Origin: an uncultured archaeon
Lineage (GTDB): Archaea > Altiarchaeota > Altiarchaeia > JAFGQM01
DNA length: 64,000 bases
Assembly: GCA_964592405.1 (NCBI GenBank)
Contig: CAZQBY010000001.1
Coordinates: 78,737-142,736 of the forward strand
Direction: 5' to 3'
In this document: piece after piece, positions 1 through 64,000 of the stretch
Numbering within the stretch: position 1 is the stretch's first letter
How the letters are laid out: each line of letters begins with the position of its first letter
The notes under the pieces: model-generated
The model's input: only the letters and a program-made list of their open reading frames with translations
Database searches by the model: none
Told to the model about the DNA's origin: nothing
Made by a program: the position numbers and the translations under genes

Positions 1-358
1 GTCTCTGGAGGGAAAGAGCGGCATTCATCCATGGCAGTAGCTTATCCCTGTGCGTTCCCCTGCTCCGCACAAGCGCCTGTGCAACCTGCATGGCAGTCGG
101 TTTATAGGGATGCCCTTTTAATTCCCTGAGCAGGGCGCGTGCCATCTTCTTTGTGGGAAGCCTTTTGTGTCGCGGATTGCGGGCTTCAATCAACCTTATC
201 TCCTCTGTAAGCTCTTTCTCGATATCCTCGGGGAGTGGCTCTTTCTTGACAGGTTTGGACATATCCCTAGCAAAGCTTCCGAGCCTTTTCCTGCTCATTC
301 CAAGGGCTTCTCTGAAAGATGGGTGTCTCGGTGGCTTTGCATTCTTCTTGGAAGCCAT
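1..358 (-). CDS. Basic hypothetical protein, truncated by the window edge
   Basis: Read by hand: ATG at 358, MASKKNAKPPRHPSFREALGMSRKRL..., frame open to position 1. Not in the ORF track. Confidence 0.65.
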   Translation of the reverse strand, partial: MASKKNAKPPRHPSFREALGMSRKRLGSFARDMSKPVKKEPLPEDIEKELTEEIRLIEARNPRHKRLPTKKMARALLRELKGHPYKPTAMQVAQALVRSRGTHRDKLLPWMNAALSLQR

Positions 359-414
359 ACCTAAAGTTAAGCCTTAAAAGAATAAAATAGCCTTTCTCGC
401 GTCTGTAGTGTAAC

Positions 415-519
415 TTACCCCACGAACCTTGTCCAGAGCGCCCACGCGAACAGGACTATAGCTACCGCGAACAGCAGTATCAGCATCGCCCCGGCTGTGG
501 CACTGACCTTTTTGCCCAT
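415..519 (-). CDS. 34-aa single-pass membrane micropeptide
   Basis: Hand translation MGKKVSATAGAMLILLFAVAIVLFAWALWTRFVG*: basic N-terminus plus hydrophobic helix, co-oriented 23 bp after the aldolase stop. Confidence 0.55.
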   Translation of the reverse strand: MGKKVSATAGAMLILLFAVAIVLFAWALWTRFVG

Positions 520-542
520 TTTGTCAAAGAGTGCATAACCTC

Positions 543-1493
543 CTATTTGGCACCCTTTTCATAGATAGCCATGGCTTCATCTACGCTCTTTCCGTGCAGG
601 GTGATGGCCGAGATGGCATTGCACATGGCGACTGCTTCATTCAGCGGCTTCTGGTGGATGTTGCGTCCGGTCGCGTTGCCCCAGGCCCCGCTGATGTATA
701 TCTGGTCGTGCAATCGCTGCAGGAATTTTCTGACATCAGTTGAGGAGCCTCCGGCACAGACAACCTTGGTCCTGCCTGCCGCAGCTACCGCCTCCTTCAT
801 TATCTCTGCGCTGTTGGCACCTTCTTTCTTGGGGTAATTGACCTTGACAAAGTCTGCTCCCAGACAAGCACCCACACCGGTCGCTCCTGCAATCAGATGC
901 GGGTCCTTTTCATCCGGCACTGCCTTGCCGCGGGGATATATCCAAAGAACCACCACCAGCCCGTTCTTGTGGGCATCATAGACTATGTTGGCAGCCTGCT
1001 GGAGCATATCCTTCTCAAACTCACTGCCCAGATAAATCGTGTAGCCCACACCCACAATCTTCAGCCCGCTGTTCCTCTTGAACTCCACTATCTTATCCAC
1101 GCTGAGCCACTGGTTACTGAAGGGATCCATTTGTTCAGTCTTCACTAAATTGGTCTTTGAGTTCAGCTTTACCAGATATGTTACGTCCCTATAATCCAAG
1201 CCATATCTGGCAATAAGCCCCAGCTGTGTGGCAAACACACCGATTTCACCTTGGGAAGCTATCCTAAAGAGATGCTCTGGATCCGCATCGTCTTCGGCAA
1301 TGCCCTCGCCGTAGAAATCGTTATTCAGATGTTCGACCTTCTGGTCTCCTGCAAACAGCATGAGCCTCCCGGTTCCCTTTGTTATCTCAAGATAGTTCTT
1401 GATATACTCTTCTCTGGCATCCTCCGGCACCCCTGCAGGCACCTTGACATCCTTGGCAGAAATACTAAGGTCCATTTTTAATTTAGGAAACAT
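543..1493 (-). CDS. Class I fructose-bisphosphate aldolase (DhnA family); likely start at 1475
   Basis: DhnA-type motifs AGDQKVEH, GYTIYLGSE, LWIYPRG, GADFVKVNYP (Schiff-base Lys), AGGS, GRNIHQ. Confidence 0.9.
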   Translation of the reverse strand: MFPKLKMDLSISAKDVKVPAGVPEDAREEYIKNYLEITKGTGRLMLFAGDQKVEHLNNDFYGEGIAEDDADPEHLFRIASQGEIGVFATQLGLIARYGLDYRDVTYLVKLNSKTNLVKTEQMDPFSNQWLSVDKIVEFKRNSGLKIVGVGYTIYLGSEFEKDMLQQAANIVYDAHKNGLVVVLWIYPRGKAVPDEKDPHLIAGATGVGACLGADFVKVNYPKKEGANSAEIMKEAVAAAGRTKVVCAGGSSTDVRKFLQRLHDQIYISGAWGNATGRNIHQKPLNEAVAMCNAISAITLHGKSVDEAMAIYEKGAK

Positions 1494-1542
1494 TAACTAG
1501 TCTGATTATAAAAATTCTTTGAAAAAATATGAAAAACTAAAA

Positions 1543-2433
1543 ATGGAAAGAAAAAGCCTTGAGCAATCCATAGCCTGGATGAATCCCAATCTCCAGGAGA
1601 TCATCCTAAGGATAGCTACAGTATCCGCGGAGATGCGTCTTGACTTTCCTGGCAAGAGGGGTGCGGCGGAGACCAAGAACGTCTATGGCGAAACGCAGCA
1701 GAAACTGGATGTCTGGGCGGATAAGGTGCTGACCAAGGAGCTACTTGCCACAGGTAAAGTGCGTGCAATAGTGTCTGAGGAGAGAGAAAAGCCGACAATG
1801 GGAAGTGGGAACTATGTGATTACCATGGACCCGCTGGACGGCTCCTCTAATATAAAGAGCAACAATATCTTTGGGACAATAATAGGCATACACAATCAGC
1901 CGGAAATACTGACAGAGGGAAAAAACCAGATAGTCGCCTTCTACGTCATGTACGGCCCGCTGACCAGCATTGTTATGGCAACAGAAAAGGGTGTCAATGA
2001 GTATGACTATGACGAGAGGGCCGGGAGGTATTATCTGGTGAAGGAGAACATAACATTGCCCGAGGAGGGCAAGCTCTATAGTGCAGGTGGTGGCAATGAT
2101 GGCTGGGATCCAAAATTCTCCAACTTCATAGGTAGCTTGGTTGCGCGCAAGGTGAAACTGCGCTATGGGGGCTCCTTTGTGGGTGACGTCAATCAGGTGT
2201 TGAACTATGGGGGGATATTCTGCTATCCTGCGACCAGTAAAAAGCCAAAGGGCAAGCTCAGACTGGTCATCGAGTGCAATCCGATGGCGTTCATCATGAC
2301 TAGGGCAGGTGGGGCGGCAAGTGACGGAAAAAAACCAATATTGGATATTCAGCCAGAGGATATAACCCAGCGGACACCCATATATATAGGCAACAGGGAT
2401 TTTGTTGAGGAGCTAGAGAAAGCACTGAAGTGA
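1543..2433 (+). CDS. fbp: Class I fructose-1,6-bisphosphatase
   Basis: GETQQKLDV, SEE, DPLDGSSN, LRYGGSFVGDV, GKLRLVIECNP; divergent from the aldolase. Confidence 0.93.
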   Translation: MERKSLEQSIAWMNPNLQEIILRIATVSAEMRLDFPGKRGAAETKNVYGETQQKLDVWADKVLTKELLATGKVRAIVSEEREKPTMGSGNYVITMDPLDGSSNIKSNNIFGTIIGIHNQPEILTEGKNQIVAFYVMYGPLTSIVMATEKGVNEYDYDERAGRYYLVKENITLPEEGKLYSAGGGNDGWDPKFSNFIGSLVARKVKLRYGGSFVGDVNQVLNYGGIFCYPATSKKPKGKLRLVIECNPMAFIMTRAGGAASDGKKPILDIQPEDITQRTPIYIGNRDFVEELEKALK

Positions 2434-2443
2434 GCAATCAAAG

Positions 2444-3283
2444 ATGGCAAAACTTGAGATTCCGGAGATTCTCATGAAGTACGGGGAGATGCCTCCGGCC
2501 ATGCAGAGGGCTGTGGAATTCGCCCTGAGCGGTCGCGGGCACCCATCCGAATCCGCATTCCTTTACCCGCTTGAAAAGGGTCTGGAGTCCGGAGAGTTTG
2601 GAGTCGATTCAATGTGGTTGGGGGAGGACTTTGCCTTTGGCGTTGTAAACTATCGCACTGGGGATTTGGAAGGTGTCAATACCCTCCCGCGATGGCATAA
2701 GGCCCATTCAGAACCCTGGTTTGAACGAAGCCGGATACTCCTCAACAGATACAAGGCGGAGGAGCTTGGCCTGTATGAGTCATATCTGGATCTCTTTGTC
2801 AGAGGCAGAAAACATCTTTGGAGGGAAGACAAGAGGGTGCTTACAAGAAAGGAGGCCTATGAGGGCCTTGGAGCTGAATTACTGGAAAGGGCCGTTCTGA
2901 CGCCAGCTGAACAGACCGCTAGGATAAGAGAGATTACTGGATATCTGAGAACCGTCCGCCCGGAAAAGCACACTGGAGGCAGTAAGGCCTATGCTCTCCA
3001 GAGACGCCTGCTGAACCTGCTGGAACAGGATCCCAGATTTCAGAAGAGATTTGCGGGAGTCCCGATAATCACGGTTCGCAGGCAGACCGGAGCGGTTATA
3101 ATGCAGCCAAAATCAGAGTCCTTGGATCCAAAGATCAATGAGTATACAATCCTTACCGGCGATGCAATAGTCAATGACCAGACACAGCTAACCGCACCCC
3201 AGCTGGAGGTGCACACTGCAGCCCTAAAACAGTTCCTTTTAATACAGCAGAGAAAGATAAAGAGAAACAAACCAAAGAAATGA
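2444..3283 (+). CDS. Hypothetical protein with basic C-terminus
   Basis: 279-aa ORF starting 10 bp after fbp; no recognised motif. Confidence 0.7.
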   Translation: MAKLEIPEILMKYGEMPPAMQRAVEFALSGRGHPSESAFLYPLEKGLESGEFGVDSMWLGEDFAFGVVNYRTGDLEGVNTLPRWHKAHSEPWFERSRILLNRYKAEELGLYESYLDLFVRGRKHLWREDKRVLTRKEAYEGLGAELLERAVLTPAEQTARIREITGYLRTVRPEKHTGGSKAYALQRRLLNLLEQDPRFQKRFAGVPIITVRRQTGAVIMQPKSESLDPKINEYTILTGDAIVNDQTQLTAPQLEVHTAALKQFLLIQQRKIKRNKPKK

Positions 3284-3339
3284 GGTACTGTTTATTGCAA
3301 ATGCAAATGTCAATATTGCAAATGCCAATAAGCGTGAGT

Positions 3340-3360
3340 GCGGTCCCGCAAAGGGACCGC
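3340..3360. terminator. GC hairpin between convergent genes
   Basis: GCGGTCCC-GCAAA-GGGACCGC, perfect 8-bp stem. Confidence 0.55.
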
Positions 3361-3371
3361 CTCAACCTCCC

Positions 3372-3614
3372 TTACAGTCCGCCTCCTACTTTTACCCCGT
3401 AGCCGGGCCGGAACCCAGCCTGGGATAAAGATGAATCTGCACAGGACTTGCACAATCCGTGCTGGCTCCCACAGTTACAACAGAAATCAGAGTGGCAGTT
3501 CTTGCATCTGTCCGCATACGGCTCGTTGATTTCCATGACTCTTCCGCAGACCTCACAGACTCTTGTCTTGCACCGGATCCAGACGAGAGAGACCATTTCA
3601 GAACACACTGTCAT
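3372..3614 (-). CDS. Small Cys-rich zinc-finger-like protein
   Basis: Four CxxC pairs: CEVC, CKNC, CCNC, CKSC. Confidence 0.6.
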   Translation of the reverse strand: MTVCSEMVSLVWIRCKTRVCEVCGRVMEINEPYADRCKNCHSDFCCNCGSQHGLCKSCADSSLSQAGFRPGYGVKVGGGL

Positions 3615-3691
3615 ATATACGGGTTTAAACGTGTTATAGTTTCTGCCGGAAAAATTTTGGAGACCTGAATAATATTACTTTTTGGAAATAA

Positions 3692-4012
3692 TCAACACCG
3701 GACGCAGGACGGTCTAGCCTTCTCTATAGCTTCCCTGAGAATGCCGTCCAGATATTCTTTGAATCTCTTGCCCGGCTCTTTAACCTCTTTGTAGTCGGAG
3801 CCCCTTCTGTAAAAACTTATAGAGGCGACTTGTGCTATGCTCGAAGCAGGTGGCCGATATAGTGAGATTTGAACAGCCATGTCTCTGAACTCATCGGGAA
3901 GATAAGGATATGACAGTAAAAGGCTCTTGGTTATCGGATCGTATTTGAAACCATGCTCCTTCAGTGCCTTTATATAAGCCTCACCATTCACGTATTTGCC
4001 TATGCTATCCAT
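3692..4012 (-). CDS. Hypothetical protein
   Basis: 106-aa ORF filling the gap, co-oriented with its neighbours. Confidence 0.6.
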   Translation of the reverse strand: MDSIGKYVNGEAYIKALKEHGFKYDPITKSLLLSYPYLPDEFRDMAVQISLYRPPASSIAQVASISFYRRGSDYKEVKEPGKRFKEYLDGILREAIEKARPSCVRC

Positions 4013-4125
4013 TTTTATCCAGACTGAGCTAACGCTAATCTGTTTTGATGCCCCCAGCGGGCTGAGGCTTTATTTGACTGTTCGGGTATAAAAATATGAG
4101 CGGTGCTCCCACTCTGCATGGGCCT

Positions 4126-5013
4126 TTAGATCAGGAGAAGGGAAACCAGAAAACCGCCTATTGACAGCCCTATTATAGGGGGCAGGGCGGGCAGTGCCAC
4201 CCTCCTAATCTGTGTGACATAATATATGGTCAGCCCAAGACCGATGGTTGCCCCGACAACTGCCCCGAGGACAGGCAGCCAGTTTCGGAAGGTCCGGAGT
4301 ATAGAAACGAAGAATATCAGCGGTATTGCAATATCTCCTGTCCCCAGCCCCAGAACATCCTTTCCTTTTTTGACACCTCTCCGTGCTCCGGTCTTGATGC
4401 CCTTGGATGGTGTTTCGAACATCACAGGTATCTCCCTCAGACGTGACTGGTCTGCCAGTTTTATCATATGCCCGGTCTTGAAGACGGCTATGATATCATA
4501 CGTGCCAAGCGCTACTACAAGGAGGAGTGATGGCAGAAATCCCATGAATGAGCCGAGTGTCCCACCAGCCCCTGCGATTGCTATGGCAAGGGTTATGTTC
4601 TTGACGGCAAAGGTGCGCCTGATGAACCTCACGGCTACTGTAAGAGCAGAAACTATGATGACCCCTGCCATATACTGCTCCTGCGTCACAAATGGGATGG
4701 TCTTGAGAATGTCGAACAGGACGAACTGCCAGACCATAAAGGAACCAATGAACACAATATAGATCTCAAGAAACAAAAACAACAGCCTTCCCCTATAGAA
4801 TCTAAGAACCAGCAACAGAACCACTGTGCTGACAAGCACAACTGCCAGTATATACAGACTCCCAGCCGGGTCATCAACACTGCCACCGGTCAGCGGATTG
4901 GTCTCACCCACCTCTGGAATGAGGTTATACCCGACATAGAGCCCCAAGATTGTAGAAAACAGGAATATTGAGACAAAGAAAAGTGTTTTATCTCCTGATA
5001 ACACATGATTCAT
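4126..5013 (-). CDS. Presenilin/signal-peptide-peptidase family GxGD intramembrane aspartyl protease
   Basis: Multi-TM protein with YDIIAV, LGTGD and PALP motifs; ATGA overlap with the MCM stop. Confidence 0.92.
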   Translation of the reverse strand: MNHVLSGDKTLFFVSIFLFSTILGLYVGYNLIPEVGETNPLTGGSVDDPAGSLYILAVVLVSTVVLLLVLRFYRGRLLFLFLEIYIVFIGSFMVWQFVLFDILKTIPFVTQEQYMAGVIIVSALTVAVRFIRRTFAVKNITLAIAIAGAGGTLGSFMGFLPSLLLVVALGTYDIIAVFKTGHMIKLADQSRLREIPVMFETPSKGIKTGARRGVKKGKDVLGLGTGDIAIPLIFFVSILRTFRNWLPVLGAVVGATIGLGLTIYYVTQIRRVALPALPPIIGLSIGGFLVSLLLI

Positions 5014-7088
5014 CCTCTGCTCACAGTCTTCAGATATCCATGCCTGGGCTCATAGAGATCTCCCTTGTTTATGAGCTCATTTATCAGCTTTTCTGATGTC
5101 TTCCTATCTATATTGTGGTATTCCTCCGCCTCATCCAAAATGCGGGCCAAAGGCACCATGTCGTATTCCTCCTCAAGGCCCTTGACAATCCCGGTTATTG
5201 CGTATATCTTATCGCGCTCTGACTTCGGGTGTTCGGCGACAATTCTGTCTATGTCAAATACGCCTGCTTCCTTCTCCATGCCAACCTCCCTCAGCACAAA
5301 TTCCACCAAACGTATTGCCCTCTCAGCATCTGACATTTCAACCCGGTTCCTCAGGTGGAGCTTGGCAGAGGCTTCAGCCAGTCTTACCAGACCCTCCAGC
5401 TGTCTGGGTGTCAGGGGGACACTTCCCCCACTGCCGCGCTTTCTCAGATCGACATAATACTCCTGCAGCTTCCTTATGGCCTCGTCAGTCAGAACCGGAT
5501 GACAGTTTCTTCTGCTGTATGCAATATACTTTTTCAGCAGTTCCGGATCTATTGGGGGAGCCTGTTTTTCGATATCCTCTCTCATCTCCTCTCTGGAGGA
5601 GCTGGCTATCTGCTGCGAGAGCTTGTGTCTGCTGAGTATGTGGCTGGCAAGTTCCCTGTCCCTTGTTTCATCCAATACATCCTTAACCGGGAATATCAGG
5701 TCAAATCTTGATATCAGGGTGGGAGGTATGTCAAACTGTTCTGCCGGAGTTTTATATGGATCGAAGCGGGAGTATTTTGGGTTGGCTGCAGCCAGCACAG
5801 CACTCTCCGACTTGAAGGTAGCAATGATTCCCGCCTTGGCCACACTTACCGTCTGCTGCTCCAGTGCTTCATGGATGGCAGAGCGGTCTTCCTCACTCAT
5901 CTTGTCGAACTCGTCAATACATGCCAGCCCGCCGCTGGCCAGCACCAAGGCACCTGCCTTCAGGACCCAGCCGCCCTCACCAAACTCATCCTTTTCTGCT
6001 ATGGCAGTCAGACCTCCACCAGTAGCCGACTTGCCAGAAACATAAAGCGATTTGGGTGCCAGGCGGTCAACATATTTCAGCATCTGCGATTTAGCTGTTC
6101 CGGGATCGCCTATCAGGAGTATGTGGATATTGTCTCTGATCTTCATTCCATCAGGAAGCCGCTTGTTGGGGGTTCCTCCACACAGCTGGAGAGCTATAGC
6201 CTCCTTCACTTCAGTATGGCCATATATAGAGGGGGCGATTGATGCTATGAACTTGTCAACAATCTTTGGATCCTTGGCGAGCTTCTTTATCTCCTTCTCC
6301 TCTTCCCCACTTATCTCAAGCTCTTCGAATTCCTGCTCGGTGAAGGATATGCTGTTGGCCTCGATAAACTTCTGGTAGACTGTACCTTTGGTCTTGGGAG
6401 CCTCCATCCGGAGGATGCCTGCAATGATTATCCTCTGGCCCGGCAGAACCTTGTTGGTTAGATCATCCTCCAGCCAGACACTTATCCTCTTGGCCTGCTC
6501 ACCTCCTTTGAGTATCTCCAGTGGCTCTTGGACCTCTATCTTCTGGAAGTCGATGAATTTGGACTTCTCCACCACAAGGTCGAACTCTTTCCTGCCGCAC
6601 TGGTCACACGCTATGGGCGTCTTCAGGACCCTCTCCACTTGGATGGAACCGACCTCGGCCTTGCACCTCTTGCACATAAACACACCCTTCCAGACACGTG
6701 GCAGGACGTCTGTAACCTTTGTGACCAGACCCTGTACTGCGAAGAACTGGCCAAGATAATGGGAGGTACAGTCCCTGACCATTATCTCTCTCTCTGAGGG
6801 CAGGTTACAAAAGCGCACGGATATCCGCGGATCGTCATCAGCCTTGGAGAAGGTTATGTGTTTTTTTTCCTTTTCCAGTGCCCTGTTGAATTCAGCAATG
6901 ACCTCATCCGGGCTGTTCAGCAGACGATCGCTCAGCAGTGGAGAGAACTCCTGCAGCTCCTGAAAATCTATCAAAACCGATTGTTTCTTTGGGTAGAGCT
7001 CTCCTATCAGATTCAGCTCATCCCTGCAGTGCTCAGTCAGGAAAGCCTCGATGTCGTTCCATTCAATTTCGCTGGCCTCTTCCGGCAT
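5010..7088 (-). CDS. mcm: MCM replicative helicase
   Basis: Zn finger CKRC..CDQC, Walker A GDPGTAKS, IDEFDKM, SRFD arginine finger, C-terminal wHTH. Confidence 0.98.
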   Translation of the reverse strand: MPEEASEIEWNDIEAFLTEHCRDELNLIGELYPKKQSVLIDFQELQEFSPLLSDRLLNSPDEVIAEFNRALEKEKKHITFSKADDDPRISVRFCNLPSEREIMVRDCTSHYLGQFFAVQGLVTKVTDVLPRVWKGVFMCKRCKAEVGSIQVERVLKTPIACDQCGRKEFDLVVEKSKFIDFQKIEVQEPLEILKGGEQAKRISVWLEDDLTNKVLPGQRIIIAGILRMEAPKTKGTVYQKFIEANSISFTEQEFEELEISGEEEKEIKKLAKDPKIVDKFIASIAPSIYGHTEVKEAIALQLCGGTPNKRLPDGMKIRDNIHILLIGDPGTAKSQMLKYVDRLAPKSLYVSGKSATGGGLTAIAEKDEFGEGGWVLKAGALVLASGGLACIDEFDKMSEEDRSAIHEALEQQTVSVAKAGIIATFKSESAVLAAANPKYSRFDPYKTPAEQFDIPPTLISRFDLIFPVKDVLDETRDRELASHILSRHKLSQQIASSSREEMREDIEKQAPPIDPELLKKYIAYSRRNCHPVLTDEAIRKLQEYYVDLRKRGSGGSVPLTPRQLEGLVRLAEASAKLHLRNRVEMSDAERAIRLVEFVLREVGMEKEAGVFDIDRIVAEHPKSERDKIYAITGIVKGLEEEYDMVPLARILDEAEEYHNIDRKTSEKLINELINKGDLYEPRHGYLKTVSRG

Positions 7089-7196
7089 TTTAGAATCAGA
7101 TCTTGTCCTGCGGACCCCCCCAGACCTGGGGTTATCTTTGAAATATGGTATTAAAAAATGGATTGGTTTAAAATAGGAAATATATGACGGGCGGCC

Positions 7197-7751
7197 CTAT
7201 TCCATGACAGCTCCGACCTCCCTCAATGACTTGTCCACTTGGGCAATGGCCTTGTCGATGTTTTTCCATTCCTTGGCCCCCACTACATTGATTTTCCCAC
7301 TGGTGAAGACCAATGCAACGCATTTCGGGTCCCTGACGCGGAAGATGAGCCCGGGAAACTGTTCCGGTTCATACTCAACATTATCCAGTTCAGTGGCTGC
7401 AACGTCAATGTTCACCTCATAGCCAAGGTTTGCTGAGACTACAAGATTCTGAACCTTGCTTTCTATCTTTTTGATTTTGAGGCCACCCTCCTTGAACTTC
7501 TTCTCCAACTGCTTGACAATTATTGGTATCTCGTCCCAGTGGCGCGCGCCGGTGCAGTTGACCTTGCCCGAGGAGAATATGAGCGCGGACACCCTCGGCT
7601 CCTTCATGCGGTAAATCGCGCCTGGGAAGTGGTCGGGGTCGTATTCTATGTCCTTCGCCCTCCTGGCGAACTGCTCGAGGTTTATGCGCTGATCGATGGA
7701 TACAGAAACGACCAGGTTCTCGAGTTTTTTGTCCCATTTGACTTTTGCCAT
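7197..7751 (-). CDS. tbp: TATA-box binding protein
   Basis: Two TBP repeats (ENLVVS...YDPDHFPG...FSSGK; QNLVVS...YEPEQFPG...FTSGK). Confidence 0.97.
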   Translation of the reverse strand: MAKVKWDKKLENLVVSVSIDQRINLEQFARRAKDIEYDPDHFPGAIYRMKEPRVSALIFSSGKVNCTGARHWDEIPIIVKQLEKKFKEGGLKIKKIESKVQNLVVSANLGYEVNIDVAATELDNVEYEPEQFPGLIFRVRDPKCVALVFTSGKINVVGAKEWKNIDKAIAQVDKSLREVGAVME

Positions 7752-7902
7752 TTTTGACTCCTAGAAATATGCGTGTATAGAACAAGCTTTTTATAGAAAA
7801 CCGGGTCTTATTAGAAGGTTATGGTATAAAAAGGTTTTTATAGGCGATTACTGCCTACCTGTCCTGCGGCGCGGGCGCAGCCCGCCTGTGATTTGCCCCA
7901 AG

Positions 7903-8007
7903 TTAGCGCATTCTGCCGACCTTCACCAGTCTCAGTACTCCTCGTACTGGAGTTCTGCGATTGTCTCCCCCCTTGCGGGCATTTTTGATTCCCCTCCTCT
8001 TCGCCAT
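7903..8007 (-). CDS. Possible 34-aa basic micropeptide
   Basis: Hand translation MAKRRGIKNARKGGDNRRTPVRGVLRLVKVGRMR*, 13 bp after the stop of 8021..8284, with GTGAAG before the ATG. Confidence 0.35.
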   Translation of the reverse strand: MAKRRGIKNARKGGDNRRTPVRGVLRLVKVGRMR

Positions 8008-8020
8008 CTTCACTGGTAGG

Positions 8021-8284
8021 TCACAACAGCCTCCGCCTCCTCATCCGGGCCCTCTCCTTCATCTTCTGTATGCGGTTGCCGGCCCGGTTCCAGGACTGGC
8101 CGACGCCCTCGCCCTTGATATTGTTCCAGAAGGTCGAGCGGGTGCTGTTGGCCTGCTGGAGGGCCTGCACCCACGGCGGCGGGCTGTTCTCGTCGCTCTT
8201 GGGGACCGGCCTGACGTAATAAGCACGCGGGTCGCGGTTCTTCTTCTTCTTTTCGTCTCCGCCGAAGAGTCCTAGGAGGCCCAT
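8021..8284 (-). CDS. Small basic hypothetical protein
   Basis: 87 aa with Arg-rich C-terminus (RARMRRRRLL); divergent from the DHH gene. Confidence 0.6.
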   Translation of the reverse strand: MGLLGLFGGDEKKKKNRDPRAYYVRPVPKSDENSPPPWVQALQQANSTRSTFWNNIKGEGVGQSWNRAGNRIQKMKERARMRRRRLL

Positions 8285-8360
8285 GATAGACTTGAAGCTA
8301 GCAGGTTAAAAATCGGGGGTTAAACCCAACCTTTTCTTTATCCTATCTCTAAAACCTCGG

Positions 8361-9752
8361 ATGACCTTTGAGCAGTTTTACCAGAAGTGCAAGAGCATAG
8401 CAGACCAGCTCGTCAAAGAGAAGAGGCTGACAGTCGTGGGGCATTACGACGCCGACGGCCTTGCCTCCACAGCCATAATGGTCAAAGCCCTGCGCCGCGC
8501 AGGGGTGGAGGCCGACTTCATCAACACCCGCCAGATAGACTCGGACCACATAAAGGAGGTCAACGGCTTTGACCACCCAATAGTCTTCGTGGACATGGGG
8601 TCCGGCCAGATAGAGCTTTTGGAGAAGGAGATAAAAGGCAAGTTCTACATAGTAGACCATCATCCTCCTGTGAAAGAAACCCCCAACCAAATCAATCCAT
8701 TCCATCATGGCATCGACGGGACGCGGGAGCTGTCCGCAACCGGGGTGGCCTATTTTGTCTCTAAGACCATGGATGAGAGGAACAGGGACCTGTCCCAAGT
8801 GGGTGTTGTGGGGGCCGTCGGTGATATGCAGGACTTGCACGGCGGGCTTGTGGGTGCAAACCGCAGGATAATAAAAGATGCTGAGGAGCTCGGCCTCCTG
8901 AACGCACACAGAAACCTCACACTCTTCGGCCGGCACTCAAGGCCGCTCCCCAAGATGCTTGAATACTGCTCCGAGCCGATGCTCCCCGGTTTAACCGGCA
9001 ACTATGTGGCCTGCCTCAAGTTCATAGAGCAGCTGGGGATAGATGTAAGGGATCCACAGACCGGAAAGCCCAGATACTATGTGGACCTGAACCATGAGGA
9101 GAGGCAGAAGCTCACTACAGCGCTTTATATGCTTTTACTGGATCACAACGCCCCCAATCTGGTTACTGATATGCTCATTGGAGAGGTCTATGAGTTCCTC
9201 AAGGAAAAGCCCAGGACCGAGCTGCGTGATGCCAAGGAATTTGCCACCGTTCTCAATGCCTGCGGCCGGCACGAGGAAGGTGAGGTTGGCGTGGCTATCT
9301 GTATGGGTGAGCGGGGGGAGGCATGGTCCAAAGCCAAACGTCTTCTGGAGAAACACCGCAGGGATCTGCGCGCAGGTCTTGAGTGGGTCAGGTATAACGG
9401 AGTGAACGAGATGAAGAATATTTACTATTTCGACGCGAGTGGGGTTATAAAGGAAACGCTTGTCGGAGTCATTGCCGGTATGATTTATGGTTCTATGGAC
9501 GTCAGGACTGACAAACCCATAGTGGCCTTCGGTCTCACGGATGAGGGAGAGATGAAGATATCCGCGCGTGGCAACTATGATCTTGTGAGAAAGGGACTGA
9601 GGCTGGGCGAGGCCCTTGATGAGGCAACCAGACCGCTGGGAGGGGAAGGCGGCGGGCACAATGTCGCTGCCGGTGCCAAGATACCTCCCGAAAAAAGAGA
9701 GGAGTTCCTCCAGCGCATGGATGAGATTGTCGGGAAGCAGCTGAAGAAATAA
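8361..9752 (+). CDS. RecJ/Cdc45-like DHH phosphoesterase (archaeal)
   Basis: HYDADG, DMGSG, DHH, GAVGD and DHHA1 motif GGGHNVAAGA. Confidence 0.93.
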   Translation: MTFEQFYQKCKSIADQLVKEKRLTVVGHYDADGLASTAIMVKALRRAGVEADFINTRQIDSDHIKEVNGFDHPIVFVDMGSGQIELLEKEIKGKFYIVDHHPPVKETPNQINPFHHGIDGTRELSATGVAYFVSKTMDERNRDLSQVGVVGAVGDMQDLHGGLVGANRRIIKDAEELGLLNAHRNLTLFGRHSRPLPKMLEYCSEPMLPGLTGNYVACLKFIEQLGIDVRDPQTGKPRYYVDLNHEERQKLTTALYMLLLDHNAPNLVTDMLIGEVYEFLKEKPRTELRDAKEFATVLNACGRHEEGEVGVAICMGERGEAWSKAKRLLEKHRRDLRAGLEWVRYNGVNEMKNIYYFDASGVIKETLVGVIAGMIYGSMDVRTDKPIVAFGLTDEGEMKISARGNYDLVRKGLRLGEALDEATRPLGGEGGGHNVAAGAKIPPEKREEFLQRMDEIVGKQLKK

Positions 9753-9855
9753 AAACGTTTTTAAACGAGTTTATTCTATATTCCCGACTCTTTTGAGATT
9801 ATATTAAGAATAGGGCGGACTATCGCTCAAAAACATAAAACCGGATGTTTGGAAA

Positions 9856-11652
9856 ATGACTGAAAAAATGGTTGAGGTAAAACCAAAACTTATAAAAAAG
9901 CCATACTGTGAGAAGGACAACATAGAACACAATCTTAAGGATTACGAGGAGGCAAGAAAGACATTCAGATGGGAAGATGTGCACAAAAATTTCTCATGGA
10001 ACGAAACAGGCAAGGTCAATATGGCCTATGAGTGTATCGATCGCCATTGCGAGAACGGCATAGCGGATAAGACTGCTTTGATATATGACAGTGATGAAGG
10101 AACCGAGAAGTACACTTATGACGATTTGAGGAGGCTCTCCAACAAGTTCGCCAACGTGCTGCGCAAATACGGCATAAAGAAGGGCGACAGAGTCTTCATC
10201 TTCATGCCGCGCTCTCCGGAGATGTATATAGCGATTCTGGGTATCCTGAAGATCGGGGCAATACCCGGCCCGCTGTTTGAGGCATTCATGGGAGAGGCTG
10301 TAAAGGACCGCATGCTTGACAGTCAGGCCGTCATGCTTATAACCACACCCGAGCTGCGCCAGCGTGTCCCTGTAAACGACCTCCCTGATCTGAAAAACAT
10401 AATCTATGTCCTTGCTGACAAGGAGTCAAAGCAGGATTACAGACATGAGGCGGATGCAGACATAAGGGACGATATAAAGCTTATCAACTACCATGCAGAG
10501 ATGGATGTCGCCTCGGAAGACGCAGAGATAGAATGGCTCGGTCTTGACGATCCTCTGATACTCCACTACACATCCGGCTCAACCGGCAAACCCAAGGGCG
10601 TCCTGCATGTCCAGAGGGCAATGGTGGGGCACTACCAGACAGGGCTTTGGGTATTGGATCTGAAGCCGGATGATGTCTATTGGTGTACTGCTGATCCGGG
10701 TTGGGTGACCGGCACGTCCTATGGAATATTTGCCCCTTTCCTGCTTGGAGTGACCAATGTTCTCAAGGGAGGGAGATTTGACGTTGATAAATGGTATAAG
10801 TGTATTCAGGAGCACAAGGTTACGGTGTGGTATAGTGCACCAACCGCCTTTAGACTTCTGATGGCAAGGGGCCAAGGCAGGGAGAAGAACTATGATCTCT
10901 CCAGTCTCAGGGCGATCTACTCAGTAGGTGAACCCCTGAACCCCGAAGTCATATGGTGGGGTCTTGATGCTTATGGTGTTCCAATCCATGACACTTGGTG
11001 GATGACCGAGACCGGTCACCAGCTGATATGCAACTACCAGTGTATGCCCATAAAACCGGGTTCAATGGGAAAGCCGATACCGGGTGTTGATGCGACCATC
11101 CTTGATGACAATGGTAAGGAGGTGGGGCCGAATGTCATAGGAAATCTTGTTATTAAGAAGGGGTGGCCAGGTATGATGCAACAGATATGGAACAATCCTG
11201 AGAAATATAAGAGTTATTTCGAGTTCGACCCGTGGTACATGAGCGGCGACAGCGCATATGTAGACGAGGATGGCTACTTCTTTTTCGAGGGCAGGATAGA
11301 CGACGTCATAAAGACCAGTGGAGAAAGGGTCGGGCCCTTCGAGGTTGAGTCTGCCCTCATCGAGCACCCTGCGGTCGCCGAGGCCGGCGTCATCGGGAAG
11401 CCAGACCCAATCAGGGGCCAGATAATCAAGGCCTTCGTCTCCCTTAATCCGGGCGTCGAGGGCACGGAAGAGCTCAAGAAGGAGATAATGGACTTCGTCA
11501 AGACGCACCTGGCCGCGCACGCGAAGCCGAGGGAAATAGAGTTCGTGGACAAGCTCCCCAAGACGCGAAGCGGGAAGATAATGAGGCGCGTCCTGAAGGC
11601 GAGGGAGCTGGGTCTGCCGACCGGCGATTTGTCGACGATAGCGGACGACTAA
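9856..11652 (+). CDS. acs: AMP-forming acetyl-CoA synthetase
   Basis: YTSGSTGKPKG, ADPGWVTG, DTWWMTETG, GRIDDVIK, PKTRSGKIMRR. Confidence 0.95.
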   Translation: MTEKMVEVKPKLIKKPYCEKDNIEHNLKDYEEARKTFRWEDVHKNFSWNETGKVNMAYECIDRHCENGIADKTALIYDSDEGTEKYTYDDLRRLSNKFANVLRKYGIKKGDRVFIFMPRSPEMYIAILGILKIGAIPGPLFEAFMGEAVKDRMLDSQAVMLITTPELRQRVPVNDLPDLKNIIYVLADKESKQDYRHEADADIRDDIKLINYHAEMDVASEDAEIEWLGLDDPLILHYTSGSTGKPKGVLHVQRAMVGHYQTGLWVLDLKPDDVYWCTADPGWVTGTSYGIFAPFLLGVTNVLKGGRFDVDKWYKCIQEHKVTVWYSAPTAFRLLMARGQGREKNYDLSSLRAIYSVGEPLNPEVIWWGLDAYGVPIHDTWWMTETGHQLICNYQCMPIKPGSMGKPIPGVDATILDDNGKEVGPNVIGNLVIKKGWPGMMQQIWNNPEKYKSYFEFDPWYMSGDSAYVDEDGYFFFEGRIDDVIKTSGERVGPFEVESALIEHPAVAEAGVIGKPDPIRGQIIKAFVSLNPGVEGTEELKKEIMDFVKTHLAAHAKPREIEFVDKLPKTRSGKIMRRVLKARELGLPTGDLSTIADD

Positions 11653-11746
11653 GTCCGCCTTTTAATTCTTTTCCTCTTTTTTCCTTGTTCTTTTTTACCT
11701 TAAGCCGGGTTAGATTCTGCAAAAAATAAAGAAAGAGCGCCACTTC

Positions 11747-12304
11747 TTACAGCGGCAGCACTCTCTTCCCGTAGACCTCATTCAGCACCTGCCCGGCGGC
11801 GGTGTAGATGGCGGAGAACCCGCACAATATGCCCTCAAAGCCCGCGATAACGGTTATCGCCGCGATGCCCGTGGCATCGCCGATTGCCAGCAGGAAGAAC
11901 AGTATGGTCAGTGTCAGGAAGACAACCTGCAAAGACCGGTTCAGCTTGAGCGTCCCCACGAACATGAACGCCGTGAACACGCCCCACATAGCCAGATAGG
12001 CGGCCATGGCGCCCTTGGAGACGGCCACCGAGAGCCCCAGCTGGGGCAGCAGCAGTATTGCCACGAGCGACAGCCAGAAGAGCCCGTAGGACAAAAAGGC
12101 CGTAGTACCAAATGTATTTCCGTTCTTGTATTCCATGACCCCGGCGAATATCTGGGCGAGGCCTCCGTAGAATATCCCCATGGCCATTATCATGCCTAGG
12201 GAGTCCATCCCAAGGAGTCCTGCATTGTGGATGTTCAGCAGGACGGTCGTCAGTCCGAAGCCCAGCAGCCCCAACGGGGCTGGATTGGCAGTTCCTTCAA
12301 CCAT
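11747..12304 (-). CDS. satP: Acetate uptake transporter (GPR1/FUN34/YaaH, SatP family)
   Basis: Signature [12 protein letters not shown], six TM helices, adjacent to acs. Confidence 0.93.
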
Positions 12305-12354
12305 TTGCCGGTAATTTGGAATTCGACAAATAAATATTTTTCGGCGTTGCCCTC

Positions 12355-12837
12355 TCAGCGGCGGGGCTTCCTGCGACCGACTCTGACGCCCACTGGGCCG
12401 GCAGGCTTTGGCTTATTTCTAGCCCTCCGAGGCCTAATCGCAACAGGATCCCTTTTACTCCCTTTCTCTTGGAGTCTTTTCCTGAGGTCGTACTCTTCCA
12501 GGGCCTTCAGGGCTTTTTCAAGCCTCCTCTCAGCCTCTCGAGATCCTGTAACTATCATCGCACCCATCGTCGGAATCAGGCCGGACCCCCTTGTCCTTTT
12601 GAACTTCCTTTGTGCTTCTTCGACCTTCCATATCAGGACCGCTCTCTTCGGATCTTCACCTCTCCTCATGGAATCTTCAATAATCCTGATGCCATCCTGC
12701 ACATCCTTCAGCCTTGTTGTCATCCACTCAGGGGCTTTCTGCCCGTCTTCACGACCTCCATGGGATTTAATAGCATTTCTAAGTTCTTCTGCCTCTCTTC
12801 TTAATCCTATCAGGACATCCTTGGGTCTCTCTTTCAT
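12355..12837 (-). CDS. Basic helical hypothetical protein
   Basis: 160 aa, Arg/Lys-rich, ends RVGRRKPRR. Confidence 0.7.
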
Positions 12838-12844
12838 TTTCGGG

Positions 12845-12962
12845 TTTGTTGTTATTTGTTGTTATTGTGTTATCCGCGTTTATAGTATTTTGTACTGTGT
12901 TTATAGTATTTAGTATTTTTATAGTATTAAATAGTGCCAATAAAATAGTGCCAATAGTGCCC
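12845..12962. repeat. Cluster of short imperfect tandem repeats in a divergent intergenic region
   Basis: TTTGTTGTTAT x2, TTTATAGTATT x3, ATAGTGCC x3. Confidence 0.7.
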
Positions 12963-13028
12963 TTAGCGCCTTTCTTGGACCATTTCCTTTTGGGACTTTT
13001 AATATATCCTTACATAAGAAAAAAGAAC

Positions 13029-13916
13029 ATGCTTGAGTCAATAATCTCTCCCGGGACCGCAGAGAGAAAACCTTGGGACATGACAATCCTGGGTTTTGTC
13101 ATAGCGAGTGTAGCGGTCTGGTTGGGTTATTATCTGGCAGGTTACATGCTGGTACCGGCCTCTATGGTGGTCCTCGCTGTGGCAATCATTGCCCTGGCAC
13201 CGCTGATGCACCGGGTTATTGTCATAGAGGAATGGGAGGAGGAAGCCTGTTGCCATGGCTCTCTAACCGGTTTCATAACGCGGCACATAGATGTTATAGG
13301 CATGTATTCATTTCTGTTTGTTGGCCTCTTGGCGGCTTTTTCCTTCTGGTATGTGGTTCTCCCTTATGAGGCCGATGGCATGCCGTCCGGCAGTACAGTC
13401 TTCGGAGTTCAGGAGTCGGCCATCACCGGCCTGCAGCAGCATATAACCGGCAGGGCACTGGAAGCTGCGAAGAGCGGGATGCCTGAGGACCCGGCCACAG
13501 TCAGTAACAGGTTTACTCTTCTGTATGAAAACAATATGCGGATAATGCTGTTCTGTTTTCTGGCATCCTTCCTCTTTGGTGCAGGGGCTATATGGCTAAT
13601 AGCCTGGAATGCCTCCACCATAGGTGTTTTCATAGGCAGTCTAATAAGAACCGAACTGTTCCCGGTTTCACCGGTGTATGCCTACCTCATAGGCTTTCCC
13701 TACTACTCGCTGAGTATTGCCCTTTGGGCCATACCGGAGATTCTTGCCTATCTGGTCGCAGGCATAGCTGGTGGCATAGTCTCTGTTGCTGTAGCCCGCC
13801 ACCATTTCAGGAGTGAGCGCTTTTGGCTGACAGTCTTCGACGGCATGCTTTTTATGATAATAGCAGCCCTGCTGGTCTTTCTGGGCGCATACATTGAGCA
13901 CTTTTTTGTCATTTGA
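13029..13916 (+). CDS. SpoIIM/DUF95-like membrane protein
   Basis: Multi-TM; ENNMRI...WNAS...PEILAY...GAYIE pattern; start moved to ATG 13029. Confidence 0.75.
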   Translation: MLESIISPGTAERKPWDMTILGFVIASVAVWLGYYLAGYMLVPASMVVLAVAIIALAPLMHRVIVIEEWEEEACCHGSLTGFITRHIDVIGMYSFLFVGLLAAFSFWYVVLPYEADGMPSGSTVFGVQESAITGLQQHITGRALEAAKSGMPEDPATVSNRFTLLYENNMRIMLFCFLASFLFGAGAIWLIAWNASTIGVFIGSLIRTELFPVSPVYAYLIGFPYYSLSIALWAIPEILAYLVAGIAGGIVSVAVARHHFRSERFWLTVFDGMLFMIIAALLVFLGAYIEHFFVI

Positions 13917-13945
13917 TCCGGTAGATAAATGAATGCAGTAAGTAA

Positions 13946-14515
13946 ATGACCAGAATACTGATCGTAGATAACGGGGGACAGTACGTCCACCGCATCTGGC
14001 GCAGCCTGCGCGAGATAGGCATGGACTCCAAGATGGTAAAGCCTGTCCGGGTTCATGAGAAGCTGGTATCCGAAAAACCCGCCGGTATCATACTAAGCGG
14101 CGGCCCCACATCCGTTTATGATGATGATTTGGGTCTTTCCAGAGAGCTGCTTGAGCGGGACTTGCCCGTGCTTGGCATATGCTGGGGACACCAGTTCATA
14201 GCACATGCTATGGGGGGCAGGGTAAAGTACGGGGACAGGGGTGAGTACGGCTACAGTATGATAGTTGTGGATGATGAGGATATTATACTACGGGGGATGC
14301 CCAAGAGCTTTCAGGCGTGGGTGTCCCACCGTGATGAGGTTGTAGAGCTTCCACCGGGTTTTGTAGCACTTGCACATTCTGAGACCTGTAGAATCGAGGC
14401 CATGCGCCACAAAAATAGGCCGATCTTCGGAGTCCAGTTCCATCCGGAGGTTTTCCATACCCACGGCGGCAAAACCATACTGAAAAACTTTGTGGAGGTG
14501 TGCAAAAACAGGTAG
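13946..14515 (+). CDS. guaAA: GMP synthase glutamine amidotransferase subunit A
   Basis: DNGGQY, LSGGP, LGICWGHQ (catalytic Cys), QFHPE. Confidence 0.93.
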   Translation: MTRILIVDNGGQYVHRIWRSLREIGMDSKMVKPVRVHEKLVSEKPAGIILSGGPTSVYDDDLGLSRELLERDLPVLGICWGHQFIAHAMGGRVKYGDRGEYGYSMIVVDDEDIILRGMPKSFQAWVSHRDEVVELPPGFVALAHSETCRIEAMRHKNRPIFGVQFHPEVFHTHGGKTILKNFVEVCKNR

Positions 14516-14627
14516 CATCCCCCGGGCAAATCACATGCGCCGAAGGCTGCACCACGGGTAAAGGAATTATCCTCCCTTTTTCATAACCAAGACAGTAAAT
14601 TAAACAACCCAAAATCTCGAGAGGTGT

Positions 14628-15065
14628 ATGATGGCCGACGAGAACGAAGAACTGATGGACCTTCTGGAAAAGCTGAAGGCAATGAAATCCCCGGGAGAGG
14701 GCGGGGACATGAAGGTCACACTTCCGGAAAAAACAGAAGAGAAACAGACAAAAGAGAAACAGACAAAAGAGGAAAAAACAGAAAAGACCGCAGGTGAAGA
14801 GAAGAAGGCCAGAGAAGAAAGTCCGGCGGTCATCACAAGGTCCATTCTGGAAAAGATTGAAGAGGTGGAGAAAGACATACGCTCAAAGGAAAATCAAATA
14901 AACATAGATCTGGAGAAGCTTGAGTCGCTTGTCGAGGATCTGGAGGAAAGGGAGAAGGAGCTCCTCAGGAGGGAAAAACGCGTCGCTGCCAAGGATAAAC
15001 AGGTCACAAAGGAGCTTGAGGATATGAGGAGGATAAAAGAAGAACTTCAGAAGATACTCAAATAG
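14628..15065 (+). CDS. Coiled-coil hypothetical protein
   Basis: Glu/Lys-rich heptads; internal EKQTKEKQTK duplication. Confidence 0.75.
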   Translation: MMADENEELMDLLEKLKAMKSPGEGGDMKVTLPEKTEEKQTKEKQTKEEKTEKTAGEEKKAREESPAVITRSILEKIEEVEKDIRSKENQINIDLEKLESLVEDLEEREKELLRREKRVAAKDKQVTKELEDMRRIKEELQKILK

Positions 15066-15220
15066 CTGCCTGGCCGGCCGAATCGGCATTTTTATAGGCC
15101 AATCATCTAGAATATACGCCAGCCGGAGAGGTATCACCTGATAACATGTCCCTGAACATATCTCTCAAACAAAAAACAAAAAATAAACAAAAACCATAAC
15201 CCAAAAAAGGGTCGGGAAAC

Positions 15221-15240
15221 GAAACCTTTTTATAGGTTGT
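15221..15240 (+). promoter_or_regulatory. BRE/TATA promoter of the S-layer-type gene
   Basis: GAAACCTTTTTATAGG; similar TTTTTATA boxes precede the major pilin and nrdR. Confidence 0.55.
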
Positions 15241-15449
15241 GGGTTTAACATACACAAAAATCTAAGAGAATCCAAGAGAAGCGAAGTTTCAGGAGCAGGG
15301 TTTAGTCTCAGTTTTGTGACTATCCCAGACGGAGTCGCAAAACACAAAACATAACGAAAACCAAAACAAAAAAATAACAAAACAAAGAAAAAATCATGTT
15401 TTTAACGGCGATTTGCCGTGTTATCTACATAAAACAATTTGGTGAAAAA

Positions 15450-18400
15450 ATGAAGACCACAACAATTGGAAGGATCGGTGCTATTGTGACCGGTGCTGCA
15501 ATGTTGGGTACTGCTATTGCCAGCGCTCTTGCGGGAGCGCAGGTAACCGTTCCGAATAATCTGGATAGCGGCTTCTTCCTCGACCAGAACATGAACCCCA
15601 ACGTTCAGGTTGTGGTCGGTGAGAAGGCTCAGGCCTCGGACGGTGCAGTGGCAGGACAAATTGCAGCCATAATTGGCAACATGGCATTTAAGACTACCAC
15701 GACCACTGCAAGTGGTGGAACCGTGGATGTCGAGGGTGGCACGACAACGTGCACGCCATCTTCAGCCGAGTGTCAGGCTGGTGAAGCTGAAGGCCAGGTG
15801 ACACTTAGCTGGGAGGCCGTAGGAATGGTAGGTGAGTTGCAGCAGAAGCAGATGGACTGTGACATCTACGAGAATTCGGACGGTCTGTTAATGACCGACC
15901 TGGACGACGGAGGTGACAGTGGCTCCTTCTGTGATTCTGACAAGACCTCTTCGGAGGTGTACGGACCAGAGGATACAGTGGGAACCACGCTGGTAGGCGC
16001 CTGTGAGACTGGTGCCGGAGCTGATGTAACACTCCTGAAGTCAGGGGAGTTTGCAAATGAGATATGCACAGTCTGTTACAACTACTGTGACATAGCCCTT
16101 GGATGTGAGCCCCACCTCATGTCTGAGTGGGTGAACATAACCTGCGGCTACATGTCACTAGGATACGACTGCGACAACGAGGCACTTGTGCTTGTTGTGG
16201 AAGACAATGCCATCAAGTACAATGTCTTCATGGACGATGTGCTGACCAAGGACGTCCTTGACGAGGACGGCGACCTGATAGGCCAGTCATACCTCGGGAA
16301 GATGATCTTGGGCCAGAACGAGTACTATGTTGAAGACATCACCGATGATTCGATAACCATAGTCTGCGGTGACACTGGTACAGCGACGACTTCGACCCCG
16401 ATGGTCTACACACCTCCGGCTGAAGGAAGCGCCTGTGACGCTGCTGACAGCGGACAGGAATACTCCATAAAACTGGTCGGTGCGCAGACAATCGAGGAGA
16501 AGGGTGTTGTTGACGTAACCCTTGAGGTAACGAAGCCTGATGGAACCACCGAACAGGTGACCTCCGGAATCTCCGGAACACCGGTCGTTGGTGACATCAA
16601 GGTAAAGCTCCAGAAGGGAACAGCAGCATCCAATGTGATAACAGGTGAACAGTCCTTCTCGGCTGACCTGCTGGTCTGGTACGTCCCCTCCGAGTATACG
16701 TTTGAGGACGATGAGCGCTACACGGCAGAGGGCGTAGAGGACAGCGACGGAATCTGGGAACTGGACTTCAACGGCGGAGAAACCCTGTACGTCACTGATG
16801 TCGAGGATCTGGAGGACGACGAGGAGCTTGTCAGCGGTGTGCCACTGCCGGACGACATAGAGGAGAACGACCAGTGGGATGACTGCTACGACGAGGTGGA
16901 CGAGGACGACGAGGAAACCGAAATCGTCAGGTACCTGGAGTTCTCTCTGCAGAGGGAGGACGACACAGAGCTGCCGGAGGGCGAGATGATACAGCTGCCG
17001 TTCAACGACGGTTTGTATCTACTGAGCGACCTGCAGTTCGGCTACATGGGCCTGATGAACGAGGACTTCCTGCCGGACGACCTTGTGGACACCACGACCA
17101 TCAACATCGATGTGAGCGACATCAAGGTCCGCAACAACACTGATGAGGACGAGGCGCTCTACAGGGAGGTGACAGTCGATTTCGTCGACCAGTGGGGCGA
17201 CATGATGGACGACGTCAGGATAGATGAAGGTCCATACCAGGAGGGCGATCTATTCTTCGACTGCAACACCGTCTACCGTGTGGACTCCATCGAGTATTCG
17301 GAAGATCGGGACGAGGTAGTAGTCGAATACTCCGCCAAGGAGGGCGCCGAGTGGACCGAGTACGAGAAGGAGAGCGACGCCGATGCCGGAGAAGCGTGTA
17401 ACATCTCGACAGCCAACGCAGAAGGGACCTATGAGAACGTGACCGTCAACTCACAGGTGCAGGATGAGACAGTCAACTTCACGGAGGGCTGGCACACCAC
17501 CTCATGTGGCTCGTCCACCAGTGACTGGATCGTCAGGAACCTAAGTGAGACCAACGAGAACGAGTGGGAGCTGTGGGTCGACAGGGACGCTGACCAGGAC
17601 ATGGAGCTCGCGAACACATGTGGCGACTCCTGCTGTGCTTCTTCAGGCGGCAGGGTCAGCACAGAGTTCAAGAACGATGTCTGGTTCTGCGCCTATGGCG
17701 ACACCATAATCCTCGACGGTGCTACCGACACGGGCGGCGAGGATGAGGTTGAGATAAACCTGGCCGACACCACGTCGATAACCCTCAACGAGGAGGGTTG
17801 CAGCGCCTGCTCGTACGACGACGGCGACTGTGAGGACTTCGGAAATGAGGAAGATGGCTCACTAATCTCACTGAGCGGTGCGCAGATAACCACCGACACC
17901 TCGGAGATTGAGGAGCCAGAGGACTCCGGTGAGGACACAGATGTTCTATCCCAGGTAACCCTGGTAGTACCGGAGGATGAGCTAAGGCCGACCATCTTCT
18001 TCGGTGTCCAGAGCACACTGAACACGTCCTCCATAACCATAACGGAGGCTGATGAGGGTTCAGTGGTCAACATCGGTGGAGTCGATGTGACAGTAGAGGA
18101 CTTCGGCGTTTCAGTCACCGGAGGCGGACTGGTCGTCGGTGAAGAGGTGGAGGTGAGCTGTCCAGGACAGACAGTAACCTGCCCCGACGTCACCGTGGAG
18201 ACCAAGGCCCCGGCTGATCTGAAATACAAGCTGGTTGTAGTTGAGGGCTCACAGACAGCTACCAACCTGGTGCTGATCGGTGGTCCGTCAGTCAACAGCT
18301 TGACGAAGGGCATCGTGTCAGTCGATGAGCTCTGTCCGAACAACGAGGTCATAAAGCTGAGCGGCAGCAAGCTGGTTGTAGCCGGTTGTGAGGCTGCTGA

Positions 18401-18455
18401 CACAGCATCTGCTGCAGAAGCCCTACAGACCTGGTTGAAGGAGAAGCTCGCATAA
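15450..18455 (+). CDS. S-layer-family surface protein, very acidic and Cys-rich
   Basis: GGTGA RBS; signal peptide; N-terminal VVVGEKAQASD and C-terminal NLVLIGGPSVNSLT motifs typical of Methanococcales/Thermococcales-type S-layer proteins. Confidence 0.85.
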   Translation: MKTTTIGRIGAIVTGAAMLGTAIASALAGAQVTVPNNLDSGFFLDQNMNPNVQVVVGEKAQASDGAVAGQIAAIIGNMAFKTTTTTASGGTVDVEGGTTTCTPSSAECQAGEAEGQVTLSWEAVGMVGELQQKQMDCDIYENSDGLLMTDLDDGGDSGSFCDSDKTSSEVYGPEDTVGTTLVGACETGAGADVTLLKSGEFANEICTVCYNYCDIALGCEPHLMSEWVNITCGYMSLGYDCDNEALVLVVEDNAIKYNVFMDDVLTKDVLDEDGDLIGQSYLGKMILGQNEYYVEDITDDSITIVCGDTGTATTSTPMVYTPPAEGSACDAADSGQEYSIKLVGAQTIEEKGVVDVTLEVTKPDGTTEQVTSGISGTPVVGDIKVKLQKGTAASNVITGEQSFSADLLVWYVPSEYTFEDDERYTAEGVEDSDGIWELDFNGGETLYVTDVEDLEDDEELVSGVPLPDDIEENDQWDDCYDEVDEDDEETEIVRYLEFSLQREDDTELPEGEMIQLPFNDGLYLLSDLQFGYMGLMNEDFLPDDLVDTTTINIDVSDIKVRNNTDEDEALYREVTVDFVDQWGDMMDDVRIDEGPYQEGDLFFDCNTVYRVDSIEYSEDRDEVVVEYSAKEGAEWTEYEKESDADAGEACNISTANAEGTYENVTVNSQVQDETVNFTEGWHTTSCGSSTSDWIVRNLSETNENEWELWVDRDADQDMELANTCGDSCCASSGGRVSTEFKNDVWFCAYGDTIILDGATDTGGEDEVEINLADTTSITLNEEGCSACSYDDGDCEDFGNEEDGSLISLSGAQITTDTSEIEEPEDSGEDTDVLSQVTLVVPEDELRPTIFFGVQSTLNTSSITITEADEGSVVNIGGVDVTVEDFGVSVTGGGLVVGEEVEVSCPGQTVTCPDVTVETKAPADLKYKLVVVEGSQTATNLVLIGGPSVNSLTKGIVSVDELCPNNEVIKLSGSKLVVAGCEAADTASAAEALQTWLKEKLA

Positions 18456-18464
18456 GCCAGTATT

Positions 18465-18510
18465 CCCCCCTAAAGGGGGGCCTTTTTCCTTTTTATTTTT
18501 CTTTTTCCAA
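18465..18510 (+). terminator. Hairpin plus T-tract terminator
   Basis: CCCCCC-TAAA-GGGGGG followed by CCTTTTTCCTTTTT. Confidence 0.75.
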
Positions 18511-18562
18511 TTCCTTTTTCTAATTCCTGCTTCTAATATCCTGTCTGTTTAGCGTTAGCAGT

Positions 18563-19522
18563 ATGGTAAGGGCGAAGAAGAGGGAACCTGATTTGGACAT
18601 CCCTGAGGGATGGGAGATCCACGAGGAACCTGTGGAGGAGGAAAAAAAGAGCGGTTTTCAGATGAACAACAACCTGCTCTGGGCACTGTTTATAGTTCTA
18701 GTTATAGCCTTTACCCTGTTTTTCATGTCAAAAAATCTGCAACCAAAGGAGATGCAGACCATCTATATCAACGGCATAGAAATACAGGCCCCTTATGATC
18801 CGGAAGCCGCCGTCAGGGACCTTGTCAACATGCACATTGAGGGAAAACGCCTGGACGATCTGGAGGATTCCAAGAACGCCCTGAATGAGATATCCGTCAT
18901 CATTGGTCAGTCCAGCCATTCTGCAGCCTCTCCGAGGAGTTACACACTCTATGCCGGTCTGGGGGACAGGACCGGGATATTCATAGATGATGGCATCATA
19001 AGGATAGAGGGAACTACAAGGAGCGAATTCTGGAAGGCCGTCTGGACTTTCAATTCCATAATCTCCGGACTTCAAATAAAATCTGATGTGGATATATTCG
19101 ATGTTCCGAGACTCTTGGAAGGCAGGAGAGAGGTTTATCTTGTGCAGAATATGGAGAACACCTGTCCAAACTACGGCCATATAATAAGCGCTGAAGGCGA
19201 CATACTCTCCTCACTGGGTTTTAAACAGGCTGAGCTGGGATTCGAGCTCAATCATTATCGCATGGAAGGTGATGTCTGCGCGCCCTTTGCCAATGAGACC
19301 TTTGTTGGGGAGTGCCCTCAGCCCAGTGATGATGTTTTTGTGATAAAAATGATGCGGGGCAGGTCCGACCTTCTAAATATAACAAGTAACGAGATAGTTT
19401 TCCAGTATTCCGACTGTAATACTGTTGACAGAATTTCTATAATACTGGGGGATATTATATATCCAAACATAGCTTCTTCCATAGCATCTGTTGGACTCTC
19501 TCCCGAACTTGAAGTCCTATAA
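18563..19522 (+). CDS. Membrane-anchored hypothetical protein
   Basis: Single TM near the N-terminus, followed by a soluble domain with 4 Cys. Confidence 0.75.
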   Translation: MVRAKKREPDLDIPEGWEIHEEPVEEEKKSGFQMNNNLLWALFIVLVIAFTLFFMSKNLQPKEMQTIYINGIEIQAPYDPEAAVRDLVNMHIEGKRLDDLEDSKNALNEISVIIGQSSHSAASPRSYTLYAGLGDRTGIFIDDGIIRIEGTTRSEFWKAVWTFNSIISGLQIKSDVDIFDVPRLLEGRREVYLVQNMENTCPNYGHIISAEGDILSSLGFKQAELGFELNHYRMEGDVCAPFANETFVGECPQPSDDVFVIKMMRGRSDLLNITSNEIVFQYSDCNTVDRISIILGDIIYPNIASSIASVGLSPELEVL

Positions 19523-19535
19523 AAGGCCTATAAAA

Positions 19536-20606
19536 ATGAAGAACAGTCTTGTAGATAGAAGAATCGTGGATTCTCTTTATAGGGATGGTGCCATCTACTC
19601 CTCCTTTGGAGCATACTGGAGAAGAAAGTATGGCTACAAGGTTTTTAAGGTTCCTCTCAATGCCCAGTTTACCTGCCCGAACTGGGATGGCAGGATAAGT
19701 GACGAGGGATGCATATTCTGCCCCTCATTCGCCCGTCAGTTCACCTATGAGAGTTTCAGGAATGTCATGGACAAGGATATTAAAGAGCAGGTCAGACACC
19801 AGGTCAGGCATTACAAGGAGATGGGAGCTGGCGACAAGGCGCTTGTTTACATAGCATTTGGGACAAACACATACAAGCCAGTAGGGGAGCTCAGGAAGCT
19901 GTTTGATGCCTCTTTGAAACACAAGGATGTTGTCGGATTATCTATAGGAACACGTCCTGACTGCCTTCCGGATGAGGTTTTTGACCTTTTGGGCGGCTAT
20001 GTCAAAAAGGGAAAACATATATGGCTGGAGATAGGAACGCAGTCCGTTCATTATCATACCCTTGAGCGTATACAGCGGCGCCACGGCTTTGCAGAGAGCA
20101 TACGCGCAGTTCAGGAGGCGCATAGGAGGGGCATATCTGTCATATTCTTTCTGATACAGGGTCTGCCCTATGAAACCCCCGCCGAGACTGTGGAGACTGC
20201 ACGTATAGTCTCTGCCTTGGGAGTAGATGCAGTCAAACTCTACCCTCTTATTGTCATGAGGAGAACCATACTTGAAAAACAATTTAAGAGTGGCAACTAT
20301 CGCCCATTGGGAATGAGCGAATATGTTGGTCTGACGGCAGATTTTCTTGAAAACCTCAGCCGGTACGTGCTTGTCCAGAGACTCTCCAAGGACTGTGGCC
20401 TAGAAAGCAAGCTTGCTCCGGACTGGAACACCTACCGGCTGATTATTGGTTCTCGTGTGGAGAAGGAACTCAAAGGAAGGGGTACCAGACAGGGAGACAA
20501 ATTCAGCCTTACGCTCTCTGCAGATGAACTGGTTCCACTGAAGCCCAGTGAGACGAGGATAATACGCAGAAAAAAACAGGAGAACAAGAGGCCTGTGGTT
20601 CTTTAG
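19536..20606 (+). CDS. Radical SAM protein, YhcC/TIGR01212-like
   Basis: FTCPNWDG....GCIFC, TNTY, IGTRPDC; start moved to ATG 19536. Confidence 0.9.
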   Translation: MKNSLVDRRIVDSLYRDGAIYSSFGAYWRRKYGYKVFKVPLNAQFTCPNWDGRISDEGCIFCPSFARQFTYESFRNVMDKDIKEQVRHQVRHYKEMGAGDKALVYIAFGTNTYKPVGELRKLFDASLKHKDVVGLSIGTRPDCLPDEVFDLLGGYVKKGKHIWLEIGTQSVHYHTLERIQRRHGFAESIRAVQEAHRRGISVIFFLIQGLPYETPAETVETARIVSALGVDAVKLYPLIVMRRTILEKQFKSGNYRPLGMSEYVGLTADFLENLSRYVLVQRLSKDCGLESKLAPDWNTYRLIIGSRVEKELKGRGTRQGDKFSLTLSADELVPLKPSETRIIRRKKQENKRPVVL

Positions 20607-20652
20607 CAACCAGTAGCTGGCAGGTTGGTTCACCATATACCTATCCCACTAT

Positions 20653-21531
20653 CTATTTCCCCTCTTCTTGCTCCTTTTCCACTTCCTGGAGGAAAAGCAG
20701 ATCATCAGTCTTGATAACCCCTCCCTTCCTAAGCTCTGATAACAAATCTATTTCCTTGGCTGCTTGTTCCTTCTTTAGATTCTTGCTCCTGACCTTTCTC
20801 TCCTGAATGCGTTTTATGCCGAGGCGCTTCTCTTCAGCCCTGAGCTCATTGAGGATTTCCACAAACCTCTTGTGGGCATCTTCGACTTTCTTCTTGATAG
20901 CTAGGAACTCCTCCTCAGCTTTCTTGGCCTTCTTTCGTTTGTTGTCGACCCTCTTGTAGATTTCATGCATCTCTATATGGGCTTTCTCACCCTCATCAGA
21001 ACTTTCCAAGAGCTTTTTGTGATATGAATCAGCTTTTTTTCTTGTTTCTTTAAGCTCCTTCTCAAGTTTACTTATCTCCTCCCCTACAGGATTCAGCAAC
21101 TCATATTCCCTTAGCCTAATTTCGAGCTCTTCGAGTCGCTTCACCATGGCGGTTTCCTTGTCTTTTGGAAGAGGTGAGGTCTGGATTTTCCAGTTGAGCT
21201 TCTCATAGTCGGATTTGAGCCTCTCATACTCGCGCCTAGATGGCAACCCCCTGCTCTGGTTTTTGAGCTCGCCCAGCTTCTTGCCCAGTTCAGCCATTCT
21301 TGAATTGGCTTTATCTCGATTCTTTTTGTATTCAGACACCCGCTTGTTCGCTGCATCCCTAATCTCCTTCTGTTTTCTGGCTTCCTTCAATAATTTGTCT
21401 ATCTCATTATAAAGCCCCATTACACTATCCCTCTTTGACTTGAGCTTGGCATTGAGCCCATCCCTTACCTTCTTGGCCTCCTTGACCTTGTTGCGAAGCT
21501 CCTCTAATTTCTTATTTTCATTAGAAACCAT
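20653..21531 (-). CDS. Archaeal coiled-coil protein (COG1340-like)
   Basis: Long heptad protein with RDxxN repeats, LNWKIQT and a C-terminal TDDLLFLQ motif. Confidence 0.8.
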   Translation of the reverse strand: MVSNENKKLEELRNKVKEAKKVRDGLNAKLKSKRDSVMGLYNEIDKLLKEARKQKEIRDAANKRVSEYKKNRDKANSRMAELGKKLGELKNQSRGLPSRREYERLKSDYEKLNWKIQTSPLPKDKETAMVKRLEELEIRLREYELLNPVGEEISKLEKELKETRKKADSYHKKLLESSDEGEKAHIEMHEIYKRVDNKRKKAKKAEEEFLAIKKKVEDAHKRFVEILNELRAEEKRLGIKRIQERKVRSKNLKKEQAAKEIDLLSELRKGGVIKTDDLLFLQEVEKEQEEGK

Positions 21532-21616
21532 CTCTTCGTTTAACCTGATATAACCCTGATATGTGGGTTATCTGAAATAGTGCATATGAAAAATAATTAT
21601 TGAATTATGCTATACC

Positions 21617-21958
21617 CTATCTTCTTTTCTCCACTACCACTGCTGTCCCATAAGCTATGAACTCAACTATGTCAGACTTGAACGTCAGGGCGGTCAGATT
21701 GACGCCAATAAGACCGTTTGCACCCATCTTCTTTGCAGCCTGTATCATGCGGTCAACACTTACTCTGCGGGCTTCCATGGCCATGTTCTGTAACTCCGGG
21801 ACATTACCTCCCTTGAAACTGCGCAGGAGGGCTACAATATTCCCGCTGGCACCTCTTGACTTGACTTCACTGCCCCACGCCATGCCCAAGACCTTCTTGA
21901 GTTTATATCCATCCGGCACGTCTGTGGTGCATAGCAAAAAATTGCCTTCTTTGGCCAT
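21617..21958 (-). CDS. YbjQ/UPF0145 family protein
   Basis: LCTTDVPDG, GANGLIGV, AYGTAV; start moved to ATG 21958. Confidence 0.88.
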   Translation of the reverse strand: MAKEGNFLLCTTDVPDGYKLKKVLGMAWGSEVKSRGASGNIVALLRSFKGGNVPELQNMAMEARRVSVDRMIQAAKKMGANGLIGVNLTALTFKSDIVEFIAYGTAVVVEKRR

Positions 21959-21996
21959 GTTCGCTTTTATTTTGAAAGGATGTAAATAAAAGGCCA

Positions 21997-22947
21997 ATGG
22001 AACTGGAAACGCCGTGGGTGGAGAAATATCGTCCGAAGAAGATATCTGAGGTGGCCGGTCATGATGAGATAAAGAAGAGACTTCAGGTCTACGCCAGGGA
22101 GTGTTCAATGCCGCATCTGCTGTTTGCCGGTCCGGCAGGTACTGGAAAGACAACTTCGGCCCTTGCCTTGGCTAATGAGCTTTTCTCCGGGCAACTGGAT
22201 GGCAATTTCCTGGAGCTGAATGCTTCAGATGATCGTGGCATAGATGTCGTGAGAAACAAGATAAAAGACTTTGCACGGACCATGAGTCTTGGTGCAATAC
22301 CCTTCAAGATAATTTTTTTGGATGAGGCAGATGCCCTCACTCCGGAAGCCCAGAATGCATTGAGAAGGACTATGGAGCGCTACACCCGCACGTGTCGTTT
22401 CATACTGAGCTGTAACTATTCCAGTAAGATAATTGCACCGGTTCAGTCGAGATGCGCGCTTTTCAGATTCACAAGAATAGGAGATGATATAATGGAGGAA
22501 AGGCTCAGATGGATAGCCGATAAAGAGGGCCTAAAATATGACAACGACGGCCTAAAGGCCATTCTCTATATCTCAGAGGGCGATATGCGCTATGCAATAA
22601 ATGTCCTACAGTCCACAGCGGCTGTGGCTAAGTCCATAACGAAGGAGGAGGTCTTCAATATCGCTTCCCGTGCAAAACCTGAACTGGTAAGGAAGATGAT
22701 GATGCTTGCTATGGGCGGAAAGTTCGTGGAAGCGCGCAGCATATTGGACGACCTGCTCATAAACCGCTCGATATCGGGCGAGGAGATACTCCTCCAGATG
22801 CACAAGGAGATAGAAAACCTGGACGTGCCGAACGAGAAGAAGCTGGCGCTTGTCAACCTAATCGGCGAATACAACTTCCGCCTGGTGGAGGGGGCGAACG
22901 AGAAGATACAGCTGGACGCGCTCGCGGCGCAGATGGCTATGATCTAG
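21997..22947 (+). CDS. rfcS: Replication factor C small subunit
   Basis: PWVEKYRP, GPAGTGKT, ELNASDDRG, LDEAD, SRC. Confidence 0.97.
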   Translation: MELETPWVEKYRPKKISEVAGHDEIKKRLQVYARECSMPHLLFAGPAGTGKTTSALALANELFSGQLDGNFLELNASDDRGIDVVRNKIKDFARTMSLGAIPFKIIFLDEADALTPEAQNALRRTMERYTRTCRFILSCNYSSKIIAPVQSRCALFRFTRIGDDIMEERLRWIADKEGLKYDNDGLKAILYISEGDMRYAINVLQSTAAVAKSITKEEVFNIASRAKPELVRKMMMLAMGGKFVEARSILDDLLINRSISGEEILLQMHKEIENLDVPNEKKLALVNLIGEYNFRLVEGANEKIQLDALAAQMAMI

Positions 22948-23009
22948 ATGCTGACCGGGAGTCAAAAAGCAGGCTGAAATAACAGGACCCAAGACCCAAA
23001 ACCGGGGAC

Positions 23010-23642
23010 CTAATCTACATAACCCTTCATCAGAAGCCTGCCCAGCAGCGAGAGCGTGACCTCCACACGACCCTTCTTGTTTATAGTCTCCACGAGAGCC
23101 ATGTCCTTGAGGCCTTCGGACTTCGGGTTGCCATTTATGTGGTAGGAGACCAGCGGGAGGCTCATGCCGCACTTCTTGCTGAGCTGCTCCAGCGACGAGC
23201 AGCAGTCCTTCTCCCTGTAGAGCGTTTCCAGTATCTTCATCTTCCTGTCGGTGATGAGCTTGTAGTATGAAAACTTGAGCACGGGCAGCATGGAGACCTT
23301 CCCGTCCATGACGGAGAAGGCCTTCAGCCCGTTGACGAAGGCGGCTGAAGTCATCGCGCAGCGCGTTATCTTGTCGCCTGTCGAGACGTTTATCAGCAGG
23401 TCCTTTCCCTCATTGGCCTTCCTGATGCCGTGCACGACCTTGAACGTGTCCTCCCAGACGTTGTCCCTCGTCTCTATGATATTCACCGGGATCTTGAACC
23501 TGCCCAGCGCCTCTCGGGTCTTCTCCGCCGCGTCGCCCTTGCCGGGATAGTTTATCAGAATCACCTTCTCCGTCGAGAACTCGCGCACGGCTACGAAAAG
23601 GTCGTCCATGCTCTCACCGACCGCGGCGACGATAATCGACAT
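23010..23642 (-). CDS. CARF-like/wHTH transcriptional regulator (HFX_2341-like)
   Basis: N-terminal Rossmann-like INVSTG motif; C-terminal HTH SLEQLSKKCGMSLPLVSYH. Confidence 0.75.
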   Translation of the reverse strand: MSIIVAAVGESMDDLFVAVREFSTEKVILINYPGKGDAAEKTREALGRFKIPVNIIETRDNVWEDTFKVVHGIRKANEGKDLLINVSTGDKITRCAMTSAAFVNGLKAFSVMDGKVSMLPVLKFSYYKLITDRKMKILETLYREKDCCSSLEQLSKKCGMSLPLVSYHINGNPKSEGLKDMALVETINKKGRVEVTLSLLGRLLMKGYVD

Positions 23643-23773
23643 CCTATTTAAAGAAGAAATTTAATTTTAAACCCTATGTTTAAGCGGACTGAAATATAAA
23701 TATCGCAAACAGGGAGGTTTAAAACTCTCTTTTTTAATCAGGACCCCTAAAATTACCCGGGTGAATATCCAAA

Positions 23774-24004
23774 ATGAACATAACAGTGTACTCGACGCCG
23801 ACTTGCCCTTACTGCAAGATGGTGAAGGAGTACCTAACCGAGAAGAAGGTGGAGTTCAAGGACGTGAACGTGGCTGCTGACAAGGCGAAGGCGCAGGAGA
23901 TGATTGACAAATCTGGGCAGATGGGGGTGCCGGTCATCGACATCGACGGCCAGATAATCATCGGCTTCGACAAGGCCGCGCTGGAGAAAAAGCTGGCCGG
24001 ATGA
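23774..24004 (+). CDS. Glutaredoxin/NrdH-like redoxin
   Basis: YSTPTCPYC, GQMGVPV, IIGFD. Confidence 0.93.
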   Translation: MNITVYSTPTCPYCKMVKEYLTEKKVEFKDVNVAADKAKAQEMIDKSGQMGVPVIDIDGQIIIGFDKAALEKKLAG

Positions 24005-24906
24005 TCTACGACCTCGTCATCGTGGGGGGCGGACCGGCGGGCCTCAGTGCCGCCATCTATGCAGGCAGGTTTAGAATGAAGACCATAGTGCTGGCCCGGG
24101 AACCGGGAGGCACAGTGGTTAATACACATCTGATTGAAAACTGGCCCGGGTTCAAGAGCATCAGTGGTGCGGAGCTGATGGAGAGGCTATCCGACCATGT
24201 CAGGAGTGTGGGCGTGGAGATTAGGCAGGCGGAGGTCAGGGAGATCAGGAAAAAGGCCGGGAACTTCCTGCTCAAGAGCGACGCAGGTGACTTCGAGGCG
24301 AGGTCTGTCCTGCTTGCTACAGGTACAAAGCACCGCAAGCTGGGCGTGCCCGGAGAAAAGGAGTTCTATGGCAGGGGCGTGAGCTACTGCGCCGTCTGCG
24401 ATGCCGCCTTTTTTAAAGACAAAATAGTGGCTGTTGTGGGGGGCAGCGATTCCGCCGCAAAAGAGGCCCTTTTCCTAAGTAGATATGTCAAGAAGGTTTA
24501 TATAATCTATAGAAGAGAGAAAATACGCGCAGAGCCCATAAACACCGAGCGCGTGGAGGCCAACAGGAAGATCGAAGTAATAAACAACACGAACGTCCTA
24601 GAGATAAGGGGAGACAAGTTCGTGCAGTCAGTCGTGCTTGACAAGCCCTACAAGGGCAGCAGGGAGCTCAAGCTGGACGGCGTGTTCATTGAGATAGGCC
24701 ACGACCCGCAGAGCGAGCTGGCGGAGGGGCTTGGCATCAAGCTGGACAAGGCCGGGGAAATCGTCATAGGCCGCGGTTCAGAGACCAACGTCGCGGGCGT
24801 CTATGCCGCGGGCGACGTCACCTCTGGCAGCTTCAAACAGGCGATAACCGGCGCCGCGCAGGGGGTCGTGGCGGCTAAGAGCGCTTACGATTATCTGAAA
24901 AAATGA
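24001..24906 (+). CDS. trxB: Thioredoxin reductase
   Basis: GGGPAG, ATG, CAVCD, GGSDSA, AAGDV. Confidence 0.93.
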   Translation: MIYDLVIVGGGPAGLSAAIYAGRFRMKTIVLAREPGGTVVNTHLIENWPGFKSISGAELMERLSDHVRSVGVEIRQAEVREIRKKAGNFLLKSDAGDFEARSVLLATGTKHRKLGVPGEKEFYGRGVSYCAVCDAAFFKDKIVAVVGGSDSAAKEALFLSRYVKKVYIIYRREKIRAEPINTERVEANRKIEVINNTNVLEIRGDKFVQSVVLDKPYKGSRELKLDGVFIEIGHDPQSELAEGLGIKLDKAGEIVIGRGSETNVAGVYAAGDVTSGSFKQAITGAAQGVVAAKSAYDYLKK

Positions 24907-25538
24907 AGGGTCCGACAGCCTTGGCGGCCATACTTGCGGTAGCGATGCTGTCCGCAGCCTTAGCCAGCATCCACTGCCAGTGCAACAGGCCCGGAGCCGA
25001 GGGTAAGGTAATAGGCTTCGACTGCAGCATAGGTGAGGCCGTGAACCTGAGCTTCTACACGGAATCGGAGCCCGCTCTGGGCCAGAAGTTCGAATTCTGG
25101 GCGATCAAGGAGCTGGAGGGGAATTACGTCCCGGCCAAGAACCTCGACGTTCGCGTGGCTCTCGACTCCCGGGAACTGCTGAATCTCATATCCAATGAAA
25201 ACGGATATCTAAGCTTTACGATCGAGGAAGCCGGGAGCTATGAAATATCGGGCGGAGACGCTGTTTTGAGTTTTGAAGTCGAGGCCGAAGACCCCCAGGA
25301 GCCCTCTTCTAACAGCACCGAGGACATGGTCGATGCAGGCGGCAACGCAAACGATGAGGGCAAGTCTGCCGGAGAAGTGGCCAGCGAAATCCCGCCACCA
25401 GAGCCGAAAAAGCTGGCCAAGACCGAATTCAAAGCCGGTGGGGGAGGTGGACTTCCGTATCTCCTGGTCGCCGCAGCCATTCTCTTTGCGACGGCTTTAA
25501 TCGCCTTGCTGATTAAAAAGAAGAAAATAAACATCTAA
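24903..25538 (+). CDS. Exported protein with C-terminal TM anchor
   Basis: Signal peptide, Ig-like beta region, acidic linker, TM plus KKKK tail. Confidence 0.75.
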   Translation: MKGPTALAAILAVAMLSAALASIHCQCNRPGAEGKVIGFDCSIGEAVNLSFYTESEPALGQKFEFWAIKELEGNYVPAKNLDVRVALDSRELLNLISNENGYLSFTIEEAGSYEISGGDAVLSFEVEAEDPQEPSSNSTEDMVDAGGNANDEGKSAGEVASEIPPPEPKKLAKTEFKAGGGGGLPYLLVAAAILFATALIALLIKKKKINI

Positions 25539-25539
25539 A

Positions 25540-26100
25540 ATGCTGCCGACGGCCAAGGAATTCAGACATCTCAGGAAAAAAGCCGGACTGACGCAGAAGG
25601 AGCTGGCCGAAAGGGCTGGACTCAGCCAATCGCTGATAGCGCGCATAGAGAAGGGGGACATAGATACAAAACTGGGTACTGCGCGCAGAATACTTGATGT
25701 TATACGAGAGTCTGAGGGCTCTAAAGAATCAAGATCCTTGGAAATAAAAGATTATATGGTTTCTCCTGTCATATACTGCAAGGCTTTTGATCCTATAAAG
25801 AGGGTTGTAGCCCTGATGGAGGAAAATGCCATCTCCCAGATGCCGGTCATGGAGGGGGGAAAACCTGTAGGCTCCATAACAGACACGCATCTGGTGCGAA
25901 TACTGGCCAAGAAGGGTGCCCGCTCCTCACGCAGAAAGATATCCTCTGTGATGTCAAAACCGCTCCCGGAGCTAGATATCTCAGCGCCTATGGACCGGGC
26001 TGTGCATCTTCTCACGAAGAGCCCGGCTGTTCTGATAAGGAACGGACCACATATAGCCGGCATTCTGACCAAGGCGGACGTCCTGCAGCTGATGATTTAG
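25540..26100 (+). CDS. XRE-HTH plus CBS-pair regulator (COG3620-like)
   Basis: LTQKELAERAGLSQSLIARIEKG followed by two CBS domains. Confidence 0.9.
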   Translation: MLPTAKEFRHLRKKAGLTQKELAERAGLSQSLIARIEKGDIDTKLGTARRILDVIRESEGSKESRSLEIKDYMVSPVIYCKAFDPIKRVVALMEENAISQMPVMEGGKPVGSITDTHLVRILAKKGARSSRRKISSVMSKPLPELDISAPMDRAVHLLTKSPAVLIRNGPHIAGILTKADVLQLMI

Positions 26101-26558
26101 AGGACCTTTGGGTTTAGTTTGCCGCGCCTTCTTTCCTGGTCTCGCAGGAACTGCTCCCTGAACTGAGGAGCATTCACTATACTCGGCGGGTGGAATTCAA
26201 TCTCGGTTACGTTGCTGACCCTTGACCGTCTTCTTGCCATACTATCACCCAGTCGCCTTCTCCCACTAATTGCTCTACCGCCGATAGGGAGCTCCTTCAC
26301 AGGACCTTCGATTCTGTCATGTATGAGCTCTCCTGGATCGGTACTGATGGCTCTATGTGTGGGTGTCACACCGTTCTTTGACCTCCTGCCGAAATAACTG
26401 CGCCGTCTTCCACCCTCCTCCACATAGAAAGTCACGGGTGCTCCACGCGGAATCATCCAGGCACTCGCAGGAGTATGAATGGAACGTATGTGTTTTCTAG
26501 AGAGAACCGATTTATTCAGAAAAGGATGTTTGGGTTTTTCTGGGGATTTCCTTGGCAT
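26097..26558 (-). CDS. Basic hypothetical protein
   Basis: 153 aa, Arg-rich, no recognised motif. Confidence 0.65.
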   Translation of the reverse strand: MPRKSPEKPKHPFLNKSVLSRKHIRSIHTPASAWMIPRGAPVTFYVEEGGRRRSYFGRRSKNGVTPTHRAISTDPGELIHDRIEGPVKELPIGGRAISGRRRLGDSMARRRSRVSNVTEIEFHPPSIVNAPQFREQFLRDQERRRGKLNPKVL

Positions 26559-26715
26559 TTTTCAATCACTTTAGTCTATACTATTAAAGATATATAAATC
26601 TTGAGAATTCTTGTCCCGGAAAAAACCCCCGGGAAAGTATGCTTTCAAATAGTTGAATTCCGCCCGAAAGCCGCAAAAACGGTTTGATTTTTATACCTAA
26701 TCCCATAATAACCAG

Positions 26716-26763
26716 CAACAACATGTTGTTGTGTTTCGCGCCGAACACCACAATATGTTGTGG
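26716..26763 (+). promoter_or_regulatory. Tandem NrdR boxes
   Basis: CAACAACATGTTGTTG (26716-26731) and CCACAATATGTTGTGG (26748-26763), 32 bp start-to-start, between a TTTTTATA box and the nrdR ATG. Confidence 0.88.
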
Positions 26764-26796
26764 TCTTACACCAATTAGAAGAATCGGGCAATCGAG

Positions 26797-27261
26797 ATGA
26801 AATGTCCGCTCTGTGGATTCTCGGAAACAAGGGTTGTGGATAAACGTGACTCGGCCGAACTTGATGTCACTCGCCGGAGGAGGGAATGTCTGAAATGCCA
26901 CAGAAGGTTCACTACCTATGAGCGCCCAGACATATCCCAGATAATAGTGAGGAAGAAGGATGGGCGTACAGAACCATTTGATAGGGCAAAGGTCCTGCGT
27001 GGTATAGTGCGGGCCTGTGAAAAGCGTCCAATCTCTGTCTCAGTCATGGAAAAGCTGGCGGATGATATCGAATCAGAACTCAGGAAAGACCCTTCTAGAG
27101 AGGTCTACAGCAGGAAGATAGGCCGGCTCGTCATGAAGCGCCTCAAGAAGCTGGATAAGGTTGCATATCTCAGATTTGCATCTGTTTACAGGGAGTTTGA
27201 GGGTATTGATGACTTCGAAAGAGAAGTCAGCAGACTTGTTAGACAACAAATAAGGACCTAG
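26797..27261 (+). CDS. nrdR: Transcriptional repressor NrdR
   Basis: MKCPLCG, RRRRECLKC, RFTTYE, ATP cone, VAYLRFASVY. Confidence 0.97.
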   Translation: MKCPLCGFSETRVVDKRDSAELDVTRRRRECLKCHRRFTTYERPDISQIIVRKKDGRTEPFDRAKVLRGIVRACEKRPISVSVMEKLADDIESELRKDPSREVYSRKIGRLVMKRLKKLDKVAYLRFASVYREFEGIDDFEREVSRLVRQQIRT

Positions 27262-27263
27262 AA

Positions 27264-29348
27264 ATGATGCAGACGAGTGTCAAGAAAATAAGAAAGAGGG
27301 ATGGAAGGATAGTAAAGTTTGACCAAGAGAAGATAACTAATGCCATATTCAAGGCAGCTCAGGCGGTTGGTGGTAGCGACAGAAAACTGGCCGAAAAGCT
27401 TTCTGACAAGGTGGTGGCCCTGTTGGAGGAGGAATATGATGGCCATACCATACCCACGGTAGAGGAAGTGCAGGATTTCGTTGAAAAGGTGCTGATAGAA
27501 TCAGGACACTCCAAGACTGCCAAGGCATATATACTCTATCGGCAGAAACGGGCCGATATAAGGAAAGCCAAGTCCCTCCTTGGCGTGGAGGATGATATAA
27601 AGCTCACATTAAATGCAATAAAGGTCTTGGAGAAGCGATATCTCAAGAAGGATTTTGAGGGAAATGTCATAGAAACTCCCAAGGAAATGTTCCGGAGGGT
27701 CGCCAAGAACATCGCTCAGGCAGATTTGAAGTATGGAGCATCGGAATCAACTGTGCGAAAGACTGAAAAGGCGTTCTATACGATGATGACACGTCTGGAG
27801 TTTCTGCCAAACTCCCCGACCCTGATGAATGCCGGCAGGGATCTGCAACAGTTATCTGCATGCTTTGTCCTTCCGATCGAGGACGATATGGAGAGTATAT
27901 TTGAGGCCCTAAAATACACCGCGCTTATACATAAGAGCGGTGGTGGCACTGGGTTTTCATTCTCCCGTCTCCGACAGGCCGGTGCCAGGGTAAGATCAAC
28001 CAGCGGTGTTGCCTCCGGACCCATATCATTCATGAAGGTCTTCAATGTTGCCACAGAGGTAATAAAACAGGGCGGGACACGAAGGGGTGCCAACATGGCT
28101 ATCCTACGGGTTGATCATCCAGACATATTGGATTTCATTGTGGCCAAGGAGAGGGAAAACTCCCTGAATAACTTCAATATCTCTGTCGGTATAACAGAAA
28201 AGTTTATGCAGGCAGTAGAAAACGATGGGGATTATGAGCTTATTGATCCGCGAACAAAAAAACCGGTCAATACCCTAAGCGCCCGCAGGGTGTTTGATCT
28301 GATTATTACAATGGCTTGGAAGAATGGCGAGCCCGGGATAGTTTTCCTTGACCGCCTTAATAAGGACAACCCAACACCAAGTTTGGGTGAGATAGAGAGT
28401 ACCAATCCCTGTGGAGAGCAGCCGCTTCTTCCATACGAGTCGTGTAATCTTGGTTCCATCAACCTCTCAAAAATGATTTCCTATCATGGGGGCGAGGCAA
28501 AGATAGATTATCCAAAGCTTAGGAAAACTGTAAGAACTGCTGTCCATTTCTTGGATAATGTTATAGATATGAACAACTATCCCCTCTCCGAAATAGCTGA
28601 AATGACACATGCGAACCGAAAGATCGGACTGGGGGTAATGGGGTTCGCTGACATGTTAATAATGCTCAATGTGCCTTATAATTCGGAGGAAGCCATCAGG
28701 ATAGGCGAGGAAGTGATGAAGTTTATTCATGATGAGGGTGTTCTGATGTCGCAGGAACTGGCTAGGGAGAGGGGACCATTCCCCAACTTCAAGGAGAGTA
28801 TCTTCAGAAATGAGGAACCGAGGAGGAACGCAACCATAACCACCATAGCGCCTACAGGCACAATAAGTATAATAGCTGGATGTTCCAGCGGTATTGAGCC
28901 AATATTTGCCATATCCTATGTCAGAAAAAACATCCTTGATCAGGGTGATGAACTGATAGAAGTAAACCCCCTCTTTGAGAGGATTGCTTATGAAAAGGGT
29001 TTTTACAGTGAGGATTTAATGCGTGAGATAGCCACTAAAGGCAGCATCCAGAACATGCATAGGATACCTGAGGATATCCGCCGCATTTTCGTTACTGCAC
29101 ACGATATAACGCCGGAGGACCACATCAGAATGCAGGCCGCCTTCCAGAAGTACACAGACAATGCAGTTAGCAAGACAGTCAATTTCCCAAGTTACGCTAC
29201 GACCCAAGACGTTGAAAAGGTCTATCTATTGGCATACAAACTTGGATGCAAGGGAGTGACCATTTACCGGGACCAGAGCAGAAAGAAGCAGGTTCTTAAT
29301 ATAGTCAGCGAAAAAAGACAAGAAGTTTGTCCAAAGTGCGGAGAATAA
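27264..29348 (+). CDS. nrdJ: Class II (adenosylcobalamin-dependent) ribonucleotide reductase with N-terminal ATP cone
   Basis: PNSPTLMNAG, SACFV, TNPCGEQPL, CNLGSINL, IAPTGTIS, C-terminal CPKC; no beta subunit and cobO is adjacent. Confidence 0.93.
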   Translation: MMQTSVKKIRKRDGRIVKFDQEKITNAIFKAAQAVGGSDRKLAEKLSDKVVALLEEEYDGHTIPTVEEVQDFVEKVLIESGHSKTAKAYILYRQKRADIRKAKSLLGVEDDIKLTLNAIKVLEKRYLKKDFEGNVIETPKEMFRRVAKNIAQADLKYGASESTVRKTEKAFYTMMTRLEFLPNSPTLMNAGRDLQQLSACFVLPIEDDMESIFEALKYTALIHKSGGGTGFSFSRLRQAGARVRSTSGVASGPISFMKVFNVATEVIKQGGTRRGANMAILRVDHPDILDFIVAKERENSLNNFNISVGITEKFMQAVENDGDYELIDPRTKKPVNTLSARRVFDLIITMAWKNGEPGIVFLDRLNKDNPTPSLGEIESTNPCGEQPLLPYESCNLGSINLSKMISYHGGEAKIDYPKLRKTVRTAVHFLDNVIDMNNYPLSEIAEMTHANRKIGLGVMGFADMLIMLNVPYNSEEAIRIGEEVMKFIHDEGVLMSQELARERGPFPNFKESIFRNEEPRRNATITTIAPTGTISIIAGCSSGIEPIFAISYVRKNILDQGDELIEVNPLFERIAYEKGFYSEDLMREIATKGSIQNMHRIPEDIRRIFVTAHDITPEDHIRMQAAFQKYTDNAVSKTVNFPSYATTQDVEKVYLLAYKLGCKGVTIYRDQSRKKQVLNIVSEKRQEVCPKCGE

Positions 29349-29365
29349 ATCACGGGAACCCAGTC

Positions 29366-29929
29366 ATGGAAGGATTGGTAGAGGTTTATACAGGAAATGG
29401 AAAAGGGAAGACAACCACCGCCTTGGGATTGGCGCTCAGGGCAGTTGGTCATGGACTTAGGGTTTGTATGATACAGTTTCTGAAGGGTGCGCACTATCTA
29501 GGCGAGCTTGAATCTGCACGCAGGCTGAAGAACTTCAAGATATTCCAGTTTGGTGCTCCATGCCCGTGGTCCAAGGACATGGAGAAGGGCGTCATACATT
29601 GCGGCTCATGCAGATACTGCTTTAGCATACACAAGGAGGATATCAAAAAATCCCAGATAGGTATGGATTTTGCGCGCGAGGCCACAACATCCGGAGACTT
29701 TGACGTGGTCATCCTTGATGAGATAAATGTTGTCATGGCCAAGAAGATTATTCCAGTTTCAGAAGTTCTTGACCTTATCAGAAGTAAATCTCCGGAGGTT
29801 GAACTGGTTCTGACCGGCAGGGGGGCACCGAGAGAGATAATTGAAATAGCCGACCTGGTTACAGAGATGCGGGAGATAAAGCATCCGATGAAGAAGGGCA
29901 CTATATCAAGGGTCGGGATTGATTTTTGA
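29366..29929 (+). CDS. cobO: Cob(I)alamin adenosyltransferase (CobA/CobO/BtuR)
   Basis: YTGNGKGKTT, IQFLKG, ILDEI, LTGR, ADLVTEM, KHP; start moved to ATG 29366. Confidence 0.93.
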   Translation: MEGLVEVYTGNGKGKTTTALGLALRAVGHGLRVCMIQFLKGAHYLGELESARRLKNFKIFQFGAPCPWSKDMEKGVIHCGSCRYCFSIHKEDIKKSQIGMDFAREATTSGDFDVVILDEINVVMAKKIIPVSEVLDLIRSKSPEVELVLTGRGAPREIIEIADLVTEMREIKHPMKKGTISRVGIDF

Positions 29930-29966
29930 TATTATTGATTTTTGATATTATTTCTATAAAGATATC

Positions 29967-30884
29967 ATGGAAGTCAAGGGGGTTCCAGTGGAAGACACCT
30001 ACTGCGAGGCATTTGATGGTCTCCTCGCGCGCATACTTGTCACAGCCAAGACAGAGAAACTTCTGCTGAGGGCCGTGAATTCTGCTACAGCCCTGCCATC
30101 TACGGTCTTCAATGAGGCTGAGGGCGGAATAGAAAAGCTCCTGAAGCCCTCTGAGACGCCTGATGGACGTCTAGGAGCCATAATACAGCTATGGGTAAAT
30201 CACACCAAGAAAGCCCATGAGACGCTGGAGCACGAGCTCGCAAAGCGCATCCGACAGGGGATACTTGTGGTCCCTACAACACGTATATTCAATGCCCTGA
30301 GCTCAAAAAACAAAGACCCCAAGCTGCAGGCTGAAGATTATATCGACACCATGGCCAAGGTGGGGCACTGTGGTGATGGCTACGAGAGGGTCATAAGGGC
30401 ATTTGGGCGCGAGATGATAAGCATTCCACTCATGATGGGTGATTTCCTCATTGAAAGAATGCTGGGTGTGAGAAGTGGAGTAATGGGCGGGAATGTGTGG
30501 TTCTTCTGTGAGAGCGAAAGCGCTGCCTTGGAAGCGGGCGACAGGGCGGTGGATGCACTAAGGGATGTAGGCGGAGTCATAACGCCCTTCGATATCTGCT
30601 CTGCAGGTTCAAAAGTGGAGACAAACTTCCCGGAGATCGGGCCGACCACCAACCACCCATTCTGCCCGACATGCAGATCGGAAATACCGGATTCAAAGGT
30701 TCCGGATGGAATAAAATCAATACCGGAGATAGTTATAGATGGTCTGGATCTGGAATCGGTGAAAGAGGGAATGAAAGTTGCAATCTATGCAGGGGCTGAG
30801 GTTGATGGTGTTGCGCGAATATCCGCAGGCAACTATGGCGGGAAGCTTGGAAGATATCACATCCGACTGAGGGAACTAATCTGA
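29967..30884 (+). CDS. ftr: Formylmethanofuran:H4MPT formyltransferase family protein (Ftr or EhaS-like)
   Basis: EDTYCEAF, TPDGR, GGN, SAGSK, PTTNHPFCPT, SAGNYGGKLG. Confidence 0.85.
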   Translation: MEVKGVPVEDTYCEAFDGLLARILVTAKTEKLLLRAVNSATALPSTVFNEAEGGIEKLLKPSETPDGRLGAIIQLWVNHTKKAHETLEHELAKRIRQGILVVPTTRIFNALSSKNKDPKLQAEDYIDTMAKVGHCGDGYERVIRAFGREMISIPLMMGDFLIERMLGVRSGVMGGNVWFFCESESAALEAGDRAVDALRDVGGVITPFDICSAGSKVETNFPEIGPTTNHPFCPTCRSEIPDSKVPDGIKSIPEIVIDGLDLESVKEGMKVAIYAGAEVDGVARISAGNYGGKLGRYHIRLRELI

Positions 30885-30912
30885 CTCAGGATAATTTTGG
30901 GAGGATCTCAGG

Positions 30913-31893
30913 ATGATATTTGTATTTGATCTGGAAGGACCCCTAAGCCCGATGGACCATGCAGCTGAAGCCATGCGTATCATAGGCAACAAACTGGGGC
31001 GGCCGGATTTCTTTCAGTTCTTCCAGATGTTAAGCCTCTACGATGACGAGCTTACTCTAGAAGGCAAACCCGGATACAACCCCGGGGATACCCTGAGGCT
31101 AATAGCACCAATAGTCTCCACACAACTGAGTGATGAAGAACTGACTGAGATATCAGAGGAAGCAGAACTCACCCCTGGTGCCAAGGATCTTATGACAATC
31201 TTGGACCCGGACAATGTCTATGTCGCCTCTACGTCCTACCAGCAACATGCCCTTACAATATCAAAAAGGCTGGGCATACCCCCGGAAAATGTCAACTGCA
31301 CTCACTTACCAAAATACAGGGATTTTCCCTACATGAACAGGCTTCTGGAATTATTTGAGAAATACAAAACAGGTGGTATGCAATCTGTCAAGCAGGATCT
31401 GGATGCTCTCTTCTGGGGTGAGATGGAATACGATTATCTAAGGACAAAGGTGTGTGGAGGACAAAGAAAGTTGGACGTCGTCGAGAGAATATCCAAGGAG
31501 CGAAATGTTGCCGTGAGCAATTTCATAGTAGTGGGCGACTCCATAACTGACATAAACATGCTGGAGGGTGTCAGGAAGGCCGGAGGTGTAGCGATTTCAT
31601 TTAATGGTAATCAGTACAGTGTGCCAAGGGCAAACCTGGCTGTCAGCTCGATAAGTCTTATGGCATTGTGGCCGATAGTCGATGCATATCCAGACGTATG
31701 GGATTTTGTGAGGAGGTGGAACTACAGCCAAGACAAGCTGAAGCTTCTAAGGACCGAAATTCGGACATACTTTGAGGAACACGGGCTGAAACCCAAGTAT
31801 GATGAGGTCCGACAGTCAAATATAGAAGAGATAGTCACTAGACAGAAGGAAATGCGAATTGCCATAAGAAAGGAATATGGTGAGCTCACCTGA
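30913..31893 (+). CDS. HAD-family protein, EhaR/COG4030-like
   Basis: FDLEGPLS, YDD, GDTLRL, STSY, VGDSITD, SFNGN. Confidence 0.8.
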   Translation: MIFVFDLEGPLSPMDHAAEAMRIIGNKLGRPDFFQFFQMLSLYDDELTLEGKPGYNPGDTLRLIAPIVSTQLSDEELTEISEEAELTPGAKDLMTILDPDNVYVASTSYQQHALTISKRLGIPPENVNCTHLPKYRDFPYMNRLLELFEKYKTGGMQSVKQDLDALFWGEMEYDYLRTKVCGGQRKLDVVERISKERNVAVSNFIVVGDSITDINMLEGVRKAGGVAISFNGNQYSVPRANLAVSSISLMALWPIVDAYPDVWDFVRRWNYSQDKLKLLRTEIRTYFEEHGLKPKYDEVRQSNIEEIVTRQKEMRIAIRKEYGELT

Positions 31894-31916
31894 TTTCTGA
31901 TTTCGGCTCTCTTAGA

Positions 31917-32942
31917 ATGGTCTTTTCCAAAGCTGAATATAGGAGAAGGATAAGGAACGCCCAGGGCTGGCTTAGAGACCTAGATGCCCTGCTTGTAAGA
32001 TGTGAACAAAACCTCCGCTACTTTACTGGTGTGGATAGTGGTCGCCTCCTGATATGGGACAGTGGTGCTATATTCTGGCTCAATGAGGTCTATTGGGACA
32101 GGGTCCACAATTCTTATTTGAACCCTATACCCTACGAAAAGGACTGCGTGAAGAAATTCATCTACTCAAGAGGGTTTAAGAAGGTTGGGGTGGATGAAGT
32201 TACACTCTCTCACTATAACTCATTTGAGCCAAAGCTTAGAAGACTTATAAAGCCAACAGATATATGTGAGAATCTGAGAAAGATAAAATCCAAAGCAGAG
32301 CTTGAACTCCTTTCGGTCGCAGGAGAGATAGCCTCTGATGCCATGCGCACAGTTATAGAATCCAGAGTCACCGGCATGACTGAGCTTGAGCTGGCAGCAC
32401 TTGTGGAATCCCAGATACGCAAAAGTGGCTCCGAGAGGCCACCTTTCTCCAGCGGCATGCTCTGTCTGAGCGGTCCAAATACCAAATATCCACATGCACC
32501 ATCCACACACCGGCGCATTCAAAAGGGCGACCTTCTGATATTGGACCTTGGTGCTGTCTTTCACGGATATCACAGCGATATGACAAGGACAATTGAAATT
32601 GGGAGGGTCTCCAGGCAGCGGCATGTCTTGGCCGGCTTTGTAGGCGAGCTCAGGAAAGAAGCAATTGACATGATTAGGGTTGGTGGCAGGATATCTGAGA
32701 TACATGAGTATATAGAGCGCAGGATAGAGGAAAGGGGTTATAAGTTTGCCCATCTCTCCGGTCATGGCGTAGGTCTGGATATCCATGAGAAGCCCTCTAT
32801 AGGACCGGATGAGAAGGATGTATTTCAGAACGGCATGGTCTTTACAATAGAGCCCGGGATATATACCCCAGATTTTGGCACAAGAAGTGAAGACACCATC
32901 GCCTTGGTCAGAGGGAAGAAAAAGGTTCTGACAGCGTGCTGA
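31917..32942 (+). CDS. Xaa-Pro aminopeptidase (M24B)
   Basis: DLGA, SDMTRT, HLSGHGVGLDIHE, TIEPGIY, RSED. Confidence 0.92.
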   Translation: MVFSKAEYRRRIRNAQGWLRDLDALLVRCEQNLRYFTGVDSGRLLIWDSGAIFWLNEVYWDRVHNSYLNPIPYEKDCVKKFIYSRGFKKVGVDEVTLSHYNSFEPKLRRLIKPTDICENLRKIKSKAELELLSVAGEIASDAMRTVIESRVTGMTELELAALVESQIRKSGSERPPFSSGMLCLSGPNTKYPHAPSTHRRIQKGDLLILDLGAVFHGYHSDMTRTIEIGRVSRQRHVLAGFVGELRKEAIDMIRVGGRISEIHEYIERRIEERGYKFAHLSGHGVGLDIHEKPSIGPDEKDVFQNGMVFTIEPGIYTPDFGTRSEDTIALVRGKKKVLTAC

Positions 32943-32959
32943 ACGCGGATAGGCAGCAT

Positions 32960-34291
32960 CTAACCAGTCCTACTTCTTCTCCTGGTCACCAAGAGCAAGA
33001 TTAACAAAAACAACACTATGCCAACAACAATTACCATATTTGTGTCCAACCCCACCACAGGTCCGGGTTCTGCCCTGCCGTAGGTGACTGTAAAAATCTC
33101 TCCAATTTCAGACATTGCAGACCTGCTACTGGTGATGTTTCCCCCACTTACAGATTTTATTTCCATACCAGCTGGCACGTTAACGATTACATCAAAATCC
33201 AATGTCATCTCCTCCGGGAATGATAACTGATACTCCCCACCGCTTTTTTTGCCCAGATCGATTATTCTCCCGCTGAGGGACTGCATAGCCATTCCGTCTT
33301 TGCCCCTGACAAGCGTGTAATCCAAGTTCTCGATGGTATAATCTCCCGGCATATAACTCCTCACTACACAAGTCATCAGAGTTTGTACATCCTTTACGAT
33401 GACAGATCCTTGCAGTGTCATGGTCATCCCTGTTTTAGACAGCTCCGCATCCATGGATTCTAAAGATGGCCAGCTTGCGGTTTTGTCGTCCAGCAACACC
33501 GTATTCACACTGCCTGATATCCGATCACCAGAGCCCGACACGCTCATAGTGCTCCTGCTGCTGGACCCCAGCGTAGCGGAGACCAGCTCCTCGACGCTCA
33601 GGCCAAGGCATGTGAGGAAATCCCGGTCTTCATTATCTTGCTGATAGCTCATAGCTATCACAGAGGCTATAAAATCGCTCCATCCCTCTATGGTCATCTT
33701 TAGAGTGATGGAGAGGGTATCACTCCCAGTTATACCTAGTTCATCTATGCTGATTCTGGGTCTCATATCAAGCGGCATTTGGGAGAACAGTTCATTCAGT
33801 TGTGCCTCAAACTCACTTTCCGCTACTGCCGGATCTGCCTGAATCGAGTCGACGTCTATCAGTAATAGGTCCTGCACTACACTCCTCTGAATCAAAGCTG
33901 ATGCATCCAGTTTCAGCGCACCTGATGATTCCTCCACTGTGATGTCTAGGTTGAAATCTCCCAGGATCTCTAGGAGGCGGGCTATTTCAGCACCACTGGC
34001 CTCAAATGTCAGGTCAGCGACATCCCCTTTGACATTGATATCGGCTTTGTAATCCGGGTTCAGGGCCAATGCCGTATCGGTAATGGTTCCGCTGAAGCTC
34101 ACTACATTGCTTTTGGCATTGGCCGAGACCATAACATTAAGCTCCTGTGCCTCCCAGTCCAGGGCCTCCCGGAATATCATCCTCGCATTCCCAGTCGCAT
34201 CCATCTCAAACACTGCTTCATTGATGCCTTGGGCTGATGCCATTGCAAGCAGCGCTGTGGAAAAGAGAAGAGCATGCAGTCTCAGGTCCAT
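32960..34291 (-). CDS. Exported protein with C-terminal TM anchor
   Basis: Signal peptide MDLRLHALLFSTALLAMASAQG; C-terminal TM plus RRRSR. Confidence 0.8.
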   Translation of the reverse strand: MDLRLHALLFSTALLAMASAQGINEAVFEMDATGNARMIFREALDWEAQELNVMVSANAKSNVVSFSGTITDTALALNPDYKADINVKGDVADLTFEASGAEIARLLEILGDFNLDITVEESSGALKLDASALIQRSVVQDLLLIDVDSIQADPAVAESEFEAQLNELFSQMPLDMRPRISIDELGITGSDTLSITLKMTIEGWSDFIASVIAMSYQQDNEDRDFLTCLGLSVEELVSATLGSSSRSTMSVSGSGDRISGSVNTVLLDDKTASWPSLESMDAELSKTGMTMTLQGSVIVKDVQTLMTCVVRSYMPGDYTIENLDYTLVRGKDGMAMQSLSGRIIDLGKKSGGEYQLSFPEEMTLDFDVIVNVPAGMEIKSVSGGNITSSRSAMSEIGEIFTVTYGRAEPGPVVGLDTNMVIVVGIVLFLLILLLVTRRRSRTG

Positions 34292-34340
34292 CTTCACTCC
34301 TGTCCCCCTTATTATTGAAGTTCCAATAAAAATAAGATAT

Positions 34341-35423
34341 TCAGGTCCCTTCAATTACTTTCTCATAGGCTAGGGTGGTCTCCACGATTTTTCTGCTCTT
34401 GGATGTAAAGATGCAGAGAATCTTCTTCCTTTGCACAAGTAGGTCAAGAAGTTCCTTTAGACCCCTTGGTACCCTGCAGTATTCTCTATACGCATCTATC
34501 TCGTGTTTTCTGTATTGTGATACCCAGATGAGTGAGGACTGCAGGACTATGGCAACATCATCTATTGTAGGCTGTCTGTTTTCCCTCATCAATATCTGCA
34601 ATAATCCGGCAGCAATGAACAGGGAGAACTGTTCCGGAGGAAAGATGCCGGCCAGCTCCCGGACTGTTATCCTATCCGGCAGGGTCTTTGTGTTAACAGG
34701 GATTCCGGCCCTCTTCGAGAGATCATTCACACAACTGCACATGTCTTTATCAACTTCTGAATAAAGGACGGAAACCAGATCTCTTTCCTTCAGATCAAAC
34801 AGGCGCAACAGAAAGAAGGAAGCGATCCTGGCCTCAGAGGAGTTCATACCTGGAAGACTGCCCAGTCTCTGCCACCCATTCTCAATTCTTATCCCGAATA
34901 TTGCATCCTTCAGCTTTTTGTCCACCTTCTTTTCTTCCATTAGCTTGTCCACCTCCCATGTTGGCCAGTTTTTGTCAGTGAGCCTGTAGGCTTCTTCCCT
35001 GCCACCAATAATCAGGGTATCCCCAAGATCAAAACAGACAGCCTTTACCTTCTCAGCAAAATCAGGAAACTGCTTAAACCACCACCAGAGTTCGTTGTAG
35101 TTAAATACAACTATAAACTTGGGCAGCATGGACTTGTTTCTTTTCACAAATGCTCCTCCGAATTCTACATCCTCCTTCATGCTTTTGATAGTTGAGATAT
35201 CCCTAACGAGCCCCTGAGCTATCATGGCAAAGAATACCTTTGCCCTCTTGGCAGCAAGAAAATCATCGTGGCCATCCCCCACATAGAGCATCTCCCAGTT
35301 CTTTAGGTCCAGCCGGTTCTTTAGTTTCTCCAGACCCTTTGAGGACGGTTTCAGTTCCAGCAGATCCTCTCTAGTTATTATGTTCTCATTTCTGAAGTAT
35401 CTGGATAGGAGTATCTTTCTCAT
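34341..35423 (-). CDS. HAD-superfamily protein with permuted motif order
   Basis: KP...YVGDGHDD (motifs III/IV) lie before FDLGDTL (motif I); FTSKS (motif II) is at the C-terminus. Confidence 0.65.
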   Translation of the reverse strand: MRKILLSRYFRNENIITREDLLELKPSSKGLEKLKNRLDLKNWEMLYVGDGHDDFLAAKRAKVFFAMIAQGLVRDISTIKSMKEDVEFGGAFVKRNKSMLPKFIVVFNYNELWWWFKQFPDFAEKVKAVCFDLGDTLIIGGREEAYRLTDKNWPTWEVDKLMEEKKVDKKLKDAIFGIRIENGWQRLGSLPGMNSSEARIASFFLLRLFDLKERDLVSVLYSEVDKDMCSCVNDLSKRAGIPVNTKTLPDRITVRELAGIFPPEQFSLFIAAGLLQILMRENRQPTIDDVAIVLQSSLIWVSQYRKHEIDAYREYCRVPRGLKELLDLLVQRKKILCIFTSKSRKIVETTLAYEKVIEGT

Positions 35424-35549
35424 ATTCGGTTATCTTCTATCATTTGTTTTTTATGACGGAAGCTAAAACATAGAGGGTTAAAAGGAATCATACTTATTAT
35501 AAATATGTTATGTAATTATGATTGGCGGGTAAAAAACAATCGCACCAAA

Positions 35550-36482
35550 ATGAAACTCATAAATCAGGGCAAGGTGAAGGACATCTATGAGCTGAGTGGG
35601 GATGAACTTCTGTTCAGGTTTTCGGATCGCATATCCGTTTTTGACCAGATTATCCCATCCATGATACCCCGCAAGGGGGAGTCTTTGGCTAGGGAAAGTG
35701 CATTCTGGTTTGAAAAGGTCGCAGACATGGGCATAAAAACACATTTTATAGACCTGCCCAAGCCTGATGAGATGCGCGTTAAAAGGGTCCGGGTTATAAG
35801 GGATTACTCAAAGCTGAATGAGGAGACAACCAATTATCAGATCCCGCTGGAGATAGTCCTGCGGTGGTACTGCGCCGGCTCGTTTTACCGGGCCCTCAGC
35901 ACTGGAAAAAAGAAGCCGGAAGACTTTGGTTTGGATCATATGCCCGAATACGGGGAGAAACTGGATGAACCGTATTTCGAACAGACTACAAAACTAGAAC
36001 ATGTGGACCGCAAACTGAGTCGGGAGGAGGCACTGGAGATATCCGGCCTGAATGAAGATGAACTGGAGAAAATCAAGGAGATATGTATCAAAATAGACAA
36101 GATGATGCAGAAGGAGGTAGGCAAACGCGGGCTCATTCATGTAGACGGAAAAAAGGAATTTGCCATGGATGAGAACCGGAATATAATGCTGATAGACACC
36201 TTTGGAACCGCGGACGAGGATCGCTGGTGGGATGCTGAGGAGTATGGGAAGGGCAACATAGTTGAGATATCCAAGGAATTTGTCCGCAAATGGTATGAGA
36301 ATGAGGTCATCTACAATTGCCCGGTATGTAGTGGCACATTCTCATACAAGCAGTTCCTAGACAGGCTGAGGGAGGACAAAAAGCCACAGGTTGGGATACC
36401 CCCGCTCTCCAAGGAGATGGTCGACAAGACAGCTGGGCTTTATAGGGATTTGTTTGAGAGGATTACTGGAGAGAAATTCTAA
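35550..36482 (+). CDS. purC: SAICAR synthetase
   Basis: GKVKDIY, SDRISVFD, KGE, TTK, DGKKEF, DEDRWW, SKEFVR; start moved to ATG 35550. Confidence 0.93.
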   Translation: MKLINQGKVKDIYELSGDELLFRFSDRISVFDQIIPSMIPRKGESLARESAFWFEKVADMGIKTHFIDLPKPDEMRVKRVRVIRDYSKLNEETTNYQIPLEIVLRWYCAGSFYRALSTGKKKPEDFGLDHMPEYGEKLDEPYFEQTTKLEHVDRKLSREEALEISGLNEDELEKIKEICIKIDKMMQKEVGKRGLIHVDGKKEFAMDENRNIMLIDTFGTADEDRWWDAEEYGKGNIVEISKEFVRKWYENEVIYNCPVCSGTFSYKQFLDRLREDKKPQVGIPPLSKEMVDKTAGLYRDLFERITGEKF

Positions 36483-36693
36483 CTAATGTCTGCCTCCAGG
36501 GCCCGACACGCAGAACGGGCCGTAGACATGCCAAAAATCGGCTATTGTCTATTTTTAAACCAAAAACCTCAAACCATGTGCTATTATCCAAGAATTGGGC
36601 AGCATGTCCACAATTCTGACAAATCCATTAATTCTGAGTTATAGATAGACCAAAACTGATAGGCCGTAAATCTAGACTATAAATCACACTACC

Positions 36694-37725
36694 ATGGAAG
36701 AAATCCGGCTTACATCATTCAGTTCTTATGGAGGATGTGGCGCCAAATTACCTGCAGAACACCTGGATGCCCTCCTGAGTGCAATTTGCGGAGGCAAAAC
36801 TGAGGGTTCTACCGGTTCTACCGGTCTGGAGACCCTAGACGACGCCGCAATTTACAAAATTGGAGGTATGACCCTCCTCCTGACTGCAGACTTCTTCACT
36901 CCGATAGTGGATGATCCATACACATTTGGCCAGATAGTCGCAGCGAATGCCATGAATGACATCTATGCCATGGGCGGAACTCCCCTGACAATTCTCAATC
37001 TCATGGAATTTCCGGCAGACCAGCTCAATGCCGAGATACTGACCAAAATTGTGAAAGGGGGACAAGACAAGGCTCTTGAAGCTGGCGCTAGGATAGTCGG
37101 CGGCCATACTCTGAGGGGCTCTGAGCTAAAGTATGGTATGGCAGTTCTGGGAAGCGTGGAATCCAAGGACCTCTGTAGGAACTGCACTGCCAGGGCCGGT
37201 GATAGGCTGATACTCACTAAACCACTTGGTGTTGGTATTATAGCTACTGCCATCAAACAGGGTCTTGCAAGCCAAAAGGCCATCAAAACAGCTTGCAGAT
37301 ACATGACACAGCTGAATGACAAGGCTTGCAGTATTATGAGGGAAACTGGTGTCAACGCCTGTACTGACATAACAGGGTTTGGTTTCATAGGTCATTCTCT
37401 AGAGATGGCCAGGGGCAGCAGTGTGGGCATGAAAATAGAGGTGGATGCAATACCTTATCTAAAAGAAGCGGCAGAACTCGCAGAAGAGATGAGAATAACC
37501 TGCCTCAACAGGGATTATTTCTCAAGGCATGTTGATTTATTAAAGAAACCATCAAAAATTATGTTGGATCTCCTCTACGATCCTCAAACATCTGGGGGAT
37601 TGCTAATTTCGGTCTCATCCAAAAAAGCAGATGTGCTCCTGAACAAGATGAGGGAACAAGGGGTGGAAGCAGAGCTCATAGGCAACGTCGTTGAATCTCC
37701 AAAAGGCAGGCTTGTATTGTTCTAG
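36694..37725 (+). CDS. selD: Selenide,water dikinase (Cys-type selenophosphate synthetase)
   Basis: RLT...GGCGAK, DDAA, DFFTPIVDDPY, GGH, LTKPLG, TDITGFG, DPQTSGGLL. Confidence 0.96.
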   Translation: MEEIRLTSFSSYGGCGAKLPAEHLDALLSAICGGKTEGSTGSTGLETLDDAAIYKIGGMTLLLTADFFTPIVDDPYTFGQIVAANAMNDIYAMGGTPLTILNLMEFPADQLNAEILTKIVKGGQDKALEAGARIVGGHTLRGSELKYGMAVLGSVESKDLCRNCTARAGDRLILTKPLGVGIIATAIKQGLASQKAIKTACRYMTQLNDKACSIMRETGVNACTDITGFGFIGHSLEMARGSSVGMKIEVDAIPYLKEAAELAEEMRITCLNRDYFSRHVDLLKKPSKIMLDLLYDPQTSGGLLISVSSKKADVLLNKMREQGVEAELIGNVVESPKGRLVLF

Positions 37726-37744
37726 GAGTTCAAATACCATAAAA

Positions 37745-38590
37745 ATGAGAAAACATTCCTCCTGGTTTTGTGTGGAGCTCAGAGACGTATACAGGGCGAT
37801 CGCAAAGGGCGAGGATATCCTGTGTGTTTTTCCTTCTGTATTGGCAGAGGAACTCTCAGGGGTAAAGAACATTGCTATAGCTGAGATATCTGGGAGAGAC
37901 AGTATCGCTGCTGCACTGAAATTTATAATGGACGGAGGTGGGGATGATATTCTACCAGTAGCTGATGACATACCGCCCCAGTATGGTGACTTCAATGAGG
38001 CCTTTAGCCCGGTTTTCTGGCTCAGAAAGAAGGCTGAGGAATATGGGGCAAGAGTGCATAGTCTTATTTTCATTAAGGAGCACGAGCTGTATAAGACCCT
38101 TGTAGCCAAATATATGAGGGAAGTAATTAGCCACTATGGGTTTTACACGCCCTGCATACCCTGCCATATGTATTTCCATACTATAAGAGCCCCTCTGGTG
38201 AAGGCACTGGGCGGGAGCAAGATAATCGGGGGTGAGAGGGATTCCCATGACGGCAGGATAAAACCAAGCCAGATACCCATGGCCATAGACTACTACAAGA
38301 AGGCGGTCAAGGAGCTTGGCAGCAGACTTGTCTTGCCACTGAGGCACATAGTCAATACAAAGGAGATAATATCATTTACCTATGAGGAGGATACTCAGCT
38401 TTCATGTATGTTCAAGGAGCTCCATGGAGATTTGTCCCAGAGCATAATGCAAAACACTGGGAAACTCAGAAGATTTCTTGAGGAGTTCGTTATGCCAATT
38501 AATCTAAAACTGATTAGGGCCCTGACTACTGATGAGAACGCTGATATACCAAAGCTGGCTAATGAATTTATGGATAATCTGGACAAATAG
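37745..38590 (+). CDS. Uncharacterised PP-loop (adenine-nucleotide alpha hydrolase-like) protein with CxxC
   Basis: IAIAEISGRDSIAAA (SGxDS-like), YTPCIPCHMYFH, IIGGER, LPL; starts 19 bp after selD. Confidence 0.7.
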   Translation: MRKHSSWFCVELRDVYRAIAKGEDILCVFPSVLAEELSGVKNIAIAEISGRDSIAAALKFIMDGGGDDILPVADDIPPQYGDFNEAFSPVFWLRKKAEEYGARVHSLIFIKEHELYKTLVAKYMREVISHYGFYTPCIPCHMYFHTIRAPLVKALGGSKIIGGERDSHDGRIKPSQIPMAIDYYKKAVKELGSRLVLPLRHIVNTKEIISFTYEEDTQLSCMFKELHGDLSQSIMQNTGKLRRFLEEFVMPINLKLIRALTTDENADIPKLANEFMDNLDK

Positions 38591-38692
38591 TCTTCTTCTG
38601 TGGACAGTTTCTGATATGAATTCAGGCAAAAATTCAGGCAAATATACCAATATACTCAATGAGCCAATATAAAATCGATATAAAACGCTAAT

Positions 38693-39985
38693 ATGAAAAA
38701 AATCCTGTTTGCGATCTTGGATGGCGCTGCTGATATTCCCTGCCCAGAGCTTGGAGGCAGGACTCCGCTTGAAGCTGCCAAAACCCCAAATATGGATGCA
38801 TTGGCCCAAAGCGGAGTTACGGGTATGATGTACCCGATAGCCAAGGGCTTTGCCCCCGAGTCCGATTCTGCGGCAATCAGTCTGCTTGGATATGATGTCC
38901 TGAATTCATACACCGGCAGGGGACCTCTGGAGGCCCTTGGAGCCGGTCTTAAGATACAGGAGGGCGATCTGGCTTTCAGGGTCAATTTTGCCACTATAAA
39001 TGACAATAATGTAATAGTTGACAGGCGTGTCTGCAGGGACCTCTCCAATGAGGAAGCCTCCCAGCTCGCAGATGCAATAAACACGGAGATCACTCTGACC
39101 AAATACCCATCAGAACTGCGTCTGAAAAATTTTCGTGGCTTCAGGGGCGTGCTACTGATCCACAGGCTCGATGGCGGGCAGTTCTCCGGCAATATCAGCA
39201 ATGTGGATCCCGGCTACATAAAAAGGGGGGCATTCAGCATAGGGAATCCCAAGATGGACCTGCATCTGAAGCCGTGTATACCTCTTGACAATACACAGGA
39301 GGCGGCAGAAGCCGCGGAGATCACCAATGAATTTATAGCCCGGTCGCGAGATGTGTTGGGGGAGCATCCGGTCAATTCAGCGCGCATTAGAAGGGGACAA
39401 CAAAAGGCCAACATCATCCTCACGCGGGATGCTGGCGACAGGCTCCCCAAATTTCAAAACATAAATGAGAGATATAATGCCAGGTTCGGCATGTTTGCGG
39501 AAATGCCATGTGAGGTGGGCATCGGCACCCTTATGGGCATGAAAATCATCGAGCACAAAAGCCGTAGTAGATCTCCAAAGGAAAACTACAGAAGACTTGC
39601 CCATCTGATTGCGGAAGAATTAAGGAAGCTGGATATCATTTATCTGCATCTCAAGGGACCGGATAATCCGGGGCATGACGGAGATGCTGAGGGAAAAAAA
39701 GAATCTATAGAGATGATAGACTGCTACTTTTTTGGAACCCTGCTACCGCTTCTGGAAAATACTTTGTTAGTTGTTACATCCGATCATGCTACACCATGCC
39801 ATCTCAGAACACACTCCTCGGATCCTGTTCCCCTCCTCATATCTGGGGGGGAGATATCTGGGGGAGAGATTACACGGGATAAAGTAGTATCATTTGGTGA
39901 GAGGGCCTGCCGGACCGGTTCTCTGGGCCTAATTAATGGGAGGAAACTGATGCCGATTTCTCTTCATCTAGCTGGGCAGTCCTAA
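38693..39985 (+). CDS. apgM: Cofactor-independent phosphoglycerate mutase family protein (archaeal ApgM type)
   Basis: LDGAAD, TPLEAAKTPNMD, ESDSA, GRGPLEA, KGPDNPGHDG, TSDHATP, HSSDPVP. Confidence 0.85.
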   Translation: MKKILFAILDGAADIPCPELGGRTPLEAAKTPNMDALAQSGVTGMMYPIAKGFAPESDSAAISLLGYDVLNSYTGRGPLEALGAGLKIQEGDLAFRVNFATINDNNVIVDRRVCRDLSNEEASQLADAINTEITLTKYPSELRLKNFRGFRGVLLIHRLDGGQFSGNISNVDPGYIKRGAFSIGNPKMDLHLKPCIPLDNTQEAAEAAEITNEFIARSRDVLGEHPVNSARIRRGQQKANIILTRDAGDRLPKFQNINERYNARFGMFAEMPCEVGIGTLMGMKIIEHKSRSRSPKENYRRLAHLIAEELRKLDIIYLHLKGPDNPGHDGDAEGKKESIEMIDCYFFGTLLPLLENTLLVVTSDHATPCHLRTHSSDPVPLLISGGEISGGEITRDKVVSFGERACRTGSLGLINGRKLMPISLHLAGQS

Positions 39986-40887
39986 GTCAGCTTCTCAAGA
40001 TAATGCTCAATTGGAGTTGCCCTTGATCTCAGCTCCTCAAATGCCTTTTCATATAGATCGCTTACTCTTTTTCCTATGACCCTTATACCGGAGATCTCCC
40101 CCATGAAAACAAGTATCAGGAGAACTTCCCTATCCGACACATAGGTATTAAATACTGATGAGGCTGTATCCAGTATGAAAAGTTTTACATTCTTGTGATT
40201 TTTTAGGTCCTCTAAGATCTCTCCTGCCCATTTTTTGACAGAGGCGTTCCCGTAGATCTCCCTGATTATCTTCACATAGGCATCTAGGGCTTCTTTGGTC
40301 ATTATCTGCTCGATGGGTTTCTCCATGTAGAAATCCATATACGCCCTATATTTTAAAAGCGATATCTCTTTGGAAGGTGTTGTTGCCGCGCGCCTCCTCT
40401 TGTTTATCACTTGGCGTATCTTCCAGAATTCCTCTTCATCCCTTGGCTGTATGAACCATGAAATTGAAAGTTCTCTGTGGATAGTCTTGAGCCATTCAGC
40501 CTTTGAGATAAGTCCTATCAGTTCATAATCATACCCCCGGTTGTCTGTAATAACCTCAACCCGCTCAATCTTCGTTTTCTCTTCAAGTAATGAGAGCAGC
40601 CGGCTCTGCTTTTCCATCTCCTTTTCAAATTTATACTGCAGAAAGTCCAGTATCCTGTCGTTGGGATTCCTCATGGAATAGACCGCGGGAACGCCATCCT
40701 CACGCTCTATCAGTTTCATTTCTATCAGCTCATTCAGAAGGTTGTAAATCCTGCCTTTGGGTATTGTCGTTCTAGCACATATTTCATCTGCAGTGCACGC
40801 CTCTGCTGACAAGAGCTTTAGTATGACCAAATGGTTCTTTTTGAGATAGAAACTGGTCTTGAGCTCCTTCAAAACTTCAGAAAACAT
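39982..40887 (-). CDS. TrmB-family transcriptional regulator
   Basis: TADEICARTTIPKGRIYNLLNELIEMKLI..GVPAVY HTH; C-terminal effector-type domain. Confidence 0.85.
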   Translation of the reverse strand: MFSEVLKELKTSFYLKKNHLVILKLLSAEACTADEICARTTIPKGRIYNLLNELIEMKLIEREDGVPAVYSMRNPNDRILDFLQYKFEKEMEKQSRLLSLLEEKTKIERVEVITDNRGYDYELIGLISKAEWLKTIHRELSISWFIQPRDEEEFWKIRQVINKRRRAATTPSKEISLLKYRAYMDFYMEKPIEQIMTKEALDAYVKIIREIYGNASVKKWAGEILEDLKNHKNVKLFILDTASSVFNTYVSDREVLLILVFMGEISGIRVIGKRVSDLYEKAFEELRSRATPIEHYLEKLT

Positions 40888-40941
40888 TTTGATGAGATAA
40901 GGGAGTTAACACCAAAATTATAACTCAAAAGAATATAAAGC

Positions 40942-41003
40942 TTTGTAGTATTAAAGTAAACCTTTTATAGTCTTATCTGATAACTATCAAAAATTACTAC
41001 AAA
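40942..41003. promoter_or_regulatory. 9-bp inverted repeat bracketing a TATA box
   Basis: TTTGTAGTA (40942-40950), CCTTTTATAG (40961-40970), TACTACAAA (40995-41003). Confidence 0.6.
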
Positions 41004-41032
41004 AAAACTTTTATTTGAGGTAGGGGGGTGCC

Positions 41033-41140
41033 ATGGTACTGACTTCAGCTATGTGTGAATATTTGCGTAAAAAGGAATTGGAAGATAGCGCTAATATAAG
41101 GGGATTTCATATAAATAACTCAAATAAAATATTTATTTAA
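41033..41140 (+). CDS. 35-aa micropeptide A
   Basis: MVLTSAMCEYLRKKELEDSANIRGFHINNSNKIFI*; preceded by a TATA box and GAGGTAGGGGGGTG; paralogous to 41228..41338. Confidence 0.65.
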   Translation: MVLTSAMCEYLRKKELEDSANIRGFHINNSNKIFI

Positions 41141-41227
41141 GTTATATCATCTAAAGTTATGATCCGGGTTATAGGTTATAAATAGAATTAATAGAATTAA
41201 AGAGTTAAAGGGGCAGGAACAGGAAAG

Positions 41228-41338
41228 ATGGTATACACCCCCTCCATGGTGGCTTGGCTTAGAAGAAAGGGCCTGTGGCAGACAATAAGAGCGAAGAGAG
41301 CTAAAGTCAGAGCAAAAGCACGGCCCCGGGTGAGATAG
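41228..41338 (+). CDS. 36-aa basic micropeptide B
   Basis: MVYTPSMVAWLRRKGLWQTIRAKRAKVRAKARPRVR*; purine-rich upstream sequence; shares its N-terminal motif with peptide A. Confidence 0.7.
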   Translation: MVYTPSMVAWLRRKGLWQTIRAKRAKVRAKARPRVR

Positions 41339-41350
41339 TTTTATCCCCCA

Positions 41351-42337
41351 TCATCCCTCCCGCTTTTTATATCTTGAATAAATGGTCTCAACTCTCTTTC
41401 TCAGCTTACCAGTTATCTTATCAGCCTCCTCCTTATCTATTCTTACAGCCCTACTGCATTCAGCCTCAAACAGTCCCTTGAACCTATTTGCCAGTTCCGG
41501 CGAATTTATATAAACAGCTCCGACACCCATGCTTTTCTCATCTCGGACCATCAGGAAGAACTCATTCATATCTTCATTATGCGGTATTATCATGTCGAGA
41601 CCATAGGGAGAGGGGCTGTAGAACAGCTTCAGCTTTTCATTATTGGTTATGAAGTCTGCCAAGCCATTAAGGACCATATTAATCTCATCATAAGCATATC
41701 TTGGATTCTTATAGGCTCTCGCCAGCCTCCTAAAGAGGTATTCGATGTCAAAGTGTGTCAGATAGTTGACTTCTAGTTCCTTCTTCATAATACATCTCTC
41801 CCAAAGGGTCTGCACATACAGCCGGGCGCCCGGAATCTGCATCAGGGATGGTGATTGGGCGTAGAGAATCCGGGGAAATATGCCAGTAACATAACATATC
41901 TTTGCGGTTTTCAGGAGTCCAGCAGTTTTGTAATACATATCATCATAATCAAAAAACATGACAGCAGGCTCCTTTCTCTTGACTGAGAGCCGCCCGAAGA
42001 ACTCCATAACCCCGCCCCTAATCTCATCAAGCTCATATATCTCAGTGTCGAGAAAGTTTCTGGCTTCATCCAGAGCCTTCTTTATTGCGTTGAAATCTAT
42101 CTCATAAGATGCTTCATCAGTCTTCTTGACAAATCCCCGCTCGCGCAGATTCTTGAGTTGGGCAAAGAAATTTGATTTTTGTATTCTCCTGGACTGATGC
42201 AGTTCTGCATCCCTATCTATAATTGCCTTCGGACTAGCCTGTTTTCCCTCCTTCTGTAAACTGACTATGGCTTCAATTATATGAAACTGTTGCTTGGTGA
42301 TCCCCAACCACCTTGGGAGCTTTTCAAGTTCGTTCAT
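41351..42337 (-). CDS. Divergent TrmB-like wHTH regulator
   Basis: LGIT...KSNFFAQLKNLRERGFV wHTH, coiled linker, and C-terminal INSPELANRFKGLFE resembling TrmB effector domains. Confidence 0.7.
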   Translation of the reverse strand: MNELEKLPRWLGITKQQFHIIEAIVSLQKEGKQASPKAIIDRDAELHQSRRIQKSNFFAQLKNLRERGFVKKTDEASYEIDFNAIKKALDEARNFLDTEIYELDEIRGGVMEFFGRLSVKRKEPAVMFFDYDDMYYKTAGLLKTAKICYVTGIFPRILYAQSPSLMQIPGARLYVQTLWERCIMKKELEVNYLTHFDIEYLFRRLARAYKNPRYAYDEINMVLNGLADFITNNEKLKLFYSPSPYGLDMIIPHNEDMNEFFLMVRDEKSMGVGAVYINSPELANRFKGLFEAECSRAVRIDKEEADKITGKLRKRVETIYSRYKKREG

Positions 42338-42416
42338 CTCAAAAGAAATCCAAAGAAATCATCCAAAATAAAAGGTGTTTATAGTTTATACCGTGATCAT
42401 ATAAAAGGGTGATAAA

Positions 42417-42505
42417 AGGGTATACCCTATAGTATAGTAGTAATCTACTACACACTTATGGATATATAAAGCATAAAATAGCTCTCCACGTGCATCTTTT
42501 ATATA
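42417..42505. promoter_or_regulatory. Divergent promoter with palindromes
   Basis: AGGGTATACCCT (42417-42428), GTAGTA-ATC-TACTAC (42437-42451), TTTTATATA (42497-42505). Confidence 0.6.
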
Positions 42506-42525
42506 GCTGGGGATACTAATCTATT

Positions 42526-42726
42526 GAGGCGTGGAGTAGGGTCGAAACACGCCTCTTATTTACAGCCGCCGGATACTCCTGTGGGTGTTGGTGGCTTAAC
42601 AATGGGATCATGGGATCTGAATGGGCGTCATGACCCCATGTGTGGTTGCCAGTGCTTGCGATAACCCGGAGCCAACTGGCAACCACACCGGAAATATCCT
42701 GATGTTACATTTGCACTCCCGGCTGT
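42526..42726 (+). ncRNA. Putative structured ncRNA with four consecutive hairpins, family unknown
   Basis: Stems at 42526-42555, 42564-42596, 42602-42639 and 42640-42688; begins ~21 nt after a TATA box; G-U pairs favour the + strand. Confidence 0.6.
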
Positions 42727-42757
42727 CTGTGTCTTCCAGTTCTAGGGTATGCTTTAT

Positions 42758-42793
42758 CTATGTGCCGGACATAGACTATGTGCCGAACATAGA
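42758..42793. repeat. 18-bp tandem duplication of the platform gene 3' end
   Basis: CTATGTGCCGGACATAGA / CTATGTGCCGAACATAGA (one mismatch); each copy is self-complementary. Confidence 0.85.
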
Positions 42794-44920
42794 ACCAAAG
42801 AAAAAGGCCATTCCGGTCTTCATCAGAATGAACATGCCCAAAGTAGCTGGTACCAACAAGGGAGCGAGTTTCAGTCCAGCGCTTTGTTTACCCTTCCTTA
42901 TGAGACCTATGAGCAGTGAGCCGAAGAATCCTACACTGAACAGGGAGATCATAGCAAAGATTTCCAGATACTCCGGCTTTATGCAGGAGGGAGGTAAGGG
43001 AGGAGCACCTCTTTCATACTGTTCCAGATAAGTTATGCCAAGCTCAGGGTTGATGTTTTGTGCATCGGTGCTGTTCTTTGGATTCAATCCATGCTCCCTT
43101 TCCCATGTATCTGCTATACCATCGCGGTCAAAATCCTTGGGGCATCCGCCCCCGCCAAGCGAGAGCATATCAAAACCCTGCATACCGCCCATCATAGGTC
43201 CAGCTCCTGCGGATGAGATGTCGATATCCATCTCCTCAGGCTGGAATCTGTTCATAATATCAACAAACTGAATAGAAACTGAGAAGAGCAGTGGCGCTCC
43301 AAGAACCATGCCAAAGAGAATGAATAGTATATAGGACATGGTGTTTGCGGCCATCTCTTTTTGTAAGAGCCTCATCTGTCTTATATCATTGCCAATACCC
43401 TGCAGAATCTGTGGCAGTTCGCCACCAGCTTTCATACCCTGAATAAGAAGGCGTATGGTTCTCTGGAGGACATTGGATCTCACCCGGTTCCCCATATCTG
43501 TCAGGGCATCTGCGAAGGATTTGCCTCCCAAAGTTTCCTTCTGCGCTATTTTTATCTCCTCTGCAAGGGCTCCAAACTCCTTTCTGGCGGAGACCCAGAG
43601 GGCATTATAGGGTGTCATACCAGCTGATATGTTGGCACTGACTATCTGAAGAACGTCGGGTAAGGCATTCTCAACTTCATCTGTACGCTTATCTGCCATC
43701 ATATTGATAACCGAATATATGATCACCCAGACTATGCCAAAGGAAAAAATTGCTGCAATAACCACAAGTAACAGATCCCAGTTCAAAAGAAAAAAGCCGA
43801 TTGTAGATACTAGAGCCGCCAGAACCACTCCATTGACTATTGTGATACCGGTTATCTCAATCTGTGTCTTCTCAATACCGCTGTAGATGATGAGCATGTT
43901 TATCTTTTTCTTCCAGCCAAATGGTGAGAACCTCCCAACCCTCCTGTATATGCCCTGCAGGAAGCCGGAGACTCCCTTTGCCACGAGCTTGCCTAGGTTT
44001 ATTGGGATAGAGAGAATGGTCGTAAAGAACACAAATACACTGTGGGACATCCTACCAAACATGCCTCTAATCCCTCTGCTGACTGCCCTGAACGGGCTGC
44101 TGATGGTCCTTCTTCTCTTCTCCCGCCTCTCCAGTTTTTTCTGGGCTTCAGCCTCCTCAATAATTCTTTGTTCCTCTAAAATCTCCTGAATTCTCTTGGC
44201 TCTCTCGGAGATATAAGGACTTATGGTTTTGGGACCAGCAAGCCCAACCTTCTCCTCTTTGGATACCATGCCTGCTTTGGATCCCCTCTTATCAACTATC
44301 CTGAATGTAGGCTCCTTTTTGGCGGCTTTTGCCTTATTGATTTTATAAATCTCCGTAAGAGGGAGATCCTTTCCGCCAACAGTTCCGCCGGCAGGAGCAA
44401 TAGCCTGGTCTTTATCCTCTTCTGCATGTTTCTCTTCTCCATGTTTTCCCTCCCAGCCTGTTCTGCTTGGAGTTTTCCCTTCCGGTTTTTTGCTCTCCTC
44501 TGCTTTCTTAGCTACTACTCTGGCCTCTTTTTTGACTTTTTTCTCCTTTTTCTCGGATTTCCACCTATCCAGAACCCTGCTCAGTGCCTTGTCAATATCC
44601 TTGAGTCTTGAATAGGCCAGCAGTGTGCCCCTTTTTAGAGCTTCTTCCTCACTCACACCAAGCCTCTTCATGATGTCCTTCCTGAGTTTCTTCTCCGGAC
44701 TGCCAAATAATCCCTTTTTTGTCTGCAATAGGGCTGAAAGAAGCTCCTCTGTTTTGAGAGCCGCAATCCCGGGTCTGAGTGGAACCAAAACCTCCTTCTT
44801 GCCAGTCCTCTTCACTTTTGCTCCATCTCCAGACGGTGCGGCTTTGCTTCTGCGTTCTTCCTCTATTATCTCATCCAGGGATTTTATATCCATCTTCCCA
44901 CTGCCACCTACTGGGCTCAC
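42776..44920 (-). CDS. Type IV pilus platform protein (TadC/PilC/T2SS-F) with long N-terminal extension
   Basis: VENALPDVLQIVSANISAGMTP...FGALAEEI T2SSF motif; multiple TMs; DxDxDG-type insert. Confidence 0.9.
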   Translation of the reverse strand: MSPVGGSGKMDIKSLDEIIEEERRSKAAPSGDGAKVKRTGKKEVLVPLRPGIAALKTEELLSALLQTKKGLFGSPEKKLRKDIMKRLGVSEEEALKRGTLLAYSRLKDIDKALSRVLDRWKSEKKEKKVKKEARVVAKKAEESKKPEGKTPSRTGWEGKHGEEKHAEEDKDQAIAPAGGTVGGKDLPLTEIYKINKAKAAKKEPTFRIVDKRGSKAGMVSKEEKVGLAGPKTISPYISERAKRIQEILEEQRIIEEAEAQKKLERREKRRRTISSPFRAVSRGIRGMFGRMSHSVFVFFTTILSIPINLGKLVAKGVSGFLQGIYRRVGRFSPFGWKKKINMLIIYSGIEKTQIEITGITIVNGVVLAALVSTIGFFLLNWDLLLVVIAAIFSFGIVWVIIYSVINMMADKRTDEVENALPDVLQIVSANISAGMTPYNALWVSARKEFGALAEEIKIAQKETLGGKSFADALTDMGNRVRSNVLQRTIRLLIQGMKAGGELPQILQGIGNDIRQMRLLQKEMAANTMSYILFILFGMVLGAPLLFSVSIQFVDIMNRFQPEEMDIDISSAGAGPMMGGMQGFDMLSLGGGGCPKDFDRDGIADTWEREHGLNPKNSTDAQNINPELGITYLEQYERGAPPLPPSCIKPEYLEIFAMISLFSVGFFGSLLIGLIRKGKQSAGLKLAPLLVPATLGMFILMKTGMAFFFGSMFGT

Positions 44921-44962
44921 GCCAGCGATCCTGTCGAATCTTCATTTGATATCTCAAAAATC

Positions 44963-46474
44963 CTATCTGAAATTATAGTATATAGGCCCTGTATCTTCTG
45001 TTTCCCTAAGCTCGTCCTCTACCGCATCAAACTTCGGCCCCTTCGTGATAATCGTGCCACCTATGATGGAGTATTGGGATTTCACAAGTCCGGCATCCTC
45101 CAACATCTTTACCCAGCCTTCCAAAAGCTTTTTGTCGACTCCAAGCTCTTTGACGGCATTGCCTATGCTTATCTTCTCTCTATGGTCAAGAATCTCCAGT
45201 AACCGGTCTATTTCTGTGAGCACCTCCCGCCCTGTGCCAATTATCTCCTCCTCGGGTATCTCCCCTTCCTCAGGGCTTTTTTGCACCGCTTTTGCCGTTT
45301 CTTCCCTTCCAACTTCCTCTTTAACCCCCGTCCCCTCCTTGGTCTTCTCTTTCGCCTCCTCCGGGATTTGCCCCTCCACCCCAAGTTCCTCTTTAACGGC
45401 TTCTCTGGCCTTTTTAAGTAATCTATCTCCAGCCTCTTCTTTTTCCACTTCTTCCCTGAGGGCCTCCCGGATGCTCTTTAGGGGCTTTCTTGTCCAACCC
45501 TTTTCAACCTCTGCCTGTTCCTTCTCACTCACTATAAGTGTGGCTGAAACCAGTTTGCCACTTCCTTCGAGCTTCATTATCCTGACACCCTGAACATTAC
45601 GCCCCATCTCAGGTATTTCACCTGCCGCCATCCTTAAGACACGACCTGTAGATGTTGTAAACATAACCTCATCATCTCCACGAACAGCCCTTGCAGCTAC
45701 TACTAAACCATTACGCTCATTAGTCTTTATGTCTTTGACTCCAAGTCCACCACGTCTCTGAAGGGGATACTTGTCAAATGATGTGCGTTTACCGTAACCA
45801 TTTTCAGTTGCAGTGAGGAGTGTAGCACCCTTGGCCACCACAGTAGCACCAATCACACTACTTCCTTTCTTGAGTCTGATTGCCCTAACCCCCATGGTCC
45901 CTCTCCCTGTTGGTGATACCTCCTCCTCGCTGAATTTTATTGCATAACCATCACTGGTCGAGACCAGTATCTCATCTTTACCTGTAGTCAATAGAACCCT
46001 TACGAGATCATCATACTCTCCCAGTTTTATTGCTATAATGCCTCCCCGTCTTGGATGACTATACTCACTCAGATTGGTCTTCTTTATCATACCCTCCTTA
46101 GTCACCATGGTGAGATAATAATCCTTCCTAAATTCGCTTATCCTCATAGCTGAGGTTATCTCCTCCAGCTTCTTCAATTCTAGGAGTTTTGTGATAGGTT
46201 TACTGCGCCCCTTGGCAGGTATCCTGCCAACCTCCAACCAATGCACCCTCCCCCTGTCTGTGAAGAACAACATCAGGTCCTTGGTTGAAGCCACAAATAT
46301 TCTCGCTAGGAAGTCACCCTTTCTCGTCCTCAGGCCCTTCACACCCTTACCACCCCTTCGCTGGGCACGATATTTGTCGAGTGACAATCTCTTCATATAA
46401 CCCTGATTAGTGACAGAAACTATAACGGCCGGTCCCCTCTTTCCTCCCTCCTCATTCCTTTTCAAGCGTATCAT
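44963..46474 (-). CDS. Stand-alone GyrA C-terminal beta-pinwheel fused to a charged linker and wHTH domain
   Basis: Six GyrA-CTD blades including the GyrA-box QRRGGKG; no breakage-reunion domain; AGGAGG RBS. Confidence 0.88.
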   Translation of the reverse strand: MIRLKRNEEGGKRGPAVIVSVTNQGYMKRLSLDKYRAQRRGGKGVKGLRTRKGDFLARIFVASTKDLMLFFTDRGRVHWLEVGRIPAKGRSKPITKLLELKKLEEITSAMRISEFRKDYYLTMVTKEGMIKKTNLSEYSHPRRGGIIAIKLGEYDDLVRVLLTTGKDEILVSTSDGYAIKFSEEEVSPTGRGTMGVRAIRLKKGSSVIGATVVAKGATLLTATENGYGKRTSFDKYPLQRRGGLGVKDIKTNERNGLVVAARAVRGDDEVMFTTSTGRVLRMAAGEIPEMGRNVQGVRIMKLEGSGKLVSATLIVSEKEQAEVEKGWTRKPLKSIREALREEVEKEEAGDRLLKKAREAVKEELGVEGQIPEEAKEKTKEGTGVKEEVGREETAKAVQKSPEEGEIPEEEIIGTGREVLTEIDRLLEILDHREKISIGNAVKELGVDKKLLEGWVKMLEDAGLVKSQYSIIGGTIITKGPKFDAVEDELRETEDTGPIYYNFR

Positions 46475-46486
46475 TTTGATCCTCCT

Positions 46487-47362
46487 TTAGACTATGGGCC
46501 TCTTGTTCTTTATTATACCTACAAGCATGAACTGAAAGAAAAACATGAACACCACTATCCCTCCAAAAACCAGATTTTTGTCTATGGCACCAAAAATGTC
46601 GACAAGTGTTGAGAGTATAATAAGGAGGGTTATGCCCTGCGAGGGAAGGACAATCACCATAAGCATGTACATCAGGGACCAAAGATTCATCTCCTGACCA
46701 TATGCTTTGATTTTTGTCTCCTTGTCGCGTGTCAGATCATTGCTGATGGCCTTCAGGGCAATGCTTACATCTGAGCCGGTGTACATACTGTTCACTATCT
46801 GCCATATTATCCTCCTCAGGAAGGGTGAAGATGTGTGCATACCCACTTCATCTAGGGCCCGGATAACTGACTCGCCGCTTTCTACCTTCTTGATAACCTC
46901 GCCGAACTCTTCTGAGCATTCCCCATAGCCGCCGTTGGCCACATGCACCAGAGCATCAAAGATTGGTATTCCGGCACTTGTCTGTATTTCAAGATCCTTA
47001 AGCGCATAGCCCAAGTTCTTCTCTATCATGGCAGATCTCTTTCTTATCTTGACCTTTGGCATCAGGAGCATGTAGATGAGCATAAATATGCTGAGGCCCA
47101 CTGAGGCACCTATGGCCATCGGCAGGCCAATATCTAGTTTGTTTACAAGATAAGCAGGGAGGGCTATGCCAACAAATGTTGCCAATCCCACGGACAAAGC
47201 CATATATATGACAATGGAAATATAAGTCAGGGGGGTAACATGTATGCCTGCCCTCTCAAGATCCCACTCAAGCCCCGGTGTAATCCTCTCAAGCTTCTGG
47301 GCTAACCCTATAAACGGCTTTGATGTGTTTATAAGTCTTTGGGATTCAAAGGCTGAGGGCAT
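46487..47362 (-). CDS. Type IV pilus platform protein (TadB/ArlJ-like, T2SS-F)
   Basis: IEKNLGYALKDL...SAGIP...YGECSEEF; TMs; directly follows the ATPase. Confidence 0.9.
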   Translation of the reverse strand: MPSAFESQRLINTSKPFIGLAQKLERITPGLEWDLERAGIHVTPLTYISIVIYMALSVGLATFVGIALPAYLVNKLDIGLPMAIGASVGLSIFMLIYMLLMPKVKIRKRSAMIEKNLGYALKDLEIQTSAGIPIFDALVHVANGGYGECSEEFGEVIKKVESGESVIRALDEVGMHTSSPFLRRIIWQIVNSMYTGSDVSIALKAISNDLTRDKETKIKAYGQEMNLWSLMYMLMVIVLPSQGITLLIILSTLVDIFGAIDKNLVFGGIVVFMFFFQFMLVGIIKNKRPIV

Positions 47363-47445
47363 GGCATTACTTTATTTTACCATTATGTTATCCTTATTAT
47401 CTTTATTAAATGAATAATCTGAATACCCGTGTCAGTATCCAGCAG

Positions 47446-48987
47446 TTATCTCTTCAGCCCTTCAAGTTCTGCCTTTCCGGCCATCAGTTGCTCATACGTG
47501 CTACCTGCTCCAATCTCCTGCATAACCCTTTCCCTATCCATGTAATACTCTGAAACTACCCTCCCAACAGAGTCAACATCCCTTACCCCGTTGTCCAGCA
47601 TCCAATTCAGTACAGACATCTTGTCTTTGAGATTCTTTCTTATCTCGGCCTCCGTATAGCCTGTGTGCATTTCTATCTCATCTATAAGCCTCCTGCTCTT
47701 ATTAACGGGTTTGATTGAATCCGTCTTGGCATCCCACCGGTAGAGGATGTTTATCTCTGGCTCCTCACCTTCAGTGGTGAGCACCTCAGCCAACTCAAAT
47801 GTCCGTCTGGCACCGGTTCTTCTGTTTCTGTACTGAACAACTATAAGATGGAGCGATTCCATAACGGTCTTTGGCACATCCATGGGTGGGTTGGTTAGCC
47901 TCTTAACCACTTGATAAGCCCTTTCTGCGTGGAATGTACCATACACTGAATGACCCGTATGCATAGCCTCAAAGAGGACCTCAGCCTCCCGCTTCCTTCT
48001 AACTTCACCTACCACTATCCGGTCTGGCCTCATTCGCAGGGAGTTCTCCATCAGGTCCAGCATCCCCACCTCTCCCTCACCGCGCGGATTTGGCGGTCGT
48101 GTATTCAATGGAACCCAATGGAGGAAAGAGGGCAGGTTCAGCTCTCGGGTATCCTCAATTGTCACGACTCTGTGATTCGGCGGGATGAATGGCATAAGTG
48201 CGTTCAGCAGTGTTGTCTTACCGGATGCAGTCCCACCAGCTACAAGCATAGACAATTCATACTCCATGGCAAGCCAGAGCAGAGCTGCCACATCCACCTG
48301 CACAGTCTTGATCTTGGGGTCTATTAGGTGTATGATGGTCCACGGTATTCTGCTAAACCGCCGTATTGTTATTGTGTTTCCTGCCGTAGATATCGGGAAA
48401 AGGGTGGCATTGACTCGGTCTCCGGTGGTCAGGTGGGCGTCCAGCAGTGGCTCAGCGGAGGTTATCTCTCGGCTCACCAGCCGGGCAACCCTCGATGCCA
48501 GATTTTGTATAGCCTCTTCTGTCCCCATGCTAATATTGGATTTAAGCCAGCCGTACTTCTTGCTGTAGACCCAGACGGGTTCTCTGGCACTGTTGACAAC
48601 TATCTCTTCAAGGCTATCATCAGCCAGAAAGAGCTCCAAGTCGCCAAGCCCTATCATCTCATTCACTATCCGGGTTGAAAGCATTTCCTTTATTTCTTGC
48701 TTCATGTTGGGCAGTTCCTTGCCGAGTGCATTCTCTGCATCCTTTCTGAACTTCTCCTTGAGTTCCAAAAACAGTCTTGGGTCTAATATCTCTCGGGCTT
48801 CTATCTCCATATCGGCAACAAGTCTGGATTTCACATCATTCATTACAACCCGTGTAGTTGTACTTACCTCTGGCACCTTCGCATTGTAGTGAAGAACATA
48901 GTCGCCCACATCAGCAATTTCCACAAGTACGGGTATCTTCCCAGCCTTCAGGTTGTATTGCTCTTTGATTTTGGTTTCCCCAGCCAT
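47446..48987 (-). CDS. Type IV pilus assembly ATPase (CpaF/VirB11 family)
   Basis: [39 protein letters not shown]. Confidence 0.95.
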
Positions 48988-48995
48988 AATATGGA

Positions 48996-49718
48996 TTACC
49001 CTCTACTGCTGTTCTTTTTTCTTGTTACAGCGGACTTCGTTCTGCCTTTGGTCTGCCCGTTGCTCTTATTTGCTGATGCAGTTGGTGCAACTCCCTGTTC
49101 CCCCTTCTTCAACTCCTCCAGTATCTGGCGGAGAGTCTCGATGTATTCCGTGAGCTTCTTCCCCTCCGCGATAAGCAGATTCATATACTCCATGACCTTC
49201 TGTTCTTCGTCCTGAAGCTTCCTCATGTTCTCCTGCACTATTGCCTCCTCATCCTCTATCCGCTTTCTTATGAGGAGATACTTCATGGATGTATCAATGG
49301 GTTTTTCCTGTTTTGCCGGTTCCGGCTTCCCAACAGCCGGAGTAGCCGTGGTGGTCATGGCAACTGCTTTTGCTTCTCCTGCAGGCTTCTGTGGGACTTG
49401 TGCCTTCACTGCAGGTGCAGTTACACCTGCGGCTGGAGCAGATTTTGTCTCTTCGGTCTTCAATCCCGGGGCTTGGATGCCCTCCTTGCCACCTCCTGTC
49501 AGAAGGGTGTCAAACTTGGGTCCTCTCTTGACAAAGGCTCCGCCTATGACGGAGTAGTGTAGCTCCACAAGTCCAGCCTTCTCCAGCATACGCGTCCAGC
49601 TCTCTATGTGCTCTTTATCTGTTCCAAGTTCCTTGGCGGCATCCGAGACCTTAATAGTGTCTTTTTTCTCTAACAACTCTACGAGCTGATCCATGCTTGT
49701 CGAGACCCCCTCATCCAT
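48996..49718 (-). CDS. wHTH plus Ala/Pro linker plus coiled-coil protein
   Basis: N-terminal DAAKELG...WTRMLEKAGLV wHTH, homologous to the C-terminus of 44963..46474. Confidence 0.8.
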   Translation of the reverse strand: MDEGVSTSMDQLVELLEKKDTIKVSDAAKELGTDKEHIESWTRMLEKAGLVELHYSVIGGAFVKRGPKFDTLLTGGGKEGIQAPGLKTEETKSAPAAGVTAPAVKAQVPQKPAGEAKAVAMTTTATPAVGKPEPAKQEKPIDTSMKYLLIRKRIEDEEAIVQENMRKLQDEEQKVMEYMNLLIAEGKKLTEYIETLRQILEELKKGEQGVAPTASANKSNGQTKGRTKSAVTRKKNSSRG

Positions 49719-49719
49719 C

Positions 49720-50514
49720 TCAGAACACCTGTTCTTCCAGATATATAACTATTCCCTCATCCCCTATCTTGAAAGGCACCATCTTTTTCAGATGGTTGGT
49801 GAATCTCATCTTGAGGACCTCTATGGCTCGTGTCCTCACAGAATCCCGCCTTATGTTATAAAGGACAACCACACCATCAACCACAAATTCCTCAATGCCG
49901 TTTCGACTATACACATTGGGTTCCTGCTCACATTCAGTGGTAACCAGATTAACTGAATTATATCCCCTTAATGAGTCAAACAGCACTTTGATATACGCCC
50001 TGTATTTCCTATCGTCCGAAAATGCTACTGCTAGGTCCGAGAGCGAGTCTATTATAACCCTGTCTGGATGAAATGGCATGGTGACCTCTTTTATATCCAC
50101 GGACATGTTCTTCAACCTGCCTATAACCTGCTCGATGCTCCTCTCTTTGACTATTGTCTCAATTGAGCGGGCGATATCATACGGCTCAACCCTTTTTATA
50201 GCAAAATTTCCATTTTTCTCAAGTTTGTCCAGATCCCAGCCGAAACTGTTATACATGTGGCCCTTTATCCTCTCGGGTTCCTCATTTAGCGAGAAAAACA
50301 CAACCTTCTCACCATTCAGGGCAGCGTGATATGCTGACTGGGTGACAAACATGGTCTTCCCACTGCCACATCCTCCTGATATTAAAATTGTACTGCCTCT
50401 CTCTAATCCCTCCGTATCTAGCATTCTGTCAAAGGTGGAGACATATGTTGGTGAATACTCCAGATTGTAGGGGTTTTCCACCTCAGGACCGCCGGTATCC
50501 ATTCTTTTTGCCAT
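49720..50514 (-). CDS. KaiC/RecA-superfamily ATPase
   Basis: GGCGSGKT, RVIIDSLS, EEFVVDGVVVL, VLKMR. Confidence 0.9.
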   Translation of the reverse strand: MAKRMDTGGPEVENPYNLEYSPTYVSTFDRMLDTEGLERGSTILISGGCGSGKTMFVTQSAYHAALNGEKVVFFSLNEEPERIKGHMYNSFGWDLDKLEKNGNFAIKRVEPYDIARSIETIVKERSIEQVIGRLKNMSVDIKEVTMPFHPDRVIIDSLSDLAVAFSDDRKYRAYIKVLFDSLRGYNSVNLVTTECEQEPNVYSRNGIEEFVVDGVVVLYNIRRDSVRTRAIEVLKMRFTNHLKKMVPFKIGDEGIVIYLEEQVF

Positions 50515-50558
50515 TTTCTATTTTTGTCTGATTAAACATCTCCTATATAAGCAGCTTT

Positions 50559-50882
50559 CTAGTCAGCTGCAAAGCCATACATCTCTCCCACTCTCTTGGC
50601 TGCCAGGGAAGAGCCGGATATCAGTGCAAAGAGGGCTACCAGAAATATGGTAACCACATAGAAGTTACTGTCTCCGGCCAGTTTCTCCATCTTTAACAGC
50701 ACCATTATCCAGCAGGCAAATACTATAGCCACTATAGTCAGAGCGACCAGGTAGCGGAAAAGGTTGCTTATCAGTGTATCGGTTATGCCCTTTCCTGCCT
50801 TCCTCAGCCATGCCAGCGAGATGAAACCCATGGCGATGATGAGGTATATGATCACCACAAGTATTGCATCATCCATTTTCAT
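50559..50882 (-). CDS. Small 3-TM membrane protein
   Basis: Three hydrophobic helices; overlaps the upstream gene's stop. Confidence 0.75.
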   Translation of the reverse strand: MKMDDAILVVIIYLIIAMGFISLAWLRKAGKGITDTLISNLFRYLVALTIVAIVFACWIMVLLKMEKLAGDSNFYVVTIFLVALFALISGSSLAAKRVGEMYGFAAD

Positions 50883-51444
50883 CGAGTGTGATTACAGCAT
50901 CACAGAACTGAGTAAGCTGACTGATAAATTCCGGGTCTGTTTCCTTTTCAACCGACATGAGTATGCCCCTCAGGCCCCAGACACGCATCCTGCCAGTCAG
51001 GAAATGGCTGAACTTGGCCACAGTCCCAACACTCCGGTATATCAACAGTGTGGAGAGCGAATCCATAAACAGAAACTTGTCCTCAGAGGGTATGTGCCGG
51101 ATAGCCTCCCCCATCGCCACACCTATACCGGTCAGGTTTTCGGGTGTGTCAAGATAAAAAACCTTCTTGTCATTCTGGTCTATCTCTCCCCCCGATGTCT
51201 TGGTTATACAGTCGATGAAGAAGAGATTGTCAGTCTTGATTCCCTCTTCCTCAAGTATTCTTTTCATTGTCTTATAGGGCTTATTGACTGTTATATAAAC
51301 TCCGGGCAGATTTTCCTCATTGGCAAGCACCCTGAGTATCTCAATGTTTGTCTTCTGGTAGTCAACACTTTTCACGTTTATGAGAACTATTAGGTTCTTG
51401 GGCAGAGATCTTATGTAATCCAGCAACTCCTTCATATTCTTCAT
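50869..51444 (-). CDS. Inactivated KaiC-like domain protein (DUF835-like)
   Basis: GVYITVNKPY, FFIDCIT, FMDSLSTLLIY, FCDAVI; no Walker A; start at 51444 or 51435. Confidence 0.78.
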   Translation of the reverse strand: MKNMKELLDYIRSLPKNLIVLINVKSVDYQKTNIEILRVLANEENLPGVYITVNKPYKTMKRILEEEGIKTDNLFFIDCITKTSGGEIDQNDKKVFYLDTPENLTGIGVAMGEAIRHIPSEDKFLFMDSLSTLLIYRSVGTVAKFSHFLTGRMRVWGLRGILMSVEKETDPEFISQLTQFCDAVITLDENG

Positions 51445-51517
51445 ATTCTTAATATTATAGACACCTATTAATGTCGCAGAGAATAAAAAAGGAGTTGGGT
51501 CGTTCCCTGAGCCGTTC

Positions 51518-52339
51518 TCAAAATCCAAAAAACCGCCTCTTTTTCTCTTTTTCCCTAACCTCTTTTCTCATTGCCTGCAGGGCCTCCCTCACCTTCTCGG
51601 CATCAAGTTCACTATCGCCTTCTGTAAGTACCTTCTGCCACTCGTTGAGTGTTCTTTCCGCCTCTGCTTCAATACTGCTCCCGCTCAGGATATCCACACC
51701 CCCCCATTCCTCATGGATATCGCCCCCTTCCATCCTTGGAACCCTAAGCATTCGCACGTTGCGTTCCCTTTTAATTTCAATAGTCCCCTCGGTCATTGAT
51801 TCTACAGCCGTTACTATATGGGGCTCAAACATGCCTTTTTGCATCTCAAGCAGACATACAATATTTTTCCCCCTAACTATCTGGCTTATCCTCTGTATGA
51901 ACTTAAAAACAACATCCTTCTTGTTCATGAGGAAAAGATAAGATAGGTCATCAACTATCATCCTCGGATTCTCGGACTCAAAACTGGAGGTGAGGCGCTC
52001 ACAGTTGTAGGCTATGTCTATCAGATCCTCAAAGTTACCCACCAGGGAGGGTACCCTTTTATTGACCACACCATTGTATAAGATGAACTTTACATTGGGA
52101 TTGTCCCGCACATTCCATCCGCACCTTTCCATACTTAACAGGGCGCGGTCTAGGGAGTAATTTGTCAGCAGATAAATGCCTTCATCATTGTTGCTGGCAC
52201 CCCGGTAAAGGAAGTTCCTGAGCAGTGTAGTCTTACCGGCTCCGGGTTCACCTATCACGAGTATCATCGAACCCGGTATCAGGCCGCCGCCAAGCATCTC
52301 ATCCAGCTTCTCCAGACCCGTAGAGACCCTTTCCATCAT
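51518..52339 (-). CDS. KaiC/RecA-superfamily ATPase
   Basis: RVSTGLEKLDEMLGGG, GEPGAGKT, IVDDLS. Confidence 0.9.
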   Translation of the reverse strand: MMERVSTGLEKLDEMLGGGLIPGSMILVIGEPGAGKTTLLRNFLYRGASNNDEGIYLLTNYSLDRALLSMERCGWNVRDNPNVKFILYNGVVNKRVPSLVGNFEDLIDIAYNCERLTSSFESENPRMIVDDLSYLFLMNKKDVVFKFIQRISQIVRGKNIVCLLEMQKGMFEPHIVTAVESMTEGTIEIKRERNVRMLRVPRMEGGDIHEEWGGVDILSGSSIEAEAERTLNEWQKVLTEGDSELDAEKVREALQAMRKEVREKEKKRRFFGF

Positions 52340-52490
52340 CCAGCACCATCAAAATATACCACAAAATATTTGTGCATCTGTGCATCCGCCATATTGCCTA
52401 CATTATATTTGCTTATCAAGACTTAAAATCTGACTTTGACTCTTCCTCTTCTTCTAGTGTGTCTGGCATGCTCCGTTATGTCCTAAGTAT

Positions 52491-54620
52491 CTATGTCTTA
52501 AATTCCCAGATCTCACTCCAGTCGCCCCAATTGCCGGCATTGTCCTGCGCACGGACGCGCCAGGAATACCACTTGTTGTTGGAGAGGCTGGAATCGTAAT
52601 GGTAAATTGTTTCCCAGACATATACATCTATTTCGGGGTTATCCCAATCGGGAGCGCTCTGATCGCACTGTAACTGATAGCGATATATCCCACTTGCATC
52701 GGATGCTGCAAACCAGGCAAAGGTTGGATCCCTCTCCACTCCTGTCTCTCCATCAGCCGGAGAGATAAGCTGTGGAGTTGTCGGTGGATTATTGTCCCCG
52801 CCGGTGCAGTTGGCCACAAATATCACCGTCTCAGTAGATGGGGTTTCGTAAAGCCCGTCATTATCTACGGCCCTTGATATCAGGGTGTATTTATTTGTCT
52901 CCTGCGGGGTGAATGTGTAATTCCACCAGCCCCCATCCCATGTGGTGTTATACCATACACCGTTTATTGACAGTTGCACTTCCTCTACATCACCATCACA
53001 GTCATCGGCACTTCCATTAATATGAACGGATGAGCAGCCCTCCCGCAGGGTATCATTGGCAGGTTCTAGGACTATGGAAACGGGCGGGACTCCAGATGCA
53101 TTGACCTCTGCGGTATCAAGTGAATATGCGTAAGCATGCTGGCAGTCCAGTCTAAATTCATAGGTCCCTCCTGCACAGACACCCATTACAGGAGATCCTG
53201 TCTTGTTTGCCCAGTAGAGATAATCCACCCATGTAGCCCCGGTGTTTGGGCTGACACCATGCTCAGCCAGATCATAAAGGCTGACAAGGGTCTCTATGCC
53301 TATGTATGGATTGCCGAAATGCTCCAGAGACTGGTTCATGTACTTCTCTGAGAGGTTTAGCCTTCCATCCAGCCGGTCGAAGAAGGAAGGGCCATTCGGG
53401 TATCTTTCATCGCAACCTGCCTCATATTGCGTCACGTTGCTTATAACATAGCATGTGGTATTTACCTCATCACTGCTGTAGCCTAGTAGAACATTATGCA
53501 CGTCACAGTCGGGTATGTTCTTTATCAGCGCGCATGTTCCGGTGGTGAGATACCCATCCTGACAGTCCGGATCCGCCTGATGCCCCTGGCCCTGCTGGGT
53601 CTCATTGTCTATCTTTCCGGTGGCAGATATCCATGGTATAGTCACATTGCATTTGTCTACAAAGCTACTCTCAGGGTCGTTCTTTGCGTATTCTATGACA
53701 CCTGCCAGGTGGTGTGGATTTGTTATGTCGAAGCAGTCGTATTCCAGTCCGGAACAAGCACCAAAGGCCATGTCAAATACAAGTATAACATCGTTTATGT
53801 CAGACGTCGTGGCGCAGTACTCGCCAAGACCGGGATCATCCTTTATATTGGAATAGAAGACTATATTGCCTGCCCCGGTCCCATCGCCCCAGTTCTCCGT
53901 GCTACATCCGGCAAGACTCTCGATGCTGATATCCGGACTGCAGTTGTAGATGTACTTGGTAATCCTGTTGCTGGTGTGCAGTGGATAGAGCGGGTCCTCA
54001 AGACCTATTATATCCGTCAACGACTCAAAAGTGACGTTTGTTCCTGTATAGTAGCACAGTCCTGTTTCATCCTCAATCCGCACATTGTTATCCAGGATTA
54101 TTGCGAAGTTCCATGCATTGTAGGGGACTATGGTAATGTTCTGGATATCTATGTCCAGTGAGTATCCCCTCTCCTCAGCATCTGCCTCTATCCTGTCCAG
54201 CCATATGGGAACTGTGTGGTTGACCATGTAGGTGACGTTCTGGCCATAAAGGGTGCCGCAGAGTACCAGCTCAGCCAGTGCCGCCTCGGAGCCGTTGTTT
54301 GTATAGACGTAGTCAGTACAGTTATGGAAGGTGTAATTATGCAGGGTTCTGTTGTTTGTGACAACATCGTCTATAGCATAGATGGCAGCCCGCCTTCCAA
54401 AAATAAGCATGGCCCTCTCCAGGTCATACTCAACATCCTGCACAAAATAATAAAGCTCATCACATCTTATACGCCCTGACAAGTCCTCCAGTTTTGTTCT
54501 TGTTGTGCTGGTATAAAACAGTATCAGCAGTGTCAGTGGTATGACTAAAAGTATTACGGCTATTGTGTACAGGTAGCCCCTCCTGCCTATCCCTCTTCCG
54601 CTTTTTGGTTTTATATCCAT
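52491..54620 (-). CDS. Large pilin-like adhesin with C-terminal Ig/Fn3-like domains
   Basis: Class III-like signal RRG|YLYTIAVILL; Cys-rich; C-terminal SRAVDNDG and WRVRAQDNAGNWGDWS. Confidence 0.82.
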   Translation of the reverse strand: MDIKPKSGRGIGRRGYLYTIAVILLVIPLTLLILFYTSTTRTKLEDLSGRIRCDELYYFVQDVEYDLERAMLIFGRRAAIYAIDDVVTNNRTLHNYTFHNCTDYVYTNNGSEAALAELVLCGTLYGQNVTYMVNHTVPIWLDRIEADAEERGYSLDIDIQNITIVPYNAWNFAIILDNNVRIEDETGLCYYTGTNVTFESLTDIIGLEDPLYPLHTSNRITKYIYNCSPDISIESLAGCSTENWGDGTGAGNIVFYSNIKDDPGLGEYCATTSDINDVILVFDMAFGACSGLEYDCFDITNPHHLAGVIEYAKNDPESSFVDKCNVTIPWISATGKIDNETQQGQGHQADPDCQDGYLTTGTCALIKNIPDCDVHNVLLGYSSDEVNTTCYVISNVTQYEAGCDERYPNGPSFFDRLDGRLNLSEKYMNQSLEHFGNPYIGIETLVSLYDLAEHGVSPNTGATWVDYLYWANKTGSPVMGVCAGGTYEFRLDCQHAYAYSLDTAEVNASGVPPVSIVLEPANDTLREGCSSVHINGSADDCDGDVEEVQLSINGVWYNTTWDGGWWNYTFTPQETNKYTLISRAVDNDGLYETPSTETVIFVANCTGGDNNPPTTPQLISPADGETGVERDPTFAWFAASDASGIYRYQLQCDQSAPDWDNPEIDVYVWETIYHYDSSLSNNKWYSWRVRAQDNAGNWGDWSEIWEFKT

Positions 54621-57247
54621 AGTACCAGCTCAAGCTGTGCCGGTCCCCAGAGGGAGCGAACCCCTCCAATACTGCCGGTGTCCAGACTTATCTGATTTGC
54701 GTCAAACTTTATATCCAGCCTGCCGTCATCATCCAAATCGAGCATTGAGAACAGGCGGTAGGTTGCATCCGCAATGGCATCGTTCGTTGAATAGCTGATA
54801 TTACCCGGCAGGTAGGTGCATATGCTGTTGCCTGTATATGTCTCGGGTATCGCAAGCGTTGTCGTGTCTCCATCATCAAATTCAATGTCCCAGTTACACC
54901 CCTCTGCGGATGGAAAGACATTGCCATACGGTGTGGAGCCGCCCATCTTTATTGTTACTATCGCCCGGTTGTCCAAGGAACATCCTGTCTCGTTTGTGGG
55001 GGAATCCCCTGTGGTCAGTTGTATGGTGTTGTTTTCACCCGAGTTGATGTAATCGGCAGGTATGCTGACGATGTATGGGTCCCCCAGGACAAAATAGTCT
55101 GTGCCATAATCGCTTAGGCGATAGGCAACCCTGGTCCCGTGGCTGTTCTGCACGTGTAGGTAGTGTGTCCAGTGCTCCGAGGAATATGATGTAACCTTGG
55201 CATCTATGGCCTCTACATCAGAGGGCAGGTAAATGTGCCCCAAACATGTAGTATTGTCATTAAACCTTTCAGTATCATATGTCAGTGAAAGCTCACCATA
55301 CCCAAGTGATGGGCTTGCGGGATCATAGGTGTAGTGTATGTAGGAACCGGGATCAAGTCTCGACCATGTAACCGAGCCCGTGAGGTTTACTATCTGCGAC
55401 TTTATCGCCCCGGATACTATGTTTTCCGCAAAGAGGATATAGCAGTTTCTCAAATCCGCGGGATCCCTGCTGGAGCAGTAGGACCCGTTCCCCACCTCGG
55501 CTATCCTTGCCATTGTATAGTTGCCATTGTAGCAGTCCTCGACCGGGCCGAAGCCGACGGAGTGGATGGTAGCAGGTATGTCATCATGGGCCCTCTGGGC
55601 GGACCATATGGCATTGTTTATAGCTCCATCACACTGGCTACCACTACAATCGGATGAACCCCCGCCGCATACCCATATCAGCCCTGTTGTGCTTGTTCCC
55701 TGTGAGTTGCACCATGCCCACCACCACCACCCGGTTATTCCACAACAGTAGTTGGTTATTCCATCGCTCATTACTACTATGAACTTCTCTCTCTCCGGCG
55801 ATGACTGGGAGTTTAGGATGTTATATGCCCTGTTTATGGCACAGCAGATACACGTTCCTCCGGACGCATAATACCCGTCTATCTCGCTCTCAAGGCTCTC
55901 CTGATCTGTAGAGAGGCTGTGGTAGTCATTGGCATTGTTGCGGAAGCTCACAAGTCCCACACGATTGCCCGTATTGTTTAGTATTATGTCAACAAACAGC
56001 TTGTCAAGGCATTTGGCAAGGCTTATCCTGCTGGTGTCATTATCCAGCAGATGGGAGTCATTACATTCCCTGTCCACACCGTCAACACTGTCGGCGTAAC
56101 CTGTTCTCCACGCCATGCTTCCTGAGGTGTCTGTTATGAGTATAACATCCGCATTGCCTGCCTGCACAACCTCGGAGATGTTGGATGTGCCCAGCCTTAT
56201 GGGCACAGTGTTCTCGCTCAGGGCATTGTAGTTCAGCTTTGTCTGCAGGTAAGAATCATCCAAATCAACAGTCTGTGTGGATGCACTTCCTGTGGAGTTG
56301 TATACCAGCACATCTCCTATCTTCAGGAACGTTGTGTAGTTGTTGTCAAAGACCAGATGGATGTCCATGGATTCCAGTGTGCCCGGCACATAGAAAGAGG
56401 AGTAGTAATTTATCAGCCCGTCTATCCCCGGGAATTCAAAGGTCTTCTCCCCGGTATCGGAGGTCTCGTTCAGGAGGCTTGTATTGTATGTAACCCTTAT
56501 GAATCCCCCCCCTATAAACCATTGCTGTTCATCACTGCCCGTGAAATCAATTTCTATAGTGTTTTTGCCTGTGGTGAATGCACAGGAACTTATGTCTTCC
56601 TGAATGTCGGCCGAAAGGTATCCGCCAGAGGGCGTATGCGGATTATTGCAGGATTGTCCGTTTACATACATATTGAACTGGCTCCCCGCATCCATCTCCA
56701 TATATGCGCCTGTTATGGTAACGCCGTTCGGAACATACAAATATTTTGTCAGGTTGCCCTGTCCGGCAAAACCTCCAAAGTAGGCATAGACCGAGCTGGT
56801 TTTCTGTGTTATGCCGGTCAGGAAGCCCCTGGCCACACTGCCTATGGTGGTCCGGTTCTTTTCATATCCGGCCAGCAGGCGCATTGCGGAGGTCTTGGCT
56901 ATCGCGCTGCTTTCGGGAACCCTTGCATTATAGGCTACACGCTCCCTGTCAAACAGCACTTCGTAACCAATATTTGCCGGAACCAGTAGATCAAAATACT
57001 GCCTGCTCAGATTGGCGGCACCACTCTCGTTCCCTCCGACCCACTCCTGTCCTATCCTGTCGAGTATGCCCATCTTGTTCATCACGTCAAGCACGTCCTC
57101 AGAAATCGCATGGAGGTTTATAAATGCTATTGTGGTGGTTTCACTTAGGTCTGTATAGCGGTAGGCAGACATGGCCAGGAATATCAGGAGTATAAACATC
57201 ATTGATATTACTGCATCCAGCGTAAGGCTAAATCCTCGTTGTTTCAT
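54611..57247 (-). CDS. Pilin-like adhesin with vWA domain
   Basis: QRG|FSLTLDAV signal; MIDAS DTSGS, GGT, VMSDG, SVGFG. Confidence 0.87.
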   Translation of the reverse strand: MKQRGFSLTLDAVISMMFILLIFLAMSAYRYTDLSETTTIAFINLHAISEDVLDVMNKMGILDRIGQEWVGGNESGAANLSRQYFDLLVPANIGYEVLFDRERVAYNARVPESSAIAKTSAMRLLAGYEKNRTTIGSVARGFLTGITQKTSSVYAYFGGFAGQGNLTKYLYVPNGVTITGAYMEMDAGSQFNMYVNGQSCNNPHTPSGGYLSADIQEDISSCAFTTGKNTIEIDFTGSDEQQWFIGGGFIRVTYNTSLLNETSDTGEKTFEFPGIDGLINYYSSFYVPGTLESMDIHLVFDNNYTTFLKIGDVLVYNSTGSASTQTVDLDDSYLQTKLNYNALSENTVPIRLGTSNISEVVQAGNADVILITDTSGSMAWRTGYADSVDGVDRECNDSHLLDNDTSRISLAKCLDKLFVDIILNNTGNRVGLVSFRNNANDYHSLSTDQESLESEIDGYYASGGTCICCAINRAYNILNSQSSPEREKFIVVMSDGITNYCCGITGWWWWAWCNSQGTSTTGLIWVCGGGSSDCSGSQCDGAINNAIWSAQRAHDDIPATIHSVGFGPVEDCYNGNYTMARIAEVGNGSYCSSRDPADLRNCYILFAENIVSGAIKSQIVNLTGSVTWSRLDPGSYIHYTYDPASPSLGYGELSLTYDTERFNDNTTCLGHIYLPSDVEAIDAKVTSYSSEHWTHYLHVQNSHGTRVAYRLSDYGTDYFVLGDPYIVSIPADYINSGENNTIQLTTGDSPTNETGCSLDNRAIVTIKMGGSTPYGNVFPSAEGCNWDIEFDDGDTTTLAIPETYTGNSICTYLPGNISYSTNDAIADATYRLFSMLDLDDDGRLDIKFDANQISLDTGSIGGVRSLWGPAQLELVLWI

Positions 57248-57309
57248 TTTGCATTTTGCACCTTTTTCAATTCCATCAGTCCCAAATCATTGTCCTTGGG
57301 TGCCATTGG

Positions 57310-57816
57310 TCATATCCAGACAACAAAGTTGAATCTTATTATTGTATTATTGAAAATGGCTGTCCTCAAAATGGCAAGAGTCTCTGTTTCATCCACCGGC
57401 ATCTTGCCGGCTATGAAGTCTCTTCCGTTGATTTTGACTATGGAGCCGTTCAGATATGTGGCATTCATATAAAACTCATACGGATCTATGCTCACAAGAT
57501 ACTTGTTTTCATCATAGTTGGAGCCGTTTGAGTCCATAAGATCGATGAAATCCAGGGCTTTTGTTTTGTTTATTATCCTGTCCTCGCTCGACAGCCCCGG
57601 CACATCCACCGTGAAGTAGTTCCAGTCCTCCGGCGTGCCGGGGGTTCTTATCAGCTGCTCAACGGCCTGGAAGGCTATTTTCTGCATGTTTCGGAGGTTC
57701 TCTGCGCGATTTATGTCCTCTGTGGTGCTGTTCCACAGGAAGAGGGCCATGGCCAGCGATGCCAAGAAAACGAATGTCGCTATCGCAATGTCTCCGCTGA
57801 AGAGCTGTCCTTTCAT
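57310..57816 (-). CDS. Minor pilin-like protein
   Basis: MKG|QLFSGDIAIA plus hydrophobic helix; ATGA overlap with the upstream gene. Confidence 0.8.
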   Translation of the reverse strand: MKGQLFSGDIAIATFVFLASLAMALFLWNSTTEDINRAENLRNMQKIAFQAVEQLIRTPGTPEDWNYFTVDVPGLSSEDRIINKTKALDFIDLMDSNGSNYDENKYLVSIDPYEFYMNATYLNGSIVKINGRDFIAGKMPVDETETLAILRTAIFNNTIIRFNFVVWI

Positions 57817-58661
57817 TTTAGTTCTGTTATGAGGGTATATGTGCCATTGTAAGAACAATCTGGAGAATCCACATCCAGTCCAAGTATGTAGGTATTTCCT
57901 CCCTGAACACTAAACACATGACTTGTTTGTGTCTCGAGCTGGAATATACTTTCAGGTGAGTTGCACCCATTTGCCGTATAGTCATAGAATATCATATCAG
58001 TTTTGTCCGAACCGGTCATGGTTCCGCTTCCCCGGAAGGTTATCTTGAGATTACCGCTCTTTTCGGGAACTATCTTGTAGATATGCCACTCATCCGTAGA
58101 ACACCCATAAAAAGAACACTGGCTTATGCTGTTCTGATGAATCTGCACAGGGTCCGGAACGTCGCAGGTTGGACAGGTATCAAAATCGCCCGCATCGCAG
58201 CTCTGGACGCTCCCACATCCCATATCTGACAATCCGCAGATGTCGTTTACCAGAACTTCGCCATAGGAATTATATACGCAGTTTGATTCACTTTCCCCCT
58301 TCTCCAGATGCACTATTGTAACGTTGTCTGTGACGAGCGGAGCTACCGTGTTCTCGTCAGCATAATTAATCCACAGGAAATTATCACCAGCTGAGATATT
58401 GTATTCAGTATTTCCGTAGAGGACTTCAGGAACCGAGAAATATCTGTAATATCCGTGCCCATTTATGGAGATTACGTTGATGTTGTCTGCTATGCTTGTG
58501 GCCACCCTCTTTGCATCAAGATATCGCTGGAATTTGTATGACTCGTCCTGTTTTTGGAACACTATCAACAGTATCACCAAAAAGACGAGCATTACAAATG
58601 ATACCACCACATTGAACTCCGGGCTCCCTTGGGATTTACATCTCATCCTTCCCTTGGCCAT
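57813..58661 (-). CDS. Minor pilin-like protein with Cys-rich C-terminal domain
   Basis: KS|QGSPEF plus hydrophobic helix. Confidence 0.78.
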   Translation of the reverse strand: MAKGRMRCKSQGSPEFNVVVSFVMLVFLVILLIVFQKQDESYKFQRYLDAKRVATSIADNINVISINGHGYYRYFSVPEVLYGNTEYNISAGDNFLWINYADENTVAPLVTDNVTIVHLEKGESESNCVYNSYGEVLVNDICGLSDMGCGSVQSCDAGDFDTCPTCDVPDPVQIHQNSISQCSFYGCSTDEWHIYKIVPEKSGNLKITFRGSGTMTGSDKTDMIFYDYTANGCNSPESIFQLETQTSHVFSVQGGNTYILGLDVDSPDCSYNGTYTLITELK

Positions 58662-58700
58662 CGGGCTCTTGCCTATTATGTTGCCTATTTATGATACAGG

Positions 58701-59159
58701 CTATTGGTATATGTTTATGGTCCCGTTGTAGACGGACTCATAATCCGTTGATTCGACTGTCAACACATAATACCCCTCTTTTGATGGAAAGGCAGTCGAG
58801 CTGCCATAAAGATCCCATCCCACCTCTCCTCGCGTCGATCTCCAAACATCAGTGTGGCTGCCAGCAACATTGACTGCAAGGTTGATGGTTTTGTTGGCAA
58901 TGAAGCTACGGGTTTCATCTATGTCACTCGGGATATAAACACTGATTTTCAGTTTGGTCGGGTGGCCGTGTATGTAGACAAAGTCTGCAGCCTCCTTCAT
59001 CCGGGTCACGGCTCTTTCGGCGCTGTTTATGTCTATCTCTTTCTCCGAACTGTTAATGCGGTTATAGGCTGCGACAAGCAGTATCAACAGTACAAGCATG
59101 GTGAATCCGGTCAGGACTAGATACTCCATGGCTGCCTGGCCTCGTCTCCTGCTTGTCAT
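58701..59159 (-). CDS. Minor pilin (class III signal)
   Basis: RRG|QAAMEYLVL. Confidence 0.88.
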   Translation of the reverse strand: MTSRRRGQAAMEYLVLTGFTMLVLLILLVAAYNRINSSEKEIDINSAERAVTRMKEAADFVYIHGHPTKLKISVYIPSDIDETRSFIANKTINLAVNVAGSHTDVWRSTRGEVGWDLYGSSTAFPSKEGYYVLTVESTDYESVYNGTINIYQ

Positions 59160-59173
59160 TTACCTTTTAATGT

Positions 59174-60637
59174 TTATCGCTTACCGGGCTCTTGGGACGG
59201 CTGTGGCGGCCTTCCAAACAAATCTGGCGTCTCCCTGATAAGACCCTCCAGGTCCAGATAGAACCTCTTGATGAATGCTGCCACATCCTCCTGTGCCCTT
59301 ATCTGGTGCCTCAGCATGTACGCCAGCACCGCTTGCCTCAACTCCAACTCCTTGACAATCTTCGCCTTGTCAAATTTTGTGGCATGTGAGAGCTTGTCCA
59401 GGAACAGTATTGGTGTTTTGAGACCCTGTTCGCTGCTTCTTACCACTTGATCTATCTGGGGATCCCACTGATATATCTGGCCCATCATTACTGTATCCTT
59501 TATGGCACCGGTAACCTCTACAACTTCGGTTACCCGTCTGACCAGTTTGTCCTTGTGGACAAACTTGTTCTGGACCATTATAATGTCCAGCGAGCCTATT
59601 ATGCTCGCAGGCACGTTCATCGGTGCGCTCTCCAAGCGTGAGGCCACCTCCCGCGCACTTGAGGAGTGAAGGGTCCCCATACCAACCCTGCCTATGTTCA
59701 TGGCATTGAAGAGTGTAATGGCCTCTTTGCCCCTTATCTCACCTATTATCACACGGTCTGGTCTCATTCTCAGGGTGTCTCTCAGCAGGGCATCCATATC
59801 ATATCCGCGGCTTGCCTCCAACTGGACCTTGTTCTCTATGTTGTTTGGATTCAGTTCCAGTGTGTCTTCAATTGTTATTACCCTCTCGGTTGGTGGTATA
59901 AACGTGCACAGAGCATTCAGCGTTGTGGTCTTTCCGCTCCCTATTGAGCCGGCTATTATGATATTGGCAGGTGTCAGTTTCATGCCTTCCACAGCCATCC
60001 ACATAAAGGCTGCCAAGTCCAGCGATAATGTGCCCTGTTCTATAAGCTCAATAATACTGAAGGTCTTTCTCCTTTGTTTTCTTATTGTCACGGTTGGGCC
60101 CTTTGATGGCAGTGGTCCGGCAGTTATATTTATCCTGTTGCCGTCAATGGCGGCCAGATCAACTATGTGCTCAGTTGCCTTGTTGTTGACCATACATAGC
60201 TGGGAAATGAGGGCACTGATTTCCTCAGTATCTGGAAATATAATGTTTGTTTTACACATGCCGTATTTCCTGTGATAGACATAAACAGGGAGGTTTATCC
60301 CATTGACCATTATCTCCTCAAGATTGTCATCATCTACCAACAATCCAAGTCTGCCATAGCCAAGCGCCATGCCTGTCATCTTCTTTGCAAGGAAGTCTCG
60401 GTGGGGAGACTTGGACAGCCTCTTCTTTATCTGGTTTTTGAGCATTTCCCACCGGGCCGAGATATCTGGCTCAGCCCTGATGTTATTTATGTCCCTTTGC
60501 ATAACCACCTTCCTGTAGTTCCGCAGCACCTCCACGTCAGCCTTGGTGAGCCTAGGCTCTATTACTGTATACAGGGGTGTTGCCTCTCCCTCTTCCTCCT
60601 TTATCCGCACGTTTTCGTATTCTTCCAGAACCTCCAT
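59174..60637 (-). CDS. Second type IV pilus ATPase (CpaF/VirB11 family)
   Basis: GSIGSGKTT, TIEDTLEL, LRMRPDRVIIGEIRG, GTLHS. Confidence 0.93.
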   Translation of the reverse strand: MEVLEEYENVRIKEEEGEATPLYTVIEPRLTKADVEVLRNYRKVVMQRDINNIRAEPDISARWEMLKNQIKKRLSKSPHRDFLAKKMTGMALGYGRLGLLVDDDNLEEIMVNGINLPVYVYHRKYGMCKTNIIFPDTEEISALISQLCMVNNKATEHIVDLAAIDGNRINITAGPLPSKGPTVTIRKQRRKTFSIIELIEQGTLSLDLAAFMWMAVEGMKLTPANIIIAGSIGSGKTTTLNALCTFIPPTERVITIEDTLELNPNNIENKVQLEASRGYDMDALLRDTLRMRPDRVIIGEIRGKEAITLFNAMNIGRVGMGTLHSSSAREVASRLESAPMNVPASIIGSLDIIMVQNKFVHKDKLVRRVTEVVEVTGAIKDTVMMGQIYQWDPQIDQVVRSSEQGLKTPILFLDKLSHATKFDKAKIVKELELRQAVLAYMLRHQIRAQEDVAAFIKRFYLDLEGLIRETPDLFGRPPQPSQEPGKR

Positions 60638-60827
60638 ATGGTTAATTATGCTATGCTGCTTAAAAATTCCAGCCGGTTCCCACCCCGGTGTAAAGCAGGA
60701 AGCTAGAAAGTCTCATTTCTGCCAAAATAAGCATTTTTATAGGAATAGCCGTAAAATTACACAGCTACAACCCTAGGAAACACAACCTTAGGATACAACC
60801 ACAACCCAAACAAAGAGGTTACAAAAA

Positions 60828-61265
60828 ATGACGCACAGAAAAGGACAAGGTGCTATGGAATACTTGATGACCTACGGGTGGGCAATACTCGTGGTCATCA
60901 TAGTAGGCGTGGTGCTCTGGCAGATGGGCATATTCAACCCGTCTGGAGGGGCTGCCCCCGGCATGAGTGGCTTTACAACCGTCAAGCCAAATGAGTGGGC
61001 ATGTAATGCAGATGATGGTACTCTGACCTTGGCAGTTGTCAATGCTGCCGGACAGCAGATCTCCGACCTGACTATATCCGGCGGGACCTGCACTAACACC
61101 ACACTAGCTGCCGGCGAAACAACCACCTGCACAATAACCGGTGAAAGCGACTGTGCTAGTGCCACTGCTGGCAGTAGGTTCGAGTCCACTGTGACTCTGA
61201 CCTATACTACCGAGACCGGCCTGAGCAGAAAGAGCACCGGAAAAGTCTGGGGCCCGGCAGAATAA
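60828..61265 (+). CDS. Probable major pilin
   Basis: RKG|QGAMEYLMTYGWAILVV; GAGGT RBS, own TTTTTATAGG promoter and a T-rich terminator. Confidence 0.9.
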   Translation: MTHRKGQGAMEYLMTYGWAILVVIIVGVVLWQMGIFNPSGGAAPGMSGFTTVKPNEWACNADDGTLTLAVVNAAGQQISDLTISGGTCTNTTLAAGETTTCTITGESDCASATAGSRFESTVTLTYTTETGLSRKSTGKVWGPAE

Positions 61266-61495
61266 GGTTTTATTTTGCCAGTATCCCCTCTTTCTTTTTT
61301 CTTATTCTTTTTTCCCTGCTTGTTTATTCTTTTCCCTGCTTTTTCCCTATTTGCAACGCTATTGCAACGCCCCCTTCAAGCCGCTTTCAGGGCGAATTCA
61401 GGCGATTGTGTTTGTTTGTGTCTGTTTGCAGTCTGGGAGGGACTCTGGAGTTACCAATTCCGTTTTTCTTAATCATACAGTCATATACCGTTGCA

Positions 61496-61948
61496 ATGAG
61501 GGCTCAGATGGGTCAAAAGGCCCAAGCGGCCATGGAGTATATCACCACCTACGGGTGGGCGGTGCTGGTAGTTGTCATAGTAGGCGTGGTGCTCTGGCAG
61601 ATGGGATTTTTTGACTTTAGCAGCAGGATATCGCCCCATTATTCAGGATTCAGCATCTTGGTCCCGATTGACTGGGAATTCACTACGACCAGCCCGACCA
61701 CATGCTCTCTGTCGGTGGTATTTTCCAATGGCGCAGGTGAAGACCTGAGTTCGGTAGCAGTCTTGGGAGGAGATACCTGCATACCATCGGATCTCCCACC
61801 GGGTGAGACCACCGTCTGCACCAAGACGCCCGACATCTGCCCGTCTCCGGGAAAGGCCTACAGGCAAGAGCTGGTTGTCACCTACCGGCGTTCCTCCGAT
61901 AACCAGTCTTTTCAGACTGCGGGGATTATCTGGGGCAATGCCGTATAA
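61496..61948 (+). CDS. Pilin paralog
   Basis: QKA|QAAMEYITTYGWAVLVV; start moved to ATG 61496 (or 61508). Confidence 0.88.
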   Translation: MRAQMGQKAQAAMEYITTYGWAVLVVVIVGVVLWQMGFFDFSSRISPHYSGFSILVPIDWEFTTTSPTTCSLSVVFSNGAGEDLSSVAVLGGDTCIPSDLPPGETTVCTKTPDICPSPGKAYRQELVVTYRRSSDNQSFQTAGIIWGNAV

Positions 61949-62056
61949 ACGGCACGGACCATGATACATGCCGGGTTTTAAGCATAAATGCTCTAATCTA
62001 CATCAAGAGCAATCTATATCAAAAACAACTCTGCAAGCAAAATGGGAGCAAGAAAA

Positions 62057-63316
62057 ATGGGCAAGACGATAGTCATAGTCGGCGGTCAGTGGGGTGATGA
62101 AGGCAAGGGCAAGATAGTGGATTTCCTGGCGGAAAAGGCAGATGTAATCGCAAGGGCCACTGGCGGCAACAACGCGGGCCACACGGTCGTGGTCGGCGAC
62201 AAGACCTTCAAGTTCCATTTGCTTCCATCCGGCACCATTCACCCCGGAAAACTCAACATATGCGGCAACGGCATGGTCATCTACCCGCCGCAGATAATCA
62301 GGGAGATAAACACCCTGGAAGAGAAGGGTTTCCACCTCACTGACAAGAACCTGCTCATCAGCTCAGCCGCCCACATCATAACGGAAGAGCATATAGAGAC
62401 TGACAAGAAGACGGGCAAGAAGGTGGGCACAACCGGGCGGGGAATAGGACCGTGCTACATGGCCAAGATAGGGAGGACCGGTATGCGCATGTCACAGTTC
62501 GTCAGGCAGGATATTCCCGAGGCAAAAAAACTCAGACCATTCGCTGGGGATACCTATTCTGTAATCAACAAGGCAATAGATGAGGGGAAGAATGTTCTGG
62601 TGGAGGGCGCGCAGGGGACTATGTTGGATATAGACCACGGGACATACCCTTATGTCACTTCTTCCAATCCAACTGCAGGAGGCGCATGCACGGGATTGGG
62701 TATCGGACCGACACGCATAGATGAGGTCATAGGTGTCATAAAGGCTTACACCACACGCGTCGGCAGGGGTCCGTTTCCCACAGAGCTCGGAACAGATGAG
62801 CAAACGATGAGTGAAGCTAGGGATACTCCTCTGACAAAAGAGGATATAGAAAAAGCCAACAGGGGGGACGAATATTCGATAGGAAAGGTCCTGCGGAAGC
62901 GTGGTGCGGAATACGGCACCACAACCGGCCGGGCGCGCAGGACCGGCTGGTTTGATGGAGTTGTGGCGCGCTATGCGCGCATCATAAACGGGCTGACTTC
63001 AATAGCCGTCACAAAGCTGGATTGCCTCTCTGACCTTAAGCATATAAAGCTGTGTGTAGCTTATGAGGTGGATGGCAGGATAACAAAAGACTATCCGACC
63101 GACTTGCATATACTGGAAAGGGTGAGACCTGTTTACGAGGAAATGGACGGCTGGGACAGTGATATCTCCGGCATTACGACCTTCAGCGACCTGCCGGCCG
63201 AGGCTAGGGCTTATGTAAAGCGCATAGAAGAGCTTACGGGGGCACCCATATCTATCCTCTCCTCCGGCCCGCAGAGGAGCAGGACCATGATACTGCGGGA
63301 AGACCTGCTATTCTGA
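62057..63316 (+). CDS. purA: Adenylosuccinate synthetase
   Basis: QWGDEGKGK, GGNNAGHT, GTTGRGIGP, EGAQG, GTTTGRARR, TKLD. Confidence 0.97.
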   Translation: MGKTIVIVGGQWGDEGKGKIVDFLAEKADVIARATGGNNAGHTVVVGDKTFKFHLLPSGTIHPGKLNICGNGMVIYPPQIIREINTLEEKGFHLTDKNLLISSAAHIITEEHIETDKKTGKKVGTTGRGIGPCYMAKIGRTGMRMSQFVRQDIPEAKKLRPFAGDTYSVINKAIDEGKNVLVEGAQGTMLDIDHGTYPYVTSSNPTAGGACTGLGIGPTRIDEVIGVIKAYTTRVGRGPFPTELGTDEQTMSEARDTPLTKEDIEKANRGDEYSIGKVLRKRGAEYGTTTGRARRTGWFDGVVARYARIINGLTSIAVTKLDCLSDLKHIKLCVAYEVDGRITKDYPTDLHILERVRPVYEEMDGWDSDISGITTFSDLPAEARAYVKRIEELTGAPISILSSGPQRSRTMILREDLLF

Positions 63317-63369
63317 AACTCCCACAAGAACCTGCAAGCAGAGACCGGGATTATTTGGGAATCAGAGAC

Positions 63370-63876
63370 TTACTCCAGCTCTAATCCCTTCTTGAGTGCC
63401 TTTGTCCTCTCCTCCGGCGTCATCATCTCCAGTATCCTGCCAGTGAGGGCTTGTACGGCTGCGCTCACATCAGCGGCAATGTTCTGCAGCTCACCGTTGG
63501 TTAGTGTAAACTTGTCCGGCCGCGTGATCTCAATAGCCGATGGGCCGTATCTTAGAGACAAATATATAACGGTCTGCGGATCTCTTGCCACGAAATTGCA
63601 CTCTACAAACCCCGAGTAGAGCTTCTCCTTCTCAATAACCGGATGGAACTTGACTTCTCTCACAGCAACTCCATCCTCATTCCGCAGATCCTTTAGAAGT
63701 GTCGCCTTTAGCGCCTCCGCGACGGTTTCCTGATCGCTACCGTGTGACTCTATAAAAAAAGTGGTTTCAATACCACCCTCTTCCAGTGCCTTGTCCGCCA
63801 CCTTGTTGTCCCCCCTCACGACAAGTATACCCTCTGGTCTCTTTTTTCCCTTTCTCTCCCGTTTCTCCTTGGCCAT
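63370..63876 (-). CDS. Hypothetical protein
   Basis: 168-aa ORF with YSGFVE and YGPSAIEI stretches; no function recognised. Confidence 0.75.
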   Translation of the reverse strand: MAKEKRERKGKKRPEGILVVRGDNKVADKALEEGGIETTFFIESHGSDQETVAEALKATLLKDLRNEDGVAVREVKFHPVIEKEKLYSGFVECNFVARDPQTVIYLSLRYGPSAIEITRPDKFTLTNGELQNIAADVSAAVQALTGRILEMMTPEERTKALKKGLELE

Positions 63877-64000
63877 TCCGCTAAATTTTAACCTCCAAGA
63901 ATAAAAACATCCAACTATCTTTATATGTTTTTAAAGACTATTTTATAACAATAACTGGTTGGCTTGAATAGGCCAGCATAAATAGTATCTAGCATAAATA

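Follow-up and report, generated by a model that had tools for sequence, protein, structure and literature searches.

A lineage-restricted family of small open reading frames with a conserved N-terminal module, found near TrmB-type regulators in Altiarchaeota-like archaea

Two small open reading frames in a 463-nt gap

The window studied here is a stretch of 64,000 nt (G000:C1:78737-142736) from the source genome, a 1.13-Mb MAG that consists of 22 contigs and is 87 % complete. Two small open reading frames (sORFs) lie in tandem on its + strand, in a gap of 463 nt between two genes of the - strand (39982-40887 and 41351-42337). The first, sORF1 (41033-41140), encodes 35 amino acids; it holds the position that we call a-type and carries the family motif described below in residues 1-13. 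The second, sORF2 (41228-41338), is of the b-type and encodes 36 amino acids, comprising the family motif and a polybasic tail, with a net charge of +12 over residues 12-36. The peptides are identical at positions 1, 2, 4, 7, 11, 12, 14 and 16, i.e. at eight of the first 16 residues, and both frames are present exactly as an earlier sequence-only reading of this DNA had given them. The stop codon of sORF2 is only 12 nt from the stop codon of the convergent gene, which encodes a 328-aa regulator-like protein.

The purine-rich sequences resembling ribosome-binding sites that had been noticed before both frames could be placed. A G-rich Shine-Dalgarno-like block is found 3-16 nt 5' of the sORF1 start (41017-41030, + strand), and a purine-rich Shine-Dalgarno-like stretch precedes sORF2 (41207-41227, + strand). 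Likewise, the TATA box suggested before the first frame corresponds, as a consensus match only, to an A/T-rich TATA-like box at 41008-41016 (+ strand), and a second TATA-like A/T box lies further upstream of sORF1 at 40961-40970. Another TATA-like box (41176-41183, + strand) is weaker than the canonical octamers found at some other members of the family; since it sits 45-52 nt upstream of sORF2, this frame may have a promoter of its own. An A/T-rich palindrome (41115-41145) with 14-nt arms, 93 % complementary, and a 3-nt loop spans the stop codon of sORF1 and resembles (75 %) the sequence at 40991-41022, upstream of sORF1. The tail of sORF1 is coded in A/T-rich DNA which is itself part of this palindrome, consistent with a tail that matters little.

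Four DNA runs yielded near-identical strains only, with a single population variant within the sORFs. This variant, 41239 C>T in sORF2, is synonymous (ACC>ACT, Thr4) and was seen in one contig of run X3 at a depth of 4.4. The DNA runs that contain the region are labelled as hydrothermal-vent or marine metagenomes.

The flanking genes

The gene divergent from sORF1 (39982-40887, - strand, 145 nt between the starts) encodes a 301-aa wHTH regulator of the TrmB family (Pfam TrmB, 1.5e-8), as had been supposed when the sORFs were described as divergent from a TrmB regulator. It was found in one of 40 relatives, and there weakly (E 4.6e-4, 30 % identity). The 301-aa gene sits in a segment of 41 % G+C.

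The convergent 328-aa protein (41351-42337, - strand) is a conserved neighbour of the sORFs, with homologues in 24 of the 40 relatives. Neither Pfam nor NCBIfam gave a match to it. Its AF2 model (pLDDT 88.8) has a wHTH, a long helix and a PLD-like C-domain, and Foldseek searches with the model returned TrmBL2 (5bpd, E 2.3e-10) and TrmB (3qph, E 7.7e-6), followed by PLD-fold proteins for the C-domain; the TM-scores were low (0.3), owing to domain placement. The 328-aa protein thus resembles TrmB and TrmBL2 in its wHTH, long helix and C-domain but differs from them in lacking a Pfam or NCBIfam match. That both flanking genes would be regulators, as the sequence-only reading held, agrees with Pfam for the 301-aa protein and with the predicted fold for the 328-aa protein, and we regard both as TrmB-type regulators. 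No sequence relation between the two was detectable, hhalign giving only a weak match in the wHTH region with a probability of 1.4 %. When contigs were scanned with the single 328-aa protein no loci were obtained, and with its alignment as the query ten loci were found. One run of complex prediction for sORF2 together with the 328-aa regulator gave a score of 0.10 (mark 0.32), a result that weighs neither in favour of binding nor against it. We know of no TrmB-type regulator that is paired with a micropeptide.

Similarity of the two peptides and chance

The likelihood that the similarity of sORF1 and sORF2 arose by chance was estimated from 2,000,000 random pairs drawn from the 5,788 sORFs (25-80 aa) of the genome, of which 78 had at least eight of the first 16 residues alike. 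The expected genome-wide number of such pairs was approximately 0.18. Within the 4,637 pairs of same-strand neighbours less than 400 nt apart, sORF1/sORF2 was the only pair at eight identities, and three pairs with 16 of 16 were DNA repeats. Taken alone, the likeness of the two peptides is only suggestive. Because the frames are conserved in relatives, as described below, the similarity is judged to be more than chance, and the earlier proposal that the two frames are paralogues was upheld.

With a relaxed peptide expression applied to all six frames of the source genome, sORF1 and sORF2 were the only copies of the motif. An HMM of the first 14 residues scored the members at 26.4-30.8 bits (30.8 for sORF1 and 30.1 for sORF2), whereas no other fragment from the six frames of the 1.13-Mb genome exceeded 10.9 bits.

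Members of the family and their distribution

Loci of relatives with a homologue of the 328-aa regulator were scored with the two window peptides. By this protein scoring, sORFs with the motif were found beside the regulator homologue in G002 (two, in tandem), G001 and G007. A degenerate DNA pattern was then written from six sORFs, namely the window pair and these four relatives. In the window's own family (f1) the pattern gave 12 matches, distributed over seven of the eight genomes, and none was obtained in the 53 genomes of the eight other families; together these 61 were all the genomes available for the phylum. A reversed control pattern had no matches in the eight f1 genomes and four in the 53 genomes of the other families. 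With the relaxed expression a b copy was also recognised in G001; it is diverged in sequence, and its start lies 2 nt beyond the stop codon of the a copy. Metagenome contigs searched with a stricter pattern yielded L046 and L047 as further members. A third metagenome match, L045, was discarded as a chance match inside a gene of 65 % G+C. The stricter pattern had no matches in viral contigs. A database protein of 70 aa (P0004) contains another member. In total the family has 16 members of 16-50 aa: the 12 pattern matches, the G001 b copy, L046, L047 and P0004. The genomes in which they occur are all incomplete MAGs (63-87 % complete) of related organisms, and the counts are therefore not independent.

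The sequence-only reading had considered the peptides unannotated, and little has to be subtracted from this, as protein databases contain only sORF1 and two mis-called longer versions from relatives. In a protein search among sequences of similar length, with a 40-aa member as the first row, one of seven candidates matched, and this was sORF1 itself (P0001). In the search among longer proteins one of 6,199 candidates matched, the G007 member with a 56-residue N-terminal extension (P0002), for which an ATG further upstream had been taken as the start, giving 89 aa. A library of 1.84 billion representatives gave four matches altogether, which include three real members out of the 16, two of them with wrong starts. 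The match P0003 was rejected as a repeat artefact. A Pfam search with both peptides gave no match, and no Pfam or NCBIfam family thus matches them. An ESM Atlas search with sORF2 gave a best score of 0.84, to unnamed clusters that provided no lead. In the titles and abstract openings that literature searches listed, there were no small proteins of Altiarchaeota and no pairing of an sORF with TrmB, and the peptides of the window are described in none of them.

The earlier reading would have been contradicted by a lack of conservation of these frames in related genomes, and instead they are conserved in seven of the eight f1 genomes. The tandem a+b pair is present in all three genomes of the window's genus (G000, G001 and G002) and is older than their split. 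The range of the family is narrow: a single family of uncultured, Altiarchaeota-like vent archaea, represented by eight related incomplete MAGs. By these comparisons the sORFs constitute a new lineage-restricted family, essentially unannotated, within the known kind of archaeal small proteins encoded by sORFs.

A conserved module followed by free tails

The conserved part of the peptides is a module of the form M-V-x-T-x-x-M-x-x-Y/W-L-x-R/K in residues 1-13. Met1, Val2 (Ala once), a hydrophobic residue at position 3, Thr4, a small residue at position 6 and Met7 (Gln once) are conserved, and so are Tyr10 (Trp once, in sORF2), Leu11 and Arg/Lys13. In the alignment of the tails no column after position 13 is conserved. 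The tails extend 3-39 residues beyond the motif, some of them only 3-8, and the shortest member has 16 aa altogether. Thus the conserved N-terminus and variable tails first noticed in the window pair are a property of the whole family. Between the a copies of G001 and G002 the tails appear, when read by eye, to be related by a 1-nt frameshift. All 16 tails carry a net positive charge, from +2 in sORF1 to +17 (counted by hand, with no control), and in the genus of the window all three b-type tails are polybasic despite a lack of sequence conservation among them. No recurrent pattern of Cys, Ser or Thr was found in the tails, and most members are free of Cys. The AF2 model of sORF2, based on a 12-row alignment (pLDDT 82.8), has residues 1-4 extended and helices at residues 5-14 and 17-31.

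No hydrophobic segment was seen in any member sequence examined. Archaeal type IV pilins or Flp-like pilins were considered, in view of the pilus-like cluster nearby, and rejected, as the hydrophobic segment of approximately 20 residues that follows the class III signal peptide of such pilins is missing and the tails are basic. Small membrane proteins resembling type I toxins were similarly rejected, as there is no hydrophobic stretch that could form a transmembrane helix.

Evidence that the frames are coding

We conclude that the sORFs are protein-coding genes constrained at the protein level, judging by the synonymous codon variation, the Shine-Dalgarno-like blocks and the lack of a consensus RNA structure. 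Codon statistics were calculated from 14 distinct members found by pattern, so that the search pattern itself imposes part of the invariance; by contrast, protein scoring, independent of the DNA pattern, had supplied the first four relatives. At the fixed codons for Val2, Thr4, Tyr10 and Leu11 the entropy of the third position is 1.3-1.8 bits, so that these positions are as free as unconstrained sites, and the codon for Leu11 switches between TTG and CTN. Positions that the pattern did not force are also kept: base 2 of codon 3 is T in 12 of 14 members, base 2 of codon 6 is C in 13 of 14 and base 1 of codon 9 is G in 13 of 14. Four differences separate the a copies of G001 and G002 over codons 1-14, and three of them are synonymous.

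Most members are preceded by G- or purine-rich Shine-Dalgarno-like blocks, as read by eye in the upstream sequences, and canonical TATA-like octamers occur 28-47 nt upstream of four of them (G002 a, G001 a, G003:C75 and G007:C45). At the mapped loci all copies lie in gaps between long ORFs. RNAalifold predicted no consensus pairs in the region from -40 to +60 of 15 members, an Rfam scan of 38000-44000 (E<=1) gave no matches and a tRNA scan found none in the window.

It would be possible to explain the conserved bases as a DNA operator or an RNA element in which the ORFs are incidental, as the copies are located in control regions by regulators and their conservation is partly forced by the pattern. 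Such a non-coding element is, however, difficult to reconcile with the strict 3-nt periodicity, the free third positions and the synonymous switches of the first base of Leu codons, or with an ATG followed by an open frame of at least 16 codons in 16 of 16 members with Shine-Dalgarno-like blocks upstream. The missing consensus RNA structure and Rfam match, and the recovery of the first four relatives by protein scoring, point in the same direction, and we consider a non-coding origin of the conservation highly improbable.

Genomic address

The window contains a type-IV-pilus-like cluster which includes a FlaI-like ATPase (47446-48987) and a T2SSF-like gene (46487-47362), has a T2SSF/TadC-like membrane protein (42776-44920, - strand) as its last gene and is closed by the gene of the 328-aa regulator. 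In four genera or lineages the sORF family accompanies such a cluster. Ten of the 16 members are linked to it (two copies each in G000, G001 and G002, together with G007:C64, G003:C75, L047 and G006:C82), always on the strand opposite to the cluster. Four members are dispersed (G002:C2, G003:C23, G005:C2 and G007:C45), and two are without context, L046 being found on a piece of 1,028 nt and P0004 as a protein only.

At six loci the sORFs are divergent from a regulator of the TrmB/TrmBL2 fold, with 145-325 nt between the starts. In G007, G003 and L047 the T2SSF gene and the regulator flank the sORF, with 272, 204 and 325 nt, respectively, between the starts of sORF and regulator. In the window's genus the a+b pair follows the regulator and is divergent from a second regulator, which is a paralogue in G002 (238 nt) and G001 (~245 nt) and an unrelated TrmB gene in G000 (145 nt). 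The divergent regulator of G000 is not of the same TrmB branch as that of G001 and G002, and the family is therefore only loosely tied to any one regulator. In G005 the regulator is present without a linked sORF. In other families, homologues of the regulator have no analogous sORF alongside, and a 52-aa gene resembling AbrB/MazE is found there instead.

Within the tandem pairs b starts 2 nt after the stop codon of a in G001 and 1 nt after it in G002, and in all three genomes of the genus the b frame ends 5-15 nt from the stop codon of the convergent regulator. The dispersed copies are 70-460 nt upstream of unrelated genes on the same strand (FKBP, HD, Zn-ribbon and FeoB), with no conserved sequence or structure in the spacers. 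The usual neighbours at the other mapped loci are PurC, T2SSF and the regulator.

Discussion

The reading of this family that we prefer, at a probability that we would place a little below even, is that of a free micropeptide which docks by an N-terminal helix and ends in a polybasic tail. According to this proposal the peptides would be released and act in trans. A partner peculiar to this archaeal family would be bound by residues 1-4 and an amphipathic helix of approximately ten residues, with positions 3, 7, 10 and 11 forming the hydrophobic face of the helix and Thr4 its N-cap; the polybasic tail would in addition bind nucleic acid or an acidic surface non-specifically. Each sORF gene would have its own promoter, which at the cluster-linked loci would share a control region with the divergent TrmB-like regulator, and this regulator would control the peptide and/or be modulated by it. 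The TrmB-like regulators are the first candidates as controllers and/or partners because the divergent arrangement recurs. The helix predicted for residues 5-14 and the net positive tails of 16 out of 16 members speak for action in trans, and the four dispersed copies, which precede unrelated genes, speak for autonomy of the sORFs. Against it, the tails change in length and in one case apparently in frame, which fits a function of the nascent peptide at least as well, and the shortest member of 16 aa is little more than one helix. The regulator of G005 without a linked sORF and the different branch of the G000 regulator also count against a partnership with the regulators.

The main rival to a released peptide is a cis-acting sORF, the first 11-13 residues of which would serve as a nascent chain in the ribosome tunnel, as a stall or sensor. 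The stall would set how far translation-coupled transcription extends, the targets being the downstream gene for the dispersed copies, the second sORF in the tandem pairs and, by antisense, the convergent regulator or T2SSF gene in the cluster. We consider this mechanism rather unlikely, although it accounts for several observations. Only the N-terminal codons and the Shine-Dalgarno sequence are conserved, and the tails differ in length (3-39 residues) and in frame, just as in bacterial leader peptides that sense drugs or metabolites conservation is confined to the residues inside the tunnel when the ribosome stalls. A gene on the same strand follows each of the four dispersed copies and a-type copies have b downstream, where the 1-2 nt between the a stop and the b start in G002 and G001 suggests coupling. 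The short distance between the end of b and the stop codon of the convergent regulator in three genomes would make any read-through antisense to the regulator. On the other hand, at the ten cluster-linked copies there is no same-strand gene downstream (at their seven loci nothing on the same strand follows the last sORF, whereas an a-type copy with a b partner is followed by b), and the genes downstream of the dispersed copies are unrelated, with spacers of 70-460 nt lacking conserved sequence or structure. No conserved RNA switch follows the sORF, as seen from the absence of RNAalifold pairs in 15 members; basic tails are kept in all 16 members; and no archaeal arrest peptide, and so no precedent, was found in the titles and abstract openings listed by one literature search. 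Two further functions were weighed. The sequence-only reading had suggested precursors of RiPPs, and a RiPP or secreted-signal precursor would indeed have the observed layout, in which the N-terminus would be the leader to which a maturase responds and the variable tail the core. A gene for a radical-SAM protein (Pfam Radical_SAM, 7.6e-15; C-terminal part rich in Cys, as read from the translation) follows the paralogous regulator by the sORF pair in G002 and G001. It was, however, not found in G000, G003, G005, G006 or G007, all of which bear sORFs, and occurs in three of the eight genomes of the family, with one of the matches weak. Neither were the neighbouring SelD and PP-loop enzymes, which had been named as possible maturases, confirmed in this role, as neither gene is beside the sORFs at any other mapped locus: the two are SelD (36694-37725) and a 299-aa ORF (37691-38590) that has no Pfam or NCBIfam match. 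With no co-conserved maturase, no conserved protease or exporter gene nearby, no recurrent modifiable residue or cleavage motif, Cys mostly absent, some tails of 3-8 residues and a leader of only 11-13, the precursor function could not be sustained and is in our view very unlikely. A cationic amphipathic effector, toxin-like or antimicrobial, in which the helix and the basic tail would target membranes or nucleic acids, either the cell's own or those of competitors, would be in line with the net positive charge of all 16 members (hand count) and the predicted helical structure. The members nevertheless lack a signal peptide and a hydrophobic segment, genes for immunity, an antitoxin or export are not linked to them, their conserved part is the least basic part, and the stricter pattern had no match in viral contigs, so that such an effector has, in our estimate, hardly any probability.

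Among known archaeal small proteins, those of Methanosarcina mazei are the closest in kind. According to the abstracts of these reports sP26 (23 aa) enhances glutamine synthetase, and MtrR is also a small regulatory protein (10.1101/2020.05.06.080432, PMC13370731, PMC11456600). They are like the present family in size, a few dozen residues, and in having long been unannotated, and they bind a larger protein. There is no relation in sequence, and the partners and expression of the M. mazei proteins have been shown experimentally, whereas the present family is known from sequence alone. The present family also differs in its multiple copies, in which an N-terminal module is conserved and the tails are free. 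Haloferax volcanii has zinc-finger micro-proteins of less than 70 aa with a C(P)XCG motif (PMC10716476, PMC6562870), some of which are, according to the title of one report, tied to biofilm formation and swarming (PMC6562870). The association with surface and motility traits has a parallel in the location of the present family by a pilus-like cluster. In contrast to the zinc-finger type, the peptides described here have no Cys motif and are helical and basic. Metal binding is not expected because there is no Cys motif and most members are without Cys.

The bacterial leader and arrest peptides include the Erm leaders (ErmBL and ErmCL), the cat and cml leaders, TnaC and SpeFL. The present sORFs share with them the very small size of the frame, a strong ribosome-binding site and the restriction of conservation to a brief part of the peptide, the remainder being free. 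In the bacterial systems, however, the regulated gene invariably follows its leader on the same strand and a defined RNA switch is present, whereas ten of the 16 present copies are directed towards the 3' end of a convergent gene and no RNA structure is conserved. RiPP precursors share with the family the conserved N-terminal part, the hypervariable C-terminal part and the occurrence of tandem paralogues. They differ in that the family has no conserved maturase, protease or exporter, the would-be leader is of approximately 12 residues and some of the would-be cores have only 3-8.

In archaeal genomes, and not least in those of uncultured phyla such as Altiarchaeota, it is the small proteins that have been annotated least. 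The family described here is a case, built from sequence only, in which constraint at the protein level, multiple paralogues and a recurrent address by TrmB-like regulators of a pilus-like locus come together. Gene callers miss the family, and its defined 12-residue module could be synthesised as a bait. It also provides a test bed for the use of nascent-peptide leaders by archaea. As a speculation which we consider unlikely, the module may be the first archaeal nascent-peptide sensor or arrest leader, or else a cofactor of a TrmB/TrmBL2-type regulator that sets the expression of a type-IV-pilus-like adhesion locus. If this were true, either way a peptide element of 12 residues would have been recruited repeatedly, in tandem and in dispersed copies, as a regulatory part.

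Small ORFs in the window genome and its relatives

In the chance control, in which the first 16 residues of sORF pairs were compared across the window genome (G000), three neighbouring pairs had N-termini identical at 16/16 positions (contig C9, at about 10960 and 11239; C6, about 221 and 466; C18, about 3757 and 4001). Such identity between neighbours, at a spacing of about 245-280 nt, points to local DNA repeats. The sORF family member of the family genome G007 (contig C64, locus L030 1333-1602) is without an SD-like block, and its frame is open upstream as far as an ATG. In public gene calls it is an 89-aa protein (P0002) occurring on 15 contigs, the start of which is putative. A different companion of the 328-aa regulator is seen in another family of the phylum: its homologues there have beside them, in place of the sORF family, a conserved AbrB/MazE-like gene of 52-53 aa (L014 991-1146, L018 2895-3050, L019 2812-2967 and L020 773-931), of which the L014 copy matched Pfam MazE_antitoxin at 4.6e-6.

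Other features of the window

The ORF at 37691-38590 (+), which shares 35 nt with the end of selD (36694-37725), had been labelled a PP-loop enzyme in the sequence-only reading; it gave no Pfam or NCBIfam match at the thresholds used. No tRNA genes were found by ARAGORN across the whole 64-kb window (1-64000). Within the pilus-like cluster, a 503-aa ORF (44963-46474, (-)) has the C-terminal beta-pinwheel of GyrA as its sole content (Pfam DNA_gyraseA_C at 5.2e-68), matching residues 497-796 of GyrA models. It is flanked by the two T2SSF-like genes of the cluster, and the long T2SSF proteins that correspond in L047 and G006 showed no such domain.

The segment carrying the TrmB-family gene

The TrmB-family gene and its A/T-rich spacer (39982-41200) have 41 % G+C, compared to 49 % for the genome, and a search of 40 relatives matched the gene in just one of them, weakly. 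In two of the three genomes of the genus (G001 and G002), a paralogue of the 328-aa regulator occupies the same position, adjoining the sORF pair, and is followed directly by a radical-SAM gene encoding a protein with a Cys-rich C-terminal part (G002, L035 5386-6456 (+); G001, C33 865-1923). This radical-SAM gene was not found when G000 was searched. Given the paralogue and the radical-SAM gene at this position in G001 and G002, it seems that a replacement has taken place at 39982-41200 in G000.

Follow-up and report, generated by a model that had tools for sequence, protein, structure and literature searches.

Among described systems, the closest in logic to the archaeal locus presented here is, by analogy, SgrR/SgrS/SgrT of enteric bacteria, the likeness being one of logic only, with the archaeal RNA no member of that family. 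The genes of SgrS and GcvB are each divergent from that of the regulator (PMC2760817). According to the same account, SgrS varies most in its sgrT coding part, and 5′-truncated SgrS homologues in Yersinia are still functional riboregulators (PMC2760817). In the features that this account covers, the archaeal locus is similar, with regulator and RNA genes back to back, a small open reading frame (ORF) in some lineages and the RNA part conserved. Unlike SgrS, the RNA is archaeal with a predicted TATA promoter, has no sequence or structure in common with it and has no Rfam match. No conserved base-pairing region or target was found for the archaeal RNA, and the ORF lies 3′ of its structured part, not 5′ as in SgrS. 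The regulators also differ, the archaeal protein having, unlike SgrR, a TrmB fold. In the literature no non-coding RNAs of Altiarchaeota and no TrmB-paired small RNAs in archaea were found.

The locus lies within the window, a stretch of 64,000 nucleotides from an uncultured archaeon of the Altiarchaeota, whose genome comprises 1.13 Mb in 22 contigs and is 87% complete. The same DNA recurs in nine sequencing runs, all of DNA, with eight labelled hydrothermal vent and one marine metagenome. Where contigs from the runs were compared with the window, three of four runs were near-identical, the sole difference being C>T at 42425, outside the RNA, and such strain-level contigs, being near-identical across the RNA, add no covariation. 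The intergenic region (42338-42775) separates the start of a gene for a 328-amino-acid (aa) protein from the stop of a 714-aa T2SSF-domain gene, the latter forming the end of a pilus-type operon with T2SSE, T2SSF and KaiC-like genes and having orthologues in all seven other genomes of the family (71-79% identity). A sequence-only reading of this DNA had proposed a TATA-driven RNA of four hairpins opposite the second TrmB-like regulator gene, and all four stems were confirmed at the positions it had given. The features of the locus are as follows.

41033-41140, + strand: micro-ORF 1, 35 aa (MVLTSAMCEYL...), a paralogue of the ORF behind the RNA in the related genome G007.
41228-41338, + strand: micro-ORF 2, 36 aa (MVYTPSMVAWL...), of the same family and with a very basic tail.
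41351-42337, - strand: gene of the 328-aa TrmB-fold regulator, divergent from the RNA (ORF; AF2 model and Foldseek).
42399-42407, - strand: candidate TATA box of the regulator gene, mirroring that of the RNA (inverted repeat I5), with a putative promoter role.
42404-42453, no strand assigned: candidate operator, a conserved run of palindromes lying between the two promoters (repeats D1, I3 and I7), at which binding would take place.
42488-42505, + strand: predicted promoter of the RNA, a conserved ACG[AT]GC element then the CTTTATAT TATA box, conserved in all four genomes with the RNA.
42526-42555, + strand: hairpin 1 (H1), stem GAGGCGTG/CACGCCTC of 8 bp with a 14-nt loop GAGUAGGGUCGAAA, at the predicted 5′ end of the RNA.
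42564-42596, + strand: hairpin 2, variable, 14 pairs including 4 G-U and one bulged G (fold).
42602-42639, + strand: hairpin 3, variable, carrying a tandem ATGGGATC duplication (D4; fold and repeat search).
42640-42688, core 42644-42684, + strand: last hairpin (HL), 14 perfect pairs (I1; fold, repeat search and R1 model).
42689-42775, + strand: 3′ tail, from HL to the stop codon of the convergent gene, its first T run being TTT at 42710-42712.
42776-44920, - strand: 714-aa T2SSF-domain pilus-assembly gene, convergent to the RNA (Pfam PF00482, E = 1.5e-15).

HL directly adjoins hairpin 3 and is built of a 9-bp lower and a 4-bp upper stem, with an internal loop (Y facing CAA) between them and an apical loop beginning GCGA. 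When the interval first proposed was folded with its flanks (221 nt), the z-score was -2.8 on the + strand and -3.8 on the - strand; for 42526-42690, bounds that are the conserved limits and were set later by comparison of relatives, it was -6.2 on the + strand, a stability that none of 200 dinucleotide shuffles reached, and -4.5 on the - strand. A further pairing that had been proposed, between ACAGCCG (42562-42568) and CGGCTGT (42720-42726), is present in the minimum free energy fold of 42520-42740 and absent from the centroid, with no clear counterpart of this closure seen by eye among the relatives.

The - strand of the RNA region thus folds well too (z about -4.5). Both flanking genes are on the - strand, where folding is significant in every species (z = -2.6 to -4.6) and where one position in H1 of the related genome G001, a C-A mismatch on the + strand, pairs as G-U. 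On these grounds the element might serve the pilus transcript as 3′ UTR, terminator or stabiliser, or might belong to a leader that the regulator gene receives by read-through. Such a - strand element is distinctly unlikely given that in every one of the four species folding is more stable on the + strand (z = -6.2, -5.7, -6.7 and -4.6 vs -4.5, -4.5, -4.6 and -2.6), that several G-U pairs form only on the + strand (four in stem 2 and a U-G in the HL upper stem), that a + oriented TATA box is conserved at the right distance in all four genomes and that a + strand ORF lies directly behind the RNA in G007. The covariance model R1, built from the four copies of the RNA, scored 69.3 bits on the + strand of the window and 23.9 bits on the - strand.

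The promoter evidence also concerns the + strand. A TATA box some 21 nt before the stems had been claimed, and TTTTATATA is found at 42497-42505, 20 nt before H1. The first T of TTTATAT lies 28, 28, 30 and 31 nt ahead of H1 in the four genomes, and since 28-31 nt is the usual distance from TATA box to transcription start in archaea, the base of H1 is where the RNA would be expected to start. The inverted repeat I5, ATATAAAAG / CTTTTATAT with its arms 88 nt apart, places the candidate TATA box of the regulator gene as a mirror image of that of the RNA, and the block ATAAAAGGGT.TA.CCTA..GTATA is conserved in the alignment of the four genomes. Taken together, a divergent promoter pair with candidate operator sites between regulator and RNA is what we infer from this arrangement.

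The RNA matched none of the known classes against which it was compared. With 4227 models (Rfam 15) there was no match at gathering score in the whole window, an outcome that the sequence-only reading had named as a check on its proposal. At E values up to 10 the only match in 42300-42900 was a meaningless one to FtrA (E = 6.8, 17.8 bits vs a gathering score of 134) outside the RNA, and over the RNA in the loci of three relatives the best was Virus_CITE_8 with 30 bits vs a gathering score of 80. The RNA had been said to resemble neither tRNA nor SRP nor RNase P RNA, and no match to any of these was found. ARAGORN identified no tRNA in the window, and none of the 23 matches to RF00005 in the genome is at C1:121264-121428. 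The RNase P RNA (RF00373) is located at C4:14-297 (133 bits) and the SRP RNA (RF01857) at C5:41335-41601 (103 bits), and because these are single essential genes with a copy elsewhere in the genome the RNA locus is excluded as either. A tRNA-derived minihelix was rejected, with none of the 33 ARAGORN tRNAs starting with the HL stem sequence and with the hairpins of a tRNA-Ser array and the acceptor stems unrelated.

H/ACA RNAs are small archaeal RNAs of up to three hairpins, and like these and the C/D guides the RNA described here is a small archaeal hairpin RNA; unlike them it has no conserved ACA box, no large pocket and no conserved C or D boxes. The three nucleotides after the 9-bp stem are ACA in the window, CCC in G001 and ATT in both G002 and G007, and the internal loop, which in each of the four sequences has a single nucleotide 5′ and three nucleotides 3′, forms no large pseudouridylation pocket, such that an H/ACA guide RNA was rejected. 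Likewise rejected was a C/D box sRNA, inspection by eye of the four sequences having revealed no conserved pair of C box (RUGAUGA) and D box (CUGA). The motif CUGAUG occurs once, in the tail of the window's copy only. Readings as a K-turn or an IRE-like element, also considered by eye, were unsupported.

The distribution of the RNA was determined in 61 genomes of an Altiarchaeota-like class, a search at phylum level yielding the same 61. The RNA is present in four of them, all of one family, namely the window genome (G000) and two other species of its genus g1 (G001 and G002) together with G007 of genus g4. The corresponding intergenic region was read in all eight genomes of the family by way of the regulator and T2SSF genes, and in the four with the RNA it lies between the start of the divergent regulator gene and the end of the convergent T2SSF gene. 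A BLAST search of the locus against 40 relatives detected nothing but hairpin 1, and that solely in G001 and G002. The exact pattern of the conserved letters of HL occurred once per genome in four of the 61 genomes (reversed control 0), and the R1 model identified the same four, again once per genome, with scores of 64-76 bits; the HL design occurs once in the genome that holds the window. The compared genomes are 57-97% complete, so that not being found is not the same as being absent.

Beyond these genomes no further copies were recognized among the matches checked. Scanning of metagenomes with the pattern returned at least 118 stretches, none of those checked having a flanking stem like that of the true copies; the best among the matches listed, on a gut contig, had 6 extra pairs. 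The number of metagenome stretches fits a rough estimate of chance. A scan of viral sequences gave 20 stretches, all scoring 27 bits or less with R1 vs 64-76 bits for the true copies. Searching genome contigs with the regulator as query revealed no related loci, and the C-terminus of the T2SSF protein retrieved only five archaeal loci, presumed from their identities to be the same as the compared genomes.

Alignment of the four intergenic regions, with identity to the window measured region by region, indicated that conservation is confined to two elements. The H1 loop is identical at 14 of 14 positions in G001 and G002 and at 8 of 14 in G007, where it reads GGGCAAAAC, and HL has 71-76% identity to the window. 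The promoter and operator region (33-48%), the middle of the RNA (35-38%), in which hairpin 3 is not alignable with the relatives, and the 3′ tail (15-42%) are far less similar, the intergenic region outside the H1 loop and HL having 15-52% identity overall. As judged by this alignment, only hairpins 1 and 4 are conserved and stems 2 and 3 are variable filler, a distinction that the sequence-only reading had missed. In G001 and G002 a second hairpin at the place of hairpin 2 repeats the HL design, its stem being of 9 bp and its loop GCG(A/G), the copy in G001 scoring 19 bits with R1.

Compensatory changes in the stems of relatives, by which the proposed RNA was to be judged, were seen in both conserved hairpins, although with four sequences from two genera the covariation is suggestive and not statistically secure. 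All 52 cells of HL (13 pairs in four sequences) are paired, with three pairs changed on both sides; when the partner strand was slid as a control, 23-54% of cells paired. Comparison of HL with shuffled sequences carries the caveat that relatedness alone, with no structure, can let sequences outdo all of the shuffles. In H1 the stems differ in sequence and the hairpin in length (30, 34, 32 and 24 nt) with pairing kept, five pairs being changed on both sides, a count to be read with the MAFFT alignment having set the G007 stem against the loop. RNAalifold recovered both H1 and HL from the three sequences of the genus. In G007 the apical loop of HL has a 65-nt insertion with two extra hairpins, and across the genomes the spacing of the HL arms ranges from 19 to 77 nt; that the arms co-vary over such distances points to an RNA stem and not to half-sites for a transcription factor. 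The seven pairs flanking the internal loop of HL are invariant in the four sequences, pointing to sequence-specific recognition.

The element is more than chance palindromes. The small size of the family would be in keeping with a lack of any RNA function, the repeats then being chance palindromes or sites acting at the DNA level. With a fold z of -4.6 to -6.7 in four species, stems maintained through changes on both sides, conservation in islands and co-varying arms at variable spacing, this is very improbable. The sarcin-ricin or loop E (bulged-G) motif, in which AGUA is opposite GAA, is maybe a common protein-docking module. Like the sarcin-ricin hairpin, the H1 loop of the genus can be written G-AGUA-G-GGU-C-GAA-A, that is AGUA and GAA flanking a putative G-C pair and a 3-nt loop; unlike it, the motif is absent from hairpin 1 of G007.

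The RNA is also linked, on comparison of the family's loci, to a conserved family of micro-ORFs, which the earlier reading had overlooked. The two micro-ORFs of the window lie between the two regulator genes, 1.2 kb from the RNA, and a search with their N-terminal pattern identified micro-ORFs also in G001, G002, G003, G006 and G007, with none in 785 kb of unrelated control loci. Eight micro-ORF peptides have M1, V2, T4, M7 and L11 in common, with a consensus start of MVLTxxMxxYL, and their codons vary at third positions, with for example all four Thr codons in use, indicating conservation at the protein level. A profile of the family matched in seven of the 61 genomes, all of family f1, and the family has no Pfam match.

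The position of the micro-ORFs relative to the RNA differs by genus. The RNA is divergent from the regulator gene in all four genomes, as in the SgrS type, and is followed by a small ORF in one of the four, G007. Here a micro-ORF (MVLTIAMEAYL...) begins 17 nt 3′ of HL, with no promoter-like AT-rich stretch between the two and no Shine-Dalgarno-like motif of its own, and its placement so close behind HL with no promoter of its own makes the structured RNA its probable 5′ leader, a structured 5′ UTR of about 140 nt. Long leaders are found with other members of the micro-ORF family too. In genus g2 the same spot is occupied by a micro-ORF with a short leader and no RNA. In G000, G001 and G002 there is no ORF behind the RNA, and in the window's genus the micro-ORFs are on the other side of the regulator gene. 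Alignment did not show an ATG at 42702 behind HL in the window to be the remnant of a decayed micro-ORF, and the micro-ORF may either have disappeared from one genus or have arisen in the other. In G007 an 89-aa ORF begins inside the TATA box, crosses the RNA and extends into the micro-ORF; it was rejected as coding, since the frame in which the common HL sequence is read differs between the window and G007, since the window has a stop there and since the differences among the H1 lengths (30, 34 and 32 nt) are not multiples of three.

These arrangements raise the question of whether the RNA is purely a cis leader, riboswitch-like or protein-controlled, which serves the micro-ORF only and is a leftover in the window's genus. 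As the physical 5′ UTR in G007 of a micro-ORF with no Shine-Dalgarno-like motif, in a family where other members have long leaders, it would fit that role, and like structured 5′ leaders and riboswitches it stands in G007 directly ahead of an ORF. Unlike riboswitches it stands alone in three species, and it has no visible multi-helix junction with the conserved unpaired bases typical of aptamers, nor any junction resembling a ligand pocket. A cis leader in all members was rejected on the absence of an ORF behind the RNA from the three genus species. A leftover would moreover have decayed, whereas the H1 loop (14 of 14) and the HL core have been kept against 15-52% identity in the neighbouring intergenic DNA, such that a pure leader is an unlikely reading.

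The convergent arrangement with the T2SSF gene in all four genomes, together with the lack of a strong T-run terminator 3′ of HL in the window, would equally allow for transcription into the 3′ end of the pilus operon, which it would modulate by interference or duplex formation. Against such an antisense role the pilus gene does not include the conserved parts of the RNA, its stop codon is separated from HL by a variable stretch of about 35 to about 190 nt, with the micro-ORF intervening in G007, and action of this kind needs no conserved hairpin loops; it is accordingly regarded as improbable.

A further alternative concerns HL itself, which might be a processing site, a relaxed bulge-helix-loop substrate of the archaeal splicing endonuclease from which the top is excised or at which the RNA is cleaved or circularised. 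Bulge-helix-bulge geometry consists of two 3-nt bulges on opposite strands with a 4-bp helix between them, the relaxed form having one bulge, a helix and a loop. When the four sequences were examined for this geometry, a 3-nt bulge (CAA) beside a 4-bp helix was found to be invariant, the region above the bulge tolerates 7 to 75 nt as an intron would, and the genome is rich in tRNA introns, ARAGORN finding 18 tRNAs without an intron search vs 33 with one. A second 3-nt bulge and an outer helix are however missing, the CAA bulge faces an additional unpaired base (Y), and the strict sequence conservation around the loop is untypical of splicing sites. Processing is scarcely plausible as the role of HL.

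The divergent gene encodes the protein that had been called the second TrmB-like regulator. In sequence profile searches the 328-aa protein has no Pfam match, including to PF01978, and no NCBIfam match, and BLASTP found no similarity to the 301-aa product of the Pfam-TrmB gene (39982-40887). An AlphaFold model from a 16-sequence alignment (pLDDT 86.7) matched TrmBL2 (5bpi_D, E = 7.4e-10) and TrmB (3qph_A, E = 3.7e-5) in a Foldseek search of the PDB, with overall TM to TrmBL2 and TrmB of only 0.27-0.40, which is consistent with a differing domain arrangement. The structural neighbours of the protein in the Atlas are TrmB clusters. On the strength of this model and these neighbours, 'TrmB-like' is correct at the level of the predicted fold, and the RNA is opposite this regulator gene, the two being divergent, in all four genomes that have the RNA. 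The Atlas cluster that holds the protein is mostly labelled Altarchaeota. Relatives of the regulator are found in 35 of the 61 class genomes; within the genus it is 63% identical, the T2SSF protein being 74-79% identical.

The RNA had been assigned, as a regulated non-coding RNA, to a module of selD and TrmB genes. The part of that claim which stood is the non-coding RNA with its own predicted promoter and its tie to the TrmB-like gene, seen in four of four genomes; the part which did not is the tie to selD. In G007 purC is the immediate neighbour of the regulator gene with its RNA, and neither selD nor apgM nor the first TrmB gene separates them, which sets the selD-apgM-TrmB block of the window outside the conserved module.

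Folding, promoter and comparison make it very probable that the element is a genuine non-coding RNA of the + strand, that it has a promoter of its own and that it is tied to the TrmB-like gene. The best explanation of the locus, with its chances as a whole evenly balanced, is a leader-derived, stand-alone structured RNA, probably bound by protein, in a module of regulator and micro-ORF. The RNA would be a lineage-restricted structured + strand RNA of some 165 nt, reaching from 42526 to about 42690 and maybe further at its 3′ end, and an archaeal TATA promoter of its own, divergent from that of the regulator gene, would drive it, with the TrmB-fold protein probably controlling both promoters through the conserved palindromes between them. 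It would have arisen as, or may also serve as, the long 5′ leader of a conserved micro-ORF, a role apparently kept in G007. In the window's genus there is no ORF behind it and the RNA would be kept under purifying selection, hence stand-alone, its being intact in three species with no ORF pointing to a function of its own.

As to how it would act, the conserved elements, namely the loop of H1 and, in HL, the GCGA loop and the asymmetric internal loop, hold their sequence even at pairs that could freely co-vary. The conservation of loops and internal loop, the repeated HL design in two species and the lack of a conserved antisense target together suggest an RNA that is bound, by protein or less likely by a small ligand, and not one that acts by base pairing, a mechanism that we infer by exclusion and from the pattern of conservation. 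Binding would control the micro-ORF in cis in G007; for the window's genus action in trans is proposed, with the RNA serving as a decoy or a platform for binding. The search for a guide or base-pairing role comprised exact 9- to 12-mers, duplex energies and a 15-mer with up to three mismatches, and found no conserved antisense target. Duplexes of the H1 loop with the start regions of the micro-ORFs were no better than those of shuffled loops (fraction as good 0.30-0.83), matches to the complement of the loop were genome-wide no commoner than those to a reversed-pattern control, and the best of them lay inside unrelated genes. In G002 the leader of a micro-ORF paralogue contains an 11-nt perfect complement to the H1 loop, which was not seen in the other species and is a lead only.

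Decoys of the CsrB/RsmZ type are protein-binding RNAs of repeated hairpins and lambda boxB is a peptide-binding hairpin. Like these the RNA of G001 and G002 has several hairpins of the same design, and conservation is in the loops and the internal loop with no single-stranded seed. Unlike CsrB and RsmZ it has no GGA motifs, and the window's copy has only one hairpin of the conserved design. A bolder and doubtful form of the binding reading is that the RNA and the basic micro-protein (MVLTxxMxxYL with an Arg/Lys-rich tail) form an archaeal ribonucleoprotein switch under the TrmB-fold regulator, in which the internal loop and GCGA loop of HL would dock the peptide or the regulator and the RNA would titrate or deliver its partner, in cis in G007 and in trans in the window's genus. 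If this were true, the locus would be the first case in archaea to correspond to a dual-function RNA, seen at the stage where RNA and peptide come to be encoded by genes of their own.

If the RNA were merely the remnant of a leader or an antisense terminator, the finding would be an ordinary one. Very few regulatory RNAs are known from uncultured archaea with small genomes, and the locus is a compact, testable unit of a regulator, a promoter-defined RNA with two conserved elements and tiny ORFs that are attached or detached according to genus. As such it may offer a natural case in which to follow the transition from a leader to an independent RNA, and the role of micro-ORFs beside TrmB-like regulators.

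Small ORFs make up a conserved micro-ORF family, whose members are 16-40 aa long and share the N-terminus MV[LFYIM]TxxMxx[YW]L; behind it comes a tail that varies and is mostly basic. Pfam gave no match to the family, which is present in seven of the 61 genomes, all within one archaeal family, with TrmB-fold regulator genes as the usual neighbours of its members. Those identified in the window and at loci excerpted from relatives' genomes (L-numbers, each with its own coordinates) are listed below.

Members of the micro-ORF family
window 41033-41140, + strand: micro-ORF
window 41228-41338, + strand: micro-ORF
L009:2748-2849: micro-ORF
L008:1293-1358 and 1360-1482: two micro-ORFs
L007:2636-2704, - strand: micro-ORF
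L161:306-425: micro-ORF
L164:2648-2749, - strand: micro-ORF
L199:236-286 (G007, contig C45), + strand: 16-aa micro-ORF

Members of the family also precede other genes, including an FKBP-like gene at L201 and further genes at L196 and L200. At L199 the ATGA at the end of the 16-aa micro-ORF overlaps the start of a 75-aa ORF that, judged by eye, looks like feoA, and after this come another small ORF of like appearance and then, again by eye, a feoB-like GTPase ORF. From this arrangement the micro-ORF would be a leading cistron ahead of the 75-aa ORF.

An 11-nt perfect complement to the loop of hairpin 1 of the structured RNA was found in G002, of the window's genus (L201:1615-1625, - strand, contig C2), inside the lengthy leader that precedes a micro-ORF paralogue, and was not seen in the other species. 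The match is within chance expectation for a whole genome, though notable for its position. Genus g4 has a second species, G005, in which the orthologue of the regulator (42% identity; L010:1-1500, reverse strand) stands divergent to an ORF of approximately 100 aa that is acidic, helical and preceded by the same kind of TATA box, with both the RNA and a micro-ORF missing at this locus.

Two kinds of DNA repeat are present, one in the window and one in G002.

window 42758-42793: 18-nt tandem duplication, CTATGTGCCG[G/A]ACATAGA
L008:2820-2960 (G002), + strand: short hairpin repeat in several copies, CCACCGGTC ... GACCGGTGG

Each copy of the duplication forms a small hairpin, copy 2 supplying the last codons and stop of the T2SSF-like gene and copy 1 lying just past that stop. 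The G002 repeats, downstream of the RNA, are of a distinct hairpin type and were absent in the other species.

Two further features of the window concern protein-coding genes.

window 44963-46474, - strand: 503-aa protein gene within the pilus-type operon
window 36694-38590, + strand: selD-like gene (AIRS domains) and overlapping 299-aa ORF

Over its N-terminal two thirds the 503-aa protein matches the C-terminal beta-propeller domain of DNA gyrase A (five repeats, Pfam E = 5e-68). Its C-terminal end is similar to the N-terminal end of a 240-aa protein encoded at 48996-49718. Such a protein is an unusual partner in a pilus-assembly operon. The 299-aa ORF had no Pfam match and carries an SGRDS stretch and a CxxC motif.

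Across all contigs of the window's genome ARAGORN detected 18 tRNAs without the intron search and 33 with it, and therefore introns, some of them long, appear to be present in close to half of the tRNA genes detected.

What the first reader, a model, noticed from the sequence alone, without database searches (positions are those of the whole stretch)
44963..46474. Stand-alone gyrase-A CTD pinwheel built into a type IV pilus operon
Seen: a 503-aa gene with its own AGGAGG RBS lies between the two platform genes, 12 bp after one and 42 bp before the other. It encodes a complete six-blade GyrA CTD with GyrA-box QRRGGKG, no catalytic N-terminal domain, a Glu/Lys linker and a C-terminal wHTH, and has no signal peptide. 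Established: the GyrA CTD binds and wraps DNA; a free CTD is known as Borrelia Gac, which is expressed from within gyrA. Inference: a DNA-wrapping module recruited to the cytoplasmic base of a pilus, for example for DNA uptake or transfer, chromosome tethering or supercoiling sensing. I know of no described system with this arrangement.
Basis: partly seen in the sequence, partly recalled or inferred. Interest (0 to 1): 0.85.

Follow-up and report, generated by a model that had tools for sequence, protein, structure and literature searches.

The report
Gyrase DNA-wrapping domain inside pilus operon
A small uncultured vent archaeon copied the DNA-wrapping end of its own gyrase, joined it to a small domain typical of its pilus gene cluster, and placed the new gene between the two pilus platform genes, which hints at a so far undescribed link between DNA and an archaeal pilus motor.

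Summary
ORF 44963..46474 (-) encodes 503 aa: a six-blade GyrA C-terminal pinwheel with GyrA-box QRRGGKG (Pfam E 5e-68, no catalytic domain), a ~100-aa Glu/Lys linker and a winged-helix domain. Contigs from three runs of three studies bridge both gene junctions. A congeneric genome has the same gene in the same slot, overlapping both platform genes.

New findings:
- The genome keeps a normal gyrB-gyrA elsewhere.
- The pinwheel branches inside the lineage's own GyrA clade, so it is a duplication, not a transfer.
- The winged helix is a paralog of the domain in the operon's ATPase-adjacent accessory protein. That domain sits next to the pilus ATPase gene across the class.
- Five related operons lack the insert; 2 of 7 have it.
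- Only three such proteins turned up in billions of sequences.

The pinwheel is unusually basic (+16 to +23) and the winged helix is acidic.

Best reading (about 0.4): a DNA-wrapping module tethered to the pilus motor. Docking to the ATPase got only weak support (ipSAE 0.40 against 0.00 for controls). Main rival (about 0.3): an operon-specific architectural regulator like Borrelia Gac. No function has been shown.

The parts
44963..46474 (-). Gene for the 503-aa GyrA-CTD / linker / winged-helix protein (P0001)
   Evidence: ORF list and translation; Pfam PF03989 E 5.2e-68; ortholog in G002 at the same operon position
46481..46486 (-). AGGAGG Shine-Dalgarno-like motif, 6 nt before the ATG, abutting the stop codon of the upstream platform gene
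   Evidence: read directly from the sequence
45533..46429 (-). Six-blade GyrA C-terminal beta-pinwheel, aa 16-314
   Evidence: Pfam; alignment to own GyrA CTD; solved GyrA CTDs 5ztj_A E 7.8e-67 and 1zi0_A E 1.3e-65; AF2 model pLDDT 85-98; keeps 74 of 83 columns that are at least 90% conserved in 27 GyrA CTDs; net charge +23
46343..46363 (-). GyrA-box QRRGGKG, aa 38-44
   Evidence: translation; R40, G41, G42 and G44 invariant in alignments A1 and A6
45227..45532 (-). Glu/Lys-rich linker, aa 315-416; length varies among the three homologs
   Evidence: alignment A1; low pLDDT with partial helices; net charge -7
45005..45226 (-). Winged-helix domain, aa 417-490, paralog of the N-terminal domain of the operon's 240-aa protein
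   Evidence: 49% identity, E 1.9e-17 to window 49503..49706; family alignment A4; AF2 model and Foldseek matches to MarR/ArsR-type folds; net charge -4, pI 4.9
44966..45004 (-). C-terminal tail ending GP(I/N)YYNFR, shared with P0003 and absent in P0004
   Evidence: alignment A1; low pLDDT
46487..47362 (-). Small platform gene (291 aa, T2SSF/TadC-like), directly upstream
   Evidence: Pfam PF00482 E 3e-14; 77-88% identical orthologs in 6 related loci
42776..44920 (-). Large platform gene (714 aa, T2SSF/TadC-like, with a Lys-rich N-terminal extension), directly downstream
   Evidence: Pfam PF00482 E 1.5e-15; alignment A2
47446..48987 (-). Pilus secretion ATPase (513 aa, T2SSE plus PilB3_C)
   Evidence: Pfam; orthologs at 44-81% identity across the class
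48996..49718 (-). 240-aa accessory protein: N-terminal winged helix of the same family, Pro/Ala/Lys-rich spacer, C-terminal coiled coil
   Evidence: the nearest ESM Atlas clusters are all 'hypothetical protein' of archaea
49720..52339 (-). Three KaiC-like ATPase genes (264, 219 and 273 aa) and a 107-aa membrane-protein gene
   Evidence: Pfam PF06745 and DUF7504; sequence of the 107-aa protein
52491..57247 (-). Large Ig-like (709 aa) and vWA (878 aa) protein genes of the cluster
   Evidence: Pfam Big_7 and VWA_2
57310..60637 (-). Three small pilin-like genes (182, 282 and 152 aa) and a second T2SSE ATPase (487 aa) at the head of the cluster
   Evidence: Pfam T2SSE E 2.2e-37; the 152-aa protein starts MTSRRRGQAAMEYLVL..., prepilin-like by eye; its homolog in L043 has a Class_IIIsignal hit at E 1.6e-4, below cut-off

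Best explanation
What it is (shown). The gene is a lineage-specific chimera that arose inside an archaeal type IV pilus operon. Its first 314 residues are a duplicate of the DNA-wrapping C-terminal pinwheel of the lineage's own gyrase A. Its last ~90 residues are a copy of the winged-helix domain carried by the operon's own ATPase-adjacent accessory protein. A flexible charged linker of about 100 residues joins the two. The genome keeps a normal gyrB-gyrA elsewhere.

How it most likely works (inferred). The acidic winged helix is a docking module. It sits on the cytoplasmic motor of the pilus (the secretion ATPase or its partners), at the site used by the resident winged-helix/coiled-coil protein. 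The strongly basic pinwheel, with its GyrA-box intact, wraps a stretch of duplex DNA. The linker lets the pinwheel reach away from the motor. The protein would therefore hold DNA at the base of the pilus machine. The purpose is open: handling of DNA that enters or leaves through the pilus system, or anchoring of the machine to the nucleoid. It is an accessory part, not a core one, because close relatives run the same operon without it.
For: Real, conserved gene.
- Three homologs share the full architecture: P0001, P0003 (60% identity over 98% of the query) and P0004.
- They keep 72-74 of 83 GyrA-conserved columns. The most divergent real GyrAs keep 76 of 86.
- The GyrA-box is kept.

Operon membership.
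- The gene has a 12-nt gap and its own RBS upstream, and a 42-nt gap downstream.
- In G002 it overlaps both platform genes, by 4 and 11 nt.
- The G002 operon is gene-for-gene syntenic.
- GC content matches the neighbours.

Origin.
- The three paralogs form a clade (SH-aLRT 100) nested with the six GyrA CTDs of family f1 (SH-aLRT 96).
- The winged helix is 49% identical (E 1.9e-17) to the N-terminus of the operon's 240-aa protein.

The winged-helix family is tied to pilus genes.
- It is encoded immediately upstream of the ATPase ortholog in 4 of 5 family-f1 loci; the fifth ends at a contig end.
- The same holds in 5 loci of families f4 and f5.
- In L043 it is fused in frame in front of a prepilin signal peptide.
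- In all, 6 of the 11 class-wide loci where BLAST found the domain lie in pilus gene clusters.

Charges.
- Pinwheel net charge is +23 (+16 in P0003 and P0004), against a median of +7 and a range of -5 to +15 for 100 GyrA CTDs.
- The winged helix is net -4 (pI 4.9), with a Gly-Gly wing tip.

Predicted complex of ATPase (A5) with the winged helix (A4).
- ipSAE was 0.40, 0.37 and 0.41 in three runs; the best of 3 controls was 0.00. The tool's verdict is 'weak support'.
- The mark was reached by 58 of 80 solved complexes and 2 of 110 mismatched pairs. At 0.60 or under it was reached by only 7 of those 80 and by both mismatches that passed.
- The runs agree in at least 70% of contacts, and partner pLDDT is at least 73.
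- My own alignments were used, so these counts hold only roughly.
Against: - No experiment exists, and no RNA data.
- The winged-helix fold is closest to DNA-binding MarR/ArsR regulators.
- The one studied free GyrA CTD, Borrelia Gac, acts as a transcriptional repressor (PMC10127594, abstract).
- The complex score is in the band that the tool calls more often wrong than right unless the guess was likely beforehand.
- The winged-helix family also occurs outside pilus clusters, for example in 1144- and 1671-aa coiled-coil proteins.
- 5 of 7 related operons work without the gene.
- The gene evolves faster than the platform genes: tree path G000-G002 is 0.74 against about 0.3.
- No ComEC-family gene was found in this 87%-complete genome, so a bacterial-style uptake route is not evident.
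- The context of P0003 could not be seen.
Confidence: 0.4

Rival explanations
1. Operon-specific architectural transcription regulator. The winged helix recognises an operator of the pilus cluster, as the resident winged-helix proteins would. The pinwheel wraps or bends the flanking DNA to strengthen repression or activation. The link to the pilus would then be regulatory only.
For: - The best structural matches of the domain are MarR/ArsR-type DNA-binding regulators (8zde_C, E 7.7e-4, TMq 0.61).
- There are weak MarR and Rrf2 Pfam hits.
- Borrelia Gac, a free GyrA CTD, is a repressor with preference for one operator (PMC10127594, abstract).
- Many unrelated regulators are known to be encoded in archaeal T4P loci (PMC4858521, passages).
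- A TrmB-type regulator gene and a 328-aa protein with an HTH-like N-terminus flank the cluster.
Against: - The domain is acidic (net -4). Its third helix carries conserved Glu and Trp, and its wing tip is Gly-Gly without a basic residue.
- Pfam HTH scores are below cut-off.
- Genes of this family sit mid-operon and are tightly coupled to the ATPase gene in 9 loci. One is fused to a prepilin.
- There is weak support for docking on the ATPase.
Confidence: 0.3
2. General nucleoid-associated or gyrase-modulating protein (HU-like, or a competitor or partner of gyrase on DNA). Its place in the pilus operon would be an accident of where the duplicate landed.
For: - It is a duplicate of the lineage's own GyrA CTD, with the DNA-binding features kept and positive charge raised.
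- Gac is known as a general DNA-binding protein (recalled; the abstract of PMC10127594 gives only the repressor role).
- The gene is dispensable in relatives.
Against: - It does not explain the fusion to a winged helix copied from the operon's own accessory protein.
- It does not explain the exact same slot and overlapping reading frames in G002.
- A global nucleoid protein would not be expected to be this rare. It occurs in 2 of 61 genomes of the phylum and as 3 sequences in the databases.
Confidence: 0.12
3. The pinwheel no longer handles DNA. It would serve as a basic scaffold for another polyanion or acidic partner, such as the membrane surface or acidic protein tails. Alternatively the gene is a young, nearly neutral passenger with no real role.
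For: - It evolves faster than its neighbours.
- Its distribution is patchy.
- Six GyrA-conserved positions are changed in all three paralogs: E57, H65, N96, R187, G198 and T294.
Against: - The reading frames are intact in three lineages.
- 87-89% of GyrA-conserved columns are kept, including the GyrA-box and the per-blade arginines R40, R191, R241 and R292.
- The charge changes go towards more positive, as expected for a nucleic-acid binder.
Confidence: 0.1
4. Assembly artefact: a piece of gyrA wrongly joined into the pilus operon.
For: The genome is a metagenome-assembled draft of 22 contigs, 87% complete.
Against: - Contigs of three runs from three studies bridge both junctions without joints or loose ends.
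- An independent genome has the same arrangement.
- The gene is only 50-58% identical to the genome's real gyrA CTD and carries extra domains.
Confidence: 0.02

Closest known systems
Gac of Borrelia burgdorferi (free GyrA C-terminal domain)
   Same: Both are GyrA CTDs made as a protein of their own, without the catalytic part of gyrase. Gac binds DNA and represses ospC (PMC10127594, abstract).
   Different: Gac is translated from an internal start inside gyrA. This protein is a separate gene on another contig from gyrB-gyrA. It has diverged to 50-58% identity from the genome's own CTD, carries a linker and a winged helix, and lies inside a pilus operon. It is archaeal, not spirochaetal.
C-terminal domain of DNA gyrase subunit A (PF03989 beta-pinwheel)
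   Same: Six blades, the GyrA-box, end-to-end alignment to solved CTDs, and descent from the lineage's own gyrA.
   Different: It has no breakage-reunion domain, so it cannot be a gyrase subunit in the usual sense. It is more basic than all 100 database GyrA CTDs compared.
Euryarchaeal-type archaeal type IV pilus loci with two TadC-like genes, KaiC-like ATPases and vWA proteins (Makarova et al. 2016, PMC4858521)
   Same: The surrounding cluster fits that description: T2SSE ATPase, two T2SSF/TadC-like genes, KaiC-like ATPases, a vWA protein and pilin-like genes (passages of the paper).
   Different: The words 'gyrase' and 'GyrA' do not occur in the main text of that census. Its supplementary tables could not be read. 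A DNA-wrapping domain as an operon member is not described there.
Uncharacterised winged-helix accessory proteins encoded next to the pilus ATPase in this archaeal class
   Same: They share the same ~65-aa domain (alignment A4). The f4/f5 proteins have the same layout of globular domain, charged linker and C-terminal winged helix.
   Different: In those proteins the other part is a DUF2226-like domain or a coiled coil, not a GyrA pinwheel. None has a known function; the ESM Atlas lists only 'hypothetical protein'.
DNA receptors of bacterial competence pili (ComEA, DNA-binding minor pilins; recalled, not from a call)
   Same: Each is a DNA-binding part attached to a type IV filament system.
   Different: Those act outside the cytoplasmic membrane on incoming DNA. 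This protein has no signal peptide and would act in the cytoplasm. There is no homology.

Membership tests
GyrA C-terminal domain (PF03989 beta-pinwheel) | Repeated PF03989 blades above the Pfam cut-off | tested here: met
   224.7 bits against a cut-off of 27, with 5 stretches scored. The sixth blade is seen in alignment and model.
GyrA C-terminal domain (PF03989 beta-pinwheel) | GyrA-box QRRGGKG in the first blade (distinguishes gyrase from Topo IV CTDs; recalled definition) | tested here: met
   QRRGGKG at aa 38-44. The protein scores 229.7 bits to a GyrA CTD against 120.1 bits to a ParC CTD.
GyrA C-terminal domain (PF03989 beta-pinwheel) | Wraps duplex DNA | not testable with these tools
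   Only indirect: net charge +23, and 74 of 83 GyrA-conserved columns kept.
DNA gyrase subunit A (functional enzyme subunit) | N-terminal breakage-reunion domain PF00521 with the catalytic tyrosine | tested here: not met
   No PF00521 hit in P0001. The only PF00521 match in the genome is on contig C5, in the 955-aa GyrA.
Gac-type free GyrA CTD | CTD made as a separate polypeptide | tested here: met
   The ORF starts 16 residues before the first blade and has its own RBS.
Gac-type free GyrA CTD | Encoded within gyrA, from an internal promoter and start codon | tested here: not met
   It is a separate gene on contig C1; gyrA is on C5.
Gac-type free GyrA CTD | Consists of the CTD alone | tested here: not met
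   About 190 further residues follow: the linker and the winged helix.
Archaeal type IV pilus gene cluster | Secretion ATPase of the T2SSE family | tested here: met
   Two are present, at E 2.3e-34 and 2.2e-37.
Archaeal type IV pilus gene cluster | TadC/PilC-like platform protein(s) of the T2SSF family | tested here: met
   Two are present, flanking the gene, at E 3e-14 and 1.5e-15.
Archaeal type IV pilus gene cluster | Prepilins with a class III signal peptide | tested here: inconclusive
   The 152-aa protein has a prepilin-like N-terminus by eye. Pfam Class_IIIsignal is seen only in its L043 homolog, below cut-off (22.0 bits against 23.7).
Archaeal type IV pilus gene cluster | Prepilin peptidase in the genome | not tested
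   Not searched.
MarR/ArsR-type winged-helix transcription factors | Winged-helix fold | tested here: met
   The AF2 core has pLDDT 86-92 and topology H-E-H-H-E-E. The top Foldseek matches are MarR, ArsR and CodY DNA-binding domains.
MarR/ArsR-type winged-helix transcription factors | Sequence membership (Pfam score over cut-off) | tested here: not met
   MarR scores 16.5 bits against 24.6, and Rrf2 scores 15.6 against 30.
MarR/ArsR-type winged-helix transcription factors | Sequence-specific DNA binding | not testable with these tools
   The domain is net -4 and its wing tip is Gly-Gly. This speaks against DNA binding but does not exclude it.

The most novel reading that the evidence does not exclude
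The protein is a cytoplasmic DNA-handling adaptor of an archaeal type IV pilus machine. Its winged helix plugs into the motor and its gyrase-derived pinwheel holds duplex DNA there. This would couple the pilus system physically to DNA that is taken up, exported or anchored. It would be the first candidate for the cytoplasmic DNA-side component of pilus-linked DNA traffic in archaea, built from a recycled topoisomerase domain.
Probability: 0.2. Interest if true: 0.85.

Novelty: new variant of a known kind. Interest (0 to 1): 0.55.

Why it matters
Natural transformation in archaea depends on type IV-like pili, but the parts that handle DNA are largely unknown (PMC10133366, abstract). A gyrase-derived DNA-wrapping module wired into a pilus operon is a concrete, testable candidate for such a link. 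Even if it turns out to be a regulator, it is a clear and datable case of a new gene built from two local pieces: the organism's own gyrA and its own pilus accessory gene. It also draws attention to an uncharacterised winged-helix family that accompanies the pilus ATPase across a whole class of small-genome archaea. The case rests on three sequences from uncultured organisms, so its reach is narrow until a biochemical test is done.

Tried and rejected
- Database search with the C-terminal region alone (aa 405-503) returned only the protein itself. This says little, because that search needs shared exact words.
- The search for related loci with P0001 in genome contigs found nothing. The second scan, with the small platform protein (A3), gave 6 loci.
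- I asked whether the Lys-rich N-terminal extension of the large platform protein came in together with the CTD gene. Rejected: the extension is also present in L025, L026, L028 and L029, which lack the gene.
- I asked whether the conserved C-terminal motif of the family's GyrA is a truncated copy of the winged helix, as alignment A1 suggested. Rejected: a profile of the family built without the three paralogs gives E of at least 27 (Z = 2000) on 7 GyrAs.
- I asked whether short CTD-only database entries such as P0030 are other free CTD genes. Of the 80 loci kept by the scan, I examined 12. In 11 the match lies in a gyrA-length open frame of 771-1022 aa, and the twelfth has a 391-aa frame. They are therefore most likely gene-call fragments. 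I did not check P0089, P0032 and the others one by one.
The context of P0003 remains unseen.
- G042 (a 340-aa CTD frame) is a gyrA split into two overlapping frames next to gyrB. G057, G004 and G006 are contig-end fragments.
- The wHTH-MFS fusion in L041 runs across a masked stretch and was dropped.
- ComEC (PF03772) was not found in this 87%-complete genome. DprA family (PF02481) gave one weak match of 26.4 bits in a 184-aa frame. Neither decides anything.
- No RNA holder was listed for the stretch, so nothing can be said on expression.
- Rfam found no match in the window at gathering thresholds.
- dN/dS was not computed, because synonymous sites are saturated at 59% protein identity.
- The 'pivot arginines' of the S. 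Typhi CTD paper (abstract seen only in the search listing) could not be mapped with certainty onto this protein, so they are not used.
- Supplementary tables of PMC4858521 could not be read. They may list rare neighbours of T4P genes.
Full report
Observation. The ORF at 44963..46474 on the minus strand is real and reads as 503 residues. An AGGAGG at 46481-46486 abuts the stop codon of the upstream gene and lies 6 nt before the ATG. Pfam gives DNA_gyraseA_C at E 5.2e-68 and no topoisomerase catalytic domain. The GyrA-box QRRGGKG is at residues 38-44.

Pfam scores five blades. The sixth (blade 2) is evident from three results. One is the nearly gap-free alignment to the genome's own GyrA CTD. 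Another is the end-to-end match to solved GyrA CTDs: 5ztj_A at E 7.8e-67 and 1zi0_A at E 1.3e-65, against ParC 1wp5_A at only E 1.3e-33. The third is an AlphaFold2 model with a confident pinwheel over residues 16-314.

A low-confidence Glu/Lys linker follows (about 315-416), then a compact domain. Modelled on an 18-row family alignment, this domain has the H-E-H-H-E-E topology of a winged helix and matches MarR/ArsR-type domains best in the PDB. Its Pfam HTH scores are below cut-off.

Not an artefact. Logan contigs of three runs from three studies, all hydrothermal vent metagenomes, each bridge both gene junctions with no joints and no loose ends. One of them may be the sample of origin. A second genome of the same genus (G002) has the ortholog in the same slot. 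GC content does not differ from the neighbours.

Genomic setting. The draft genome has 1.13 Mb in 22 contigs and is 87% complete. It carries an ordinary gyrB-gyrA pair on another contig, with a 955-aa GyrA. The organism is an archaeon. Records of relatives are titled 'uncultured archaeon' or 'archaeon', and one 'Candidatus Altiarchaeota archaeon'.

The gene sits in a minus-strand cluster running from about 60637 to 42776. In transcription order the cluster holds:
- a T2SSE ATPase;
- three small pilin-like genes;
- a vWA protein and an Ig-like protein;
- three KaiC-like ATPases and a small membrane protein;
- a 240-aa winged-helix/coiled-coil protein;
- a second T2SSE ATPase with a PilB3_C domain;
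- a 291-aa T2SSF protein;
- the CTD gene;
- a 714-aa T2SSF protein.

Two TadC-like genes, KaiC-like ATPases and vWA proteins are all described features of archaeal type IV pilus loci (PMC4858521, passages read). That paper's main text never mentions gyrase.

How rare it is. Among 5.8 billion clustered proteins, the word-indexed search scored 8000 candidates and found 7226 hits. Only P0003 (577 aa, 60% identity over 98% of the query) and P0004 (509 aa) share the full architecture. The exhaustive HMMER search of 1.84 billion representatives gave 12198 hits. Among the 150 best, only the protein's own cluster and P0004 match beyond the pinwheel.

In the 61 species genomes held for the phylum, 16 have a CTD match. 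Only G000 and G002 have it in a stand-alone frame. G042 has a gyrA split into two overlapping frames beside gyrB. The other short frames touch contig ends. Short CTD-only database entries of the P0030 kind are most likely fragments of full gyrA: 11 of the 12 related loci I examined, out of 80 kept, have gyrA-length frames.

Origin. I built a tree of 61 CTDs: the 3 paralogs, 6 GyrAs of family f1, 2 of family f3, and every second one of the 100 full-length database GyrAs. I left out G002's own GyrA and the G006 fragment. The paralogs form a clade (SH-aLRT 100) inside a clade made up only of the family's own GyrA CTDs (SH-aLRT 96). Pairwise identity agrees: 53-58% to family GyrAs against at most 53% to any outside hit. 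The pinwheel is therefore a duplicate of the lineage's own gyrA 3' part.

The winged helix has a local source as well. Residues 418-485 are 49% identical (E 1.9e-17) to the N-terminal domain of the 240-aa protein of the same operon.

The insert is patchy. Of seven operons in which the junction between the two platform genes can be seen, two have the gene (the window and G002). Five have the platform genes directly adjacent: G004, L025, L026, L028 and L029. Platform-gene trees put G000 and G002 together, with modest support (64/35 for the concatenate, 82/88 for the large protein). This fits a single gain.

The winged-helix family. The same ~65-residue domain occurs across the class. In family f1 it heads the 190-240-aa protein encoded directly upstream of the pilus ATPase. 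This holds in 4 of 5 loci; the fifth ends at a contig end.

In families f4 and f5 the domain forms the C-terminus of 314-332-aa proteins, and of one 511-aa protein. These have a DUF2226-like N-terminal domain and a charged linker, and are again encoded directly upstream of the ATPase ortholog (L030, L032, L033, L034, L037).

In L043 the domain is fused in frame in front of a class III signal peptide and a pilin domain homologous to the 152-aa protein of this window. Of the 11 fetched class-wide loci where BLAST found the domain, 6 lie in pilus gene clusters. The rest include giant coiled-coil proteins. The nearest ESM Atlas clusters of the 240-aa protein are all unnamed archaeal proteins.

The domain is therefore a recurrent, uncharacterised companion of this pilus system. 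The new gene has the same layout (globular domain, charged linker, C-terminal winged helix) as the f4/f5 accessory proteins.

What the parts suggest. The paralogs keep 72-74 of 83 columns that are at least 90% conserved in 27 GyrA CTDs. This is close to the most divergent genuine GyrAs, which keep 76 of 86. The GyrA-box and the per-blade arginines R40, R191, R241 and R292 are invariant. The pinwheel's net charge is +23, and +16 in both homologs, against a median of +7 and a maximum of +15 in 100 database GyrA CTDs. Two of the changes shared by all paralogs add lysines, at H65K and N96K. This is what one expects of a module that still binds a polyanion, most simply DNA.

The winged helix is acidic (net -4, pI 4.9). 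It has conserved Glu and Trp in its third helix and a Gly-Gly wing tip. That is unusual for a DNA-reading winged helix and fits a protein-docking role.

A predicted complex of the ATPase (9-row alignment A5) with the winged helix (A4) scored ipSAE 0.40, 0.37 and 0.41, against 0.00 for all three controls. The tool calls this weak support. The mark was reached by 58 of 80 solved complexes and 2 of 110 mismatches. At 0.60 or under it was reached by only 7 of the 80 and by both mismatches that passed. The runs agree in at least 70% of contacts, and partner pLDDT is at least 73. My own alignments were used, so the calibration holds only roughly.

Explanation and rivals. I commit, at about 0.4, to this reading: the protein is an accessory of the pilus motor that docks through its winged helix and holds duplex DNA on its pinwheel, at the end of a flexible linker.

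The shown steps are the architecture, the origin of both halves, the operon membership and its conservation in one further genome, and the association of the winged-helix family with pilus genes. The inferred steps are DNA wrapping, docking, and any purpose such as DNA uptake or export or nucleoid anchoring.

The chief rival, at about 0.3, is an operon-specific architectural regulator. It is supported by the MarR/ArsR-like fold and by Gac, the free GyrA CTD of Borrelia, which represses ospC (PMC10127594, abstract). A general nucleoid or gyrase-modulating protein (0.12) does not explain the fusion to the operon's own domain or the rarity. A non-DNA scaffold or a nearly neutral young gene (0.1) is hard to square with the retained GyrA features. 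Misassembly is at or below 0.02.

Points against my reading are these:
- five related operons do without the gene;
- it evolves about twice as fast as the platform genes;
- no ComEC-type channel was found in this incomplete genome;
- the complex score is weak;
- there are no expression data.

Comparison with the known. It works like a free GyrA CTD and is a member of the PF03989 domain family. It is not a gyrase subunit, because it has no PF00521 domain. It is not a Gac-type product, because it is a separate gene with extra domains. The surrounding cluster is an ordinary archaeal type IV pilus locus of the kind with two TadC-like genes and KaiC-like ATPases.

I found no paper that describes a GyrA CTD in a pilus locus. 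The searches were made, and the main text of PMC4858521 was searched. Supplements were closed. I rate it a new variant of a known kind.

Verdict. The finding is a genuine, rare, home-made chimera with a suggestive but unproven link between DNA and a pilus motor. Interest is 0.55. The bold reading, a cytoplasmic DNA adaptor of an archaeal pilus machine, has a probability of about 0.2.

Noticed in passing
L009:1330-4197 (G000 GyrA); also L013, L014, L015: GyrA of this archaeal family carries a long acidic C-terminal tail that ends in, or near the end holds, a conserved ~30-residue motif (..P[DE]Y[LI][LW]RYIKANP.SP[KR]A[IV]..A.[EQ]YG...). It is seen in 4 of the 5 family GyrAs inspected and is absent from the two family-f3 GyrAs. 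It is not similar to the winged-helix profile (E of at least 27).
   Followed up: partly
L043:2817-3755 (+) (G022): A winged-helix domain of the same family is fused in frame in front of a class III signal peptide and a pilin domain homologous to the window's 152-aa protein. It would be a ~110-residue cytoplasmic 'leader' that the prepilin peptidase would cut off.
   Followed up: partly
window 42776-44920 (-), about aa 589-626 of the 714-aa platform protein: A conserved Cys and an Asp-rich loop (C-P-x-D-F-D-x-D-G-I-x-D ... G-L-N-x-K-N) are invariant in three orthologs. It looks like a calcium-binding DxDxDG-type loop in what should be an extracytoplasmic segment of a TadC-like protein.
   Followed up: no
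window 42776-44920 (-), aa 1-~270; L021, L025, L026, L028, L029: The large platform protein has a Lys/Glu-rich N-terminal extension of very variable length. Orthologs range from 521 to 912 aa, with a few conserved islands (for example GTLLAYSRLK and KKEPTF.IVDKR). Its presence does not correlate with the CTD gene.
   Followed up: partly
window 59174-60637 (-) and 47446-48987 (-): The cluster holds two T2SSE ATPases that are only about 33% identical, one at its head and one next to the platform genes, plus three KaiC-like ATPases in a row.
   Followed up: no
L040:610-5625 (-), L042:1853-5287 (-), L039:3225-4286 (-): The same winged-helix domain heads giant coiled-coil proteins (1671 and 1144 aa) outside pilus clusters. 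It also occurs twice, at both ends of a coiled coil, in a 353-aa protein.
   Followed up: no
phylum scan: Gyrase is patchy in this phylum. A GyrA CTD match was found in all searched genomes of families f1, f3, f8 and f9, but in 0 of 22 genomes of f4 and 1 of 21 of f5 (that one a contig-end fragment at 34% identity) with this query.
   Followed up: no
L044:2723-5147 (+) (G042): gyrA is split into two overlapping frames (489 aa and 340 aa) directly after gyrB. This is either a frameshift in the assembly or a genuinely split gene.
   Followed up: no
window 41351-42337 (-): A 328-aa protein with an HTH-like N-terminus (by eye) and no Pfam hit lies 438 nt downstream of the cluster. It keeps this position in L020, L026, L028 and L029.
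   Followed up: no
window 45045-45593 (+): A 182-aa antisense ORF runs across the Glu/Lys linker. This is the usual mirror frame of a low-complexity coding stretch and not a gene in my judgement.
   Followed up: no
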